Shown: one piece after another, positions 1 through 64,000 of the stretch | How positions within the stretch are numbered: the stretch's first letter is position 1 | Layout of the letters: every line of letters starts with the position of its first letter | From: Piromyces finnis finn | Lineage: Eukaryota > Fungi > Neocallimastigomycota | Length of the DNA: 64,000 nt | Direction: 5' to 3' | Assembly (NCBI GenBank): GCA_002104945.1 | Contig: MCFH01000013.1 | Location: 124,001-188,000, forward strand | Program-made: the position numbers and the translations under genes | Notes under the pieces: generated by a model | Told to the model about the DNA's origin: nothing | The model's database searches: none | The model's input: only the letters and a program-made list of their open reading frames with translations

Positions 1-2063
1 AAGTGACACTTCTCAATGTTGACCTTTAAACCATTATCGCGAAGGATCTGGAAAACCTTTTTGATATCACGAAGATGTTGTGAGTAAGAAGGAGAATAAA
101 TAATTATGTCATCAAGGTATACTTGAATACAAACATTGAGGAGGTCAAAGAAGATACGATTCATCTCTCTTTGAAAGGTCGCCGGCGCGTTTGTTAAACC
201 AAAAGGCATGACTACGTAATCAAAATTTCCAAAACGCGTGGTAATAGCTGTAATACATTGGTCTTCTGGTAGCATAGGAATTTGGTGGTATCCACTGAAT
301 AGATCTAAGGCCGTGAAAAATCTTGCACCAGTCATGGATTCAAAAGCTTCTCTAATGTTGGGAATAGAGTAAGCATCCTTTACAGTAATATTATTGACTT
401 TTCTATAATCTGCACAAAGACGCCATTTATTGTGCTTCTTAGGAACCATTACAATGGGAGAAGCCCAAGGGGAATGGGATGGAACAATAAGGCCTTTATC
501 CAGTAGTTTTTGAAGTTCACCCTTAAGAGCAGCTAGTTGAACTTGTGACAACTTCCGAACTTTAGCTTTAATGGGTTTAGCGCCCTCAACAAGTTCAATG
601 TGGTGTGACCGGAGTTTTGAACGTTGGAGATCATCAGTGGAACAAGCAATAACATCACGAAAAGAAAATAAAAGACTTTGAAAATCATCTACAACAATCG
701 GTTCTTCAGACTTATATGAAGGAATAAGATTATGTAATTCCTCAACTTTACCTAGAATTAAATCCTCCTTATTAAGAATAGGCTCGTTCTTGAGAGCAGC
801 TACAATTGGTTTCCTATCAGAAGAGGGAAATAAGTAACAGTAATAGCACAAAGGGTTAAAAGAATTAATATCAATAATAGGAGTGAGAGGTTCCAGAGTA
901 CCTTGACGTGTCTTAACACAAACAGTTTTATCGACTGCATCAACAATAATCCGTTGATCATGTTGAACTTTCAAACCAATCAGAGCATCATAAAATACGT
1001 CGTCATTATCGCAAATGCGGAATAGGACCGGAAAGGTAAGAGAACCAATACACACATTGAGTTCAACCAGATCAAAGGTACGAAGGTTATCATCAGCCAT
1101 AGCCTGTTGAATTTTGCTGTATACTTGGCCTTCAATTTTGAAATCGTTTATATTATCTAACAAGAATTTCCTCGAAACCAAGTTAATATTACTGCAGGAA
1201 TCAACTAAAAGAAAAGCCTTATGTCCATTCAGTAAGGCATGAACTACGGCAATGTCGTGGTCTTTTACGGCACCCGACACATAGTCGTGATGAGGATTAT
1301 TAACGACTTGTAGTTCCAGCGGCTTATTATCCTGTTCGACCATACCCATGACAATAGAGCTAGAGGGAACACGTTCCTTCTTTAAGTTGTTGGCAAGATC
1401 CATACGAGATTGGTTGGATAATTCCAAGAGTTGGGCGAAAGTCACATTAGCCTTAGTATTTTTCAAGTCTTCGCAGATATCATATCTATTTGTCCCTTGA
1501 GATAACTTCATGACTTGTATAGTTTTCTCTTTTGGGCCTAAGGGCTGTACAAGTGCGCTTCCGATATTAGGAGAGGAAGTAATAGGACTTTTACTTTTCT
1601 TTTCACTTTTCGGCTTGGAAACATTTTTAAAAGATACAGATTTAACATGGCTCTCGGACTTACGGACATCTGGAGGTGCCTGAGTTTGTTCAAAATCCAT
1701 TTCAACACTACTTACGTTTGGGAACGAGGGGGATTCGAACGCATGACCTGGGGACTGGGGGTTCGAGACAGTGCCCGCTGCACCATTGTGGTTATTTTTC
1801 TGAAAATTTTTTGAAGAGGGAAGATTCACCTGGGGGTGTGCCTGAGATGGTTGTGAGCTCACCGGAGATGTAGGAGGAGTAGTAGTATCAGAATTCGAGG
1901 AGGTGAGCGAGTTGCGTCTCTTCGTTTGAGCTGATTCCTCCTCATCTGTAGGGTCTAATTTCCTTTTAGCTACAGCAATTATATCCTTTTTGACCGTAGA
2001 TTCCGATGGTGAGTGACCCATTTGGTTACTGGAGGTGGATCGACCTCCATTTAGTGATTTAAA
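1..2063 (-). CDS. pol: Pol (protease + reverse transcriptase) of element A, partial, in the -1 frame relative to gag
   Basis: Hand translation is open from the gag end to the window edge: YDICEDLKNTKANVTFAQLLEL, AFLLVDSCSNINLVS (protease), SPWASPIVMVPKK..WRLCADYRKVN, LDLFSGYHQI, MPFGLTNAPATFQR, VYLDDIIIYS (RT). Absent from the ORF track because no stop lies in the window. Confidence 0.93.
2015..2063 (-). promoter_or_regulatory. -1 programmed ribosomal frameshift signal (slippery heptamer + probable H-type pseudoknot)
   Basis: T TTA AAT (2063-2057) in gag frame, 7-nt spacer, stem TGGAGGT/ACCTCCA (2049-2043/2036-2030), loop GATCC can pair with GGGTC (2019-2015); pol is in the -1 frame. Confidence 0.8.
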
Positions 2064-2998
2064 CGACCACAGTCTTTTTGGAGGTGTCCTGGTTGATGGC
2101 AGCGATAACACACTTTTTGGGAAAAGTTACCAGACGCATGAGGGGTATTCCTAGGCTGAGTGTAAGATGAATTATACCTGTTTTGATACTGATTTGGAGG
2201 ATTATAAGCAGGATAAGGAGTGTAATATTCAGATTGATGATAAGTGGCATAACCATCACCCATTGGTGCAGGAGGCCTGTTGTTGAAATAAGGATCTGAG
2301 TAACTAGGTCCAGGAGCTTGGACAGGAGCAACCGGTGTTGAAGGATAATTGTAACTGGAATTATTGGAATGTCCATAAGAATAAGGGTTAGGATTGGAGT
2401 AATGACTATCCATCGGACGATACTGTGGTGTATAAGCACCATGAGGATAATAACCAGGAGTAAAGCTACTGGAATAAGAGGCGTATTCTTTCCAGTATTC
2501 GTGGTTCTTTGCAGTTTGGCAAGCCTCATCAATAGTTGCGGGCTCGCGAATGGTGAGGGCATGTTGTAATTCTGGACGACTACGGATAGCATGCATATAG
2601 TCGTACACAGAAACTCTGGGGCGATATTCCGCATCCAAAGAATGGTAAAGGTCCAAAAACCTATTATTGAATTCATCCACTGTTTCTCCAGGACGAATAA
2701 CCATAATCTTTAATCGGCGAAAACCATCCTGTTTGTTGTTCCAATAGGCTAACCTATTCCTAATTGATGGCATACATTCATCCAAAGAGGGTGGCCTGTT
2801 CCACATGCGTTCAAACCTAATTAGTTCATCAACAATTTCTGGGAAATCGATACAACCGACAATGGTATCGAACTTTTCATTCTCATCAACAATGCCTTCT
2901 CTAGAAAACCATGCTTCCATCTGACGTTTCCACACATCTTCGTTGCAATGGGTTTTGTCCAAGATAGGAAGTCTATAATACGAAGATCTATTAGCCAT
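2051..2998 (-). CDS. gag: Gag of element A with C-terminal CCHC zinc knuckle
   Basis: 315-aa ORF ending CYRCHQPGHLQKDC; capsid-like segment (GETVDEFNNRF); directly upstream of pol. Confidence 0.9.
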   Translation of the reverse strand: MANRSSYYRLPILDKTHCNEDVWKRQMEAWFSREGIVDENEKFDTIVGCIDFPEIVDELIRFERMWNRPPSLDECMPSIRNRLAYWNNKQDGFRRLKIMVIRPGETVDEFNNRFLDLYHSLDAEYRPRVSVYDYMHAIRSRPELQHALTIREPATIDEACQTAKNHEYWKEYASYSSSFTPGYYPHGAYTPQYRPMDSHYSNPNPYSYGHSNNSSYNYPSTPVAPVQAPGPSYSDPYFNNRPPAPMGDGYATYHQSEYYTPYPAYNPPNQYQNRYNSSYTQPRNTPHASGNFSQKVCYRCHQPGHLQKDCGRLNH

Positions 2999-3046
2999 AG
3001 CAAAAATTTACTGAAATTTAAAGGGTTAGGAATTAATGAGTAAACA

Positions 3047-3096
<50 letters not shown>

Positions 3097-3490
3097 ATTT
3101 AACTGAAAATAATATAACAAACTAATTATTTAATATATTTTATTTATCAAGTGTAAAGAAATGTGTTCTTAACAATAAAAAAATTTATAACAATTTACTA
3201 AAATAACTTAGTAAATATAAAACACTTTTATCTTACTGTTAATTATTAATATTTAAAATTATTATTAAAAACACACAAATTTTAACTTAATAGGTTAGTG
3301 TTTAACAATAATTTATTAATTAATAAAAACTCAATTTTTTTTAAATTTAGAAAAATCCACTCATATTTATATAAAAATTTTTAAAATTAATCTAAAAGAT
3401 TTTTTACAACTTAAATTTCTTAACCAATCAAAGAATTTCGAGTTGATAAAAAATCAAAATAAAAAAATTAAAATCAAAATAAAAAAAAAA

Positions 3491-3558
3491 GTAATTTAGA
3501 AGTCTCGAACTCAAGACATTCGGACCAAAGTCTTAGTTACTAACCACTAAGACAATTT
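3491..3558 (-). other. Degenerate tRNA-like segment (Pol III A/B boxes followed by oligo-T) in the leader of element A
   Basis: TAGTGGTTAG (A-box-like, 3549-3540), loop CTTTGGT (TTG at anticodon position), GTTCGAGAC (B-box, 3510-3502), T10 run at 3490-3481. Acceptor and anticodon stems do not pair canonically. Confidence 0.45.
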
Positions 3559-3591
3559 CTTTATTTCTATGATTCGTTACATCAAGTTTAG

Positions 3592-4421
3592 TGTAAAATA
3601 TTGTATTAGTTAAATGTATTAGTTAAATAATGTATTTAATACGTATGTAGAACAATGTATAATGTATTGAATTAATGTACCGTAAATTTTACAAAAATTT
3701 ACATCACAATACATTAACATAAATTTATGTAAATTTAATTTTATGATAAGATAAAGTTTTGATGATAAAATAAAATTTTAAAATTAAATAATTTTTAACC
3801 AATAAATATTTGAGATAAGAAAAAATTTTTTTTATAAACTAAGCCTCAAAATTAGAAATAAATAAATTAAATATATGTTTGAAATATAATCAACCATATA
3901 GTAAATAAATCAAAACTTTATTTTAAGTTTAGAAAATTCTTTAGTAAATAAATTGAATTTAAATAGTTTAATACAAATAATTTCTTTTAATAAATGTATA
4001 AATGTAAACAATGTAAAATTATAATATTAAAACATGTATATTAGAATTTATTCAATTTATTTAAAAAGTATAAATAAAGAAAATTTCTCAACTATTGAAA
4101 CGATAGTTGGAAAATAGTAATTAATCCAATTGTATCATTATTATTAATAATATTAGATTATTAATAAAGCTTATAATAAAACATTTTTTATTTAATTGAA
4201 AACTGATTACCTAGCGAAGGCTCTGGTTAAATAACCTTCGTGGTAAAGTAATCAGCAGTTGTCATAGTTTAGAAGATAAAGTTATTATTTAAATAAATAA
4301 AAAAGTATTAAAAAATAAATTGGAATTTTTTCTTTCTTTTGTTTTGTATTGTTGTTTTGTTAGCACAGACCTAAATCCAATAATTTAATTTAAAGGTTAG
4401 ATTTAAATTAAATATTTTACA
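3592..4421 (+). repeat. 5' LTR of element B
   Basis: Direct repeat of 9287-10116; same length; no difference seen in the stretches compared by eye; TG...CA ends. Confidence 0.97.
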
Positions 4422-4432
4422 ATTTTCCAACT
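4422..4432 (+). promoter_or_regulatory. Self-priming (Tf1/sushi-type) primer binding site of element B
   Basis: ATTTTCCAACT directly after the LTR is the exact reverse complement of AGTTGGAAAAT at 4105-4115 in the LTR, 36 nt downstream of the start of TATAAATA (4069-4076); no TGG tRNA-type PBS. Confidence 0.85.
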
Positions 4433-4481
4433 TTTTAGAATAGTGGATTTACCTTTGTGTGGGAAATAAATAAATAAATAA

Positions 4482-4518
<37 letters not shown>

Positions 4519-4568
4519 AAATAGTGAGAATTTAATATTAGAATTAAATTCGGGGATATATATATGTG

Positions 4569-4603
<35 letters not shown>

Positions 4604-4646
4604 TGAATAATAGTAGAATAAATATAATAGATAGAATAGTATTATT

Positions 4647-4683
<37 letters not shown>

Positions 4684-4736
4684 GATTTTAGAATAGAAAG
4701 GAATTTGTAGGATTTGGATAATCGAGGATTAAAATT

Positions 4737-7700
4737 TTGGAAATAAGGAATAATTTAGATTGTATTGTTTGGTGGATAATATATTTTAGTATGAACGGGG
4801 AATATAGGTATATCGACAACTGTAATGGTAATGGAGTAGCTGGAATCAGTGACGACGATTCTGAGGCTAGCTCCATGGAAATAGAACATGAGGATGGCGA
4901 AATCGTCAACGCCAGGGATAACCTCATACCAAGACCACCGAAGTTTTATGGAAAAAGGAATGAGTTAGCAAGTTTCTTTGCTAAACTCGAAAAATATTTC
5001 AAGTATAATCTAAGACAGAATGCTACCGAAGCTTACAAGATTGATGTACTTAGTTGCTATTTAGAAGGACCCGCCGCCGAATGGTATGCCGACTTGGAGA
5101 AAGAAGAAAGCCCTTTAATAAAATCTTATGAAGACCTTAAAGCCGCAATGCAAGCAAGGTACCGAACGTGCACGAGTTCTGATGTGGCTAATAGAAGATT
5201 AACGAAGCTCAACTACAAACAATTCAAAAGTGTGATGGATTACTGCGACTGTTTCGAAAAAACTTCTAGGGACTCGTCTTTTGACGATGAAGCCAAGATA
5301 CATTTCTTTGTAGAAGGATTGCCGCCGTCTGTTCAGGAGAAGACAAAACTAGTATATCCTAAGATAAGAAAGCTGTATGATCTAATCAATACTGTAGCTG
5401 CCAATATTGAAGAAGACTGGAGAATCTACGGAAAGGACCCAATGAATATAGATGGAGAAAGAGGAAGAAGATATAACCGGAATCTAGGAAAGCGACTCTA
5501 CCAAGGGAATTATGGGATGAAATTCAACAACTACCGAGACTTTCATCACGAGGAAAAAGTACAAAAGACCAAGAAATGCTTCATTTGTAAATCAACAGGA
5601 CATTTGAAGAAGGATTGCCCAATGCTCAAAGATAAATTGGCAAACCGCCCAAAAGCATTCATGATCAAGGAAAACAGAAAACAGCACTTATTGAATGTTT
5701 TCGATGTTGTACTTCATGTCAATCGAGGAATCTCACTAAATGCGTTAGTTGACTCAGGATCCGACTTGGAATTCATGGATTGGAAAACGGTCAATAAATA
5801 TAGAATACCAATCCAAAGGATGATGAAAGACAAGTTTGTGGAAGGACTGGGAGGAAATGGATTACTGAAGTATGAAACGATCCCGTTGATCATGTCTATC
5901 GGCAATCACAAGGAGTCTATTCAATTTTATATTACGACTCTACCTTCAGACGTATCACTTATTTTAGGAAACAAATGGCTAAGAAAACATGATCCGATTA
6001 TCAGTTTCAAGAATCAAAAATTAGAGTTTAAGTCTGAATTTTGTAAGACGAATTGTTGCGCTACTGATGAAGAAATAAATGAAAGAATTGAACAAAATAA
6101 ATTAAAAGAAGAGGAAGATAAAAGAAAGAGATTAGAGTTAGCTGAAGAAATTATTAATAATTATAAGAATAGTTTAGTTATTAGAGATAGTAAACTTAAA
6201 AATAAAGAAAATGTATTAGTAATAGAAAAGAAAAAGAAAAAGTCATGTATAAATAAAAAATGTAAAACATCAAAATTAAATAAAATTCTTCATCAAAAAT
6301 ACTTAGTATGTTGTGCGATTACAAGTGATAATGATGGTACACCTGAAGTCCCAAATGAATACAAAGAATTTAAAAATGTATTTGATGAAATTGAGTGTAA
6401 TGAGTTACCTCCTCATCGAATATATGACTGTAAGATTAAATTAAAGGATGATAATGAATTATTTTATGGACCATTATATCCTCTAACCGAGGAAGAGAGG
6501 GAAACGTTAAAGGAATATTTAAAAGAAAATCTAGAAAAAGGATTCATAAGACCCTCAACTTCACCTGCTGGAGCACCTGTACTGTTCGTTAGGAAAAAGG
6601 ATGGAACTTTAAGATTGTGTGTTGACTACCGAAGACTCAATGAAAACACAATTAGGGATTCATATCCGTTACCTCTTATATCCGAATTATTCGATAGGTT
6701 AAGAGAAGCTAAAATTTTTACTAAACTTGATCTCAAGTCTGCTTATAATCTAGTCCGAATAAATAAAGGCGATGAATATAAAACTGCATTTAGGACAAGA
6801 TTCGGTCACTTTGAATATCTTGTCATGCCGTTCGGATTAAAAAACGCTCCTGCAACCTTCCAACATTTTATCAATGATGTCCTCGGGGAATATTTGGATG
6901 AATTCGCGTTTTCTTATATTGATGATATTCTTATCTATTCAAAAGACTTAGAAGAACACCGAACTCACGTAAAGAAAGTCCTTAAAAAATTACAAGAAAA
7001 TGGGTTATATGTAAAATTAAGCAAATGCGAATTTGAAACGAATAAAACGTCATTTTTAGGTCACATAATTTCGGACAAGGGCATCTCCATGGATCCAAAG
7101 AAGGTAGAAGCAATTATGAATTGGCCAATTCCAAAGACTGTAAAGGAAGTTCAATCATTTTTGGGTTTATGCAATTACTATAGAAGATTCATTCCGAACT
7201 TTGCAGAAATAGCGAAACCTTTGCACAATCTAACAAAGAAAAATGTAGTTTTTGACTGGACTATAATTTGTAATAATGCTTTTGAGAAGTTAAAGCAGTG
7301 CTTCACTGAAGAACCAATTTTAGTACATGCCGATCCAGAATTACCTTATATAGTGGAAACTGATGCTAGTGATTTTGCAATTGGTGCAGTATTATCTCAA
7401 AGATTAAACAATAAGGAACTACATCCAATTTGTTATTTTTCAAGAGGACTTACTAAGTCAGAAAAGAACTATCCGATCTACGATAAAGAATTATTAGCGG
7501 TTATATGTGCACTTAAAGAATGGAGACATTATTTGGAAGGAGCTAAGCATCAATTCACTGTGTTTACAGATCACAAGAATCTTACCTTTCCAAGAAAGCC
7601 TGAATTATTATCTCAAAGACAAATTCGATGGAATTTGTTCTTAACTCGTTACGACTTCAAACTCCAATACAGACCAGGAAAAGAGGGAGGAAAACCGGAC

Positions 7701-9275
7701 TCATTTTCAAGAAGACCTGACTTTCAAAAAGAGGAAATTAAAGATGAAGAAACATTTTCTTGCTTAACTATAAAAGAAATTAAGGAAAACTTATGTTGTA
7801 TTGCAATCCAAGGAAATCTTAAAGAAGAATTAATCAAAGAAGTTAAAGAAGATACGGAAATACAAGAATTAACAAAAATTCTACAAGGGAATTCTATTGC
7901 AAGCAGAAAGTATAAAAAGCTTATGAAGAACTTTAAATTAAATGAAGAAGGTATTCTTTTGTATAAAGGATTAATTTTCGTACCAACTAAAATGAGAGAA
8001 AACATAATTTCAATTCATCATGATAATCCAGTTCATGGCCATTTTGGTATTATCAAAACCAAAGAATTAATAACAAGAAATTTCATTTGGTTAAACATGA
8101 CTCAAGATATAGTAAAGTATATAGCTTCTTGCAAGACTTGTGGTGCAGCTAAAGACAATCGCCATAAACCTTATGGATTATTGCAACCTTTACCTACTCC
8201 TAGTAGACCTTGGTCCTCGGTATCGATGGATTTCATAACTGATTTACCAAGATCTCATCAGAAAACGGTTATAATGGTTGTGGTTGACAGACTAACAAAA
8301 ATGGCTCACTTTATTCCATTCAGAATGATTCCAACTGCTCAAATTGCAGCAGATGTCTTCTTTAGAGAAATTTTCCGATTACATGGATTGCCAGACGAAA
8401 TTATATCTGATAGAGGAACGCAATTCACTTCTGAATTTTGGCAACGTTTATGTTGCCTATTAAATATCAAACATAATGTTTCAAGTGCTCACCATCCACA
8501 ATCTGATGGTCAAACTGAACGAGTTAATAGCATTCTAGAACAATTCTTAAGATGTTATATCAATAAAAGAAAAGATAACTGGATGAATCTCTTACCTTAT
8601 GCGGAATTTGCATACAATAATACACTACAACAATCGATTAACCAAACACCTTTCTTTGCTAACTATGGTCAAAATCCAAGATTTGATTTAGAAATTCCAG
8701 CTGATAGTGGTAATAGAAGTGCTAACCGTCACGCCTCTCAAATGCAAAACAACATTAAATTTTTAAAGAAAAATTTAGAAAAAGCTAAACAAAGATACAA
8801 GAAATATGCTGATTGTATAAGACTTATTGGTCCGAAATTGAGAATTGGTGATTTAGTTTGGTTAAAGCGTCCTGATTTACTTCCTAAAGGACCTCCTAAA
8901 TTAACTGATAAAAAACTTGGACCTTTTGAAATCATCGAAAAGACTGGACCAGTTTCTTATAAGTTAAGATTACCTGAGTCTTTTAGATGTCATCCTGTTT
9001 TCCATATCTCGAATTTAGAACCTTTTGTAGTGAGAGAAAATAGTGATAATTTGCAACATTCTATCAAGATACCTAATATCGCTACTGATTCATCTGTAGA
9101 AAGAATTCCATTGAAAATAGTTAGTGAAAAAATTGTCAATGGAATCAAGTATTATTTCATGGTTTGGAAAGATCATCTTCCTTCAGAAAGTTCTTGGCTT
9201 AGAGAAGATGAAATTGAGGACCCTCAAATGATTCAAGAATTTCTTAAACACAAGTCGCTCAGGGGCTCGACTTAA
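4737..9275 (+). CDS. Gag-Pol polyprotein of element B (capsid, CCHC, protease, RT, RNase H, integrase, chromodomain)
   Basis: CFICKSTGHLKKDC; ALVDSGS; YIDDILIYS; VETDASDF; HHDNPVHGH...CKTC, MDFITDLP, SDRGTQF, DGQTER; GPFEI; C-terminal YYFMVWKDHLPSESSWLRE chromodomain. True start may be ATG 4791 or 4875. Confidence 0.98.
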   Translation: MEIRNNLDCIVWWIIYFSMNGEYRYIDNCNGNGVAGISDDDSEASSMEIEHEDGEIVNARDNLIPRPPKFYGKRNELASFFAKLEKYFKYNLRQNATEAYKIDVLSCYLEGPAAEWYADLEKEESPLIKSYEDLKAAMQARYRTCTSSDVANRRLTKLNYKQFKSVMDYCDCFEKTSRDSSFDDEAKIHFFVEGLPPSVQEKTKLVYPKIRKLYDLINTVAANIEEDWRIYGKDPMNIDGERGRRYNRNLGKRLYQGNYGMKFNNYRDFHHEEKVQKTKKCFICKSTGHLKKDCPMLKDKLANRPKAFMIKENRKQHLLNVFDVVLHVNRGISLNALVDSGSDLEFMDWKTVNKYRIPIQRMMKDKFVEGLGGNGLLKYETIPLIMSIGNHKESIQFYITTLPSDVSLILGNKWLRKHDPIISFKNQKLEFKSEFCKTNCCATDEEINERIEQNKLKEEEDKRKRLELAEEIINNYKNSLVIRDSKLKNKENVLVIEKKKKKSCINKKCKTSKLNKILHQKYLVCCAITSDNDGTPEVPNEYKEFKNVFDEIECNELPPHRIYDCKIKLKDDNELFYGPLYPLTEEERETLKEYLKENLEKGFIRPSTSPAGAPVLFVRKKDGTLRLCVDYRRLNENTIRDSYPLPLISELFDRLREAKIFTKLDLKSAYNLVRINKGDEYKTAFRTRFGHFEYLVMPFGLKNAPATFQHFINDVLGEYLDEFAFSYIDDILIYSKDLEEHRTHVKKVLKKLQENGLYVKLSKCEFETNKTSFLGHIISDKGISMDPKKVEAIMNWPIPKTVKEVQSFLGLCNYYRRFIPNFAEIAKPLHNLTKKNVVFDWTIICNNAFEKLKQCFTEEPILVHADPELPYIVETDASDFAIGAVLSQRLNNKELHPICYFSRGLTKSEKNYPIYDKELLAVICALKEWRHYLEGAKHQFTVFTDHKNLTFPRKPELLSQRQIRWNLFLTRYDFKLQYRPGKEGGKPDSFSRRPDFQKEEIKDEETFSCLTIKEIKENLCCIAIQGNLKEELIKEVKEDTEIQELTKILQGNSIASRKYKKLMKNFKLNEEGILLYKGLIFVPTKMRENIISIHHDNPVHGHFGIIKTKELITRNFIWLNMTQDIVKYIASCKTCGAAKDNRHKPYGLLQPLPTPSRPWSSVSMDFITDLPRSHQKTVIMVVVDRLTKMAHFIPFRMIPTAQIAADVFFREIFRLHGLPDEIISDRGTQFTSEFWQRLCCLLNIKHNVSSAHHPQSDGQTERVNSILEQFLRCYINKRKDNWMNLLPYAEFAYNNTLQQSINQTPFFANYGQNPRFDLEIPADSGNRSANRHASQMQNNIKFLKKNLEKAKQRYKKYADCIRLIGPKLRIGDLVWLKRPDLLPKGPPKLTDKKLGPFEIIEKTGPVSYKLRLPESFRCHPVFHISNLEPFVVRENSDNLQHSIKIPNIATDSSVERIPLKIVSEKIVNGIKYYFMVWKDHLPSESSWLREDEIEDPQMIQEFLKHKSLRGST

Positions 9276-9286
9276 GAAGAGGGGAA
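9274..9286 (+). promoter_or_regulatory. Polypurine tract of element B
   Basis: AAGAAGAGGGGAA immediately before the 3' LTR TG. Confidence 0.9.
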
Positions 9287-10116
9287 TGTAAAATATTGTA
9301 TTAGTTAAATGTATTAGTTAAATAATGTATTTAATACGTATGTAGAACAATGTATAATGTATTGAATTAATGTACCGTAAATTTTACAAAAATTTACATC
9401 ACAATACATTAACATAAATTTATGTAAATTTAATTTTATGATAAGATAAAGTTTTGATGATAAAATAAAATTTTAAAATTAAATAATTTTTAACCAATAA
9501 ATATTTGAGATAAGAAAAAATTTTTTTTATAAACTAAGCCTCAAAATTAGAAATAAATAAATTAAATATATGTTTGAAATATAATCAACCATATAGTAAA
9601 TAAATCAAAACTTTATTTTAAGTTTAGAAAATTCTTTAGTAAATAAATTGAATTTAAATAGTTTAATACAAATAATTTCTTTTAATAAATGTATAAATGT
9701 AAACAATGTAAAATTATAATATTAAAACATGTATATTAGAATTTATTCAATTTATTTAAAAAGTATAAATAAAGAAAATTTCTCAACTATTGAAACGATA
9801 GTTGGAAAATAGTAATTAATCCAATTGTATCATTATTATTAATAATATTAGATTATTAATAAAGCTTATAATAAAACATTTTTTATTTAATTGAAAACTG
9901 ATTACCTAGCGAAGGCTCTGGTTAAATAACCTTCGTGGTAAAGTAATCAGCAGTTGTCATAGTTTAGAAGATAAAGTTATTATTTAAATAAATAAAAAAG
10001 TATTAAAAAATAAATTGGAATTTTTTCTTTCTTTTGTTTTGTATTGTTGTTTTGTTAGCACAGACCTAAATCCAATAATTTAATTTAAAGGTTAGATTTA
10101 AATTAAATATTTTACA
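9287..10116 (+). repeat. 3' LTR of element B
   Basis: 830-bp copy of 3592-4421, followed by TSD TTTAG. Confidence 0.97.
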
Positions 10117-10481
10117 TTTAGTTTTCGACCTCCACTTCGGGCCCTCACTAATAAATACTTTATTCTAACAGTGGGTTAGAATGGTGATATTTCTTTAATA
10201 GCTGCCGGAAGCGCTCTACTCTCCTAATGAATATTTAAGAACTGATATGGTAGTTACCAACTCTTAAATAACCTCAACAAATAACTGGAGAAAATATACT
10301 AAACTTTAATAATTTATACGCAAGCGTTGTAGCTGTCTAGTATAAACTACTTAATTATATTATATTATTAAAAGAATAACAACTTTTTATATCCTTTTCT
10401 ACTTCTAAGTAGTAAAGGAGGAAAATAACAATAAAACTTGTTTTAAAAATCGAAAAAAAAAAAAAAACACTATTCTTTCTA

Positions 10482-10499
10482 TCCCCGATATCTCCACCA
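10482..10499 (-). promoter_or_regulatory. tRNA primer binding site of element A (probably tRNA-Ala)
   Basis: Plus strand TCCCCGATATCTCCACCA reads as an 18-nt tRNA 3' end with CCA and the ...TCCA-CCA ending typical of tRNA-Ala; minus strand starts TGG, 3 nt from a TATCA LTR-like end. Confidence 0.7.
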
Positions 10500-10502
10500 A
10501 GT

Positions 10503-10820
10503 TGATACGGGTTAATTTTATGTAGAAAGAATTAAACTTTAATTAATATATATTTTATTAATAATTTTATTTATAACGTTCCAATATTTCTATTCTGTCT
10601 AAATACTAAAACGTTCTGTCGTTGTCAAATATTAAAATTCTAACTAAAACAAGAAGCCCTTTTTAATAATATTTATTCTAGTCTATTTATACTAATGAGG
10701 CTTACTTAATAATTAATTGTCCAATTATAAGGCTGGAACTATATGGATCATTCATTTACAATACTCTTTTACATTACATGATATTACATTTGTCGTACAT
10801 TTACATTATATTCTTATACA
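10503..10820 (-). repeat. Probable 5' LTR of element A
   Basis: Minus strand TGTATAAG...CGTATCA abutting the PBS, with a TGTA-rich start like the other LTRs here. Partner LTR is not in the window, so boundaries are inferred. Confidence 0.55.
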
Positions 10821-11447
10821 TTGTAGAAATAATTAATATTATAATAAATCTATATAAATTTAATATTAGGAAAAATTACTAATATAATAATATGTTCAAG
10901 TCACATATTATTTTTATATCATAATGTATTTATAGTATTTAATATTAAACAGATAAACAAACAAATTTTAGTATAAAATATAAAGTTGTAGAAAATATAG
11001 TGAATTAATCACTATCAAAGAATATAATAGTTAGGATAAGATATTCTTATGATCATATAATATTAAGTATGTATTTTAAATATTTATATAAATCCCACAA
11101 AGCAAAGTATGAGTCAATTGAACTAGAGTTGTATTATATTTATTAGATTGATTTTTTTTACTTTTATATTCATATCGAATATGAAAATATAAAATTGTAT
11201 TTGTTTAACTTTATAATCTTATTTTTAATTAATTTATAATTTATATTATTTTTCTTTTTTTTTTTTTTTTTTTTTTTTTTTGTATTGAAAGTTATTACTT
11301 CTTACTTTCTAGAAAAGAGTATATATAAATGCAAAAAAAAACCTATTATTTTATCTTTTTTTTTTTTAAAAAAAAAAAGATTTTATTATTTTTTAGTTTA
11401 AAATATTTAAATTAAAATAATATATAATAATATAAAAAAAAGTTAAA

Positions 11448-12113
11448 ATGAATTTATACTATAGTTAGCTTGTTAGTAATTGTACTTTCTAATGCTCAAA
11501 CAACTACTTATAAGAATCCTTCTTATGAATATTTATCAAAACAAACAATTCTCCTAAAATCCCACTAAATCCACCAATAACTGAAAAGACTGCTACATCT
11601 ACAACGAAAACCCTAATTATTACTACTAGAACAAGCGGAAGTGTAGTTTCTCCAACTATTTTACATGACAAAGGAAAATAGTGTAAAAATAGAGATTTAT
11701 GTGATGAGATTCACTATACTGATAAATATAGTGATTGGAATGTTGAAGGTTTAAAATTGTGTTTTTGTGGACCAAGTACTGTGATTATTACCAAAAGATA
11801 ACCAATATGTACTTTTAATTATATAACTTCTACCACTACTACGAAGATTATTCCAACTACTACCATTACTACTACTAAGATTATTCCTACAGGTCCAGCA
11901 TCAAATTCTAACTGCTTACCAATTACTATTACTGTTACTATTACTGAAAGAATTACTGTTACTGTCTCTTCTTCTGAACCAACAAACCAACCACAACAAA
12001 ATTGTGCTAAAATATGGGCTCAATGTGGTGGTATTGGTTTTTCTGGTCCAACATGCTGTGAACAAAGTACAACTTGGCATGAATATAGTTCATATTACTC
12101 TCAATGTGTTTAA
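11448..12113 (+). pseudogene. Disrupted secreted Thr-rich protein with C-terminal CBM1
   Basis: Ends NCAKIWAQCGGIGFSGPTCCEQSTTWHEYSSYYSQCV* (CBM1, one Cys replaced by W); NCLPITITVTITERITVTV linker; in-frame stops and a frameshifted N-terminus. Confidence 0.8.
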
Positions 12114-12762
12114 ACTATAATACAGAAATAAAAGTAATAAAATATTGTATTATATTATAAATAAATACATTAATAATTTATAAATATATGTATTGATCGT
12201 ATATTTAAATATATTTAGAAAAAATATTAAAAATAATTTTAATCGTTTTATTTTAAAATATTTTATAAAACATATTTAAATATAATTTTGTTAAATTAAT
12301 ATAATCATTAAATGTTATAGTTTTTTTTTTTTTTTTTTTTTTTTAAAAAATAATAAATTAACAAACATATGAAATAAATTGAAAAGAATTAAATTAGTTT
12401 TATTTGCAATGCTAATTATTATTATTTTGTTATAAATTGCATGTTAAATATCACTAAAAAAATGATAAAATAAAATAATTATTATATATACAATTTTCGG
12501 ACGGTTTTCTTTTTATGATATTTCTTATTGTGGTTTTTAAAAACCACAATAATTTATTTAAAGTGTATTATTATTATATAATAAATATTAAAATTTTAAC
12601 ATACTGAAATTAAAAAAAGAAAATTATAATTAAAAAATATATAATACAATATACAAAATATATAATATATGACAGATTATTTAGTATTATTTAGTAAAGA
12701 TCCTAATCCTAGCACTTTTATACCAGATAAAGTCTTTCCTTAGCAAACTTTTTTAAATATAG

Positions 12763-13110
12763 AAAATAAAATAAAATAAAATAAAATAAAATAAAATAAA
12801 ATAAAATAAAATAAAATAAAATAAAAATAAAATAAAATAAAATAAAATAAAATAAAATAAAAATAAAATAAAATAAAATAAAATAAAATAAAATAAAATA
12901 AAATAAAATAAAATAAAATAAAATAAAATAAAATAAAATAAAATAAAATAAAATAAAATAAAATAAAATAAAATAAAATAAAATAAAATAAAATAAAATA
13001 AAATAAAATAAAATAAAATAAAATAAAATAAAATAAAATAAAATAAAATAAAATAAAATAAAATAAAATAAAATAAAATAAAATAAAATAAAATAAAATA
13101 AAATAAAAAT
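12763..13110. repeat. (AAAAT)n microsatellite, about 350 bp
   Basis: Direct reading; explains the FYFIL-repeat ORFs 12718-13134 and 12753-13118. Confidence 0.98.
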
Positions 13111-13728
13111 ACTTGCAAGGGTAGGTATCCTCAAATTTCTTGTAAGAGAATATAAACTGATAAATAAATTTCGTCCATAGTTATTAAAATTTTTATTATA
13201 TAAGCTATTGACACTCCAAAAACTTTGATAAATTAGTGATTTAACTCTATAACTTTTATTTTTATTGGATCCAGATAATGGAGAAATAATATGAGACTCT
13301 ATTTAAATTATAGGAATGAATGACTATATATTTTTGAATTAATAAGAACACAATTGTTGGTGAGAAAGCTCTTAAAAAAGAAAATAGGGATTTTTGGACT
13401 TTTTTGTACATGTTAGATAGAATAAGTATCAGAGAAAGATCTTTGTCAAAGAGGATTTGAAATAATTATAACATAATATAATAAAATTTTTAAATTCTTT
13501 GATGTTCTTTTATAAAGCCTATGGGTTGAATTTTTCTTTTTGAAATTTTTCTAATAAAAGATTTTAATTTCTATATATCATTACCATGTTTCTTTTAATT
13601 TTTTTTTCTATAAAAGGTCTTTATGCCAAAAAATAAGAAGAAAATTTAAATTTCATAAAAATTTGATAATTGAAAAAAAAAATAGTATTAAATGTTATTA
13701 TTATCAAGAGCTTTAAATAATACTTAGG

Positions 13729-13760
<32 letters not shown>

Positions 13761-14153
13761 TTTTTATTATTTAAATTAATAATAAATAATTATATAATTT
13801 TTATGATGTTATATTTATTATATTTATTTTCTAATATATTCAATATTTAAGATTTTTTAAAAAAAATAAACAGTTTATATAGGATTTTTGTCAAAATAGA
13901 AAAACAAATTAAAATAAAATTATAAAATTAAAATGAAATTAAAATAAAATTTAAATATTGATAATAATTTTTTCTATTATTCTATAGATATTTTTTTCTT
14001 TCAAATTTACTATTATAAACAAACATGTGTTATGTATCTTATTGCTTATTGCTTGTTTTGTTGGTTTAGTGGATTTCATTTTGCTTCTTTTTTTTTTTAT
14101 TTTAATTTATTGGAAATATTAGGCTATGAATAGTTATGATTAATTATTTTTGT

Positions 14154-17100
14154 TTACCAACATTGACCAAATTCCGATTGACAGCCTTCTTCTTTACTAC
14201 AATAAACTTTAGTATTACCACACCATCCATATTTACTACAACAATATCCTTTTTGACATTTGCCAATGTCTTTACCACATTTACCAATGTTGGTGGTATT
14301 GCGTTGTTGATAGGTTTTACAAGAACCAAATTCAGATTGGCATCCTTGATTAATATCACAATAAGCACTAGTTTTACCACACCATCCATGTTTACTACAA
14401 CAATATCCTTTTTTACATTTGCCAATGTTTTTACCACACTTGTATGTTATTGAGGATGGTTGAATTGTAGAAGTAGAAGAATGCTTTTTACCTTCACATC
14501 TACCAAATTCAGATTGACAACCTAAACTAATTTTACAATGTTTATTAGAGAGTCCACACCATCCATACTTACTACAACATTCATTATTATCACAGGATCC
14601 ATACTTTTTACCACATCGACGGTTATCTTTATTGTTTTTTTCTTCTTTAGTAGTTTCATTTTTTGATTCATTCTTTGATTCAGTTGATTCAACAGTGCTT
14701 GATGATTCATACATAGCTTTACATTTTTCACCATTATTTCCATTCATTGTACTATTTATTTTTTTCAGTCATAAATTAATAAAAAAATAATTTTTATAAA
14801 AGTTAGTTTATTTTTTCTTTTTCAAATTTAATTTATATTTTTATATAAAATGAAGGTAATTTTACATCATCATTTTCATTTTTTTAATTCCTTCAGGAAG
14901 AGAAGTAATACAATTATTATCTATATATCTTTTTTTTTTAAAAAAAGAAAAATAAATTAAAATTAGAATTAAAATTAATTTCTAATATACAAATGTTTTA
15001 TATTTATAGTAGATGCTTACAAATATTCAAGATTAATAGAATTTTTAATTGAATCAGGAATTGTTGTTAAGTAATTATCATTCATTATTCTTTATTAAAA
15101 ATATATTTATGGTATTATAGATTATTAAAAAATAAATTTAATTAGTTTTTTTTAAAAGTAAAAGTATAATGAGAAAAAAGAATACATACAATTCAAAAAG
15201 ATTTGTTATTTTGTCAATAGAATCAGGAATTTTTTTTATAGAATTTTTACTAAAATCTCTATTAAATTATTATTTATTGATAATAATAATAATAATACGA
15301 AAAAAAGAATTGATTATTAATAAAAACAGTTTGATTTCTCATTTACAAAAAATTATATTTCAATTGAAAAAAAAAGATCCATACATTGTATTAAGATGAG
15401 TGAGGTTTTCAAGTATAACAGGAAATTCTGTAAAGTTATTTCTACTTAAATCTCTATTAATAAAATAGTTTAATAAAAAAATAAATATAAATTAATAGGA
15501 TTAAATTTCATAATATTATTATTATATATATTAGGGAAACCTACAATAATCCATTAAGAGTATTAGTATTAATTGTATCAGGAATGTCAGTTAATCTATT
15601 TCCACTTAAGTTTCTATTAAATATAATATTTAATAACATATATTATAATTAATAAAAAGTAACTTTTATATAAATTATTAATCGTATTAAAATATATACA
15701 AATATTGAACATTATTAAGATTTCCAATAGCGTCAGGAATGGTAACCAATTTATTATCCTTTAAATTTCTATTCAATATATATAAAAAAGGCTTAATAAT
15801 TTTTTTTCTAAAATACATTTTATATTTTTATAATGGAAAAAAAATTAAAATTATAAATGACATACAAATGAAAAAGACTGAAAATATTTCCAATGGTATC
15901 AGGAAGTGTAGTTAATTTATTTTCAAATAAAGAACTATTTATAAGTTATTTAAAGCAATTTATTTAATAAATAGTATTTATGGCTTATAGATGATGATAA
16001 TAGGTATCGAAAAAAAAGTATAAATTACAAAACTCCAAGCTTTGAAAGATTTCCAATCGAATCAGGAAGTGTAGTTAGATTATTTCCATTTAACTCTCTA
16101 TTAAATGTTTTTTGTTTTTAATATACATATTTATATCATTAATAAAAATTACAATATACTATAGTTTTATGATCTAATAAAAAATGAATAGAATACAATT
16201 GAAAAAGATTTGAAAGATTTCCAATAGTATCAGGTAATTTGCTTATTGTATTATTATTTGCAGATCTAGTAATAATCCATTATTTAAAGAAATATTTTAG
16301 TTTTTATTTTTGGATTTAAATATATATATTATATTAAATAAATGTTAAACGTACAATAACCAAAGATTACTAAGATTTCCAATTGAATTAGGAAGGGTAG
16401 TTAATTTATTATTGCTTAAATTGCTATATAATAGTTTAACAATTTTATATTAAAAATTTATTAATAAAACTATTTAATTATTTAGTTAACTAAATAAAAT
16501 TTTTTTATAAAAAATATATACAATTTAAAAAGCCTAGTAAGATTTCCAATGGATCCAGGAAGTTCAGTTAAATTATTTTTTTCTAAAGTTCTATTCAATT
16601 ATACATTATATGATATTAGTAAACTCTATTGATGAATAATACAATAGATAGATAAACTAGATTTTTTTAAATTTTTTTTTTAAAAAAGTATTTTTATGAT
16701 ATAAAAATACATACAATTTATAAAGTTTAGATAGACTTCCAATAGTATCAGGAAGAGTAGTTAAATTATTGTTATCCAAAGTTCTATTCATTTTTAAATA
16801 TAACTTTAGTCTTTTTTTTCATACTTTTAAAAAAATGTTATTTTTTGATTAAATATATCTACAAAACATACAACCATTCAAGATTAACGAGGTTTTCAAA
16901 TGTATCAGGAAGGGTAGTTAATTCATTTCCATTTAAATTCCTATTTGAAATATTCAAATTTTTAATCCATCATTTATCAATAATTCAATATATTACTTTT
17001 TTCTTTTTACAAAAAAATAATATTACATACAATGATGAAAGATGAAAAAGATTTCCAATTGAATCAGGAATTACTGTTAAATGATTATCATTTAAATGTC

Positions 17101-19236
17101 TTTAAAATTATAAACAAATCATTTCAATTATTTGCATTTTAATTAAAGTGACAAAAAAAAGTATATTATTTTTTTAATTATTAGGGTAAGAGGATTAAAA
17201 AGAAAAAAATGTTTACAAGTATTGAAGATTAGTAAGATTGCTAAAAATTGTATCGGAAAGTGTTGTTAAATTATTATTTCCTACATTTCTATATAATTTA
17301 TTATTATTAAATATAATGGTTAATAAAGTAATATTAAATCATTTATATTATTATACTATAAATGGCGAAGGAAATAAAGCATACATACAATTCAATAATA
17401 TTATTAAGACTTTCAATGACTTTTGGAAACTCTGTTAATTTATTTTCACTAATATTTCTATTAATAACAAGTATTTTATATGAATACAGAGTTAATATTT
17501 AATTTTTATTTTAATATTCAAATTAAAAAAAAAAAATAATAAAAATACTTACAAAATGCATAGATTTTTAAGTTTTTTAAAGGAATCCGGAAAGGTGTTT
17601 ACATTATTATTAACCATATATCTATTAAAATTAAAATAATAAATTAAAAAAGTTATTATTAATATCTACTTTTTTTATGATATATATAAAAATATAATAA
17701 TATAAAGAAAAGATTTCATACAAAGAATAAAGGTTTGTAAGATTTGAAATTGAATCAGGAAGTGTTGTTAATTTATTATTTGCTATACACCTGATATACA
17801 TATATTCATAGAAATGTTTATTTAATTTAATGGATCTGATTTATTATATTTTCCAAATATTTTATATTAAAGCAATAAAAAAAAACAATACAATTCTTTA
17901 AGATTACTAAGACTCGAGATTGAATTAGGAAGAGTAGTAATGTTGTTATCATCTAAATTTCTATATAAATTTAATAATATATTTTAAAAGTTTTCTTTAA
18001 TACTATGACTTTATAATATTTTTAAAAAAAAGGAAAAAGAAAATTATACAATTGAGAAAGATTAGAAAGTTTTCCAATGGTTTCAGGGAGTGTTGTTAAT
18101 TTGTTATAGTTTAAATACCTATTAAAATTAGAATGTTATTAATAAATTTATAGATTTTATTTGGTATAAAAAAAGAATAATAATATAAAGGAAAAAGGAA
18201 AAAAATCATTACAAAACATAAAGCTTTTTAAGATTTGAAATTGAATCAGGTAGATTTGTTAATTCATTATATTCCAAGTATCTATTAAATATTTTCATAG
18301 TAATTAGTATTTTAGTTTGATTAATTTTTTTCAATATTATTTTTTAAAAATAATATATAAAACAAACTGGCATTAAATTAGTACAATTCTTCAAGATTAC
18401 TAAGTTTCGAGATTGATTCCGGAAGTGCAGTAAAATTATTATTATTTAAATGTCTAGGAAAAATTTAATTTTATATTTTAATATATATATAATTTTATTT
18501 TATTTATTTTTTTTTTTTAATTTTTTTTATTAAAATATTTTATTTAAAAAAAAAAAAAAAAAAAAAAAATACATACAGATTCTTAAGATTCTTAAGATTT
18601 CCTATAGTATTAGGAAGTGTTGTTAATTTGTTATTATATAAATATCTATTAAATATTTAGATAAAAAAGATATATATAATTATTAAATCAAATTTAATAA
18701 AGCATTTTTATTTTTTTTTAAATTATACATTATAGAATTACAAATTAGTAAGATTGGTAAGATTGCCAATTGAATCCGGAATCTCAATTAAATCATTACT
18801 ATTTATATATCTATATATATATATTTCATTATATAATTTGAAAAATGATATAAAATATTTTATTATTTAGAGTAATATATATAACAATAATAATAATAGT
18901 CTATGCCTTTTTTATTAAAAAAATGTTATATATAGGTGATACTCACAATTTTTCCAAACTAGTTATTTTAAAAATAGCATCTAAAACATTTTTTGTTTTA
19001 ATATCATGAGTTTCTCTAAGAAATATATTAAATATTTTCAAGTTTTTAGTAATTGCTGCATTGCTTTATTTCATTTATTATTAAATATACTTATCCATGA
19101 CTTACATAACAGATATTTTATTATTTTTATTCATAATACATATTTTGAAATGAGTTATCTTTCTAAGTTCATCACACGTATATCCATATATTAATGTGAT
19201 GAATAACACCACATTTAAAATAATTTTTAGTATCAT
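14154..19236 (-). CDS. 27-exon secreted LRR protein with three C-terminal CBM18 (hevein-like) domains, about 816 aa
   Basis: Exons: 19236-19106 (MILKIILNVVLFITLIYG signal), 19015-18947, 18810-18742, 18645-18577, 18453-18385, 18281-18213, 18118-18050, 17960-17892, 17790-17722, 17621-17553, 17457-17389, 17288-17217, 17099-17031, 16940-16872, 16783-16715, 16590-16522, 16423-16355, 16265-16197, 16097-16029, 15934-15866, 15768-15700, 15613-15545, 15453-15385, 15258-15190, 15089-15021, 14928-14866, 14751-14154. All introns GT-AG, phase 2; no stops; consensus LxLxxNxLTxLPDSIGNLxxL; last exon has 3x CGxxxGxCxxxxCCSKYGWCG. Confidence 0.92.
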
Positions 19237-20570
19237 TTTTTTCTATTAAATTCTCAAAAAAAGAAAGAATTTTAAGCAATGTCTTTTTGTATTTTTTGTT
19301 CGTATTATCACTCTTTTGAGTTTTTAAACTTTATAATAATTAAAAAAAAGTTTTTATTTTAAATTTTATTGCTTTTTTATTGTAACTTTTATAAAAATAG
19401 AAAAAGTGTTAAAATGCCCTAACTCGAAGAAGCTAAAATAAAAAAAGCATTTCCTTTTTTTTTTTTTATGAATTTCTTAAGAATTTAAAAAAAGAAATTT
19501 TTTAATTAAAAATTAAATAAACAATTAAAAATAATATATGCAAAGTAAAACATAATATTATATGATTAATATATTATTATTATATTATCATTCGAATGAA
19601 TTGATAGTTCGATTTCTTTTTTCATTTTAAACATTCCATAAAAGTTTTAATTAAATTTATATTTAATAAATGCTATTGTACTGTATTGTAATATATGTGA
19701 AATAAATCAAATAACGAAATTCTAAATATATTAATATATATTATTAATTGAATTATTAAATATTGGCATTTGATAAAAAAAAAAAAACGAACTAAATTGA
19801 ATAGTTTGCATAGTTTTCACTTTTTTTTTTTTGCTTTATTTAAAATGCGCTTTTTTATTTGTTATTAATATTGAATTTCTTTTACAAAAGTATCAATTTT
19901 TATTGTTATGAATGTAAAAAAAAAAGTATTAAGTTATAAGTATGCATATATATAATTTCAATTTTTAAAAGAAAATTTTTGATTTTATCATAAAGAAATT
20001 CTTAAAATTTTAAATTAAATAAATTAATTAAATATATTCTAATGTATTATATTCATATATTATAATTTATTTTATATTATTTATATCAATAATTGGATCA
20101 TCCATTTTTTACTTTTTATATTTAAAAATTGATATAAAATAATTTGAAAAAGCTTGCTAGTGAACTATGAAATTAATTAGTACTAAAGCCATATTATTTT
20201 TTTTGGTATTATTGAATATTCGAAGAAATGCTAGTATAACTTTATACTTTATTTTGTTTGTATTATTCTTTTTTCAAATTATGATATTTTTTAAAAATTG
20301 AGTATCAATCACAATCTAAATCAATGAATAAATATTATAAAAAAAGATTTCTGTCATTTTTCAGGAGAAATTCATAAACTTAAAAAAAGAAATTTTTTAA
20401 TATTTATATATATGTAATAAATATATTGAATGTATTCTAAATATATTAAATTAAATAGTTTTTTAAATTATAATTAATAAATAAATGAATGTAAATTATG
20501 TATTAATGATAATATTAAATTAATCCTCTATTTAAATATATTATATTGTAATAAATATGAATAGATAATA

Positions 20571-21204
20571 AATAGTAATTGGCAATAGTAATAGTAATTG
20601 GCAATAGTAATAGTCAAAGTAATAGTAATAGTAATAGTAATAGTAAATAGTAATAGTAATAGTAAATAGTAATAGTAATAGTAATAGTAATAGTAATAGT
20701 AATAGTAATAGTAATAGTAATAGTAATATAATAGTAATAGTAATAGTAATAGTAATAGTAATAGTAATAAAAAAAAAAATAGTAATAGTAATAGTAATAG
20801 TAATAGTAATAGTAATAGTAATAGTAATATAATAGTAATAGTAATATAATAGTAATAGTAATATAATAGTAATAGTAATAGTAATAGTAATAGTAATAGT
20901 AATAGTAATAGTAATAGTAATAGTAATAGTAATAGTAATAGTAATAGTAATAGTAATAGTAATAGTAATAGTAATAGTAATAGTAATAGTAATAGTAATA
21001 GTAATAGTAATAGTAATAATAGTAATAGTAATAGTAAATAATAGTAATAGTAATAGTAATAGTAATAGTAATAGTAATAGTAATAGTAATAGTAATAGTA
21101 AAAAAAAAAAAAAAATAGTAATAGTAATAGTAAAAAAAAATAGTAATAGTAATAGTAATAGTAATAAATAGTAATAGTAATAGTAATAGTAATAGTAATA
21201 GTAA
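20571..21204. repeat. (AATAGT)n microsatellite with poly-A interruptions, about 630 bp
   Basis: Direct reading. Confidence 0.97.
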
Positions 21205-22367
21205 TTTTTTGTATAAATAATTATAGAGTAATATAATAAATTGAATATTTTTTAAGTAAATTTTAAATATTAAATATTTATTATTCTTTTTAAAAAAATA
21301 TTACAAACTCTAATATTCTATAGCTATATACAATGAATAGGAACTTAAATTTTTTAGAATAATTTTTAACATAGAAAAATATGAATTCGAGGTAATATTA
21401 GCATTTATTATCATCCGAAGTCAGTATAAATTTGTATAAGAAATTTTACACAATTAATATATATTATTTAAAGTAGTCCTAAAACTATGAATTCTTATGA
21501 TGTTTAAACATGTTCAAGAATGAATTTAATCAAGCCTTTTCTGAAAAAAAAATTTCAAATTTGGACAATAATACCTTACTCAATTAAGATGGTTCTTATT
21601 CATTATTAAATCATAATGTTATATTGAATGGAACAAGAATGTAAATCAAAATGTAAAGTAAAATATTCTATTATATAAGGAAAAATGAAAAAAAAAGTAA
21701 ATAGTATGATAAAAACATATAATTAAAAACATAGAAAACAAAAATATTATAGTTGATTGAATGATGATTAATACATAAAAAGTTATATTATATGTAATAC
21801 AAATAAAAACATTGGAAAATATTATAGTAGAGTATTTTTTGGTAGAGATATGAAAAAAATGAAGTATTTAAGATATATTATTATATATAAAAATTTTATT
21901 ATTGTAATTTAAATATCAATAGCTTCATCAATTTTGAAAATTAAAATTTATTAAGGTGTAAATCTTCAGAAGAGTATTGAAATTTTGACTAGTTACATAA
22001 TACTATTGATAACTCTATATTTTTACTTAAATTTAAAACAATATTGTAATAACTTAATGTTTTCAAAATTACAATATCTAAAAAATAATATTTCTTTATA
22101 AATTCAAATTATTATATTTTTGCATACGTATTTTCTTTTATATGAATTTTTCATTTTATATTTACTTAGATTATTTTATTTTATTTTTTTATTTTTTACA
22201 TTTTTTCTAATAAATGATTTTATTTTTTTCTAAAATACTTTAATGATACAAATTTATAATAATAAATAAAAATTAATTTTTTAATTTTAAATTTAAACAA
22301 TTTAATGGTTTATGAATGAAACAATTAAAATTATAAATATTATTAGATTATAAAAAAATTTTTTTAT

Positions 22368-25300
22368 CTAATTTTTAATAAAGGTACTTTCAGCTGGACT
22401 ACCATAAACAGTAGCTAATTTTCCCTTGTAAAGTGTCATTCTAATTAAAGCAATGTTTGGATCACATTGGTAATAACGAATGGTGTGAATACCTTCATCA
22501 AGAGTAATATTTTGTTTGTAACTTCTTCTACCGTTATTTTCAATATCAGCAGCCCAAGTACCTTGTTTCCAAGTACCGGCTAAGTAGTCTTTAACAAGAG
22601 TATTAATAATATCGATTTCACCATTGTCAATGCTAATACCGTATCTTAATTGTTCCTTACCATAAATAAGATTACTAGTTGGGTTGAATTGACTTTCTAA
22701 ATTGTATTCACCCTTAGCTGGAATGTATACCTTGTATTCAACGTATGGAGCATTCTTTAAGTCATCAACTGTTTCATAGGTAATAGTAGAACTACTGGTT
22801 CTTACAGTGCTTAAATATTTACCATTATCTGGAATAACAATCATTTCATTCTTAACGAGCTTTCCTTGGTTATTGATACCCTTACCGTCAACCTTCTTAC
22901 TGAAGTTGGCAACATCAAGAGTAACATAATCATGAGTCATTACATAGGTCTTTGGTTCTAATTTAGCATTATCGATGACCTTGGCTTCAACCTTAACATG
23001 AACTTCTTGTTCACCAGAAGTAATAACAATCATACCTTCAGAATCCTTATTTATTTTTTTCCAGTTAATACTAACTTCAATAACCTTTTCTTCAGCAACC
23101 TTACCACTTTTAGTAGAGAGTTTGATCCACTTATCAGCAGTAGCCTTGAATTTGTAGGCACTACCCTTGGTAAGAAGTTGAATCTTGAAGGTTTCATCAC
23201 TAACACTGTTGAAGGTTGGTAACTTTGTTTCACCTTCGGTAACGACATTCTTGAAACTGTCGGTAATGTCTTCAACTAAAATTTGCATTTCAGAAGATGA
23301 TTCTGGATTAACGGTCATTAAGTCTGGAAGCTTACCACTGTCACGATCCCAAGCTTGAAGACCAATGTGGTAGTTTTGACCACAAGAAATCATACCACTC
23401 CACTTTTTACCTGATTCAACAACACCTGGCATCTTTTCATTATAACCATCGAATAATTCATTATCAAGATCAATGGCTTCTTGGCATAATTTAGCATACT
23501 TGTTAGCAACGGTAAGACCAAGTTTAGCGTACTTGTTGTTTAAAGCAGCGTAGATTTGAATCTTTAAAACATTTGGAACAGCCATAGCTGGATAGTAGAC
23601 AAGTTGATAGAAAGAAGCCTTGACATCATCAGGAACCTTTGCCCATAAAGCTTCAGTACGTTTCATAATATCATCACATTCTTCAAGAATGATAAGAGCT
23701 TCGTTGTAATTGTCGATACTGTACATATCGGAACAAGTGTCAACAGTGTTGTATAAAACATGTTCGACAACACGCTTGGTTTCAAGATCAAGGTATCTAT
23801 CAATAAGGTTAGCAGCTTCTTTACATTCTTCATCGCTTAAGCCACTACCATCTTTTCTACTAAATTGTTGTTTAGCCCATTCGAATTTGTATTCGTCAAT
23901 TCTCTTGTGACCTGCAGTACCAAGGTATTCATAGTCATAAGCAAGATCAAGGAAGTAGGAGATGTTAATTTCCATTGGTTTTAAATCACCAACATTAGCA
24001 ATCCAGACACCTTCAATTCCATAGTCGTAAGCAATAGACATTTGATCCCAAATAGTAGAGATTTGTGTGTTTTGAACCCAGGTGTAAGATTTTGGAGCAC
24101 CAACATAGTCAAAGTGATAATACATACCAGAACCAGCAATTTGCTTTTGTTGATCAAGAGTTGGTAAAGTTCTCATGTAAGCCCAGTTATCATCACAGAA
24201 CATAGCATAAGTTTGCTTCATACAATCTTTATTGTATAATTCACCAGCATACCAAGCGTCTTCAACTTCCTTATAGATGACTAATTGAGTTGGATTGGTA
24301 TCCTTATGATCCTTTAAAATTCCCTTTTGAGTATTGATAATGTAGTTAAGTAAGTCAGCGTATCTTGGTGGATCGTCAGCAGCTGGAAGAGTGGAATCGT
24401 TTTCACCTCTCATACCGACAGTACAAATGTTTTCGAATTCTTTGTTTCTGATAACACTTTCAGTCCAGAATTCTTCGATTTCCTTGTTAACTTCTGGATG
24501 GTAGCCTTCTTGACCTGGAATGTTGTAAAGATTCCAAGCTTCAGCAGAAGTGTAGTTTAAGTCGTTTCTGTAGTAGTTAGCCCATTCACTACCGGCACGG
24601 TAAAGTGGTTCATGGTGAGAAGTTCCCATAACAATACCGTACTTATCAGCAAGCTTAGCACTGGCAAGACTATCACCTACACCATCAGCACTGAAAGTGT
24701 CACCCCACATGGCTGGCCAAAGGTAGTTTGCCTTTAAACGAATTAAAAGTTCATAAACTTGACGGTAGAAGTATTGATTTCTTCCACCGTATCTTTTGTC
24801 TGTCCAAGTGGTAAGAGATGGTGCTTCATCATTAAGGAAAATACCACGATATCTAATAGATGGTTCCTTTGAAATGATATTACATTCTCTGCCTGGAAGG
24901 GTAACGCTAGATTGAACAGCAGGTAAAACATCACTCCACCAAACCCATGGAGATACTCCCATCATTTCAGAGATATGCATCATACCGTAAAGGGCACCAC
25001 GTTTGTCACTACCGACTATAACAAGAGCTTCGTCAACTCCAGTCATTGGTGATTTAACTACTTGCATTTGATAGCATTCCCAACGACCTTCAAGTCTCTT
25101 TAAGTCAATCTTTTTGGTATTGACAAGTTGGTTGATTACATCATTACCCTTTTCACCTGCAGTACCAACAATAATAACTCTGCCAGATAATTTTTTAGCA
25201 TCAGTTTCAATTTTTAAACCATTCTTACTTTCAACAGCATTACCTTCCTTATCGATTTTATCGCCAATAACTCTGGCAACATCAGATCTAAGAGCTTGAG

Positions 25301-25721
25301 CAATAACACTAATACCATCATATTCAGAATCGTTTTCGTCAATGTAAAGACTGGCCATCACCTTGGAATTCTCAATTAAAACAAAATCCTTTGAAGGTAA
25401 ATAGATTTTTGGAGCAATTTTTTGATTTCTAATTGGCATGTGTGGTACATCATCTTGTTCATTGTTTTCTTGATCATCGTTTTCTTTTTCAGAGTTTTCT
25501 TCGTCAGAAACAATTTCCTCAACATCGATAGCTGCAGAAACATCTTCAACATCATCATCACTAGATTCTTCAACACTAGAAGTAGCTATTTCAATAGAAT
25601 TATCCTTTTCATGAACATTTTCAGAAATTGAAAGATCATTTGGAATATTTTTAGCGGATGAGGAAGAATATTGGCATTCGAAAATAAGAGCCAATAAAGC
25701 TAAAGTGTTAATAAATTTCAT
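22368..25721 (-). CDS. Secreted GH115 xylan alpha-1,2-glucuronidase, copy 1 (intronless)
   Basis: Signal peptide, acidic linker, GSDKRGALYG, GVSPWVWW, RYRGIFLNDEAP, KANYLWPAMW, GTSHHEP, GMRG, YYHFDYVGAP, NVGDLKPME motifs. Confidence 0.92.
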   Translation of the reverse strand: MKFINTLALLALIFECQYSSSSAKNIPNDLSISENVHEKDNSIEIATSSVEESSDDDVEDVSAAIDVEEIVSDEENSEKENDDQENNEQDDVPHMPIRNQKIAPKIYLPSKDFVLIENSKVMASLYIDENDSEYDGISVIAQALRSDVARVIGDKIDKEGNAVESKNGLKIETDAKKLSGRVIIVGTAGEKGNDVINQLVNTKKIDLKRLEGRWECYQMQVVKSPMTGVDEALVIVGSDKRGALYGMMHISEMMGVSPWVWWSDVLPAVQSSVTLPGRECNIISKEPSIRYRGIFLNDEAPSLTTWTDKRYGGRNQYFYRQVYELLIRLKANYLWPAMWGDTFSADGVGDSLASAKLADKYGIVMGTSHHEPLYRAGSEWANYYRNDLNYTSAEAWNLYNIPGQEGYHPEVNKEIEEFWTESVIRNKEFENICTVGMRGENDSTLPAADDPPRYADLLNYIINTQKGILKDHKDTNPTQLVIYKEVEDAWYAGELYNKDCMKQTYAMFCDDNWAYMRTLPTLDQQKQIAGSGMYYHFDYVGAPKSYTWVQNTQISTIWDQMSIAYDYGIEGVWIANVGDLKPMEINISYFLDLAYDYEYLGTAGHKRIDEYKFEWAKQQFSRKDGSGLSDEECKEAANLIDRYLDLETKRVVEHVLYNTVDTCSDMYSIDNYNEALIILEECDDIMKRTEALWAKVPDDVKASFYQLVYYPAMAVPNVLKIQIYAALNNKYAKLGLTVANKYAKLCQEAIDLDNELFDGYNEKMPGVVESGKKWSGMISCGQNYHIGLQAWDRDSGKLPDLMTVNPESSSEMQILVEDITDSFKNVVTEGETKLPTFNSVSDETFKIQLLTKGSAYKFKATADKWIKLSTKSGKVAEEKVIEVSINWKKINKDSEGMIVITSGEQEVHVKVEAKVIDNAKLEPKTYVMTHDYVTLDVANFSKKVDGKGINNQGKLVKNEMIVIPDNGKYLSTVRTSSSTITYETVDDLKNAPYVEYKVYIPAKGEYNLESQFNPTSNLIYGKEQLRYGISIDNGEIDIINTLVKDYLAGTWKQGTWAADIENNGRRSYKQNITLDEGIHTIRYYQCDPNIALIRMTLYKGKLATVYGSPAESTFIKN

Positions 25722-26826
25722 TTTTATTTATATATTTTTAAATAAATAAATAAAAAAAAAAACTATAATAAAATAAATAAATTAAATATTAAGATTAACT
25801 AATATGTTTATGTTTATATTTAAATAATATTTAACAAATTAATAATATTTTATATTTATTAATTTGCTTTTTTTTTTTAATTTCTATAATTTCTTATTAT
25901 TTTATTATTTATATATATAAATATTTATTTATTTATATATATTTTTTAAATTTTGATATTCTAATAAGGAAAAAAGAAAATTTCTTGTTTATATATCTTT
26001 TTTTTATTATTATTATTATTATTTGAAAATATCCGCATTTTATTAATTTTATATATTATAATATTGTATTATTGTTTTATTAAATAATATATTTTTTATT
26101 GTTGTACAAAAATAGTTTAAAAATTTATATTAAAAGTATATTCTTTATCAATATACCATCACTTATAAAGCATCAAGATTATACAACTTTATATTATATT
26201 TTTTTAATATGAAATAATTTTTTTTTTTACAAAGAATTTAATATTGTATATTAAATTAATTTAGCTATTTTAAAATACCAATTAAATAACAATAAAATAA
26301 AAAATAATTCGTAAACTAAAAACAATAAGAATTTCTATTTCATAAAATATTATAAAAACTTTTATAATTTAAATATGTTAATATGTTACATAAATCTTAC
26401 AATGTATAAATAATCGTTTTTATTCTACTAAAATTTAATTATAAATTAAAGTTTTTATTTCTAATAAGACACTTTTACTTTTTTATATAGGAATTTTATA
26501 TAATTATTATTAATATTGTAGATGGATATTTTTAATTTTCCTTCTTATTTATTGTTCTTTGATAAATTTGTATAATATAATAGTTAAAAAACAAAACTTT
26601 CTAAATTTCTTTTTCTTTAATATTATATACTGTAATAATAAATTAAGAAAAAAACTCAATGTTTTTCTAAAAAATATATATATATAAAGTTAAACAAATA
26701 ATAAAAATTATTTATTCCTATTTTTTAAATATAGTAAACTAATAATATCTTTGAACATTTATTTATTAAAGTTACAGGACCATTTCTTTTCAAAAAAAAA
26801 AAAAAAAAAAAAAGGTTATTTAACGG

Positions 26827-26872
26827 AATAAAAAATTTCCCTTAATTTTCTATTGGAAAATCCAATTTATTA
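26827..26872. promoter_or_regulatory. Conserved noncoding element in the GH115/SGNH divergent promoter
   Basis: TTTCTATTGGAAAATCCAATTTATTA; reverse-complement paralogue at 44024-44067 amid diverged DNA; core ATTGG-N5-CCAAT inverted repeat. Confidence 0.5.
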
Positions 26873-27711
26873 ATATTTCAACAATTAAAATATTGTTTAA
26901 GCAAACAATGATCAATGATTTATCTCAATTTGACTATCAACAAACCATTATTAAATTGATGGAGACAACAACAATAATAAAATAATGACAAATAAAAATT
27001 CAGTATTGTAATGATATTGATACCCTTAAAAAAAAAATTATATATGTTATATCTATATTTAATAAAAATTAAAAAATTATAATAAATAATTTTCCCTTAT
27101 GGTAATAGTATTAATACAAATTTAAATAACAATATTTAATTCTTTTTTAAAAAACCTTTAAAGTGTTATCACTTATTATACTTTTTTTTTTATTTATTAC
27201 TTAATATAATAAGTAGTAATTTTTTTTTTTTTTTAAATAATAATAATAATAATAAAATATTTAATGAAAATAATTATATTTTAAATTATATATAAAATAA
27301 TCCTAATATGTACCAAAAATTAATCAAATTTGTGAAACATTTAAGGATTTTTATATATTTATTTTAATTTAATATATTATTCCATAGTAAATATTAGTCA
27401 TGTAAATGAAAAGGGAGGATAATAAATTTATGAAAAACGAATAATAATAACAATAATAATAAGCATCTTATTTTTATTATTAAAAAATTAACATATTATA
27501 CTTATAGAATATATAAAATATTATTGATTAAAAATATTAGAAATACTCACTTAAAATATTATATTATTAAATATATCAACATTTTTGTATATAAATAGTA
27601 TTATTTCCATTATATTTTTATTTTTTTTATTATTACTATTAAAAATTAAAAATATTAAATTTCTTATTACTAAAAAAGTAAGGAAGAAATATTTTATAGT
27701 AAATTAAAAAA

Positions 27712-29004
27712 ATGAAATTTTATTTAATATCAGCTTTATGTCTTATATTTATTAATGCTATTTTTGCATTAAATGAAGTATCATACACTGGTACTTGGTC
27801 TGCTTCTCAATACTGTAATGGAGAAATGCCAGAAATTGATTTACAAGGAAATACTTTACGTCAATTTCTTAGAGTTTCTATTCCTGGTGAAAATTTAAGA
27901 TTCCATTTTTCCAATATTTACGGTAATGAAGAATTAGTATTACAATCTATTCATGTTGCAAAATCTGCTGGTCAAGGTACTGGTAAAATTATTTTAGAAA
28001 CTGATACTGAAATCACTTTTAATGGTAGTCCAGAAGTTACTATTCCAGCTAATGGTGATATCATTTCTGATACCATTCCATTTTCAATCTCCACTTTTGA
28101 TGAAATTGCCATTTCTATCTACTATGGTAAGATTCCAGCTGATTTCACTGGTCATGCTGGTGCTAGAACTTACTCTTTCATTGAATTAGGCAATGCTGTT
28201 AGTAAAGAAAGCTTTAGTGAAGAACACAAGTTTGCTCGTTGGTACACAATGGCAGCTATTGATGTTGTTGATAATGAAAAGGAAAAAGAAGCTATTTTAT
28301 GTTACGGTGATTCTATTACTGATGGTAGAGGTTCTACTACCGATCATCAAAATAGATGGACTGATGTCTTTGCTGAAAAATTACAAAGTAATCCAGCTAC
28401 TCAACACTTTTCAGTATTAAATGCTGGTATCGGTGGTAGTAGTTTATACGGTCCAAACAATCCTGTTTGGCCAACTGGTTTAGGTAGATTCCAAAAGGAT
28501 GTTGCCGAACAAGTTAATGTCAAGTACATGATTGTTTTATATGGTATTAATGATATTATTTATGGTAATATTGATGCTCCAACTCTTATTCAAGGTTTCA
28601 AGGAACTCATCCAAAAAGCCCATGACCTTGGTATTACTATCTATGGTAGTCCAATTCTTCCATTTAAAACCCAATCTTTATGGACTGAAGAAAAGAATAT
28701 AATAAAGGAAACCGTTAATGATTGGATTGTCAACACCCCAGCTAGTGAAGGTGGTTTTGATGCTATTATTGATTTCGCCTCTGTTGTTGCTGATCCATAT
28801 GATCCAATGGTCTTCAATGCTGATTTATGTGATAATGATGGTCTTCATCCAAACTACTTAGGTCACAATGCTATTGGTAATGCTGTTGATCTTAGTCTTT
28901 TCATTTCTGAAGAAGAAGATATTAGTAGTGAAGAAGAAGTTGATGACATTATTATTGATAATGAAGAAGTTGCTGAAATTGACAGTGCTGATGAAGAAAA
29001 TTAA
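27712..29004 (+). CDS. Secreted SGNH/GDSL esterase (XynE-like; putative carbohydrate esterase), copy 1
   Basis: Signal peptide; TLRQFLRVS...FSN N-domain; GDSITDG, NAGIGG, GIND, DGLHPN blocks; acidic tail; intronless. Confidence 0.9.
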   Translation: MKFYLISALCLIFINAIFALNEVSYTGTWSASQYCNGEMPEIDLQGNTLRQFLRVSIPGENLRFHFSNIYGNEELVLQSIHVAKSAGQGTGKIILETDTEITFNGSPEVTIPANGDIISDTIPFSISTFDEIAISIYYGKIPADFTGHAGARTYSFIELGNAVSKESFSEEHKFARWYTMAAIDVVDNEKEKEAILCYGDSITDGRGSTTDHQNRWTDVFAEKLQSNPATQHFSVLNAGIGGSSLYGPNNPVWPTGLGRFQKDVAEQVNVKYMIVLYGINDIIYGNIDAPTLIQGFKELIQKAHDLGITIYGSPILPFKTQSLWTEEKNIIKETVNDWIVNTPASEGGFDAIIDFASVVADPYDPMVFNADLCDNDGLHPNYLGHNAIGNAVDLSLFISEEEDISSEEEVDDIIIDNEEVAEIDSADEEN

Positions 29005-29489
29005 AAATAAAATAAAGAAAAATTAAATATAAATATTAATAAAAAAATAGAATGAAATATAATAAATGAAATAATGAATAAAATAAATAAATATAAATAA
29101 GTTAGTAATTTTAATATAAAACTAAATAAAAAAGTAAATAAATGTAAAAATGAATTATTTATAAAAAATAAAATAAAATAAAAATTAAAAAAAATTTTAT
29201 AATTCATAAATTATATATACTATATATTATATAAAGTAATAGAAAGTTAGTAAATAAACAAAATAATTATAAAAAGTGTACTTTTACAGAAATATTAAAA
29301 AAATTGGAATATTTCAATACTTTTTTTGATTTGACATAAAAAAGTATAATGATGGAATAGAATTGAAAGGCATGCAAATACTCGTTATCAGTAAGCCTTT
29401 CTTTTTTAGTTTTGGTTATTGTCATTATTATTAGAATTATTTTAAATTTAGAAAATATACATGGTGCAAATCAAGTAGGGCATTTGATA

Positions 29490-30420
29490 AAAAATTTAAG
29501 AAGCATGGAGATATTAAAGCAGTTAAAAACTTTTATTGGAAAGATCTTAAAGGAAATTCAATCAAAGCGCAATATTATGATGATAATAAATTCATTGAAA
29601 CTAAAGATTTTATTAAATTTTGTTATGAGTACCCAGAGTTTGTTTATGGTTTCTATTGGCTATTGAAAGCAAGAAGCGGATACAAGTTGGATGCTAGAGT
29701 TGAGAAAGCTGTTAAATTTGTTGATCTAGTCTGGCCTAACTACTGTCCATGTTGCAAGAGTGGAGATCAAAGTATTAAACATTGGTTATTAAATTTTCCA
29801 ACTTTTAAAGATATCCGTATTAAACATTACAATTCCATAGTCCAGCTATTAAATTTTTTCAGTCAACGTAATTCCAAAAGTCCTATCAATAATAATGAAA
29901 ATGTTAATATCAGTAGAGATAGCAATAATAATAATAGTAATAGTAACAATAATAATAATACTAGTAATATTAGTAATAATATTAGTAATATTAGCATTAG
30001 TGAAGAAAATAATTCTAATTTAGATAGTAATTTAGATAATAATAGAAATAGTTCTAATAATCCGGTGAATATTAATGTGTGTGTGCAAAAAAATATTTAA
30101 ATTCCTTCTTGGGGGAAGGTTTTAACAATATCAATTACAATTCAAGGGAATGGAAAGAATTTTGCAAGTGTCAGATTCAATTGGGCACTTACGAAGGAAC
30201 AACATTATTGACGGTAACAGCGGAACTTCTAACCAAAAGCATGCCTTTTGCTATTGGCCAGCAATGGTCAATGTTCAAAAGGTTTGAAGCAACATCCAAG
30301 AGCGTCAATGCTGAAGAAACAGTAAGACAGGCCAGGAGGGCCAGCGCAACCAATGGAGATCATAATTTTGTTCCATGATAAAATTTTGATCTTTGACTCG
30401 GTGTCCCATTGGAAGTCAAA
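29490..30420 (+). mobile_element. 5'-truncated, decayed non-LTR retrotransposon (LINE) 3' end
   Basis: WLLKARSGY...CPCCKSGDQSIKHWLLNFPTFKDIR resembles the C-terminal CCHC region of LINE ORF2; frameshifts; small 3' hairpin TTTGACT...AGTCAAA near 30391-30420. Confidence 0.6.
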
Positions 30421-30849
30421 TACAATTATTATACTTTAGTATAATAGTGACTTTCTTACTTTAATTAAAATTACTAGAATACATTATACCCAATTTTTAT
30501 TCGTTTGTGTTTATTTAAACATTTTTTTTTATTTTTTTATAACATGTATTAAAATTTTAATTAAATTAATAATAAAGTTTAAAAATAGTTGATGCCGTTA
30601 AAAAAAAACTTGATATAGTATTCTATATATAAACTATCCATTTTTTTTCACTCTAATCTTGAATCCTTGATGAATATATACAACTCTATTGTAATATTTT
30701 TAATGATAATTAATTAATTAGTTGACAGCTTGTATTTTCTGTTATATAAAATATTTAATACGATATATTATTGATAAAAGTAATTCTAAAATTAATTTTA
30801 ATATATTAGAAAGTCCTGAATTCCAAGATATGAGTAGTTATACTTATGT

Positions 30850-31300
30850 GATAGTAATCCTTTATTTATTGCCTGTTTTTATATATCTGATCTATTAATG
30901 AAAATATTAATAAATTATGGAGTCTATAAAAGTAAAGGTAATAATAATAACACCCTATTACATTACGAAGTTTGTCTTGACCTTATGCCTTTTATATTAC
31001 CTTTAATAAAAAATATGATGTAATAAAAAATATGATGTAATAAAAAATAATGGAGAAACATCATTACATTGGGAATGTAAATGCTATAATTATGACAATG
31101 ATGATAAAACTTTGTGCTGGGGTAGATAAATAAGATAATGAAGGTAAAACACCATTCATAACATTTAACATTTTATGTTTAACAAACTATTTATTCTAAA
31201 AAGTTATTAGCTATATTTGATACGGAATGGATATAAATAATGGAAGTGAAATACTTTTAAAAGAGGCTTGTAAAGGGACAAGATTTCTTAAAGTGTTAGA
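30850..31300 (+). pseudogene. Ankyrin-repeat pseudogene fragment
   Basis: Translates DSNPLFIAC...LMKILINYGV...GNNNNTLLHY, NNGETSLHWEC, DNEGKTPF with stops and frameshifts. Confidence 0.6.
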
Positions 31301-31485
31301 ATTACAGATTAAACGTAGATCTGACATCATAAAGCAAATAAATACGAAACAAATGTGTACTAGTAAAATGTATTATATAATTGCTATTCAATGTTTAGGG
31401 AAATTTGATGTAAAAATATCTTAGATATTTGTTGTTATTAATATAAGAAATAATTATGACACCTTTTATTTCACAATAAATATTT

Positions 31486-31583
31486 AATAAAATAAAATAA
31501 AATAAAATAAAATAAAATAAAATAAAATAAAATAAAATAAAATAAAATAAAATAAAATAAAATAAAATAAAATAAAATAAAAA
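31486..31583. repeat. (AAAAT)n microsatellite
   Basis: Direct reading; explains ORF 31395-31592. Confidence 0.95.
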
Positions 31584-31682
31584 GAAATTCAAATTAAATA
31601 AAACAAATCAATTTATGTTATATAATATATATAAAAATATAAAGATGAATTAAATAATTTTTTTATATTAAATTTTTTATAT

Positions 31683-32430
31683 AGATACTTTCAGCTGGAT
31701 GACCATAAAAAAAAGTTGAATCTTGAAGGTTTCATCACTAACACTATTGAAAGTTGGTAACTTTGTTTCACCTTCGGTAATGACATTCTTGAAACTGTCG
31801 GTAATATCTTCAACTAAAATTTGCATTTCAGAAGATGATTCTGGATTAACGGTTATTAAGTCTGGAAGCTTACCACTGTCACGATCCCAAGCTTGAAGAC
31901 CAATGTGGTGGTTTTGACCACAAGAAATCATACCACTCCACTTTTTACCTGATTCAACAACACCTGGCATCTTTTCATTATAACCATCGAATAATTCATT
32001 ATCAAGATCAATGACTTCTTGGCATAATTTAGCATATTTGTTAGCAACGGTAAGACCAAGTTTAGCGTACTTGTTGTTTAAAGCAGCGTAGATTTGAATC
32101 TTTAAAACATTTGGAACAGCCATAGCTGGATAGTAGACAAGTTGATAGAAAGAAGCCTTGACATCATCAGGAACCTTTGCCCATAAAGCTTCAGTACGTT
32201 TCATAATATTGTCACATTCTTCAAGAATAATATGAGCTTCGTCGTAGTTTTATAGTTATCGGTACTGTTACTACCAAATAATTTTTAAACCTTTTTTTTT
32301 TTTTTACTTTCAACATCATTATCTTTCTTATCGATTTTATCACTCTAGCAACATCAGATTTAAGCGCTTGAGCAATAACATTAATCCCATCCTATTCAGA
32401 AACGTTTTCATAAATGTAAAGCCCGTTATT
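31683..32430 (-). pseudogene. Third, internally deleted GH115 copy
   Basis: C-terminal tip (matches ~22380-22410) joined to a ~520-bp near-identical block (matches ~23175-23715), then a more diverged block matching ~25207-25345. Confidence 0.9.
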
Positions 32431-33630
32431 GTAAAAATATTTTTTTTAACTCTTGCAAAGTATTTAATATTTTATATTTATTTTTTTATTGTATCAAATA
32501 AGGTTTTAAGTTGGAACAAAATATAAAAATATAATTAAAAAAGAACAAGAATGTAAAAGATTAAGGAGTAGTTTAATATTTTAACTCTATTGAATCATGT
32601 GTATTATTATAATCATTACTAAATATATTTATAATATAGGTATAATATTATAATATTAATATAACTATAATATTATTATAGTTTTATTAATAACTTTTTC
32701 AATAAATTTTTCTATTTCTATTTATTAATAATTTTATATTTTGATAATGAATAAATTTAATTATATGTAAGGATTAAAGAAAAAAAAGAAAAAAGGAATA
32801 TTTTTTAATTGAATAACATAAAAGTATAATATAACTAATTTTTTAAAATAATAAAAGTTAAAAAAAAAAAAACAGTTAAAAATAGTTTTTTTTACTAATA
32901 AAAAAAATATATTAAAGTTATAAAATATTTTTATTTTCATTATTAAATAATTTTCATACTAAAATATTAATAATGATATTTTATTTATTATTTCTTTTAT
33001 TATATATATTTTTGAATTTCATAAAGGTTTTAAAAAGAATTGACCTTCATAAAATCCCATATGTACTAAAGATGATTGTTGCATTTAAAAATATTTAAGG
33101 TTCTTTTTTTTTAATTTTTCCTTTTCTAAATTTTATAGGACATTCTTCCATTATAATTTATAAGTAAAATCTTCACATTCCCTCTTTTTTTTTTTTTATT
33201 TTTATAAAAAATAGAACAATACCTTTTCAGGAGTACAAATAAATATAAAAGTATAAAAAAATTAACTTTTTATGGGTGTATCTATTTCTATAAGGAGAAG
33301 GAATACTTTAAAAAAAATTTTTTTTATTTCCCCTAATCTTTTTCTTTTTTTATAATGAAGTAATACCACAAGCAAGCACAAGATAATAAAATAGAAATTT
33401 GAAAAAAAAAAAATAGTATTAGAGAGTGAATAGGGTCAATTATATATAGTAATATTTAAACTTTAGAGGGAGTTTTTATATATATATTTTATTAAATCTT
33501 TTTATGAAGTTTTTGAACTGTTTTAATTCCATCTTAAACTGTGTGCTATTCCAATATTCCTGTTTTTATTGACATGCTTCTTTAATATACAAATTATTTA
33601 ATAATGAAGATACAAAATTCAATAGATTCC

Positions 33631-33800
33631 TTTCCTTACATTATGTATACATTATTTATCTGTTTACTATGAATTATTACATCATTTCTTATTTCCTTAC
33701 ATTATGTATACATTATTTATCTGTTTACTATGAATTATTACATCATTTCTTATTTCCTTACATTATATATTCCTTATTTACCTGTTTACTATGGATTATT
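33631..33800. repeat. 61-bp tandem repeat, about 2.7 copies
   Basis: Units start at 33631, 33692, 33753 (TTTCCTTACATTATGTATACATTATTTATCTGTTTACTATG...). Confidence 0.85.
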
Positions 33801-35053
33801 ACTACTATCATCATGAAATCCACTTTTTATTTTATGATGTTTCAACATCATCAAGGTTGAGTGTGTGTTAGATTTTTAATTTAAATTGTATCATTTATAG
33901 GATACATTAATACATTAATACATTATTAATAATAATGTACATTATTTAATACAGTTTCAATAGTATTCTTCGTATTATTTTAAAAGTTTTGTTTGAAATT
34001 AAAAAAATATTATATTAATTAAATAAATAAAAAAAAAAAAAAGAATCTTGCGGTGTGTTTGCTTTTTTTTTTTTTTAAGAAAGGTGGGAATTCTTTTTTC
34101 TTCTCATAATTACGGCGGCAATAATAACAGTGATTTAGTGAGAATAGCTAAATTTAATGAAATAATTTAATATTTTATTTTTATTAATATTTCAAATATT
34201 AATTAATTATTTCATTCTTTAATTTCTTGTTTTGGAAAGATTAATTTTTTGTAAAAGATAAAAAGAATTAACCCATTCATGAAAGATTACTTTTTCTTTA
34301 TAAATAGAAAAAATAGATAAACAAAAAATTCTTTTTTTTTTTTTTTTTATTTTATTACCTTTTTACTACTTTTTAAAACTTTTCTTTTGTAGTCCTTATT
34401 GAAAATAAAAAAAAAAATAAAAATGAAAAAATATCAAATTTTATTAATATTCTTTTTTAATTTTTTTTTTTATTTTCAATCACTATTTTTAATATATTAT
34501 TATTCTATTTTAATATAGAATCATTCATGAAAGAATTAAAAATTTGATCTTTTTTTTAATTTAATTTTTTATACATTTGTGTTACATTAAATGATTAATT
34601 TAATTTATTCTACCTCCTTTTTTTTTATTCTTATTTTGAAAAAAACAAAACAAAATGAAACACTATTCAGTAGTTGAAAAGAAATAATTATCAGCATAAA
34701 AAAAGTAGCATTAAATAAAAGTTAAATATTTTAAAGTTTTATATAGTTTTTTTCTTTTTCTTCTTCTTATTTTAATTTATAAAATATATTTATTTCATTT
34801 TATTATTATATAAATATTTCATAAAAATAAAATGAATCATTACGATAGAAAAATAAATGAAATTAAAAAAAGAAACTTTATTAATTAAAGAAAAAAATTT
34901 ATTTTTTTTAAATTTTTATTTCTGTTTCTATATTTTCATTGAATAGTTTTTTTTCTTTCTATCATTTTTTGGATTATTATTTAATTAAAAAGTGTTTTTA
35001 TTTCAATATTTTAATACCCTCTTCTATTCATTATTTTGATTACTATGCTATTA

Positions 35054-35085
<32 letters not shown>

Positions 35086-35955
35086 ATTTTTTTATTTTTA
35101 AATTCATATTTTAAATAAAAAACTTTTAAAAAAAAAACAAACTTTTTTTGCATCCTTAGTTAAGGAGATTTTAATTTTCTTTTGTCAACATTTTTAAAGA
35201 TGTTACACACATTTTTATTAAAGTTTTAATATTTTAATATAAATTAAAACTTATATTAAACTTTATTATTATATAAAACATTATTTCAACAATAAAATTA
35301 AAGTTTAACAATAGTTAGCCTATGAAAATGAATTATCCATTAAATTTTAATTAATAAATATTAATAATAATAAAAATTCTTTTTTTTTTTTTTTTTTTTT
35401 CTAAAGTGTGTAGATGAAATAAAAGATTAAAACTCATCTTTTTTTTTTTTTAAATGAATAGCAACATTAGAAAAAGGTATAGAGTTAAAAGTATATATAT
35501 ATACTAATTATTATATTATATACTTGTACTTTATAAACAACAATATATAAATTTTATAAATTTAAAAATTAAAAACTATTTATTTATTAGTGATTATTTT
35601 ATTTATTTATAAAACAAACATTTATATATTACTTTAATTTAAATCATTATTATCTATTTTTAAAAGATAAAAGCAAAAAACAACATTGTGTTTATGAAGT
35701 TTTTTTTAAAAATAAGAAACTAAAAAAATTAAAAATATACCATATACCATTTTAATAAATATTTTTATTAAAAAAAAAAACAAAAAACAAATAAACAAAA
35801 ACAAATTAACATACACCGTACCAAAAAAAAAAAAAAAAAAAAAAAAAAAACAATTGTCATAATTTTTAAAAAAAAGAACTGGCAATATATATATGATTAA
35901 TTCATTAAATTTTAAATAAATAATAAAAAATTATATTGTATATATGTAATATAAA

Positions 35956-37985
35956 ATGTACCAACTATCTATTAAATTCATCAGCAATATATTATATTTT
36001 TTAATATTTTGTTTTAATAAAATTTATGCTGGAAATGAAAAAGTCATTAATATTTTAATAGATAAACCCGAAATATATGATAGTCGTTATTTAGAAAACT
36101 ATAATAATTTAATGAAAGAATACTTTAAAACCAATGGAATAACTAATGATTATGATATTGTTTTTTCTTATTGTAAACCAGTACCTGAAGATGGAAAAGA
36201 AATTATAGAAGATTATAGTAAACCAATTTTTAGTGATACTACTTTTAAAATTGATGAGGATTATCCAAGAAATTTTAATTGTACACTTAGAGAATTGAAA
36301 CAATCAAATTTTGATATGATGATATTGGATAATAGTTTTCTTTTTAGCGATGATTCTTCTGTAAAAAGTATTTATTTAAATGGAAAATATTTAATGCGAA
36401 GAGTTACAGATTATTATGAAGATTTTAATGATTATGATATAAGAGAAGAGGATATTAAACATCATGAGAGTGTCCTATTAGATAATGGTCATTTTAAAAA
36501 CTATCATTATAAAAATAAAAAATTTTATGGCCTTCCATATGAAAGAGATTTTAATTTGTTATTTTATCATGATAAATTTGATGATGCTATAAATGATATA
36601 TTTGAATCAAATAAAATAAATAATACGGAATATTTAAATTCTGATGGTATATTAAGTATTGGGCTAAAGGATAATGACGAAATATTAAATTCTTTTGTTG
36701 AATACGTTGCTTTTAAATATGGTATACCAAAAGAAAATGATAATGATTCATTTGGTATATTCTATAACGAAAAATTGCAAGAGTTATTTAAAGCATTTAG
36801 AAATGTTATTATAAAATATGCGGGTGAAAATATTAATCAAACACTAGATACTTCAACAGAACAAGCTTATTTTTCATTCATTAACAATGAAAAAATGCTT
36901 TTTAAGGGAAAAGCTTCTTCCTACAAAAGATTGATCAATAATCCAAATATATCAGTCATACCTCATTCCTTACCAAATAATTTTAGTAGCGTGATCGAAA
37001 AATTTCTAATTATTAATATATATAGTAAAAAGAAAAAAGAAGATCTTGTTAAAATAGCGCTTCAACTCACTTCACCAGATATGCAACTCTATAGAGCTGA
37101 AAAATTCGGTACTATCCCAACCTTTGATTTAAAAAATGACACAAATGATTATAGTCAAAAGTATTGTCAAGGCAATTTTGTGATATGTCATATTTATAAA
37201 GCTATAAAACCAATTTATGTTAATAAATTCTTTAAGAAAGGTATCAACAGTGCAAATTTTATGGAAACAAGATTAGTCGTTCCAATGGCATTGAAAGATG
37301 GGTTAATTAATAACAATGATACTGTTCTTAAAAACACTTTTTTAAATATTTTGGACTTAGAAGCAATACCGCTTAGTGATATTAATGTTCCAATTATTGT
37401 ATGCAATGTTATTAATATTTTTTATATCGTATTTTTGCTTTTCGTCATATTTAAAGTATATAAGTATAGAAAACATCCATATTTAAAGGCGATTTCACCA
37501 TTTTTATCCAGTTTAACAATTATAGGAATTATTTTACATCTTTCTTTTATTTATGTATTTGGTATGAGTAGTATGGACAAAACGTTATGCCGTTTAAGTT
37601 ATGTCATTAAGGTACTTGCTTTAAACTTAATTTATTTACCAATGATTTCAATTATTTTCCGTATCTATTATATTTACACTAATTTATCTCAAGTCAACTA
37701 TGGTAAAAAAGTAAATGATAAAAGACTAATAAAGTACGTTTTTGTCATATTAATGATAGCCATTAGTGTATGCGGAATCATTGCCTTCAATGATGATTTC
37801 TATATTGGAACTTTTGGAACCTATTTACCATTACGATTTAATTTATGCGTTTATAATAATATGAATTTATATTTCTTATTTGCTACCATCTATAGTATTT
37901 TTATGGTAAGTTGAGGAAAAAAAAAAAAAAAAAGAAATTCTAGATTTATAGATATTTTCAATTACATTATGATTATTTTTTAATT

Positions 37986-38020
<35 letters not shown>

Positions 38021-39034
38021 CTTTAAAAAAAACTACTAATATATTTAATTTTATTTATATAATAGTTTATAGGTATGATTGTTATGACCGTTAAAACAAT
38101 CAAGGTTTCAAGGAAATATGGAGAGATTAGATTTATAGTATTTATTGTATTACTTTTATTTAGTTCCATTGTATATGAAATTTCATTTATATTTTTAGCT
38201 ACCTTTGATTTTAAAAATATAATTTTTTTCATTATTGCTCATGCCCTCTATTTATTAAGTTCACTTTATTGTGCGTATTTGTTAGTTGGGGCAAGACTTT
38301 TATATATCCGAAAGAATCCAATAAAAAATGGATCATTCGAAGGAAATAGTGTTTACAATGATTATTTTAATGCACCCGTAAATCTTGTAGATTTTATTCC
38401 TTTAAAAAAGGAATTGAAAAAAGAAAGAGAAGGTAATGGTTCTGTATTTAGAAGAAGAACAAAACATAGTAAAAATAATCAAAATAGTTATCAAGATATC
38501 AGTTATTATAGTGAAAATATCAATAAAAGTAATACTGTTAATAATGGTTACAATCAAATTAATAATAATAGTTATACCGTAAATAATTCAAACTATTATT
38601 ATAATAATCTGTACAATTATAACAACAACAATAACAACAACAACAACAACAACAGTAATACCAATAATAAAACAATTCATGAATATTCTGGTAACAATAA
38701 AAGTTTTGAAAGTAAAAAAAGTTATAATAATAGTAGCAATATTAATAAAAGTAGTGATAATAGTAATCCAAACGATACAATGAAGGATAGTAATAGTAAT
38801 AATAGTAAATATAATAATGAATATATAAATAATTATATTAATAATTATATCAATGATTATACAGATTATCTTACTAATTATAACAATCAAAATATTAATA
38901 ATCCAAATAATGAATATTTTGATTCTATTGAAAATAATCCAAATAATTATTTCTTTAATCAATCATTAAAATTGCTTAGTCAAGAAGATGAGGCTACAAA
39001 AAATGATTATTATATAAAAAAGAATTATAGATAA
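35956..39034 (+). CDS. Class C-like (7tm_3) GPCR with N-terminal solute-binding-protein-like ectodomain; 2 exons (35956-37905, 38066-39034), about 972 aa
   Basis: Signal peptide; DMMILD, YGLPYERDFNLLFY, LQLTSPDMQLYRA..GTIPT (SBP-like); TM1 followed by KYRKHPYLKAISP; intron ATG|GTAAG...AATAG|TTT joins the two ORFs in frame; Asn-rich tail. Confidence 0.85.
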
Positions 39035-39627
39035 AAGGGTTGGTTAAATGTTTAGCATTTAGATTGAATTTTTCTATTTTTTTTTTTTTTTTTATTATTT
39101 AATTAATTATTTATTTATAAATTTATAATTGAATGATTCCTTATTTTTAATTTTTACAGTATTAAGATAATATTAAAAAAAAAAAAAATTTTCTTTTTTT
39201 TTTTTTTGAGAATAATTATTCATTCATACTATAAAAATATATTAAGATTTGTAAATATTATTTATTTAAAAAAAAAAAAAAATTGATTAAATCTAATATA
39301 TAATAATAAAAAAAAAAAAAAAAATAAAAAAAAATTTAATAAACTATATTATTTAAAATTATTATGATTTGTGTATTAATATATTAAAAAAAAAATTATA
39401 AAACATAGAAAGGACCAACTTTTTATTCTTTTATTTTTTTCTAAAAAAAGAATTATATAAATATTTATTAAAATCCTTTTTCTTTTTTATTTTTCCTTTT
39501 AGGTAAGTATATTATTGTGATATTGTCATTTTTCATCACTTTTTTTTTTATACCTAATTCTATAAAACTATTTATGCTAATAATAAAAAATATAACAAAA
39601 GTTAGATTTTTATAAAAAAAAAAAAAC

Positions 39628-40254
39628 ATGGCAATAACAGTTTACGTTTATGTAATGAATACAATGGCTGACTGGGAAGCATCTTATGTAATGGCTGAAT
39701 TAAATTCTAAAAGATTTTTTAAAAAAGATGCCAAAACTATTGATATTAAAACAGTTTCAAATACAAAAGAACCAATTCGTTCAATGGGTGGATTAACCAT
39801 TATACCTGACTGTGTTGTAGATGATATAATAATTCATAAAGATAATTTATTAATTTTACCAGGTTCAAATCAATGGAGTGAGCTAGATCATCATAACATA
39901 TTAATTAAGGCTCAACAATTTTTATCCTGTGGTGCTGCTGTAGCAGCAATATGTGGTGCTACTGTTGCACTCGCAAATCTTGGCTTATTGGATGAAAGAA
40001 GACATACAAGTAATGGAGAAGGCTTCCTAGATATGTTTTGTTCAAAGTATAAAGGTAAAAAATATTATGTAAATGATGTTGCTGTACGTGATAATAATTT
40101 GATAACTGCAGGTTCTACTGGTGGCTTATTAATGGCTAAATATATTTTAGAATATCTTGATGTATTCAAATCAGATACTTTGGAATATTGGTATTCTTAT
40201 TTCAGTACAGGAGATGCGAATGCTTTCTTCGCAATGATGCAAACTTTACAGTAA
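39628..40254 (+). CDS. DJ-1/PfpI family (class I glutamine amidotransferase-like) protein, bacterial type
   Basis: ADWE, SMGGLTIIPD, LILPG, AAICGAT nucleophile elbow, HTSN, LITAG; intronless CDS. Confidence 0.88.
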   Translation: MAITVYVYVMNTMADWEASYVMAELNSKRFFKKDAKTIDIKTVSNTKEPIRSMGGLTIIPDCVVDDIIIHKDNLLILPGSNQWSELDHHNILIKAQQFLSCGAAVAAICGATVALANLGLLDERRHTSNGEGFLDMFCSKYKGKKYYVNDVAVRDNNLITAGSTGGLLMAKYILEYLDVFKSDTLEYWYSYFSTGDANAFFAMMQTLQ

Positions 40255-41677
40255 AGGACAATGAATAAATTGGGAAATTTCTATTAATTTATGGTGGTGG
40301 CTAAGTAATACCAATCATATTTTTTTTGTTTTTAATTTTTTCTTTTTTTTGTAGTTGTTGTTGTATTAGAAATATAAAATAATGTAATTTAAAAATAATA
40401 TGAATATAAATAGGTATAGGAATGTATATGCCTATGCTTTAATTCCTTTTATAAGCAACAAAAAAAAAAAAAAAAAAGGAAAAATAATTTTTTAATTCAT
40501 ACCTTTTTAATTGTACAATAGATAATTTTATTATATTTTATATCATTAAAATTAGTATCTTTTTGTAAATTAACATAAATGTATATAAAAAAATTTTTTT
40601 TACTAATAAGATCTTTATTATTATTGTTTAATAATTATTTGTATGATTTACCTTTTGTTTTTTCCATTTAGTAATTAGATATATTTTTCTTTTATATATT
40701 ACTAGTATTTTTTGTTAATATATTAATGTTTTTATTTTTTAATAAAAACAATTTTTTTTTAAAAAAAGTCACATTATTTCTTTTATTTATTATTGCGTCT
40801 ATTTTTTTTTAAAGTATTATATTACTTTATTATTATTATTGTTGTTGTTGTTGCTGTTGTTTTCGTTGTCGTTAAAAGTGTTGGAAATCATAAATGTAGA
40901 TTTTCCAAAAGTGGATCAACTATTATAAACTATAGTTGAAAGAAAGACTAATGAATACATTACTAAAAGGCTTTTACAAGATTTAATTAATATACATTTA
41001 GAAGATATAATTGTCAATTTTTTAGGTATCATATTATTTCTAATAGTTATGATCTTTATTAAAAAATGACCTGTTGTAAATATTAATATTGAAATTACTA
41101 AAAAAAAAAAAAATAGAAATAGGTATTATTTTGAAACCAATAGATAAGGTGAAAGTAATGAATATGATGTATTACCTTTTATTATAATCTTTTGCGTTAC
41201 AGAAATAAATTCCTTATGTTAACCAGTTTCAGCTTGTTTATTGAATTCATAATAATAATTGTTGTTATTTTTATTAATTATTTTAATAGGTCTGTTTTCA
41301 TTAGGATTATAGCGATTAGAATTATCAATTTTTATCTAAAAATTAAAATATAAAATGAAGATATTAATATAGAAGTATAGAAGAAGTATTTAAAATAAAG
41401 AAAAAAAAATATTTAAAAACTATAATATAATTTCGTAAATTATTAATTTATAATTAAAAAAATTAATAAATAGTAGATACTTTTTTTATTTTAATATTTT
41501 TTATTTTATTTTATTTTTTATAAATAATTCATTTTTACATTTATTTACTTTTTTATTTAGTTTTATATTAAAATTACTAACTTATTTATATTTGTTTATT
41601 TTATTCATTATTTCATTTATTATATTTCATTCTATTTTTTTATTAATATTTATATTTAATTTTTCTTTATTTTATTT

Positions 41678-42970
41678 TTAATTTTCTTCATCAGCACTGT
41701 CAATTTCAGCAACTTCTTCATTATCAATAATAATATCATCAACTTCTTCTTCACTACTAATATCTTCTTCTTCAGAAATGAAAAGACTAAGATCAACAGC
41801 ATTACCAATAGCATTGTGACCTAAGTAGTTTGGATGAAGACCATCATTATCACATAAATCAGCATTGAAGACCATTGGATCATATGGATCAGCAACAACA
41901 GAGGCGAAATCAATAATAGCATCAAAACCACCTTCACTAGCTGGGGTGTTGACAATCCAATCATTAACGGTTTCCTTTATTATATTCTTTTCTTCAGTCC
42001 ATAAAGATTGGGTTTTAAATGGAAGAATTGGACTACCATAGATAGTAATACCAAGGTCATGGGCTTTTTGGATGAGTTCCTTGAAACCTTGAATAAGAGT
42101 TGGAGCATCAATATTACCATAAATAATATCATTAATACCATATAAAACAATCATGTACTTGACATTAACTTGTTCGGCAACATCCTTTTGGAATCTACCT
42201 AAACCAGTTGGCCAAACAGGATTGTTTGGACCGTATAAACTACTACCACCGATACCAGCATTTAATACTGAAAAGTGTTGAGTAGCTGGATTACTTTGTA
42301 ATTTTTCAGCAAAGACATCAGTCCATCTATTTTGATGATCGGTAGTAGAACCTCTACCATCAGTAATAGAATCACCGTAACATAAAATAGCTTCTTTTTC
42401 CTTTTCATTATCAACAACATCAATAGCTGCCATTGTGTACCAACGAGCAAACTTGTGTTCTTCACTAAAGCTTTCTTTACTAACAGCATTGCCTAATTCA
42501 ATGAAAGAGTAAGTTCTAGCACCAGCATGACCAGTGAAATCAGCTGGAATCTTACCATAGTAGATAGAAATGGCAATTTCATCAAAAGTGGAGATTGAAA
42601 ATGGAATGGTATCAGAAATGATATCACCATTAGCTGGAATAGTAACTTCTGGACTACCATTAAAAGTGATTTCAGTATCAGTTTCTAAAATAATTTTACC
42701 AGTACCTTGACCAGCAGATTTTGCAACATGAATAGATTGTAATACTAATTCTTCATTACCGTAAATATTGGAAAAATGGAATCTTAAATTTTCACCAGGA
42801 ATAGAAACTCTAAGAAATTGACGTAAAGTATTTCCTTGTAAATCAATTTCTGGCATTTCTCCATTACAGTATTGAGAAGCAGACCAAGTACCAGTGTATG
42901 ATACTTCATTTAATGCAAAAATAGCATTAATAAATATAAGACATAAAGCTGATATTAAATAAAATTTCAT
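41678..42970 (-). CDS. Secreted SGNH/GDSL esterase, copy 2
   Basis: Same 430-aa protein as 27712-29004; at least one synonymous change seen. Confidence 0.9.
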   Translation of the reverse strand: MKFYLISALCLIFINAIFALNEVSYTGTWSASQYCNGEMPEIDLQGNTLRQFLRVSIPGENLRFHFSNIYGNEELVLQSIHVAKSAGQGTGKIILETDTEITFNGSPEVTIPANGDIISDTIPFSISTFDEIAISIYYGKIPADFTGHAGARTYSFIELGNAVSKESFSEEHKFARWYTMAAIDVVDNEKEKEAILCYGDSITDGRGSTTDHQNRWTDVFAEKLQSNPATQHFSVLNAGIGGSSLYGPNNPVWPTGLGRFQKDVAEQVNVKYMIVLYGINDIIYGNIDAPTLIQGFKELIQKAHDLGITIYGSPILPFKTQSLWTEEKNIIKETVNDWIVNTPASEGGFDAIIDFASVVADPYDPMVFNADLCDNDGLHPNYLGHNAIGNAVDLSLFISEEEDISSEEEVDDIIIDNEEVAEIDSADEEN

Positions 42971-44023
42971 TTTTAATTTAAAATATTTCTTCCTTACTTT
43001 TTTAGTAATAAGAAATTAAATATTTTTAATAGTAATAAAAAAAAAAATAAAAATATAATGGAAATAGTACTGTTTATATACAAAAAATGTTGATCTATAT
43101 TTAATAATAAAAAAAATATTAATCAACAAAAGCTTAATTATAATATTTAATTTATTAATATATTATGTAATTTATAATTTATTAATAATATATTAATAAT
43201 TAATTGAAAATATATTATATTTTTTTATTTCCTTGGGTAACATTTAAAGTATGAATCATTTAAAGTTTTATCTTTCTAATAGTAAAATTTCCATATTTCC
43301 ATTTTTGAATTTGTGAATGAGTATTTTTATTTATTTAAATTCTCAAAGTCATATTTATAAACAATATAATAAATATATTATGATTTTAAATAATAATAAA
43401 CATAAAAAAAGTTCATTCACTTTTATGCCTATTTATTTTTATTATTGTTTATTTTTTTATTATTCTTTTATATTTATATGTACTAGTAAAAATATATTGT
43501 TCCATTTTTTTAAAAAAAGGAATATGAAAATTTTATTTATAATATTATAATTATGACTAATAAATTATAATGGAACAATGTCATATTAAATTTAAAAAAG
43601 GAAAAATTAAAAAAAAAAAACCTTAAAATTAAGTATTTCCAATGCTATAAATTTGGTACATATGGGATTATATGGAAATTACTTTTTTTATTATAAAATC
43701 TTTATGAAATCCAATAGAGATGTAAAAAAGATAATATATATAGTGCAATCTATTAAAAATTATTATTGTTATAATATGTTGTAATAAGCATTTTGTATTA
43801 TAATTATTTATAAAAATAGAGTTGTAATAATTTAAATACTCGTTTTTTTATTCTTTATTATTTCATAAATACTTTTACTATTTATAATATTCATAAGAAC
43901 TAACATACAACAAATTGTCATGTTTAATAAAATAAAGAGGAAATTATTATAAAAATTTATTTAATTGGACGTTTTTTAATATTTAATATTTAATTTTTAA
44001 TTATTTTAAAAATTTTATATAAA

Positions 44024-44067
44024 TAATAAATTGGATTTCCCAATAGAAATCGAGGAATTTTTTTATT
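44024..44067. promoter_or_regulatory. Paralogue of the conserved noncoding element at 26827-26872
   Basis: Reverse complement reads TTTCTATTGGGAAATCCAATTTATTA. Confidence 0.5.
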
Positions 44068-44195
44068 TAATAATTATTATTTAATAAGGAAAATGTCTCA
44101 TAACTCTAATAAATATGATTTTTTTCATTCATAATTGAGTAAAAATGAATATTCTTATGGTTTTTATAATACTCAAATAAAAATTTATTTGAGGG

Positions 44196-44412
44196 TATTA
44201 AGAGTTGTTTAATTTAGGTTTATAATTATGTCAACTTTATTAATATATTTTATGATAAAGAACTACTTGCGTTACATTCTTCTCAAACTACATGTATTTA
44301 TACATTTACATTGTGGCTTAAACATATAATTAAATACAATATATACAAATACGTTTTAATACATTTCAATACATTTGAATACATGTGACATAACGTTTCA
44401 CATATTCTAACA
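44196..44412 (-). repeat. 3' LTR of the copia-type element
   Basis: Preceded on the minus strand by the PPT; reads identical to 48868-49084. Confidence 0.93.
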
Positions 44413-44783
44413 TTCCCCCTCAAACCTAATTTTCTACTAAGTAAAATTTGGTTTGCTGGTGAATATGTGCATTTTATTATTTCTAAACTATTAACTATAA
44501 ACTAAATCTAATGTTTAAAATTTTTATATTTCATTAACTGGAATTTAAAATATTTCACATATATTATTCACTAATTGCTTTAAAGAATTTAAATATTACC
44601 CTATAACTTCGTTTTTATGGATAAACTGAAAACCTTTGTATAATTGGGTAGTATTAAAGTTTAAAATTTGGATTGGATATTCATAAATTGTTATACCATC
44701 CATTAAGGATTGAAAACCCTTCCGGTTTTACATTATCCTATAAACTATATTGGTAATCTCTCTGAGATTTACACAGAATTATA

Positions 44784-45016
44784 GACAACACATGGTTTAT
44801 CTCTTTGATTTTACGTCCTTATGACAACGCATGGTTTACCTCTTTGGTTTTACGTTTTCTTAACAACTCATGGTTAACCTTTGATTTTACGTCCTAATGA
44901 CAACACATATGGATAACTCTTTTTGGTTTTACGTTCTCTTAACAACCTATGGTTAATCTTCTTGGTTTTACGTTCTTCGGACAACCTATGGATAACTCTC
45001 TGGTTTTATGTCCTTA
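44784..45016. repeat. Six degenerate ~39-bp tandem repeats inside the copia-type element
   Basis: Unit ACAACxxATGGTTxxCTCTTTGxTTTTACGTxCT. Confidence 0.85.
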
Positions 45017-46933
45017 TAATTACAATTTTCTTTAGAATATTAGCATAATTGTATTTCAATCTATTTGTAAATACTAATTAATAATGGTAAAATTTTAATT
45101 AAATTCTTAATAGTTATTTAGTTTATGTATATTGAATTTTAACATTTTCTTTTAGGTGTTTTTCCTTCCTTTTATGCCTTTTGTATTGATTAATTATTCT
45201 TATAATATTTAAGAATATTTTACTTTGTATTTGAAATTTTGTTCTTTTCATTTTTACATATTGAATATTGAATCTTATAAATTTTTACAATTTGAATTTC
45301 AATTCATTCTATTTATTAAGCCTTAGTTTCTATGCAATGTTTTAGTTATTTCCAATGTTTAACTAGAAACAAAAATTATTATCTTGAATTTTAAATTTCG
45401 TATATTCACTACTTCCCCCTCAAATCTAGATGTTTAGTAATAAATATTTAGATTTGAAAATGAGAAATTTAAATTTCATAAAATTTCATTCATTTTGCAT
45501 CAAATTTTCATAATAATGAATAATTTTCCATAACATATACGATAAGTATTAATACCTATATAAATAATAAATAACATATTCTAATGTTTTCATTCATTTT
45601 TCTCAATTGCTTATCCTTTAAAATATAGTGAAATAATATTTTCATGATAATATATTTTAATGTAGTGATAATCATAGAATATCAAACTAATGAATAAAAT
45701 ATTCCTCAATTATGTATTTCTTTACTTCAAATTAAAATAAGTAGATATACCAGTAAAATTATAACAAGTTAATATTGTAAGATAATGACATTTAAAATAT
45801 CGATTATTGAAGAGAATAAAGTTCTTCTAAATTATATCGAAGTCGGCTCGGTTAATTAGAATGTCAGCTAATTGGTCGGCGATCACTCACTACGTTGAAA
45901 GTGGTGATTTATATATGAGGTTACTAAATCACCGTAAATTATATTTTAAAACGGCGTCACAACATTCTTGAATGTTGGTAATAAATAAATATGATGAATC
46001 AATGTCATCTAAATCTAAGGAGCCCTTACTATGAAGGTGCTACATTGTTATTGATGGGACCAAATTAAATATATATAGGTCTAAAACCATCATTAATAAT
46101 TATCTATGAATATAACTCATTTCACGCTAAGTTAAATCATGATAAGTTGTTAAAATATTATTGAATATACCCATTTCACGCTAGGTTATTCAAAGTATAT
46201 ATATATGTAGAATATGCGCATTTCACGCTAAGTATTTCTAACTTTAATAAATTACCTCATTTGAAATATTTGCTATGTATATTAGCAATAACAGCCTACG
46301 GGATGAGCATTTGACCAGTAATATATTTGCTTTATAGGTAGCAATAATTTAAATAATGCTTTTGAGGCTAAATATTATCTTAAAGTATTGTTATAATGAT
46401 TTAATTCAAAGAATAGTATACTGGATTAAATTATATAATACTGATTTGAATGAAATTATCATAAAGAAATTGATTGACATTTTCACAAGGATAGTTTCAA
46501 TGTTCATTGCATAATTTCATTACAATAGGGTATTTTATACAAACTTATCAAATAATGTTTAATTATTCTAATTCATGTTTCTAATTGTATAAATTTTATG
46601 TATTTTCTTTATGTTCTATCTTTCCTCTATGGCGGAAAGAATATTTTTTCATTAAAATAGTAGTAGTTAAAATATTTTATTATTGCACAAATAATTTATT
46701 TACTTGAAATAAATATATATGTTTTCAATAACGATAATGCTATTTTATGAATGTTAATAAAACTAGTTCTTTTAAAAATAAAATGAATGTTTGTGGAAAC
46801 GTTGATTGTATGTTTATGAATATTTACATAATTGAATATATGGATTTTTAAATGATAATGAATGTAAATTGACATAGTGAGTAGATCAAAATCAAATTAA
46901 TAAATTTAATAAATTGAGTAAATTAGGAGAATT

Positions 46934-48139
46934 CTAATATACAATATTTATTTGCCAAAACATTACTAACATTAAAGTAATAAATACATTTGTGAGAGAA
47001 ATATATTTGAAGTTTACAGTTCCGTTTGAATCTTCTTGTTCTTCATTAAGTTGGTTATCAATAATATAATAACCACAAGATTCACTATCAACTATATTAA
47101 TGTCATTATAAATATTAGTTATATCGGTATTGTTAGAGATAATTGGTGTATTGGATATACTGACTTTACTAATACTAGCATTATAATTAAACTCGCATAA
47201 CTTATTAATATAAAATATACCAATATTATCACAAATTTCTTTTCCAACTTTAGTATATTTTTTTTTAAAATTGGTATAGGTTGAATAGTCACAACCTGCA
47301 AATAGTGCAGCCTCAGCTGCTCTTCTTCTTACTAATCCTGGAAAAGGTACTAAAACACCGTTTACCCTTCCTTTGTAGTATTCTAATATCTTTTTATTAA
47401 TTTCTTCCTTTGTTCTCTGACCATTATTAGTTAATTCATCAATACTTCCAACATTATAAGCAAAACTACATAATGCATCATATTCATTTTGATTCCAATT
47501 ATATTTATAATTGAAAAATTTTACCATAGGACCATATTTTTTTTCGATTGAAAGTTTTAACCATTCCTCTGCAGTTTTTTCATCTATTGTTAAGCCCTCT
47601 TTGATATATGTGCCAGTAATATCATAGTTATCATTGGTAGTACCGTAACCAATAGTCCATTTTCCAACCGAATCTTTATAGGCAGTTAATATACATCCTT
47701 CAAAACCTTTGATTATGTTAATTATATTGTCACTTACTTTTAATTGATCATTATTTAGATTTGTATTTGGAACGCATAGTTGAACAACACTCTTTCCTGG
47801 GCATTGGTCCCTATATCTCGTGTAAGATTTTTCTGAACAGTCATCTTCATTTATATTTTTACATTTTCCTGTACTTGGAAGAGTTGTTCCATCTGAAAGT
47901 TTTTTGACATATTTTATACAGCATTTAATCTTTTCCGAGTCATTTTTACAATAACCTGGATATTTTGTAGCATTGCCTTCTTGTCCTTTATATATTATAC
48001 ATTGATCCTCATTAACGCAAACACCTGTTCCGACACTTTCTACATAACATTTTTGATTTTCAACAGCAATTACCAATGGTAGAATTAAAATTGTCGAAAA
48101 AATGTTTAAAAAATATATTACTTTGCTTCTTAATCTCAT
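46934..48139 (-). CDS. Secreted GH24 (phage-type) lysozyme with Cys-rich N-domain and hydrophobic C-tail
   Basis: Signal peptide; catalytic E-x8-D-x5-T in FEGCILTAYKDSVGKWTIGYG; NEYDALCSFAYNVG; GLVRRRAAEAALF; intact intronless 401 aa. Confidence 0.92.
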   Translation of the reverse strand: MRLRSKVIYFLNIFSTILILPLVIAVENQKCYVESVGTGVCVNEDQCIIYKGQEGNATKYPGYCKNDSEKIKCCIKYVKKLSDGTTLPSTGKCKNINEDDCSEKSYTRYRDQCPGKSVVQLCVPNTNLNNDQLKVSDNIINIIKGFEGCILTAYKDSVGKWTIGYGTTNDNYDITGTYIKEGLTIDEKTAEEWLKLSIEKKYGPMVKFFNYKYNWNQNEYDALCSFAYNVGSIDELTNNGQRTKEEINKKILEYYKGRVNGVLVPFPGLVRRRAAEAALFAGCDYSTYTNFKKKYTKVGKEICDNIGIFYINKLCEFNYNASISKVSISNTPIISNNTDITNIYNDINIVDSESCGYYIIDNQLNEEQEDSNGTVNFKYISLTNVFITLMLVMFWQINIVY

Positions 48140-48852
48140 TCTTTGGAGTATTTATAATATTAATATATTTGATGAAATTTAATAACTCAATTGTAAATAA
48201 TTATATAAAATAAATTTAGAGTTCACTAGTTAATTTATACTGTTTGTAGTGAATAAAGTAAACTGAGAATGAAATTCTATTGTTTATTTAATTCTAAATT
48301 TATATTTCGAATTTGTACTTTATTAACTTTGAATTTAATTTTACAATATTTATTCATAAATAGTTTCTAAAATAATTAATTCTTTTCAATTTTGAGTACT
48401 TTAATTTATTTATTTCTGAGTTTTAAGCATTGGCTGTATTTGAATAAAATAAATTTTATGTTGTTTCAAAATTATTTAGAGTTCAATTTGTTTTGTTTAT
48501 TTTTAAATTTAAAGATTTAAATTAAAAGTTAAAAAAATTTAAAATTCAATTTTAGAATAATTTGCTTTCGGAATTTAAAATTGTCTATATTATTTTAGTA
48601 TAAGGAAACTTTGTTTATATCAGGTAATGTTTTTCTATTTTAGATTGCCATTTCAATTTCAAAATTTTGAAATCTCAAATTCTAGATCTCAAAACAATTT
48701 TACCAAACATAGATAATTTCAGATTAAATAATTTAATTGTAATGGTTAGAATTTCCTACTGTTTTCTCCTTTGTCATAATTTAGTGTCCAGCACTCTTAT
48801 TCCATTTCTAAGAATCCTTTTAAGAGGCATTGAGATTCTCTCTTGAGAGTCA

Positions 48853-48867
48853 ATGAGACTCTTAATC
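48853..48867 (-). promoter_or_regulatory. PBS complementary to the anticodon arm of tRNA-Lys(CUU)
   Basis: Plus strand ATGAGACTCTTAATC abuts the LTR; GACTCTTAATC is the conserved anticodon arm of eukaryotic tRNA-Lys(CUU). Confidence 0.75.
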
Positions 48868-49084
48868 TATTAAGAGTTGTTTAATTTAGGTTTATAATTA
48901 TGTCAACTTTATTAATATATTTTATGATAAAGAACTACTTGCGTTACATTCTTCTCAAACTACATGTATTTATACATTTACATTGTGGCTTAAACATATA
49001 ATTAAATACAATATATACAAATACGTTTTAATACATTTCAATACATTTGAATACATGTGACATAACGTTTCACATATTCTAACA
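48868..49084 (-). repeat. 5' LTR of the copia-type element
   Basis: 217 bp, followed on the plus strand by TSD GAGGG. Confidence 0.93.
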
Positions 49085-50280
49085 GAGGGAAACAAATCGA
49101 TTATTATTATTATTTCCTTTTTTTTTTATTTTTTCCTTATTATAACAATACATAGCATTAAAAGAAGGTTCAAATTTAAAACGAGGAAATTTAATTCTTT
49201 TTATTCCTTCATAGCTTATTATTTCCATATTGTTAAAGCACCAATAAGCAAATTAACAAATAGTTAAAAAAGTATATTTTACAATTATATAATTAAATAT
49301 AATATCAATATAATATATACAATAAAAATATAATACGAATATTTATAATATATAACATAATATATAAAAAATATATACATGAATATTAATACTAAAATGT
49401 TTGTTATTATTTTTATAAATTACCATTACAATTTAGTAGTGGTATTTTTAATAATTTATCACAATAATATGATCTAATGTTTTACATTTATTTTTGTAGA
49501 AAAGAGACTTTTTTTTTTTTTAGAGTTATATACGAATTATACAATTATTAAAATAATTAAAGTTTTTATTTTTTATATATCTCATAGTTTTGTATATTTT
49601 ATAATTATAGAAATTACTATTATTTACGAAATCTTTATTTTAGTTATTATTTGTTTAGTTTATTAATAATTGATTAAACTAATATAATTGTTTAATCAAA
49701 AAAAAAAAAAAAAACAATATAAAAAACCTTTTTTTTTAATTTATTTATTATTTATTTATATTAAATTTTATTTTATTGTTAAATTAAACAATTAAACATA
49801 AATATATAAAATAAGGTTCTTTATTCATATTGAGTAATGGTATACTAAAAAAAGGAAAAAAAAATTTTAATATAAATTTTTAAACTATTTTTGTACAACA
49901 ATAAAAAATATATTATTTAATAAAACAATAATACAATATTATAATATATAAAATTAATAAAATGCGGATATTTTCAAATAATAATAATAATAATAAAAAA
50001 AAGATATATAAACAAGAAATTTTCTTTTTTCCTTATTAGAATATCAAAATTTAAAAAATATATATAAATAAATAAATATTTATATATATAAATAATAAAA
50101 TAATAAGAAATTATAGAAATTAAAAAAAAAAAAGCAAATTAATAAATATAAAATATTATTAATTTGTTAAATATTATTTAAATATAAACATAAACATATT
50201 AGTTAATCTTAATATTTAATTTATTTATTTTATTATAGTTTTTTTTTTTTATTTATTTATTTAAAAATATATAAATAAAA

Positions 50281-53200
50281 ATGAAATTTATTAACACTTT
50301 AGCTTTATTGGCTCTTATTTTCGAATGCCAATATTCTTCCTCATCCGCTAAAAATATTCCAAATGATCTTTCAATTTCTGAAAATGTTCATGAAAAGGAT
50401 AATTCTATTGAAATAGCTACTTCTAGTGTTGAAGAATCTAGTGATGATGATGTTGAAGATGTTTCTGCAGCTATCGATGTTGAGGAAATTGTTTCTGACG
50501 AAGAAAACTCTGAAAAAGAAAACGATGATCAAGAAAACAATGAACAAGATGATGTACCACACATGCCAATTAGAAATCAAAAAATTGCTCCAAAAATCTA
50601 TTTACCTTCAAAGGATTTTGTTTTAATTGAGAATTCCAAGGTGATGGCCAGTCTTTACATTGACGAAAACGATTCTGAATATGATGGTATTAGTGTTATT
50701 GCTCAAGCTCTTAGATCTGATGTTGCCAGAGTTATTGGCGATAAAATCGATAAGGAAGGTAATGCTGTTGAAAGTAAGAATGGTTTAAAAATTGAAACTG
50801 ATGCTAAAAAATTATCTGGCAGAGTTATTATTGTTGGTACTGCAGGTGAAAAGGGTAATGATGTAATCAACCAACTTGTCAATACCAAAAAGATTGACTT
50901 AAAGAGACTTGAAGGTCGTTGGGAATGCTATCAAATGCAAGTAGTTAAATCACCAATGACTGGAGTTGACGAAGCTCTTGTTATAGTCGGTAGTGACAAA
51001 CGTGGTGCCCTTTACGGTATGATGCATATCTCTGAAATGATGGGAGTATCTCCATGGGTTTGGTGGAGTGATGTTTTACCTGCTGTTCAATCTAGCGTTA
51101 CCCTTCCAGGCAGAGAATGTAATATCATTTCAAAGGAACCATCTATTAGATATCGTGGTATTTTCCTTAATGATGAAGCACCATCTCTTACCACTTGGAC
51201 AGACAAAAGATACGGTGGAAGAAATCAATACTTCTACCGTCAAGTTTATGAACTTTTAATTCGTTTAAAGGCAAACTACCTTTGGCCAGCCATGTGGGGT
51301 GACACTTTCAGTGCTGATGGTGTAGGTGATAGTCTTGCCAGTGCTAAGCTTGCTGATAAGTACGGTATTGTTATGGGAACTTCTCACCATGAACCACTTT
51401 ACCGTGCCGGTAGTGAATGGGCTAACTACTACAGAAACGACTTAAACTACACTTCTGCTGAAGCTTGGAATCTTTACAACATTCCAGGTCAAGAAGGCTA
51501 CCATCCAGAAGTTAACAAGGAAATCGAAGAATTCTGGACTGAAAGTGTTATCAGAAACAAAGAATTCGAAAACATTTGTACTGTCGGTATGAGAGGTGAA
51601 AACGATTCCACTCTTCCAGCTGCTGACGATCCACCAAGATACGCTGACTTACTTAACTACATTATCAATACTCAAAAGGGAATTTTAAAGGATCATAAGG
51701 ATACCAATCCAACTCAATTAGTCATCTATAAGGAAGTTGAAGACGCTTGGTATGCTGGTGAATTATACAATAAAGATTGTATGAAGCAAACTTATGCTAT
51801 GTTCTGTGATGATAACTGGGCTTACATGAGAACTTTACCAACTCTTGATCAACAAAAGCAAATTGCTGGTTCTGGTATGTATTATCACTTTGACTATGTT
51901 GGTGCTCCAAAATCTTACACCTGGGTTCAAAACACACAAATCTCTACTATTTGGGATCAAATGTCTATTGCTTACGACTATGGAATTGAAGGTGTCTGGA
52001 TTGCTAATGTTGGTGATTTAAAACCAATGGAAATTAACATCTCCTACTTCCTTGATCTTGCTTATGACTATGAATACCTTGGTACTGCAGGTCACAAGAG
52101 AATTGACGAATACAAATTCGAATGGGCTAAACAACAATTTAGTAGAAAAGATGGTAGTGGCTTAAGCGATGAAGAATGTAAAGAAGCTGCTAACCTTATT
52201 GATAGATACCTTGATCTTGAAACCAAGCGTGTTGTCGAACATGTTTTATACAACACTGTTGACACTTGTTCCGATATGTACAGTATCGACAATTACAACG
52301 AAGCTCTTATCATTCTTGAAGAATGTGATGATATTATGAAACGTACTGAAGCTTTATGGGCAAAGGTTCCTGATGATGTCAAGGCTTCTTTCTATCAACT
52401 TGTCTACTATCCAGCTATGGCTGTTCCAAATGTTTTAAAGATTCAAATCTACGCTGCTTTAAACAACAAGTACGCTAAACTTGGTCTTACCGTTGCTAAC
52501 AAGTATGCTAAATTATGCCAAGAAGCCATTGATCTTGATAATGAATTATTCGATGGTTATAATGAAAAGATGCCAGGTGTTGTTGAATCAGGTAAAAAGT
52601 GGAGTGGTATGATTTCTTGTGGTCAAAACTACCACATTGGTCTTCAAGCTTGGGATCGTGACAGTGGTAAGCTTCCAGACTTAATGACCGTTAATCCAGA
52701 ATCATCTTCTGAAATGCAAATTTTAGTTGAAGACATTACCGACAGTTTCAAGAATGTCGTTACCGAAGGTGAAACAAAGTTACCAACCTTCAACAGTGTT
52801 AGTGATGAAACCTTCAAGATTCAACTTCTTACCAAGGGTAGTGCCTACAAATTCAAGGCTACTGCTGATAAGTGGATCAAACTCTCTACTAAAAGTGGTA
52901 AGGTTGCTGAAGAAAAGGTTATTGAAGTTAGTATTAACTGGAAAAAGATAAATAAGGATTCTGAAGGTATGATTGTTATTACTTCTGGTGAACAAGAAGT
53001 TCATGTTAAGGTTGAAGCCAAGGTCATCGATAATGCTAAATTAGAACCAAAGACCTATGTAATGACTCATGATTATGTTACTCTTGATGTTGCCAACTTC
53101 AGTAAGAAGGTTGACGGTAAGGGTATCAATAACCAAGGAAAGCTCGTTAAGAATGAAATGATTGTTATTCCAGATAATGGTAAATATTTAAGCACTGTAA

Positions 53201-53634
53201 GAACCAGTAGTTCTACTATTACCTATGAAACTGCTGATGACTTAAAGAATGCTCCATACGTTGAATACAAGGTATACATTCCAGCTAAGGGTGAATACAA
53301 TTTAGAAAGTCAATTCAACCCAACTAGTAATCTTATTTATGGTAAGGAACAATTAAGATACGGTATTAGCATTGATAATGGTGAAATCGATATTATTAAT
53401 ACTCTTGTTAAAGACTACTTAGCCGGTACTTGGAAACAAGGTACTTGGGCTGCTGATATTGAAAATAACGGTAGAAGAAGTTACAAACAAAATATTACTC
53501 TTGATGAAGGTATTCACACCATTCGTTATTACCAATGTGATCCAAACATTGCTTTAATTAGAATGACACTTTACAAGGGAAAATTAGCTACTGTTTATGG
53601 TAGTCCAGCTGAAAGTACCTTTATTAAAAATTAG
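50281..53634 (+). CDS. Secreted GH115 alpha-glucuronidase, copy 2
   Basis: 1117 aa; differs from copy 1 by V/A in YET(V/A)DD plus a few synonymous changes seen. Confidence 0.92.
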   Translation: MKFINTLALLALIFECQYSSSSAKNIPNDLSISENVHEKDNSIEIATSSVEESSDDDVEDVSAAIDVEEIVSDEENSEKENDDQENNEQDDVPHMPIRNQKIAPKIYLPSKDFVLIENSKVMASLYIDENDSEYDGISVIAQALRSDVARVIGDKIDKEGNAVESKNGLKIETDAKKLSGRVIIVGTAGEKGNDVINQLVNTKKIDLKRLEGRWECYQMQVVKSPMTGVDEALVIVGSDKRGALYGMMHISEMMGVSPWVWWSDVLPAVQSSVTLPGRECNIISKEPSIRYRGIFLNDEAPSLTTWTDKRYGGRNQYFYRQVYELLIRLKANYLWPAMWGDTFSADGVGDSLASAKLADKYGIVMGTSHHEPLYRAGSEWANYYRNDLNYTSAEAWNLYNIPGQEGYHPEVNKEIEEFWTESVIRNKEFENICTVGMRGENDSTLPAADDPPRYADLLNYIINTQKGILKDHKDTNPTQLVIYKEVEDAWYAGELYNKDCMKQTYAMFCDDNWAYMRTLPTLDQQKQIAGSGMYYHFDYVGAPKSYTWVQNTQISTIWDQMSIAYDYGIEGVWIANVGDLKPMEINISYFLDLAYDYEYLGTAGHKRIDEYKFEWAKQQFSRKDGSGLSDEECKEAANLIDRYLDLETKRVVEHVLYNTVDTCSDMYSIDNYNEALIILEECDDIMKRTEALWAKVPDDVKASFYQLVYYPAMAVPNVLKIQIYAALNNKYAKLGLTVANKYAKLCQEAIDLDNELFDGYNEKMPGVVESGKKWSGMISCGQNYHIGLQAWDRDSGKLPDLMTVNPESSSEMQILVEDITDSFKNVVTEGETKLPTFNSVSDETFKIQLLTKGSAYKFKATADKWIKLSTKSGKVAEEKVIEVSINWKKINKDSEGMIVITSGEQEVHVKVEAKVIDNAKLEPKTYVMTHDYVTLDVANFSKKVDGKGINNQGKLVKNEMIVIPDNGKYLSTVRTSSSTITYETADDLKNAPYVEYKVYIPAKGEYNLESQFNPTSNLIYGKEQLRYGISIDNGEIDIINTLVKDYLAGTWKQGTWAADIENNGRRSYKQNITLDEGIHTIRYYQCDPNIALIRMTLYKGKLATVYGSPAESTFIKN

Positions 53635-54929
53635 ATAAAGATTTTTTTTTTAAATATATTGTTTATATTTAATTAAAAAAAAAAAAATTTAATTCATACA
53701 TATATATTATATAATAAATGTATAAACTATTAGATTATAAATAAATTAAAGTATTATATTATTTTAAACTTGTAATAAATATACAAAGAAAGAAAATTTA
53801 AAAATAATTATTTTACTAAAATAAACTAAATTAAAATTGTTAGAAAAAGAAGTTAAAAAATACTTTAGTAAAATAAAAGAAAAAAAAAAGTTAATAAAAA
53901 AGAAATTTAAAAAAAAAAAAAAAAAAATTGGATACATTTAATAAATTTAAATTAAATTAATTTTTCTATCCACAATAAAAACTCTAATTATATATATTTT
54001 AAAAAAATTGACATGCCGTTAAAAAGAAATTTATAATTAAAGTTTATGGGTACAAAAAAATTTTTACCAGATGCATCTCCTATTTTAATTTATATAAAAA
54101 AAAAAAGTAAAAGCCTACATTATAATAATGGGATAGTACATTGTCTAAACTGAGTATTAAGTATTCAATAATATTCGATTAGTTAACTACATTATTTAAT
54201 AGAAGATATTCTAATAGTCCTAATAATAACAAATAATATAGTTATTATGTCAATAATATGATAATAACATAACTATTCCTTTTATAATTTATCAGCAATG
54301 GACAATGTTTAGTAAATTTAAATTCATAATTGAAAATATCAAATGCTGAGGATAAAGTATAACAGATAAGTAGAACCAATAAAACCAATACTAATTTTAT
54401 TATGATAAAATTTGATTTTAATTTTTTAGTTTCTACGTAAGTTAAATACAATTATTACATTCAAGTATAATAGGGCTTTTTTCATCCTTTTGATTAAAAT
54501 CATTAGAATACTAGATTATATTCCTTCTTTATTAATTTCTTTTCTATCATTATTATATTAATTTAGAAATTCTTATGTATTAAAATATTAATAATGGTTT
54601 AAAAAATATTGCTATAATTAAAAGAGAATGAAAGAAAATCTACCAATTAACTTTTTTAAATATATATATATTGTATGCTATCTATATATGTATATTAATA
54701 AATTAGTTAACCTATACATACACTCATATTATTATTTTATATATTTTTTTCATTATATAATGAATAATTATTTATATAGTTTTCTATTGTATATTAATTA
54801 TATAACGGTGTTATTATTTAATAAATGTAATATAACAATATTATACATCTAAAATGATAAATTAATAAAAAATATTATCTCAATATTTTAAATTTACAAA
54901 ATATTGCTGGTTTTTTTTTTTTTTTTTTT

Positions 54930-57900
54930 TTATTAACTTTCTATCTTTGATATTCTTTCACGTAAAGTTCGCTCAACAAATAGAGTAATCTAATATTAAT
55001 AATATAAATGAAATATATCTTAATAAAATAATCTTTTTTTCATCATTCTTTCATACAATCTTTATGATAATTAAGTATTTTTATAAATATTTTTACCTTA
55101 TTAATTTTATAAAATAGCCATAATGGGTATTGTTTTGTATTTTTGGCTGATGAAATGGCTATAATGTCTTTGGTTAAATATTGATTATTAATTTTAAGAT
55201 AATTAATGGTTTGTTTTATTGCTAATTCCTTTTTCTTCAACATAACATCTTCTCTGATATGTTTTGTATTTGGTTGATTATAAAAATCTGAAGATGTTAA
55301 CCCATTAGAAGTATTAGATATTAAAGCTACATCCTCTGATATAATTGAAAGTCCTTGACGTTGACCTTGATCTAATTGTACTTGTTGTGCATTCTTAATA
55401 TCTTTACCGTATTGAATTTCAATTTGTTGAATAAGAATTGGCCTTTCTTTTGTAAGAGCTTCATTAAACCATTCTTGATTAGGATTACGCTTACCTTTTA
55501 TAAAATTCTAAAAAAGATGGAAATATATATTTAAATAAATATTTATATGTATTTTTTATAAAAATAATCAAATCTTGTAATTATAGTATTTCTTTAAGAA
55601 TAAAAAATATTGTTATTTTACCTTCATTAAATCTATAATTTCAATAAAGGATTGTTTTGTTGATCTAGTTATAGTAGTTGTCCACTGAGTCTTTTTCTGC
55701 AGCCATTCATATAATTCTTCAGATAATAATTCACTACCAATTATTTCTAACATATATTCAGCACTATGTTTCATAACAATTTGTTGACAAATATATTTGA
55801 ATCCTCTAATAATATATTAATAAATTAATGTATTATAATATTAGAATGGAAATTTTAATTATTATTAACTTTAAAAAAAAAAAGGAAATTCATACAATGA
55901 GGTTTTAGTGGAATCATATAAAGAAAGAATCGATGTAAACAGTGTTTTTAGAAGATCCTTTACATTGGATATATTTTTCTTGAGTTGGGATTTATCAGTT
56001 ATATTTTCAATCTAAATAATGATTTATATAATATAATATATGAATATATAAGTTAATTATTTTTTATGAAACTCAATATCATCTACTCTAAATTAATGAA
56101 AAAAAAAAGGAAAATATACATCTAATTTATTATTATATTGAGTTAATTTCTCTCTAATTTTAAGTGTAACTTCATTAACCCATTCAATACTTTGATATCT
56201 AAATAAAAATATTCATAAAAAATTTTTTTATTGTGTATAAATTTTATATTATTAGAATTAATTTTAATCTTATTAATGAAATATTATTGTTTGGAAACTT
56301 ACTTTAAATAATATTTCAATATTTCCATTTCAAATTCCTTACTAATAATAGATTGCTTAGCTATTTGTTTTTCAAAAAAAAAATAATAAATTGAATGATT
56401 TAATTTAATTTCAACTCAATATATTAACTATATATAATAGATTAACTATTGATATATTATTCATACTTGAGAAGCAATATTTTATTAATGCATTAACAAA
56501 ATAAAGAATATTATTTTCACCAAATCCATAACCAGAATCTTCTATATTATTATTTTCATTTTTAAAATCATTTTTACTTTCATTATCTTTATTATCTGAA
56601 AGTGAATTACTGAATCCATGGTAAAAATTAATTAACATTTCTGACATTTTATAATGATCTGATTTTTTATTTTGGAAAATATAGGCAATTAATACTGGAT
56701 GATAACTAAAAAGTAACTGAAATATTACATATTTTTTAAAAATTTATACATTATTAGTTTTCTATCAATAAATTACCACCATTATTAATAAAATAAAAGA
56801 AAAAATTCATTATCTTAAACTACAATGGTTAATAAAATATTTAATATTTACATTCTTCAAATGACTTGTTGCTTGTAAATTATTTCCAATTTTAAATAAT
56901 AAGTTCTTAATATCATCACTTGTTCCAATCTACATTAAATAAATTAATAAAAAAATATATTGATACATATTATTTATGTAAATAAAATAGGATATCCTAT
57001 GATAATATATGAAACATTTTGGTATACTAATATTTACATCATCTAAACTTAATAATGAAAGTGGAATTAAATTCCATCCAATGATATTACTAATATCATA
57101 AACGCATGCATCAGATAAATATATAACATTAACAAAATGACCTATAATAATATTCCATAATTCTAATTATGTATATATTTTATATATTTTAAAAATGTAA
57201 AAGATTTTTGATTACCATTAGGATAACTCGAAAAAAAAATATGTATTTTTTTTATATAATTATTGAAATATAGTAGTTACGTTTTTGTTTTTCATTAAAT
57301 AAAGCTGTAATATGTCTTTCTTTTAAGTCACAATTATTATTCATTATAAACTTATTATATATATTTTTAGTAATAATAACTGTATAATTAATTAAAATCA
57401 AAATATATAACAAAATAAATTAAAATAATTAATAAATATTTGCTTAAAAAAAATTATATACATATATATAGATAGATATATTAATTATTACCATCTCTAA
57501 TAAGCATCATTAAAGCATTACCACTAATATAATATAATATTGAATATTAAAGAAAAATATTTATATAATTTAGTTATTATATATTTATTTCATAAGCATA
57601 AAAATTTAAATACTCACCATTCAGCAGTGGTATATTCAGTCAACTTCTTTCTATTTTGATCCGCTCGTATTATAACATCTTCAATGCGTTCTTCATCAGC
57701 TTCTGCCATAAAGTTTCTATCAATTCTTTTTAATTCTTTTACAGTAGTTTCTCGATACTTTATAATTACTCTTGCTGCAGCACATTTCTTATCATCCGAA
57801 AAAGTAGTTAAATCAATTGTAGGTAATAAATTACTATAATTCATAATAAATTGTAATTGGTGAATTATTAATAATAGTATTAGTAATAAATATGTAAATA

Positions 57901-60900
57901 TATTAATAAATTACCTTTGAGTATCTTCTAATTCAAACAAAAAATTAATTATGTCATATGTTTTATCATAATTATTTTCTTCGAATCGTATCTTATTTTT
58001 GTTTTTCTTAGCCACACTTCCTTTATATTTAACAATAATAGAATTACTACCAATTAAAGAACCAATACTCATACTTTTAATATTTTTGAATAAATTATTA
58101 TTGGATGAAGTCTATTATATTTTATTTACATTATTTTTAAAATAAATAGTTAATTATCTTTTTTCTATACTTATTTAAAAGTATATAAATTTACTAACTT
58201 TTATATATATCATATTTTAAATATACAAATTAATATTATAATATTTATTTACCTTATCTTCATTATTTCCTTTTTGTTTACCAAATTTTAAGAAAGAAAA
58301 TGAATTTTTCTTCTTATTTTTATTATCATCCACTACATTATTAGGCTTTAAAATTAAGCAATAAGTATACAATAATAGTATTATATATAGTACAAAATTA
58401 TTTATTTTTTAAAAATATTTTTGTTGTTAAATTATTTTTATTAATGATACCTCTTTTACTTCTTCATCAATAGATGAATCATCAAATGAGTTTTTCTCAC
58501 TTATTGATTCTATATCTTCATCACTATTCTGATCTCTCTCTTCATCAAAATCAGAATTATCGCTATTACTTTGTTGACTGTCATCAATTACTTCAGTTTC
58601 TTCACTATTGTCTTTTTCTTCTTTTTCTTCTTCTTCATTTTCTGATTTACTTTTTTCTATATCATATTCACTATCACTAGTACTTAAACTATCATCAAAT
58701 GAATTTTGTTTACTTTCATCAATTTCTTTTACTTCTGATAAATCTTCATCAAAATCTTCTTCTTCACTCTTAGATGAAAGAACTTCAGATATGGCTGATA
58801 CTGATTGAGTTGATGATATAGATAATATTTCATTCTGTAATAAAATAAGGATATAAGAAATTATAAATTAGCAATAAAAATATTATTAATTTTTATAAAT
58901 TAAAATAATAATTAAAATATATATATATGATTTATAAATTAAAATTAATAAATATGGATTGCGATTTCTATTTAAATATACCATTTCCTCTTTTTTACTT
59001 TCTTTTGTACTATCTATACCTAAATCATTACTGAAAAGATTATTTCTTATTACAGTAACTTTAGGTTTAGATGATTCTTCATCAGAATTATGGGAATCCC
59101 AACTAGATTCATCATCATCATCAAAACTATTTTCAATAATGTTTTCATCCTCATTAACCAATTGCTTCTTTAAATTATTACTTACTTTATTTTTATCTAC
59201 AACATCAAATAAATTGTTCTTAATAATTTTTGGTTTTGATTCAAAAGCCTTTTCTTTAATAGAAATTTTTGAATTTTCTGAATCCCAATTTGATTCATCT
59301 TCATCTTCATCAAAACTATTATCATTATCTTCATTTGTACCTTTAATTATTTTAATAATAGATACCTCATTATTTGTTTCGTTATCAGTATTAAAATCAC
59401 TAACTTCAGATATGGAAGCAATAGAGGTTGTTGGTGAATTAGATATTTTTCTAATTACTTTAACACTATTATTAGTTGTATTAATTTGGTTTATAGATGT
59501 TTGATCATTAGTTGATGACCAACTAGATGATTCGCTCGAAGACCAGTCATCTTTTTCATTCTCTTCCTTTTTCGAAGAAGGCTGTTGTGCCTTAATAATT
59601 TTAACATTGTTATCGCTATATGAAGTACTATCAAAACTATTATCATTAGGCTGTTGTGTCTTAATAATTTTAACATCATTATTATTATCACTATATGAAG
59701 TACCATCAAAACTATTATCATTAGGCTGTTGTGTCTTAATAACTTTAACACTATTATTATCACTATATGAAGTACTATCAAAACTATTATCATTAGACTG
59801 TTGTGCCTTAATAATTTTAACATTATTATTATCACTATATGAAGTACCATCAAAACTATTGTTATTATTACTTTCATCATCATCAAAACTATTATTTTCT
59901 ATCTCTTTCTTTCCTTGATACTTATTAATCACTTCTGTATCCTTATTATTATCATCGAAACTATTAGATTTTGATTCATTAGTTTCGTCCTCATCATCAA
60001 AACTATTTTTATTAGTTTCTGTAATATTGATATCTTGATTAGTTTTTTGACCATCATCAACATAATCTTTAAATAATATTAAATAATAAATTAATGTTTT
60101 ATCAAAGCATTATACATAATAATAAATATAAATTAAAAAGAAATAACATTATATTATAGTATAATAGGTTTTTTGTTATTATATTATACTTAAATAATAC
60201 CTTCTGTAATACTTTCCGTACTAAGATCTGAAAATTCTTCTTCCGATATATCATTCATTGTATTTTCTGGTTGTGCTTTAGCACCAGATTTTACAAAAAC
60301 TTTCACCTTTTTTGTATCAGTACTTGCATCAAAACTATTATTATCATTAGTATCATCAAAACTATTTTCTATTGCTTTTATAGTAGTTTCAACGCCTTAT
60401 ATCATCAATATATATTAACAATATTTATAATTAATAAATAATTTATATTTCATTTAATATATTATATATATTTATTTATTTATTCATCACTATATTATAT
60501 TACCATTGCCACTATTATTATCATTGTCATTATTATTACTATTATTATCACTATAACTATCACTATCATTATCATTATTATTTAATTTAATTATATCTTC
60601 ATTCTCTTCTTTTATATTGGTTTTTGTTTCAATTTGATTAATTGAATTTTGGTTTTCATTTTGATTTTTTAAGTCATTCTTTTCTTTTTTATCTTTTATT
60701 TTGGAAGAAAATTTTTTATCATTATTTTTTGTTTTTTCTGGTATTAATTGGACAGTACTTAAAAATTCAATATTATTTTTATCATCTTCTTTTTTTACAT
60801 ATTCTTTATTCATTGATCCGTTTAATGGAACTGTTGATACATTTATGTTATTATTACTATTATTTAAATTAATATTTTTTTGTAATGGTAGACTATTTAT

Positions 60901-61473
60901 AGTATCAATATTACTACTATTTATATTAGGAATAAAGCCACCTTGATTTAACGAAATATTCGATATATTTACTTTATTTTGGTCCATGATTTTTAAATTA
61001 ATACTTTCTAAGGAAGGCATTTGTTTTTGGCTTGGACATTCAGGCAATTCTTTATTTATATTACTGACATAACTACTATTTTGTGATTTAAATAATATCA
61101 CTGGTAATGGAGGAACGTTATAATAATTATTAATATCGTGAGGAGTATTGCTAATAGAATAATTTAAAGATGGATTTCTGTTAATATTACTAAAATAATT
61201 AGAATAATTAGTATTATTAAATGAACCATTATGGTATGGGTTAATATTGATATTGCTATTCATTGATGAATTAGTATTTGAATTGTTAAAAGAATTCGGA
61301 AGAATACCATAATTCATATTAGAATAATTTAAATTGATATATGAACCACTTGAATAATTATAATTATTACTGTTTATACATGAATCCATATCATTAATTT
61401 TATAATTTAAAGGATCAGTTAAATTAGTAGTTGATAAATTATTGTTATTGTTGTTGTTATTATTAGTATTATT

Positions 61474-61542
<69 letters not shown>

Positions 61543-63900
61543 ACTACAATTTTTATCCATATTTTTAGCTTGCGTTTTAATATTATCTTTATTCTTAGTT
61601 ACTTTATTAGATCTTTGGATTTTATTGTAACTTTTTTTATTATATTCTTTTCTATTGTCAAATTTTTCATTATTATCTTCGATGATTTTTTCATCTTCTA
61701 CTTCTGAACTATAACCAGAAAACTTTGTAATATCCGACATTGTCAAAGAGGTAGTTGATAAATCTGAATTTGATGTTGATGTTGGTGTTGACGTTGTTGA
61801 GAAGGAAGATGTTAATGTTGTTGAACTATGTTTTATATTATAATCTTTTAAAAAAAAAAAAGAAAGAATATAATAAATAATAATAATAATTAATTAATCA
61901 AAAATATAATATAATATCAAAAATTTAAGAAACATTTTTTCCTTTAAAAAATTTTATATATTATTAAAAACTACCATTATAGTTTTCAAAAGTACGTTGC
62001 CAATTATGTAATTGGTTAGGATTAGTATTAAATTGAGTATTTGAATTAGTAACATTCTGAATATTTGATTTTTTACTTTTATTATTATTCTTAAATAGGG
62101 GTATATTAAATAGTTTTTGAAATAATCCTGTATGCTTATCAGGTATTTCCTTAGGTATTGTATTAGTTATACTGATTGTATTTAACATTAAGTCATTTTT
62201 TAATTGATTCATTTCTTTTTCTACTTCTTTTTCTATTTGTTTTTTAATTTCTTTTTCTCTTTTATGTTTTCTCATTTTATTATACATCCTTTTATCATAT
62301 TTCTTTTTTTTATTATGGTTTTTACTATGAGATGGTAGGGATTTTAATTGTGTTTGTGAAAAGTGTCTATTCATAGGGGGTTTTTTCATACTATTTACTA
62401 TATCTTTATTACTATGAGATTTATTGCAATCATTACTCTGAACATATTCATTATGATTATTATTTGATAATAATGAGATATTTAATGATGAAGAATCATA
62501 AGATAAAGTATTCATTGGACTATCATTATTATTGATATCATTAATTAATGAAGAACTATTTACTTTTGAAGCAACTGTTTTATTATTAATTTGATATTTT
62601 GATAGTTGATCATTTTTCTTATTCCTATTTGAAACAGCCTCTTCCAAATTTTTTAATTTATATTTCTTTTTTTTATTTAGTATAACATTATTATTATAAG
62701 TATTAATAGATACTCTTGCATTTTCCAACTTTTTTTCTTTTTCACTTGATTCTATTGAAAAAGTTTTATGAGAATAAGGTTCATGTATTTCTGTTTGTTT
62801 CTCTTCATATATATACTTTGAATTTATTTTATTTTTCCTTATAGTATTAACTGTATCTGAATGATTTTGTAAAATATCATCAGGATTACTGTTAGAATGA
62901 CTAAATATAGCATTATTATTAAACTTATTTATATTATATAATATTTATTTATTAGTATTATTAATCAGACGTTAGTTTATAACAATATAATATAATAATA
63001 TATAATATACTTTTGATTTATCTGTCAAAGTATCACTTATTAATGATGAATAATCATCAGTTGAATTATCCAAATTGATATTCATAATGGGTGATCCTTT
63101 TGATGTTTCCTTATTTTTGTATTTATTACCTTAAATTTTAAATTAATAAATTAATAAATGAATATAAAATTCGAGGTTTTTTTCTCATCACTTTTAATAT
63201 TTCATGTAATATAAATACAATAAATATTATAAATATAATACCATACCATAATAATTTTTTATTTTTTTATAAACATCGGAGTTTAGCAAATCTTTACAAT
63301 AAAGATGGAAAGAAATCATATATAATGAAATTTGGAGGGGGGAATAAGTAAAATCAAATATTTTATATTATTATTTGTTATATTAATTATTAATAATTAT
63401 ACCACTTGTTTGAGCTGATAATAAATGATTTTTTCTCTTTTTGTTTTTTAATTGTATTTTTTATTTGGAAAATATATAATTATAATTAAATTGATTATAT
63501 TTAATCTTTTATTAATAATATTTTATTTAAACAATAAATATGATAAATGATGATGCTTACTCTTTCTAATAACATATAATTAATATACTTTTATATATTT
63601 CAAAAAAAAAAAAAAAAAAAAAAGTTAACAAGGATTTTATAATCAGAAATTATTATATTATAATAATTACATTAATTTTATTTGAATGATTATCCATTAC
63701 TGAAAAGTTGTTATTATTGCTATCTTCTGTTATTTCTTCGTTATCATTTAGTAAAACAGTTTCTGTTTTTCCAAAATCAGAAACGTTTGAAAGTTTTTGA
63801 TTATTTAAGCTTTGTTGCTTTTTATTTCTTTTAATATCCAAACAAAATTGTTGAATTTCATGCATTGCTTGTTGTTGATAATTAATTTCATTATTTTTAT
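54930..63900 (-). CDS. Large multi-exon gene: Asn/Ser/Asp-rich low-complexity N-terminal half, globular C-terminal half; function unknown; boundaries approximate and may extend past the window
   Basis: Minus-strand open segments (~63650-63900, 61970-63130, 60497-61845, 58950-60060, 58440-58840, 57917-58130, 57618-57870, 55620-55800, 55040-55510) flanked by GT/AG. No family recognised; may be more than one gene. Confidence 0.55.
59590..59880 (-). repeat. Coding tandem repeat, 4 copies of about 24 aa (NDNSFDxTSYSDNNxVKIIKxQQP)
   Basis: Seen in ORF 58886-59932 and in the DNA (GAAGTACxATCAAAACTATT units). Confidence 0.85.
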
Positions 63901-64000
63901 GTTTATTATTTTTATTTAAATGTAATGGATATGCTGGATAATTTGAATTTGATTTAAAAACTTTTTTCTTATTATTTGATATATTTTTATGCTTTGAATA

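What the first reader, a model, noticed from the sequence alone, without database searches (positions are those of the whole stretch)
14154..19236. Hidden secreted LRR solenoid fused to three chitin-binding domains
Seen: the ORF track shows only the CBM18 tail, but splicing yields signal peptide, Cys-containing N-cap, 25 LRRs, a Ser/Glu/Lys linker and 3 CBM18 domains. The intron before the last exon has a CTAAC branch point and a phase-2 acceptor (AATAG|T ACA ATG AAT GGA AAT). Known: LRRs are recognition scaffolds; CBM18 binds chitin; amphioxus VCBPs pair a variable recognition domain with a chitin-binding domain in the gut. Inference: a cell-wall-tethered recognition or adhesion protein, a candidate fungal non-self receptor or effector.
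Basis: partly seen in the sequence, partly recalled or inferred. Interest (0 to 1): 0.88.

Follow-up and report, generated by a model that had tools for sequence, protein, structure and literature searches.

The report
Gut-fungus LRR protein with chitin anchor
A 27-exon gene of the anaerobic gut fungus Piromyces finnis encodes a secreted protein with about 24 leucine-rich repeats followed by three chitin-binding modules; it is a real, apparently unannotated member of a large, uncharacterised family in gut fungi, and its role in recognition is unproven.

Summary
On the minus strand, 27 exons (19236..14154) joined by 26 GT-AG, phase-2 introns give an uninterrupted 816-aa reading frame. It has an N-terminal hydrophobic leader and a two-Cys cap. 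Then come 24 full 23-residue LRRs, one per 69-nt exon, a Ser/Glu/Lys linker and three Pfam Chitin_bind_1 (CBM18) modules.

Four RNA runs of the same organism hold 0.25-0.32 of the locus's 31-mers. A fully spliced mRNA carrying both parts predicts 0.32-0.34. No RNA run was shown to hold intron 26.

It has the weakest donor of the 26, and an in-frame TAA overlaps that donor.

Gene structure supports the joint. In an annotated P. finnis paralogue and an Anaeromyces homologue, the last exon starts at the same LRR position and carries the cap, linker and CBM18s in one exon. Intronless mRNA-like contigs of relatives encode leader, LRRs and CBM18 in one frame.

About half of the 120 nearest CBM18-tail proteins carry LRRs. 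The others carry CotH, serpin, deacetylase or chitinase, so the tail looks like a general wall anchor.

This scan has already flagged the same architecture at ten or more other loci of this genome, and one was followed up. The receptor or effector function remains inference.

The parts
19106..19236 (-). Exon 1: start codon, hydrophobic leader (residues 1-20) and an N-terminal cap with two Cys (C21, C33)
   Evidence: The N-terminus aligns with the leader plus C-x(11-20)-C cap of relatives derived from mRNA-like contigs.
18947..19015 (-). Exon 2 (69 nt, phase 2): degenerate half-repeat that ends the N-terminal cap
14866..18810 (-). Exons 3-26 and their introns: 24 LRRs of 23 residues with consensus LxLxxNxLTxLPDSIGNLxNLxx. 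One repeat per exon, with every intron splitting the first Leu codon (TT|GTA).
   Evidence: The repeat profile matches Leptospira LIC11098 (E 1e-44) and SHOC2 (E 1e-21) among PDB chains. Single exons hit Pfam LRR_4, LRR_8 and LRR_1 weakly. Places 18011-18051 lie inside this span and were kept out of all searches.
14752..14865 (-). Intron 26 (114 nt, GC 11%). It has the weakest donor of the 26, and an in-frame TAA overlaps the donor, so retention would end the protein after the LRRs.
   Evidence: Of 15 sampled words, only a DNA run holds them.
14715..14751 (-). Start of the last exon: (I)TMNGN continues the LRR register at positions 1-6, followed by a reduced C-terminal cap with one Cys. The ATG at 14747 is LRR position 3, not a start codon.
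   Evidence: The last exons of the P0278 and P0122 genes begin (I)DLKGN and (F)LCFGN in the same phase.
14622..14714 (-). Linker rich in Ser, Glu, Lys and Asn (about 31 residues)
14154..14621 (-). Three CBM18 (hevein-type) modules at about 14618-14493, 14441-14316 and 14281-14157, each with 8 Cys and the CCSK[YH]GWCG motif, then the stop codon at 14156-14154
   Evidence: Pfam, E 5e-25. One search aligns them to pokeweed lectins C/D and wheat germ agglutinin. Searches confirm the motifs and Cys positions.

Best explanation
One gene, apparently missing from public protein sets, encodes an 816-aa secreted protein of the Neocallimastigomycota LRR-CBM18 family. The N-terminal leader sends it into the secretory pathway. 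The three C-terminal hevein-type CBM18 modules bind chitin, most likely that of the fungus's own wall, and so act as a non-covalent anchor. The flexible Ser/Glu/Lys linker holds out a solenoid of about 24 LRRs whose variable concave face binds a partner that is still unknown. Shown here: the exon-intron model, the domains, the family, the shared gene structure, and bulk transcription with splicing. Inferred: the last exon joint, secretion, wall anchoring and ligand binding.
For: The 27-exon frame is open and all its splice sites are canonical and in one phase.

CBM18 is confirmed by Pfam. Its Ser/aromatic motif matches solved chitin-binding lectins.

The LRR profile matches solved LRR proteins.

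The stand-alone CBM18 ORF has a hydrophilic N-terminus (mean hydropathy -1.1) and no leader, although each module needs four disulfides.

RNA runs X1-X3 hold 0.30-0.32 of the locus's words. Expected shares are 0.317-0.340 for all exons spliced, 0.21 for the LRR part alone and 0.11 for CBM18 alone. Only a DNA run is shown to hold the words of intron 26.

P0317 is a 735-aa uninterrupted frame with leader, LRRs and CBM18 on 2.4-2.5 kb contigs from three samples, so it comes from spliced mRNA.

The P. finnis P0278 and A. robustus P0122 genes have one LRR per 69-nt exon in the same phase. Their last exon begins at the same LRR position and includes the CBM18s.

About 59 of the 120 nearest tail relatives carry LRR Pfams. 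The others carry CotH, serpin, CE4, GH18 or subtilase, which fits a general anchor module.
Against: The joint 14866/14751 was never seen in a read. Its donor scores lowest of the 26 (1.0 bit, most others 5-13), and ATG TAA overlaps it, so a product with LRRs only is possible.

The blank for RNA over intron 26 came from a 'kind any' search with 15 words, and the tool itself says that is no search for RNA.

The four-Cys C-terminal cap typical of the family is reduced to one Cys here.

No experiment shows secretion, chitin binding or any ligand.
Confidence: 0.62

Rival explanations
1. There are two products. The LRR gene ends at the TAA that overlaps the last donor and gives a free, secreted LRR protein. 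The CBM18 exon is then a separate gene, an untranslated 3' part, or an anchor exon that is used only sometimes.
For: The donor is the weakest of the 26, and there is an in-frame stop right at the donor.
Against: The CBM18 ORF has no leader. Its first residues continue the LRR register exactly as in the terminal exons of paralogues. All 24 Cys are intact. The 114-nt gap would have to hold both a terminator and a promoter. No RNA run is shown to hold the gap's words.
Confidence: 0.13
2. It is a wall-defence protein rather than a receptor. Tethered on chitin, the LRR domain would block foreign hydrolases such as chitinases, lysozymes or proteases, as plant PGIPs block polygalacturonases. The CBM18s would also shield chitin.
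For: The same CBM18 tail carries serpins, which are protease inhibitors, and chitin-modifying enzymes in sister proteins. From general knowledge, CBM18 proteins of Verticillium and chytrids protect chitin from chitinases; the abstract of 10.1101/462499, listed, says this for Verticillium.
Against: No target enzyme is known. The LRR type is the 23-residue SHOC2/Leptospira type, not the plant-specific PGIP type.
Confidence: 0.15
3. It is an adhesin that holds syntrophic partners (methanogens or bacteria), or plant particles, to the fungal surface.
For: CBM18 genes are the most strongly induced CAZyme-class genes when Caecomyces churrovis is grown with a methanogen. The authors suggest a role in fungus-methanogen association (PMC8665504).
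Against: The induced genes are listed only as CBM18, with no LRR noted. They come from a different species. Nothing is known for this locus.
Confidence: 0.1

Closest known systems
Predicted LRR-CBM18 proteins of Neocallimastigomycota, for example Anaeromyces robustus ORX80363.1 and ORX88191.1 ('L domain-like protein'), the Piromyces finnis 'RNI-like protein' P0278, and Neocallimastix ORY26122.1
   Same: All have a leader, a Cys cap, LRRs, a linker and C-terminal CBM18 repeats. Each LRR sits on its own exon of about 69 nt behind a phase-2 intron in the first Leu codon. The terminal exon starts at LRR position 1.
   Different: Identity is only 28-37% in the LRR part and 45-57% in the tail. This gene has more repeats (24) than most, a shortened N-cap and a reduced C-cap. 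None of these proteins has been characterised.
Leptospira interrogans LRR proteins LIC11098, LIC10831 and LIC12759 (PDB 4u08, 4u06, 4u09) and human SHOC2
   Same: They share the 23-residue repeat type NxLTxLPxxIGxLxNL. They are the best PDB matches to the repeat profile (E 1e-44 to 1e-21).
   Different: They have no chitin-binding tail. SHOC2 is cytosolic. The likeness reflects a repeat close to the general consensus and does not show descent.
Hevein-type lectins: pokeweed lectins C and D, and wheat germ agglutinin
   Same: They are tandem CBM18 modules with 8 Cys and the CCS-x-YGWCG motif.
   Different: They are plant lectins without an LRR domain.
Plant LRR-extensins (LRX) and PGIPs (recalled from general knowledge)
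   Same: The logic is the same: an LRR binding domain held in the cell wall by a separate wall-binding part.
   Different: The LRR subtype differs, and LRX uses an extensin anchor rather than CBM18. They are analogues, not relatives.
Amphioxus VCBPs
   Same: A recognition domain is paired with a chitin-binding domain.
   Different: VCBPs use V-type Ig domains and a peritrophin-type chitin module. Neither is present here.

Membership tests
Leucine-rich repeat proteins (Pfam clan LRR) | Tandem repeats of 20-30 residues with LxxLxLxxNxL | tested here: met
   There are 24 repeats. Asn at repeat position 6 is invariant and Pro at position 12 is kept in 22 of 23. The scaffold Leu/Ile positions are conserved.
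Leucine-rich repeat proteins (Pfam clan LRR) | Significant match to LRR models or to solved LRR proteins | tested here: met
   The repeat profile against PDB gives LIC11098 at E 1e-44 and SHOC2 at E 1e-21. The LRR part matches Pfam-certified LRR proteins, P0123 at E 1e-80. Single 22-aa exons match only weakly, best E 3e-4.
Leucine-rich repeat proteins (Pfam clan LRR) | Solenoid fold | not tested
CBM18 / hevein domain (PF00187) | Pfam score above the gathering cut-off | tested here: met
   87.8 bits against a cut-off of 27.8, in 3 stretches.
CBM18 / hevein domain (PF00187) | Eight Cys per module, plus the Ser and aromatic residues of the sugar site | tested here: met
   There are 24 Cys in three sets of 8. 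CCSK[YH]GWCG...[HY]C aligns with pokeweed lectin and WGA.
CBM18 / hevein domain (PF00187) | Binds chitin | not testable with these tools
   This needs a binding assay.
Neocallimastigomycota LRR-CBM18 family | Leader, Cys cap, LRRs and C-terminal CBM18s in one polypeptide | tested here: inconclusive
   The frame, the register, the gene structure of paralogues and the k-mer shares all agree.
Neocallimastigomycota LRR-CBM18 family | One LRR per exon, a phase-2 intron in the first Leu codon, and a terminal exon that starts at LRR position 1 | tested here: met
Neocallimastigomycota LRR-CBM18 family | Four-Cys C-terminal cap (GKTLxNE..C.Y...LC...C...C) | tested here: not met
   Only 'GEKCKAMY' remains, with one Cys. 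The cap is reduced in this member.
VCBP (amphioxus) | V-type immunoglobulin domains | tested here: not met
   The frame holds only LRR and CBM18.
PGIP / plant-specific LRR | 24-residue repeat with LxGxIPxxL | tested here: not met
   The repeat here is 23 residues with LTxLPDSIGNL.

The most novel reading that the evidence does not exclude
Every LRR sits on its own symmetric phase-2 exon, so skipping any exon keeps the frame. The family could therefore make many different binding surfaces on one chitin anchor, by alternative splicing or by exchange of exons between paralogues. That would give gut fungi a diversified surface-recognition system for partners or competitors, for example methanogens. 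Retention of the weak last intron could also switch the protein from wall-bound to free.
Probability: 0.06. Interest if true: 0.85.

Novelty: new member of a known kind. Interest (0 to 1): 0.42.

Why it matters
CBM18 is among the most expanded modules in anaerobic gut fungi, and its genes are strongly induced by methanogen co-culture (PMC8665504). Yet most CBM18 proteins have no known partner domain or role. LRR solenoids turn out to be the most frequent partner, and the same tail also carries serpins, CotH, deacetylases and chitinases. Together these point to a chitin-based surface-display system that works alongside the dockerin/cellulosome system. This locus adds one of the longest arrays (24 repeats). 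It also shows that such many-microexon genes can be missed by annotation, so family counts in these genomes are probably too low. The function is open and can be tested with simple binding and localisation assays.

Tried and rejected
No splice joint could therefore be read. Exon 7 was left out of alignment A1, and the second run search used 14722-14895. Local scripts did use the translated model, in which one Leu codon takes two bases from the edge of those places. One search printed splice-site strings inside the sandbox only.

2. I looked for the locus's own protein (108-345 aa; 511-1627 aa; representatives of any length). None was more than 65% identical. Lengths of 346-510 aa were covered only by the 50% representatives.

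3. A third homologue search with the LRR part of P0150 filled up with generic LRR proteins from archaea, bacteria and plants. It says nothing about origin. The higher identity to those proteins (37-47%) reflects a near-consensus repeat, so I do not read it as gene transfer.

4. Tandem Repeats Finder found no DNA-level repeat of 160-170 nt. Exons are about 63% alike and the introns are not alignable, so the array is old.

5. I looked for exon-skipping isoforms among cluster members. The differences were end truncations and, in one member, one CBM18 unit more or less.

6. The Atlas search gave only weak leads: LRR+CBM1 clusters at score 0.90 with 144 shared features.

7. Literature searches found no paper that describes LRR-CBM18 proteins. 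The supplement of PMC8665504 does not say whether the induced CBM18 genes carry LRRs.

Full report
**What is there.** The region is very AT-rich: exons have 25% GC and introns 4-20%. The ORF list shows only one long frame, a 197-aa ORF at 14154..14747 on the minus strand. The minus strand shows a strict pattern of 69-nt blocks. Each follows an AG and ends TT|GTA, and each encodes one leucine-rich repeat.

A script that searched for AG-N-codons-NN-GT blocks recovered them all. Joining 27 exons gives 2451 nt and 816 aa with no internal stop, and all 26 introns are GT-AG, phase 2 and 86-136 nt long. The LRR pattern occurs 21 times in the 64-kb window, and every hit is inside this gene.

**Domains.**
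- Residues 1-20 are the only hydrophobic segment. There is no internal or C-terminal membrane-like stretch.
- Two Cys (21 and 33) form a short N-terminal cap. It aligns with the C-x(11-20)-C cap of relatives.
- Exons 3-26 give 24 repeats with consensus LxLxxNxLTxLPDSIGNLxNLxx. Asn at repeat position 6 is invariant, Pro at position 12 is nearly so, and the variable positions fall where the concave face lies.
- A profile of 23 of these exons finds Leptospira LIC11098, LIC10831 and LIC12759 (E 1e-44 to 1e-23) and then SHOC2 (E 1e-21) as the best solved relatives. Single exons hit Pfam LRR models only weakly, as expected for one repeat.
- The last exon carries a 31-residue Ser/Glu/Lys/Asn linker and three Chitin_bind_1 modules (E 5e-25, 87.8 bits). 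Each module has 8 Cys and the CCSK[YH]GWCG motif, which aligns with pokeweed lectins and wheat germ agglutinin.

The evidence for the joint is indirect.

1. The stand-alone CBM18 ORF starts with a hydrophilic sequence and has no leader, yet 24 Cys need the secretory pathway.
2. The first residues of the last exon, (I)TMNGN, continue the LRR register at positions 1-6. The ATG at 14747 is therefore position 3 of a repeat, not a start codon.
3. The annotated P. finnis paralogue P0278 and the A. robustus gene for P0122 have the same structure: one LRR per exon of about 69 nt and the same split Leu codon. Their terminal exons begin (I)DLKGN and (F)LCFGN and carry cap, linker and all CBM18s in a single exon.
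4. P0317 (735 aa) is an uninterrupted frame with leader, LRRs and CBM18 on 2.4-2.5 kb contigs from three JGI samples. For a family with an intron in every repeat, this means spliced mRNA. L001 is a shorter example.
5. Four RNA runs of the same organism hold 0.32, 0.32, 0.30 and 0.25 of the 526 sampled 31-mers of 14100-19300. Words lying wholly inside the exons make up 0.317-0.340 of the stretch. The shares would be 0.21-0.22 for the LRR part alone, 0.11-0.12 for the CBM18 exon alone and about 1 for unspliced RNA or DNA. So both parts are transcribed and the introns are removed.
6. For the stretch 14722-14895, which is intron 26 plus 30 nt on each side and holds no word that lies wholly in an exon, only a DNA run holds the words (1.00). 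No RNA run is shown. The tool warns that 'kind any' is no search for RNA, and only 15 words were sampled.

Two points count against the joint. The donor of intron 26 scores lowest of the 26 (1.0 bit, most others 5-13). ATG TAA also overlaps it, so retention would give a free protein with LRRs only. I put the fused product as the main form at about 0.8.

**The family.** The tail finds many Neocallimastigomycota proteins.
- By my count, about 59 of the 120 best tail relatives of 511-1627 aa carry LRR Pfams together with Chitin_bind_1.
- They come from Anaeromyces robustus ('L domain-like' and 'RNI-like' proteins), Neocallimastix species, P. finnis and many unnamed contigs. One search adds Orpinomyces and Piromyces sp. 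E2.
- Other N-terminal partners of the same tail are CotH (about 14), serpin (7), CE4 deacetylase (6), DUF4832/4874 (4), GH18, subtilase, metallophosphatase and a transglutaminase-like domain.
- This spread suggests that the CBM18 tail is a general module for holding secreted proteins on chitin. The dockerin plays a similar part for the cellulosome, and an LRR-plus-dockerin protein is listed in a table of PMC12421816.
- Full-length alignments of my model to these proteins run colinearly across the LRR-to-tail boundary at 31-39% identity.
- No protein from this locus appeared in any search, so the gene seems unannotated. Lengths of 346-510 aa were covered only through 50% representatives.

**Earlier notes of this scan.** The genome is named Piromyces finnis in note s1-185380. 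The record of paralogue P0278, GCA_002104945.1, agrees with that. The scan has flagged the same architecture at ten or more other loci. One follow-up reached the same verdict: the family is real and uncharacterised, and recognition is not proven. Note s1-185562 covers the exon-cassette aspect of this same stretch.

**How it probably works (inference).** The leader directs secretion. The three hevein-type modules bind the chitin of the fungus's own wall, which from general knowledge is the main chitin source in its habitat. The linker holds out a long LRR solenoid that binds something on its concave face.

The partner could be a syntrophic microbe. CBM18 genes are the top induced class in Caecomyces-methanogen co-culture, and the authors suggest a role in physical association (PMC8665504). 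That paper's lists do not say whether those genes have LRRs. The partner could also be a foreign hydrolase, which would make this a tethered inhibitor like the serpin-CBM18 proteins. Plant material or another fungal cell are further possibilities. Nothing here separates these options.

**What it is not.**
- It is not a VCBP relative: it has no Ig domain, and the chitin module is of another family.
- It is not a PGIP or LRX relative, because the repeat subtype differs.
- The likeness to Leptospira and SHOC2 repeats, and the 37-47% identity to archaeal and bacterial LRR proteins, reflect a near-consensus repeat. They are no evidence of gene transfer.
- The introns are not alignable with one another, and no DNA-level tandem repeat survives. 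The array is therefore old, although its uniform intron position points to growth by duplication of an exon-plus-intron unit.
- No exon-skipping isoforms were seen among close variants of five relatives.

**Verdict.** This is a new, apparently unannotated and unusually long member of a family that already exists in public databases as unnamed predictions. This scan has met the family repeatedly. It is of moderate interest, mainly as part of a possible chitin-based surface-display system in gut fungi. The literature searched does not describe LRR-CBM18 proteins.

Noticed in passing
window 4737-9275 (+): An intact 1512-aa ORF that reads as a Ty3/gypsy-type retrotransposon polyprotein. By eye in the translation it has a CCHC zinc knuckle, the reverse-transcriptase motif YIDDILIYS, an integrase HHCC motif and a chromodomain-like end. 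It lies about 5 kb downstream of the gene's 3' end.
   Followed up: no
window 12718-13134: About 400 nt of a short AT-rich tandem repeat that reads as (ILFYF)n in two frames. It is low-complexity DNA about 1 kb beyond the gene's stop.
   Followed up: no
window 14863-14866: The last donor overlaps ATG TAA, so retention of intron 26 would end the protein right after the LRRs and give an unanchored form. This donor is the weakest of the 26. It could act as a switch between bound and free forms.
   Followed up: partly
L003 (A. robustus MCFG01000147.1) 1689-2947 and 4190-5378: The gene for P0122 contains two near-identical blocks of LRR exons plus a C-cap, and a further partial copy lies upstream. 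This looks like a recent tandem duplication, and the 930-aa annotated model may merge two units.
   Followed up: partly
L001 127-468 and 452-1441: An mRNA-like contig whose leader and cap lie in one frame and whose LRRs and CBM18s lie in another, with the two frames overlapping. The cause could be a frameshift, a retained piece of intron or an assembly error.
   Followed up: no
P0125 against P0255: Two Neocallimastix variants that are 99.8% identical differ by exactly one 51-aa CBM18 unit, so the number of anchor modules varies or collapses in assembly.
   Followed up: no
(Atlas): The nearest Atlas clusters to a family member are eukaryotic LRR proteins fused to CBM1, a cellulose-binding module. 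LRR domains may therefore be mounted on several kinds of carbohydrate anchor. The score is weak and this is only a lead.
   Followed up: no
window 22368-25721 (-): An intron-free 1117-aa ORF with a leader. Another note of this scan calls it a GH115 glucuronidase. It has a much higher GC content (about 35%) than the LRR gene.
   Followed up: no

Follow-up and report, generated by a model that had tools for sequence, protein, structure and literature searches.

In ERECTA and similar receptor genes of plants, each leucine-rich repeat (LRR) of a long extracellular LRR domain is encoded by one 72-nt exon. A similar arrangement is found in the LRR-ROCO genes of the brown alga Ectocarpus, a multigene family with tandem arrays of small exons of fixed length, each encoding one LRR and separated by phase-2 introns (Zambounis et al. 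2012, PMC3341825). The brown-algal exons include a 'type II', for which shuffling was not observed (PMC3341825), and alternative splicing has been reported for brown-algal genes of comparable layout (Teng et al. 2024, PMC11378527). In Tetrahymena, exons of 90 bp with phase-2 flanks, each coding for a 30-residue repeat, form arrays; there are tens of thousands of these exons, spread over more than 1000 genes in each species, and they include very recent expansions (2019, PMC6564038). Added to this are the vertebrate glycoprotein-hormone receptors LHR, FSHR and TSHR, in which, on the account that PMC11378527 gives of Koo et al. 1991 and Kobe and Deisenhofer 1994, one exon encodes one LRR and all introns are in phase 2; as related there, the layout has classically been taken to reflect growth through duplicated exons, and splicing is constitutive in the main isoform.

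Here we describe an LRR-CBM18 gene of the gut fungus Piromyces finnis, found in a window of 64,000 nucleotides (contig MCFH01000013.1, positions 124,001 to 188,000), to which all coordinates below refer. The original prediction had likened its exon array to the Ectocarpus LRR-ROCO genes and proposed that it serves combinatorial diversification through exon skipping, shuffling or copy-number change. The likeness is apt (PMC3341825), in that here too one LRR corresponds to one exon of fixed length and symmetric phase. The proposed function is another matter. It is likely, in our view, that this is an intact, ordinary and constitutively spliced gene for a secreted protein of 24 LRRs tethered by CBM18 modules, and that its layout is a record of how the LRR domain grew.

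Organization of the gene

The gene occupies 14154-19236 on the minus strand and was resolved into 27 exons by a scripted scan together with an explicit gene model. The joined exons give 2451 nt, or 816 codons, with the only stop at the end. All 26 introns are GT-AG, in phase 2 and 86-136 nt long; the 52 splice sites are all canonical, with heterogeneous donor hexamers. Local G+C is about 20%, and at that composition an open frame of 816 codons over 27 exons cannot have arisen by chance.

Exon 1 (19106..19236, 131 nt) begins with ATG, encodes a hydrophobic N-terminus that resembles a signal peptide, and ends in AT before GTAAGT, in phase 2. The internal exons (19015 to 14866) number 25, of which 23 are 69 nt long, one 72 nt and one 63 nt, so the gene model reproduces exactly the lengths and the uniform intron phase given in the original prediction. 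That prediction had counted all 25 as LRR exons, which does not hold: exon 2 (18947..19015, 69 nt, phase 2-2) is not recognized by the exon profile and resembles an N-terminal cap with an LxxL tail, so that the LRR exons number 24.

The scan, the gene model and the exon profile place LRRs 1 to 9 in exons 3 to 11, each of 69 nt, at 18742..18810, 18577..18645 (exon 4, the only one with a CT end), 18385..18453, 18213..18281, 18050..18118, 17892..17960, 17722..17790, 17553..17621 and 17389..17457. Exon 12 (LRR 10, 17217..17288) is the 72-nt exon; it has one additional residue, and S replaces the conserved P. Exons 13 to 25, again of 69 nt, carry LRRs 11 to 23 and lie at 17031..17099, 16872..16940, 16715..16783, 16522..16590, 16355..16423, 16197..16265, 16029..16097, 15866..15934, 15700..15768, 15545..15613 (exon 22, LRR 20, its second half degenerate), 15385..15453 (exon 23, LRR 21, with an AT end), 15190..15258 and 15021..15089. 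The last repeat, LRR 24, is truncated and is encoded by the 63-nt exon 26 (14866..14928), which also ends in AT. Exon 27 (14154..14751, 598 nt) encodes a linker rich in Ser, Thr, Glu and Asn, three CBM18 (Chitin_bind_1) modules and the stop codon.

The codon that the phase-2 introns split, after its second base, is that of the fourth-position Leu in LxxLxLxxN. On the donor side the exons end in TT (22 cases), AT (three) or CT (one), and the residues at the actual junctions are 21 L, three I and two F. It had been claimed that with such ends any junction gives L, F, I or M and never a stop; this is true of all 676 combinations of donor and acceptor.

The predicted protein

The order of the product is a signal-peptide-like start, the cap exon, 24 LRRs, the linker and the three CBM18 modules. 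The consensus of the 24 LRR exons is LxLxxNxLTTLPDSIGNLxNLxx, in which N is invariant and P is present in at least 90%; the period of 23 residues and the motif LxxLxLxxNxLxxLPxxIxxLxxL are those of the SHOC2/Leptospira LIC class. Per-position entropy is 0-1 bit for the scaffold and 2.5-3.5 bits for the x positions, which bears out the earlier description of variable residues around xxLxLxx on a conserved backbone. Against PDB sequences, the exon profile retrieves the solved 23-residue LRR proteins LIC11098 (E 6e-44) and LIC10831 (4e-39) of Leptospira, and SHOC2 (5e-21). When exons were scanned singly against Pfam, LRR_4 matched eight of the 24 and LRR_8 six (best E 3e-4), figures that reflect models of 44-61 positions, for which a lone 22-residue exon piece is too short to reach the cut-off.

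For the terminal exon, PF00187 scores 87.8 bits (cut-off 27.8; E 5.4e-25) over three stretches. The Cys-rich CCS..GWCG core of CBM18 is visible in the sequence, and the Cys pattern takes all three modules well over the Pfam cut-off. The coding exons outside the LRRs comprise only the signal, cap and CBM18 exons, with no ROC GTPase or COR domain among them. From these features the protein is predicted to be secreted, and it is probably anchored to chitin, likely that of the fungus's own wall, through its three C-terminal CBM18 modules.

Age and origin of the repeats

The duplications behind the LRR array of this gene are old. Exons of the gene are on average 63% identical to one another, with a maximum of 80%, and the pairwise identity of its introns is 0.64 as against 0.61 in a shuffled control. 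Adjacent exons are no closer than non-adjacent ones to a significant degree (0.641 versus 0.630; permutation p = 0.12). Exons 15 and 16 (16783-16715 and 16590-16522) had been suggested to be a tandem duplication; they are only 77% identical and rank third among the pairs. Exons 5 and 8 are 80% and exons 6 and 9 78% identical. A higher-order periodicity was considered on this basis and rejected, since exons 7 and 10 are only 57% identical, which leaves at most one old copy of a two-exon block.

The nearest relative of 15 out of 22 exons lies in the same gene, and identity is 63% within the gene compared with 55% to other genes; the array has thus apparently grown intragenically. Growth by duplication of exon-plus-intron units is supported. 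For the remaining seven of the 22, the closest exon belongs to another gene, but these matches reach only about 72-78% identity. With a best cross-gene identity of 78%, no recent exchange of exons with other genes is indicated. A younger paralogue, on contig C177, contains tandem block copies of exon plus intron (79% identity over 466 nt, introns included).

A gene family in gut fungi

At least 12 further loci of the P. finnis genome have the 69-nt phase-2 layout with the same intron position. The terminal exon encodes CBM18 in many of them and a CBM10 dockerin in one. A profile search of the genome gave 875 first-look LRR candidates, many of them within intronless ORFs. In other genera, an annotated gene of Anaeromyces robustus has 17 exons, 11 of them of 69 nt, with all 16 introns in phase 2, and one of Neocallimastix californiae/lanati has 37 exons with all 36 introns in phase 2; both are cut at the same place. 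Intron position and phase are thus kept throughout the family and across genera.

The LRR-CBM18 proteins P0002 of A. robustus (930 aa) and P0178 of Neocallimastix (1424 aa) share with the P. finnis protein the order LRR array followed by CBM18, and their genes share its phase-2 exons of 69 or 72 nt and its intron position. They are nevertheless not orthologues: the exons of the P. finnis gene map onto them non-colinearly and their tails are 52-57% identical. A query with the terminal exon against 1.84 billion representatives, a word-indexed collection and a metagenome scan likewise yielded no orthologue, given best tails of 52-57% identity and a non-colinear exon mapping onto the best LRR-CBM18 hits. 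The LRR-CBM18 proteins of Neocallimastigomycota contain from about six to about 50 repeats, and they carry the labels 'L domain-like' or 'RNI-like'. Many entries for Piromyces CBM18 proteins are labelled 'partial'.

Splicing of the repeat exons

The main alternative, and the chief idea of the original prediction, is that single exons are skipped as regulated cassettes, so that one gene would give isoforms with differing subsets of repeats and a wider binding repertoire. The exons are all symmetric, every possible join is free of stops, and loss of any 69-nt exon, which is exactly one repeat, would disturb neither the frame nor the register of the repeats; skipped isoforms would hence be structurally viable. 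The heterogeneity of the donor hexamers could also be taken in its favour, as could the report that LRR exon arrays of comparable layout in Ectocarpus are alternatively spliced (PMC11378527). Set against this is that descent fully accounts for a symmetry common to the whole family and to three genera. In addition, self-BLAST detected no conserved block in the introns, whose mutual identity is at the level of the shuffled control.

Transcripts of relatives point in the same direction. A transcript contig of 4442 nt covers all 1424 residues of the Neocallimastix gene without gaps, with 37 of 37 exons present in order, and loss of a 23-residue unit is seen in none of the members of 10 clusters of independently assembled transcripts of the family, the assembled contigs in each case showing the dominant isoform only. 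As far as that dominant form is concerned, the isoform seen in family transcripts from other gut fungi is the full constitutive one. Family proteins that are nearly identical were also screened for indels of 23 residues, as a mark of skipping or of a changed copy number, and a single case emerged, N. lanati P0259 versus P0178. As an instance of splicing it was rejected: a homopolymer within the exon concerned carries one extra A (a 1-nt insertion), to which the gene model responded with a 'skip', and the difference is an effect of sequencing or annotation, or a private frameshift.

By analogy with these relatives, we infer that the P. finnis gene is itself constitutively spliced, and regulated skipping seems to us an unlikely account of its layout. 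The broader proposal, that gut fungi skip individual 69-nt LRR exons of wall-anchored LRR-CBM18 genes without loss of frame and thereby display variable binding surfaces from one gene, we consider distinctly unlikely. As a major process, such skipping is argued against by the dominant transcripts of the relatives and by introns devoid of control elements; at a low level, or under particular conditions, it may occur at this locus, which would be compatible with the evidence. If the proposal were true, gut fungi would have an equivalent of the LRR exon arrays of brown algae, for which alternative splicing has been proposed.

Tests for exon shuffling

It could also be suggested that exons are still being shuffled or converted among LRR loci in the germline, as proposed for the Ectocarpus ROCO genes, with exons exchanged between paralogues, relocated, inverted or inactivated to give fast-evolving receptors. 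The layout does match that of the brown-algal genes, the genes form a multigene family whose members differ in repeat number, and, as noted above, seven exons are nearest to another gene. The marks of such a process are, however, absent. A six-frame hmmsearch of 13500-20000 at maximum sensitivity gave 24 hits, all on the minus strand and equal to the 24 LRR exons, with no LRR exon antisense or inside an intron; introns of 86-136 nt leave no room for hidden ones. Six-frame profile searches of eight paralogue loci were likewise free of relic or antisense LRR exons.

Comparison of exon order and number among paralogues, a check put forward with the original prediction, has a divided outcome. Recent copies are unchanged: paralogues L011 and L013 are 99.8% identical and colinear, and between the second gene of L014 and L024, at 86% DNA identity, all seven exons match by position, at 94%. 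No recent duplicates among the paralogues (the P. finnis gene of the window has no close duplicate) show rearranged LRR exon content. Related older paralogues that have both ends in common differ, on the other hand, with seven and 11 LRR exons. Apparent differences in exon content among three near-identical copies on contigs C75, C93 and C177 were discarded: the copies align colinearly at 99.4-99.8%, what looked like exons 'missing' from C93 comes down to small indels, and the contigs are probably redundant.

Selection on the concave face had also been suggested as a test. In the single testable paralogue pair, which does not include the gene of the window, dN/dS (NG86, 154 codons) is 0.38 overall, 0.45 at concave-face positions and 0.16 in the scaffold, an estimate of low power that rests on 28 differences; at concave-face residues of this pair there is no sign of positive selection. 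With cross-gene exon identity no higher than 78%, ongoing shuffling is very unlikely indeed. Combinatorial diversification, as originally proposed, is not supported in view of the absence of relic exons, the colinearity of recent paralogues, the dN/dS below 1 in the one pair and the age of the repeats, and the only diversification visible in the family is a slow change in copy number. That the gene is instead a decaying or unexpressed relic, with a regular structure that has ceased to matter, is very improbable: the exact terminal-exon product is absent from a collection of 15 billion proteins (exact look-up) and no protein of the window surfaced in two protein searches, including a region search with Anaeromyces P0002, but every splice site and the whole frame are intact at about 20% G+C, scaffold residues are conserved in 24 of 24 repeats, and the three CBM18 Cys patterns score well above the Pfam cut-off.

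Growth of the array and its significance

On the preferred reading, that of an ordinary gene whose layout records domain growth, the prototype would have been a 69-nt exon plus an intron placed after base 2 of the codon for the fourth-position Leu in LxxLxLxxN, and tandem copying of this unit by unequal recombination would have built the array. The copying mechanism was presumably unequal crossing-over. Inheritance from one prototype would explain why all copies have identical length and phase-2 boundaries, and shared descent together with the conserved Leu/Ile/Phe codon would explain both the symmetry of the exons and their stop-free junctions, which are not a design for exon recombination. 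Changes in repeat number in the family would then be slow, taking evolutionary time.

The architecture in which each LRR has its own exon of fixed length and every intron is in phase 2, described earlier in brown algae, ciliates, animals and reportedly plants, extends with this gene to early-diverging fungi, where the 69-nt layout is conserved over at least three genera of Neocallimastigomycota. There it is tied to a large, uncharacterized family of LRR proteins that are predicted to be secreted and have chitin-binding or dockerin anchors, and whose candidate role is recognition at the cell surface within the rumen community. The genes are easily mis-annotated, since an indel of one base leads gene prediction to leave out an exon without notice, and many entries are 'partial'. 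The LRR-CBM18 gene does not provide evidence of a new diversity-generating mechanism.

Comparison with known systems

ERECTA-like genes of plants encode plant-specific repeats of 24 residues, whereas those of the Piromyces gene are of the 23-residue SHOC2/Leptospira type. Mutually exclusive exon clusters of the Dscam type have conserved intronic docking and selector sequences, unlike the Piromyces introns (0.64 versus 0.61 when shuffled). LHR, FSHR and TSHR are animal GPCRs with about nine repeats, related in sequence to the Piromyces gene only through the LRR motif; the comparison covers one repeat per exon and the intron phase. With the Tetrahymena arrays the gene shares tandem exons of a single length, an extreme phase-2 bias, a 'junction' residue between neighbours and a clonal origin by successive duplication (PMC6564038), but its exons are of 69 nt, its repeats are old, and some dozens of such genes are present in the genome.

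The brown-algal LRR genes belong to a stramenopile rather than a fungus and have exons of 72 rather than 69 nt. They encode a ROC-COR or kinase domain, whereas the Piromyces protein has neither, ends in CBM18 and is predicted to be secreted. Unlike in Ectocarpus, neither relic nor antisense exons occur at the Piromyces loci searched, recent duplicates are not recombined, and one paralogue pair gives no signal of positive selection. Within the brown-algal set, it is the 'type II' exon that the Piromyces exons resemble in their boundaries, starting with xLxxNxL and ending with LxxL.

Structure of the LRR-CBM18 gene and its product

The window (C35:124001-188000 of the assembly of P. finnis, an anaerobic gut fungus, which comprises 56.46 Mb in 232 contigs) is very AT-rich, with a G+C content of 14-40%. 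The gene under study, at 14154-19236, was modelled by reading the minus strand at 14.5-19.4 kb, scanning it for exon units flanked by AG and GT, and then building an explicit model. It comprises 27 exons, separated by 26 GT-AG introns that measure 86-136 nt and are all in phase 2; the joined exons amount to 2451 nt (816 codons), the sole stop is terminal, and retention of any of the 26 introns would bring in a stop codon. Between 19015 and 14866, the internal exons have the sizes originally predicted (23 of 69 nt, one of 72 and one of 63), and the introns do cut a conserved leucine codon, that of the fourth position of LxxLxLxxN. Exons end in TT (22), AT (three) or CT (one) and begin with A (20), G (three), T (two) or C (one); the residues at the actual junctions are 21 L, three I and two F. 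The proposal that any junction gives L, F, I or M and never a stop holds for all 676 conceivable donor-by-acceptor pairs. Exon 2, which the exon profile does not pick up, resembles an N-terminal cap, and the LRR exons thus number 24 rather than the 25 first counted. Five of them (starts 17457, 16423, 15613, 15453 and 15258) have an additional in-frame AG 9 nt downstream of the exon start, which, if used as acceptor, would delete three β-strand residues; these AGs stem from TTA-AGx or TTT-AGx codons and are probably a by-product of codon usage.

Exon 1 opens with a hydrophobic segment that resembles a signal peptide and would presumably act as one. Aligned, the 24 exon peptides give the consensus LxLxxNxLTTLPDSIGNLxNLxx, and their profile matches solved proteins with 23-residue LRRs (Leptospira LIC11098, E 6e-44; SHOC2, E 5e-21). 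Pfam recognizes LRR_4 in eight of the 24 exons taken singly, with a best E of 3e-4 (LRR_8), lone exons being too short for the cut-offs. The terminal exon (598 nt, 14154-14751) encodes a low-complexity linker and three Chitin_bind_1 (CBM18) modules (E 5e-25). Such tails are also found in gut fungi on secreted CotH, serpin, deacetylase, subtilisin and GH18 domains, among others, and they resemble a general chitin or wall anchor.

Paralogues in the P. finnis genome

Searched with the exon profile, the genome shows this layout at many further sites. Arrays of at least three such exons, almost without exception 69 nt long, are present in 13 of the 15 stretches fetched, three of the 13 being near-identical copies of one locus. 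These three are a C177 stretch (32500-42499), which holds a 23-exon LRR-CBM18 gene, and two short contigs of ~21-22 kb, C75 and C93, which are colinear with it at 99.4-99.8% identity; in C93, the alignment has 47 gap positions, which disrupt several exons. C75 and C93 are likely to be redundant contigs or haplotigs rather than true paralogues. Several P. finnis arrays are closed by a CBM18 exon and one by a CBM10 dockerin: at C157:603000-611000, an array of 69-nt LRR exons precedes an exon that encodes two CBM10 (fungal dockerin) modules, hinting at an LRR protein that docks to the cellulosome. The genome also has many LRR ORFs without introns, 700-1150 residues long, which lie in clusters and share this kind of repeat motif (loci L001 and L005; C57, C163, C195 and C189), so that the exon-per-repeat layout is a trait of one LRR lineage rather than of every LRR gene in this genome. 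These ORFs could have arisen by retrocopying of spliced mRNA, by transfer from bacteria or by loss of introns.

Layout and transcripts in other gut fungi

The layout recurs in an Anaeromyces robustus gene (P0002: 17 exons, phase 2 in 16 of 16 introns, 11 exons of 69 nt) and a Neocallimastix gene (P0178: 37 exons, phase 2 in 36 of 36 introns, the internal exons including 12 that measure 69 nt and 10 that measure 72). In both, the same leucine codon is cut as in P. finnis, and the layout is therefore older than the split of these genera. It should be noted that the P0002 model (930 residues; MCFG01000147.1) covers two near-identical tandem blocks, ~1501-2830 and 4007-5470, each of six LRR exons and a Cys-rich exon, and may fuse two tandem genes. 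A close orthologue of the P. finnis gene was not found, the best tail identities being 52-57%. The label 'partial' is attached to many annotated CBM18 proteins from Piromyces sp. E2, P. finnis and Neocallimastix, which would fit gene predictors having overlooked arrays of tiny LRR exons upstream.

A 4442-nt transcript contig (JGI sample) contains an uninterrupted ORF that matches P0178 at 99.9% identity along its full 1424 residues, with the 37 exons following one another as in the genome. In ten clusters of LRR-CBM18 proteins (90% identity) that come from transcript-like contigs, full-length members of independent origin align gap-free, except for N-terminal truncations and one difference of a CBM18 unit. 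The only 23-residue difference found (L034:8375-8535 against L035:5740-5880) lies between two tandem N. lanati paralogues, which are 98.9% identical over 14.7 kb. This gap is no evidence of exon skipping: the P0259 locus has one extra A in an A-run of one LRR exon, and the gene model omits exactly that exon from the annotated protein.

Neighbouring loci

Other genes in the window encode a GH115 glucuronidase, an SGNH esterase, a phage-type lysozyme and a Ty3-type retroelement. The GH115-esterase pair occurs twice, inverted (22368-29004 and 41678-53634), the copies sharing 1116 of 1117 and 430 of 430 residues, respectively. In the second copy, the spacer between the two genes is ~5 kb longer and holds the LTR element with the lysozyme ORF (46934-48139). 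On the plus strand are an uninterrupted Ty3/gypsy-type polyprotein ORF of 1512 residues (4737-9275; gag, zinc knuckle, RT, RNase H, integrase and chromodomain) and a 652-residue ORF with a class-C GPCR 7tm_3 domain (35956-37914; E 1e-11). A (TATTT)n-type pentanucleotide microsatellite of ~340 nt (12770-13110) lies ~1 kb downstream of the LRR-CBM18 gene.

Origin of the array

The original prediction read the array as a combinatorial diversification system. It was judged by the criteria used for Ectocarpus, namely exons that are relics or lie antisense, recent duplicates with recombined exons, and positive selection (PMC3341825), and also by alternative splicing (PMC11378527). A maximum-sensitivity six-frame profile search of 13500-20000 gave 24 matches, all of them the minus-strand exons, with no relic or antisense LRR exons; at eight paralogue loci, matches were likewise confined to the coding strand. 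Two C191 genes with 86% DNA identity have seven LRR exons that match position by position at 94%, and a further C191 paralogue, an older one, has the same two gene ends with 11 LRR exons between them. Recent duplicates keep exon order and number, and only the older paralogue differs in number (11 against seven); repeat number does drift over time. Diversifying selection had been expected at the concave face; in the sole testable paralogue pair, overall dN/dS is 0.38, with values of 0.45 for the x positions of the concave face and 0.16 for the scaffold, which, at low power, indicates purifying to relaxed selection. The combinatorial reading is not upheld.

One exon-intron unit copied in tandem yields the symmetry, the fixed length and the harmless junctions, which need no selective explanation. 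In the C177 gene, internal tandem copies of two-exon blocks are 79% identical including introns, so the copied unit is exon plus intron. The gene under study is without recent duplication: its exons are on average 63% identical in nucleotide sequence, neighbours are no more alike than non-neighbours (p = 0.12), and intron-intron identity (0.64) barely exceeds that of a shuffled control (0.61). The suggested tandem pair, 16783-16715 and 16590-16522 (exons 15/16, 77%), is indeed the third closest after 5/8 (80%) and 6/9 (78%), but no adjacency effect accompanies it. The gene most likely yields one protein, a long LRR solenoid that would be held on chitin.

Comparison with known systems

A full-text literature search found no paper on such LRR exon arrays in Neocallimastigomycota, which makes this a new lineage for a known gene architecture. 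Single-length LRR exons between phase-2 introns are described in brown algae (PMC3341825, PMC11378527) and Tetrahymena (PMC6564038), and, as cited in PMC11378527, in arrays of the gonadotropin receptors. The exons are of 72 nt in brown algae, 90 nt in Tetrahymena and mostly 69 nt in the P. finnis gene, whereas phase 2 is common to all.

Follow-up and report, generated by a model that had tools for sequence, protein, structure and literature searches.

The 64,000-nt window analysed here (Piromyces finnis, GCA_002104945.1, contig MCFH01000013.1, positions 124,001-188,000 of the forward strand; coordinates below are those within the window) carries at 44196-49084 an LTR retroelement whose cargo is a predicted lysozyme gene. 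We consider it likely that this is a young, non-autonomous, LARD-like copy of Ty1/copia type, mobilised in trans, whose cargo slot was filled by RNA capture and whose lysozyme is used by the fungus against bacteria. The family has kept its cis signals only, namely the LTRs, a PBS primed by tRNA-Lys(CUU), a PPT, a leader and a 2.5-kb non-coding 3' part, and the slot between leader and 3' part would have been filled by different host sequences, as RNA, in different sublineages.

The element and all its features lie on the minus strand, so that 48868-49084 is the 5' LTR (217 bp, TGTTAG...CTTAATA) and 44196-44412 the 3' LTR. A reading of this DNA from its letters alone (the sequence-only reading) had described identical LTRs, a GAGGG duplication, a PPT and a PBS, and each of these is borne out. 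The two 217-nt LTRs are 100% identical. The duplication, CCCTC on the element strand and GAGGG on the plus strand, is present in matching copies upstream (49085-49089) and downstream (44191-44195). The PPT TTGAGGGGGAA (44413-44423), read from the sequence, adjoins the 3' LTR, and the exact 20-nt PPT/LTR junction is found at 28 sites in the genome. The LTRs start with TG and end with TA, the standard LTR termini being 5'-TG...CA-3'; related RVT_2 families in the genome end with ACA, AAA or ATA. Directly after the 5' LTR stands the 14-nt PBS GATTAAGAGTCTCA (48854-48867), within a leader (48650-48867, element positions 218-435) that is common to all subtypes and 83-91% identical to that of elements carrying a seryl-tRNA synthetase (SerRS) sequence. 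The cargo block (46904-48649, element positions 436-2181) is a variable slot, in which SerRS-type elements have unrelated sequence; here it consists of an upstream region and the 401-aa lysozyme ORF (46934-48139), identified by the ORF list, Pfam and AlphaFold.

The non-coding 3' interior (44424-46903) is 92-100% identical among all family members by genome comparison (query positions 1965-4455). Repeat searches located within it three copies of a 20-nt motif (plus-strand sequence similar to CATTTCACGCTAAGTTA) within an island of higher G+C at 46115-46235, and a tandem array of about six 39-bp units at 44779-45017 with weak RNA folding. A 20-nt motif of the same kind also occurs downstream of the Neocallimastix gene discussed below. 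The PPT sequence (TTGAGGGGGAA) recurs inside the element at 45413-45423, followed by sequence like an LTR start; this additional PPT sits 1 kb upstream of the true one in every family member and may represent either a central PPT or what is left of a former, longer LTR. An Rfam scan of the element matched no RNA family. As had been claimed, the lysozyme ORF is the sole long interior ORF and lies in sense, starting 729 nt after the 5' LTR; the only other ORF of at least 60 aa is a 60-aa frame nested in it. The ORF list and the interior comparison gave no ORF or remnant of gag or pol (RVT, integrase), the interior being cargo plus 2.5 kb of non-coding DNA. We therefore file the element as non-autonomous, in agreement with the sequence-only reading, and not as a copia element proper.

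That it is of copia type and mobilised in trans is supported by comparison with its genome, since the same LTR ends, PBS and PPT flank RVT_2 (copia) polyproteins. A 20-nt pattern spanning the LTR end and PBS occurs, with at most three mismatches, at about 200 genome sites; in nearly all of the 100 sites listed the 14-nt PBS is unchanged, and many of them lie upstream of RVT_2 ORFs. The identical 20-nt junction is found 3.2-3.9 kb upstream of RVT_2 matches in open frames of 1333-1542 aa (loci C123, C227, C191, C159, C155, C24 and C46), and near-identical PPT/LTR-start junctions are found about 0.7 kb downstream of RVT_2 matches. These shared signals, together with the duplications, whose length of 5 bp is typical of copia, agree with the copia assignment first made from the letters alone. 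The search for an autonomous copia with the same LTR and PBS was successful in part: both junctions occur next to intact RVT_2 polyproteins, but the genome search gave no autonomous element that matches the family in LTR body or leader. The LTR bodies of the RVT_2 elements are unrelated to those of the lysozyme family, only motifs of 14-20 nt being common. One element checked, L062, has both junctions and is itself defective. Two copia elements, at C123 and C46:895900, were considered as helpers and rejected, having only the junction motifs in common with the family. We suggest that autonomous copia proteins that use the same PBS, PPT and LTR ends would package, reverse-transcribe and integrate the element RNA.

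All 14 nt of the PBS are complementary to the anticodon stem-loop (nt 27-40) encoded by a tRNA-Lys(CTT) gene that lies in this genome at L069:1470-1543. This gene was found through an exact anticodon-arm pattern; a tRNA pattern with a fixed T-arm had no match in the genome. Priming here is from an internal region of the tRNA and not of the usual 3'-CCA type, and the tRNA would presumably be cleaved for it. Drosophila copia and yeast Ty5 are likewise primed by an anticodon stem-loop and not by the 3' CCA end, but by that of initiator tRNA-Met, whereas the P. finnis element uses tRNA-Lys(CUU).

A near-identical LTR (at least 99% identity) occurs at least 41 times in the genome, among 139 candidates, and the family comprises at least 28 elements of 4.4-4.9 kb as well as solo LTRs; some copies were read in part, the 3' ends of four of them as short pieces. 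Six copies carry the lysozyme, and all strong GH24 genes of the genome are LTR-borne. The six copies stand at six sites with six different duplications (CCCTC, ATTAT, TAAAC, TGGAT, GTTTC and ATTCT), so that the lysozyme is not a one-off capture and the proposal that the element amplifies it is upheld. With each jump a further copy of the gene has been made, six so far, along with its own 5-bp duplication. The lysozyme copies fall into two subtypes plus a recombinant, the C43 copy, a mosaic of an A-type leader and a B-type ORF that records recombination between elements.

Multiplication by segmental duplication or an assembly artefact, instead of retrotransposition, can hardly account for these copies. 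Over 4.9 kb hardly any difference separates the C35 copy from the C222 copy, as such an origin would have it, but identity ends exactly at the LTR ends and the six flanks are unrelated, with no common flank beyond the LTRs. Moreover, an own 5-bp duplication was found at every copy examined (six lysozyme copies, four SerRS-type copies and 10 solo LTRs).

The commonest sublineage, with at least 11 copies, carries in the lysozyme slot a decayed, intron-less SerRS pseudogene. Four exon pieces of the SerRS gene on C1, which are separated there by three introns of 160, 95 and 92 bp, are contiguous in the element. The absence of the parent gene's introns shows that this cargo was captured through RNA, and it also speaks against duplication of genomic segments. 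That a dead pseudogene is the cargo seen most often shows that the spread of the family does not depend on a useful cargo. The lysozyme is multi-copy in the LTR family, yet most elements with this LTR carry the SerRS retro-pseudogene.

Further family members carry other secreted hydrolase-like ORFs. Three copies have an ORF of 432-434 aa with the same N-terminus as the lysozyme, one has a 514-aa ORF and one is broken. The 433-aa cargo and the ORFs of C151 and C188 had no Pfam match at E values up to 10. For such cargo ORFs, an Atlas feature search pointed to DUF3289, DUF6402 or colicin-M-like toxin families at 0.89, below the tool's trust line, and a word-based homologue search gave anaerobic-fungus-like relatives only. 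The C151 and C188 domains show a weak likeness to NlpC/P60 (pairwise E=8e-4, with Cys and His motifs).

The cargo in the window is a complete gene for a predicted GH24 muramidase, secreted and probably surface-anchored as judged from its sequence and predicted structure. The 401-aa protein, for which an exact-protein look-up gave no database record, matches the full length of Pfam PF00959 Phage_lysozyme at residues 144-276 (1e-23; score 84.5 bits, cut-off 22.3; profile positions 1-125 of 125), and its GH24 domain matches solved lysozymes by sequence at E=5e-18. A signal peptide is followed by an all-beta module with 10 cysteines (about 26-125), the GH24 domain (about 137-281), a helical extension, a disordered Asn/Ser-rich stalk and a hydrophobic tail; the signal peptide and the GPI-signal-like character of the tail are predictions from sequence and AlphaFold secondary structure. 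The catalytic triad E147/D156/T162 lies in an FEG...AYKD...WTIGYG motif that aligns with the same motif of solved endolysins, and keeps the spacing of T4 lysozyme (E11/D20/T26, with Asp and Thr at +9 and +15). AlphaFold gives a pLDDT of 84-98 over residues 131-290, and Foldseek matches the GH24 domain to phage endolysins at E values down to 1.8e-10 (target-normalised TM up to 0.81). The fungal GH24 structure 8b2s also matches this domain, both by sequence (E=3e-7) and by fold. The N-terminal module of about 100 aa matched no solved fold, 8b2s included (Foldseek E at least 0.77; VIA Z at most 2.1), and an assignment to the SH3-like domain of 8b2s was dropped for this reason. The same module occurs in host paralogues fused to GH25, Phage_lysozyme2 and peptidase domains. 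With its predicted fold and intact triad, and an ORF that appears to be under positive selection, the cargo is consistent with the antibacterial role first proposed for it.

The name phage-type lysozyme is apt as regards GH24 identity but not as regards direct capture from a phage, as the domain belongs to an older fungal GH24 clade that stands next to Firmicutes phage endolysins. In Neocallimastix, the homologue is an intact 658-aa ORF within the decayed relic of a related element. The P. finnis leader (48650-48867) is colinear with this relic, and blocks of the 3' interior recur, with 67-76% conservation, downstream of the Neocallimastix gene. From these comparisons the association between gene and element looks old.

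Such an association, together with the gag position, the sense orientation and an env-like combination of predicted signal peptide and membrane or GPI-type tail, is what one would expect if the ORF served the element as an envelope- or exit-like protein for movement between cells or species. We regard this as highly improbable, because related elements that carry a pseudogene or different cargo are no less successful in transposing, the fungal cell offers no substrate for a muramidase, and the N-terminal module and tail are also found in ordinary host hydrolase genes.

The remaining alternative, which we judge unlikely, is that the captured lysozyme is a neutral hitch-hiker, open because its copies are young and of no effect for the fungus. 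The success of the sublineage with the dead SerRS pseudogene would fit this explanation, and so would the 99.8-100% identity of copies within each subtype, which means that their intactness is not independent evidence. The comparison between subtypes argues otherwise. Among 102 nucleotide differences no stop codon is found where 5.5 are expected (P=0.0035), and synonymous changes number 6 of 76, where the mutation spectrum in the non-coding part of the same element predicts 27.5% (P=2e-5); amino-acid changes are thus far more frequent than under local neutrality. All cysteines (10+) and the catalytic triad are kept in both subtypes, and the Neocallimastix ORF is intact although the element around it has decayed. 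The dN/dS among cargo copies, which the sequence-only reading had proposed as a check, is 2.57 (NG86), 2.36 (YN00) or 2.12 (ML) between the two diverged subtypes, effectively a single comparison that could partly reflect recombination with unsampled paralogues. As dN/dS exceeds 2.1, stops are absent and the triad and cysteines are kept, the lysozyme cargo appears to be under positive selection and not decaying.

Data on expression are compatible both with a neutral passenger and with an expressed gene. The lysozyme sequence is present in four sequencing runs, as contigs of uncertain type (possibly RNA) that come without starts, strand or flank controls; in one run, pieces of at least 95% identity span the greater part of the ORF, and in the others the cover is patchy. 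With the ORF 729 nt behind the LTR and several ATGs in the leader upstream of it, it is doubtful that a full-length LTR transcript could serve for its translation, and one has to postulate an internal promoter or splicing. In our preferred reading, that of a non-autonomous element with a lysozyme in use, the most plausible use of the protein would be to cleave peptidoglycan in gut bacteria, and both its dosage and its variants would stem from retrotransposition.

A wider reading, which we offer tentatively as somewhat less than an even prospect, is that a long-lived family of anaerobic gut fungi acts as a cassette platform. Template switching in the course of reverse transcription would swap catalytic modules (GH24, the NlpC/P60-like domain and a 260-aa domain) behind one secretion/binding module, and the variants would be multiplied by retrotransposition and diversified under selection from gut bacteria, in an association older than the split between Piromyces and Neocallimastix.

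Gene-capturing LTR retrotransposons are known from plants (maize Bs1 and the captured-gene elements of rice and sorghum), and LARD and TRIM elements are non-autonomous. Like these, the P. finnis family has kept LTRs, PBS, PPT and target-site duplications, has lost gag-pol, carries an mRNA-derived insert and would be mobilised in trans; its intron-less SerRS fragment is the classical signature of capture. To our knowledge, the genes captured in plants are mostly fragments or chimeras without clear function. The P. finnis family differs in that it carries a complete gene for a secreted enzyme, in six copies and under apparent positive selection, in having several alternative cargos in one slot, and in its early-diverging fungal host. 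Acutely transforming retroviruses, which captured cellular genes such as src by template switching, are likewise defective, helper-dependent LTR elements in which a spliced cellular gene has replaced their own and whose co-packaged RNAs recombine, as in the C43 mosaic; the P. finnis element, in contrast, is endogenous and vertically inherited, and its cargo is an extracellular enzyme.

Among fungal GH24 muramidases, the CWBD-GH24 enzyme of Trichophaea saccata (PDB 8b2s; PMC10394673) and the bacteria-induced lysozymes of Coprinopsis cinerea (PMC6461984) are also secreted and have an N-terminal disulfide-rich module before the GH24 domain. The P. finnis protein, unlike them, has a C-terminal hydrophobic tail and an N-terminal module without a match to 8b2s, and none of them has been reported inside a retrotransposon. 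The ToxB Helitron-like element of Pyrenophora tritici-repentis (bioRxiv 10.1101/2025.11.13.688278) also multiplies a secreted fungal 'weapon' gene by means of a carrier transposon, but it is a rolling-circle DNA element with tandem copies in one region, whereas the P. finnis element is of LTR type, copied through RNA and dispersed. The literature searched, whose scope included few subscription journals, gave no account of a lysozyme carried by an LTR element in an anaerobic fungus.

Gene capture by LTR retrotransposons is a known process, regarded for the most part as yielding fragments and pseudogenes. In the P. finnis family two outcomes occur together, a dead fragment of a housekeeping gene and a complete secreted enzyme gene kept open, the latter evolving in an apparently adaptive manner and residing in this genome solely as retrotransposon cargo. 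In this way, a gene that came from a phage or bacterium could, after its arrival in a fungus, rapidly gain both copies and variants. A GH24 expansion in Piromyces has been noted in family counts (PMC8778642), and LTR-borne amplification would explain it. Since feed muramidases from other fungi are already marketed (PMC10394673), the P. finnis lysozymes may be candidates for the same use. The family is also a natural system for helper-dependent LTR elements, for cargo gain by template switching and for the fight of gut fungi against bacteria, in which a selfish element would multiply an apparent antibacterial weapon.

That the lysozyme is multiplied by the element carrying it came from a search of the P. 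finnis genome with the element interior as query. All family members have in common the LTR and leader at positions 1-435 of the element, and 2.5 kb of non-coding sequence, 92-100% identical, at about 2182-4672; the sequence between position 435 and about 2182 differs among them. Six members hold the lysozyme in this slot, namely the copy in the window (contig C35) and those on contigs C222, C43, C182, C189 and C200, flanked by the 5-bp duplications CCCTC, ATTAT, ATTCT, TAAAC, TGGAT and GTTTC, respectively. As the six duplications are all different, they represent six independent insertions. The amplification claimed by the sequence-only reading is therefore borne out, and the case that it had set against itself, a lysozyme at a single locus only, is not what the genome holds.

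The copy in the window lies in a 7.3-kb intergenic space flanked by two long ORFs, in very AT-rich DNA (G+C of the window, 14-40%). The window is C35:124001-188000, and its protein matches include BCR36DRAFT_588401 and BCR36DRAFT_371635 of P. finnis. Its two LTRs (44196-44412 and 48868-49084) are 217 nt each and 100% identical. Read on the minus strand, the order is CCCTC, LTR (TGTTAG...CTTAATA), GATTAAGAGTCTCA, the interior, TTGAGGGGGAA, LTR and CCCTC. The sole long ORF (46934-48139, minus strand) is in sense orientation, encodes 401 aa, starts 729 nt past the 5' LTR and matches the full Pfam Phage_lysozyme (GH24) profile at 1e-23. All the features first read from the sequence, the identical 217-bp LTRs, 5-bp target-site duplication (TSD), polypurine tract (PPT), primer-binding site (PBS) and an intact, sense GH24 ORF of 401 aa about 730 nt after the 5' LTR, are thus present, and the minus-strand orientation is the sole clarification to that description. 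In all members of the family the PPT recurs in exact form 1 kb further upstream (45413-45423, minus strand), and the sequence after this internal copy looks like an LTR start; the copy could be either a central PPT or the leftover of an older, longer LTR. The common non-coding 3' part also contains a tandem array of six 39-bp units (44779-45017) and, in a G+C-richer island, three copies of a 20-nt motif (46115-46235); the array and the motif region have no match in Rfam, and their folds are weak.

The element belongs to a genuine family of LTR retrotransposons that was active recently. At least 41 LTR copies, out of 139 candidates in the genome, are at 99% identity or above, and at the loci examined all 5'/3' LTR pairs and all solo LTRs alike are flanked by matching 5-bp duplications of their own. 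In exact form, the 20-nt PPT/LTR-start junction is present at 28 genomic sites and the LTR-end/PBS junction at 36. At one locus on contig C200 (348490-352118), three LTR copies are found within 1.3 kb; two of them each have the PPT before them and the same flank after them, so the LTRs there may be arranged in tandem or have recombined.

The PBS is unusual in that all its 14 nt are complementary, without mismatch, to the anticodon stem-loop (nt 27-40) of a tRNA-Lys(CTT) gene in the same genome (L069:1470-1543, minus strand). Priming from an internal part of a tRNA is known in Drosophila copia and yeast Ty5. Allowing up to three mismatches, about 200 genomic sites match a 20-nt pattern made of the PBS and the preceding LTR end; many of them are located 3-4 kb upstream of matches to RVT_2, the copia-type reverse transcriptase, with open frames of 1300-1800 aa, and other RVT_2 matches have near-identical PPT/LTR-start junctions about 0.7 kb downstream. 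Several RVT_2 (copia) families in the genome, with LTRs ending in ...TTCACA, ...ATAAAA, ...TTAACA and ...TTAATA, thus have the anticodon arm of tRNA-Lys(CUU) as their primer site. Whereas copia and Ty5 use a half-tRNA of initiator Met, the use of this arm is a lineage-wide habit of the P. finnis families.

Since these cis signals are common to the lysozyme element and RVT_2 elements, our results support the earlier claim that it is copia-type, non-autonomous and mobilised in trans. As to the proposed check for an autonomous copia element with the same LTR and PBS, the PBS and both junctions recur beside RVT_2 frames, but in the two copia elements that we read, neither the LTR body nor the leader is in common with the lysozyme element, only the junction motifs. 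One of the two (contig C123) has a 274-bp LTR and a polyprotein frame of 1542 aa. The other (L062, on contig C46:895900-901500) has 310-bp LTRs that are 99.7% alike and a gag-PR-IN-RT arrangement, and agrees with the lysozyme element at both junction motifs. L062 is itself defective, though its family is a candidate for the helper. As its PPT is only about 190 bp past the RT match, it seems to be without RNase H. A long Asn/Ser-coding microsatellite separates its integrase from its RT.

What else fills the slot differs widely. The commonest subtype, with at least 11 copies that are 97-100% alike (ten of them at least 99%), has no ORF, and its slot sequence we take to be that of a seryl-tRNA synthetase (SerRS). 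In one example (L059, on contig C112:502383-506665) this cargo spans element positions 1134-1909. It matches the host gene on contig C1 (L072; C1:661600-664900) in four pieces at 83-89% identity. The pieces are contiguous in the element and are split in the host gene by three introns (160, 95 and 92 bp), a pattern that marks the cargo as captured from a spliced mRNA; it is a 3' fragment of that mRNA riddled with stops. Three further copies, on contigs C46, C157 and C192 (L037:610-1908, minus; L038:1501-2802, plus; L039), have intact ORFs of 432-434 aa that begin with the signal peptide and Cys-rich module of the lysozyme (75-77% identity) and continue with a different, unassigned domain of 260 aa, for which the ESM Atlas gave weak hints to the bacterial toxin families DUF3289/DUF6402. 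A 514-aa ORF on contig C151 (L052:1498-3042, minus) joins the 260-aa domain to an NlpC/P60-like domain and a lysozyme-type C-terminal tail, and an ORF on contig C188 (L040:1522-2805, plus), which a stop interrupts, has two Cys-rich modules and an NlpC/P60-like domain. On contig C152 (L048), degenerate LTR pieces and the same PBS precede a 482-aa ORF in which the Cys-rich module is combined with a PPPDE-like peptidase motif and a tail of similar kind, and this gene is therefore an older, diverged relative of the family.

The lysozyme ORF exists in two versions, subtype A (C35 and C222) and subtype B (C182, C189 and C200), which are 91.5% identical in the ORF and 96.4% identical in the 728-nt leader just upstream. 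Between A and B, dN/dS is 2.57 by NG86, which can mislead in AT-rich DNA, 2.36 by YN00 and 2.12 by maximum likelihood, and is above 1 in each of three parts of the protein (3.8 in the Cys-rich module, 3.2 in the GH24 domain and 1.9 in the C-terminal part). With a neutral spectrum calibrated on the non-coding parts of both elements compared, 27.5% of the non-stop changes are expected to be synonymous and 6 of 76 are (P=2e-5); 5.5 stop codons are expected among the 102 A/B differences and none is observed (P=0.0035). All the cysteines and the catalytic triad are unchanged. Taken together, dN/dS above 1, the deficit of synonymous changes, the absence of stops and the kept cysteines and triad lead us to conclude that the ORF is probably under positive, diversifying selection, on what is essentially one deep comparison to which recombination donors beyond the sample could contribute. 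The ORFs of C35 and C222 differ at two sites, both amino-acid changes, and the intact lysozyme contrasts with the decayed SerRS cargo inside one LTR family. The C43 copy is a mosaic with a leader of subtype A (99.3%) and an ORF of subtype B (98.0%). Template switching between co-packaged RNAs should leave such a pattern, and ordinary gene conversion would look identical.

An AlphaFold model of the protein from a 68-sequence alignment (mean pLDDT 78) predicts, in order, an N-terminal hydrophobic helix that would be a signal peptide, an all-beta module modelled with confidence (about 30-125), the GH24 domain, a short helical extension, Asn/Ser-rich disorder (324-380) and a hydrophobic helix (382-400); the last two parts would form a stalk and a GPI-signal or membrane tail. 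Among solved structures, the GH24 domain (pLDDT 84-98) resembles phage endolysins (Foldseek E from 1.8e-10) and 8b2s, the GH24 protein of the fungus Trichophaea saccata, and the predicted catalytic residues E147, D156 and T162 are spaced as E11/D20/T26 of T4 lysozyme. The N-terminal module has ten invariant cysteines and reaches pLDDT 88 when folded by itself. Structure searches found no solved structure matching it, and in the ESM Atlas its shape (TM 0.57-0.76) occurs in proteins with Phage_lysozyme (Basidiomycota), NLPC_P60 (Mucoromycota), SH3_3 or Peptidase_C39_2. The same 10-Cys module begins ordinary host genes of P. finnis outside the lysozyme elements: a cluster of six GH25 genes (L041-L046; C184:234673-250437), two Phage_lysozyme2 genes on contig C146 (L047/L049) and a cysteine-peptidase-like gene on contig C180 (L053). 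Because it heads these genes, its most likely role is to bind the wall, or to target, a set of enzymes attacking peptidoglycan, as a module common to them.

A PF00959 profile search of the P. finnis genome returned the six elements and one weak, unrelated match, so the lysozyme gene is present in this genome solely as retrotransposon cargo. The weak match (C186:237212-237577, minus; 27 bits) lies in a 288-aa open frame outside the LTR family and may be a divergent second GH24 gene. The best match outside P. finnis is a 658-aa protein (55% identity) whose 90%-identity cluster holds Neocallimastix californiae ORY32373.1 and N. lanati KAG4095273.1, and which consists of a Cys module, GH24, further Cys modules, chitin-binding and NlpC/P60 parts and a tail.

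In Neocallimastix metagenome contigs and the genome of N. lanati (GCA_016946835.1; L077:5137-11780, L078 and L083), this homologue occupies one syntenic locus adjoining CotH and CBM_10 genes. About 1.2 kb upstream of its ATG is GATTAAGAGTCTTA, with one mismatch to the P. finnis PBS, followed by sequence colinear with the common leader of the family, also over the stretch that the SerRS-type elements have. Three or four blocks 3' of the gene, at 67-76% identity, are colinear with the common 3' interior as far as the internal PPT-like site, and the region of the thrice-repeated 20-nt motif is also kept there. A direct repeat flanks the locus over 221-225 nt at 88% identity, or over about 1.15 kb at 65% under lenient scoring; longer LTRs are a tentative reading of the latter, as AT-rich DNA aligns easily. 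We read this locus as a decayed relative of the lysozyme element that became fixed in Neocallimastix. Alternatively, the P. finnis element could have captured the gene along with its flanks and so resemble this locus, but such a capture leaves unexplained the PBS and the leader, which are common to elements free of lysozyme. Reading the locus as a decayed element suggests that such elements have carried the lysozyme since before Piromyces and Neocallimastix split.

A second group of relatives comprises many GH24 proteins with signal peptides on contigs of 1-1.6 kb, which have hydrophobic tails of similar kind along with Cys-rich, chitin-binding or repeat modules and probably come from other anaerobic gut fungi. 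The third comprises GH24 endolysins with choline-binding, PG_binding_1, CW_7 or SH3 modules, one of which (61% identity) lies immediately after a holin, in a prophage where tail genes and a serine recombinase are also present. A quick, unrooted tree of GH24 domains groups P. finnis with Neocallimastix (SH-aLRT 98), and their clade is nested in a eukaryote-like group (90) that adjoins bacterial and phage sequences. The likeliest history would be that the gene passed long ago from Firmicutes or their phages to anaerobic fungi, after which the retroelement captured an already fungal gene.

In four runs of uncertain type, read as contigs that carry neither strand, starts nor level, pieces of at least 95% identity cover most of the lysozyme ORF in one and parts of it in two others. 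Depth in these runs is far greater over the common 3' part than over the ORF. Two short Neocallimastix contigs begin 38 and 85 nt before the ATG of the homologue, and one of them extends just beyond the internal PPT-like block; if these are transcripts, they hint at an internal promoter about 40-90 nt before the ATG.

GH24 lysozymes are reportedly among the antibacterial proteins studied in the response of Coprinopsis cinerea to bacteria. Previous studies have counted GH24 as expanded in "Piromyces sp." (PMC8778642), included a P. finnis phage-tail lysozyme in a list of transferred genes (bioRxiv 10.1101/2021.12.02.471044), characterised fungal GH24 muramidases bearing an N-terminal binding domain (PMC10394673) and described amplification of the ToxB effector of a plant pathogen by a Helitron-like element (bioRxiv 10.1101/2025.11.13.688278). 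In a literature search with most subscription journals outside its reach, we found no report of a fungal retrotransposon family that carries and multiplies intact genes for lysozyme or other secreted hydrolases. Judged by its sequence, the lysozyme element is a gene-capturing, helper-dependent LTR element, a kind already known; capture of host genes by LTR elements is familiar in plants, and likewise in retroviruses. The sequence-only reading is confirmed as an observation and supported as an interpretation by the family copies, their TSDs, the cis signals and the six lysozyme insertions. What distinguishes this family is an intact, apparently positively selected and putatively antibacterial cargo, one slot with several alternative fillings, and signs of an ancient association between gene and element.
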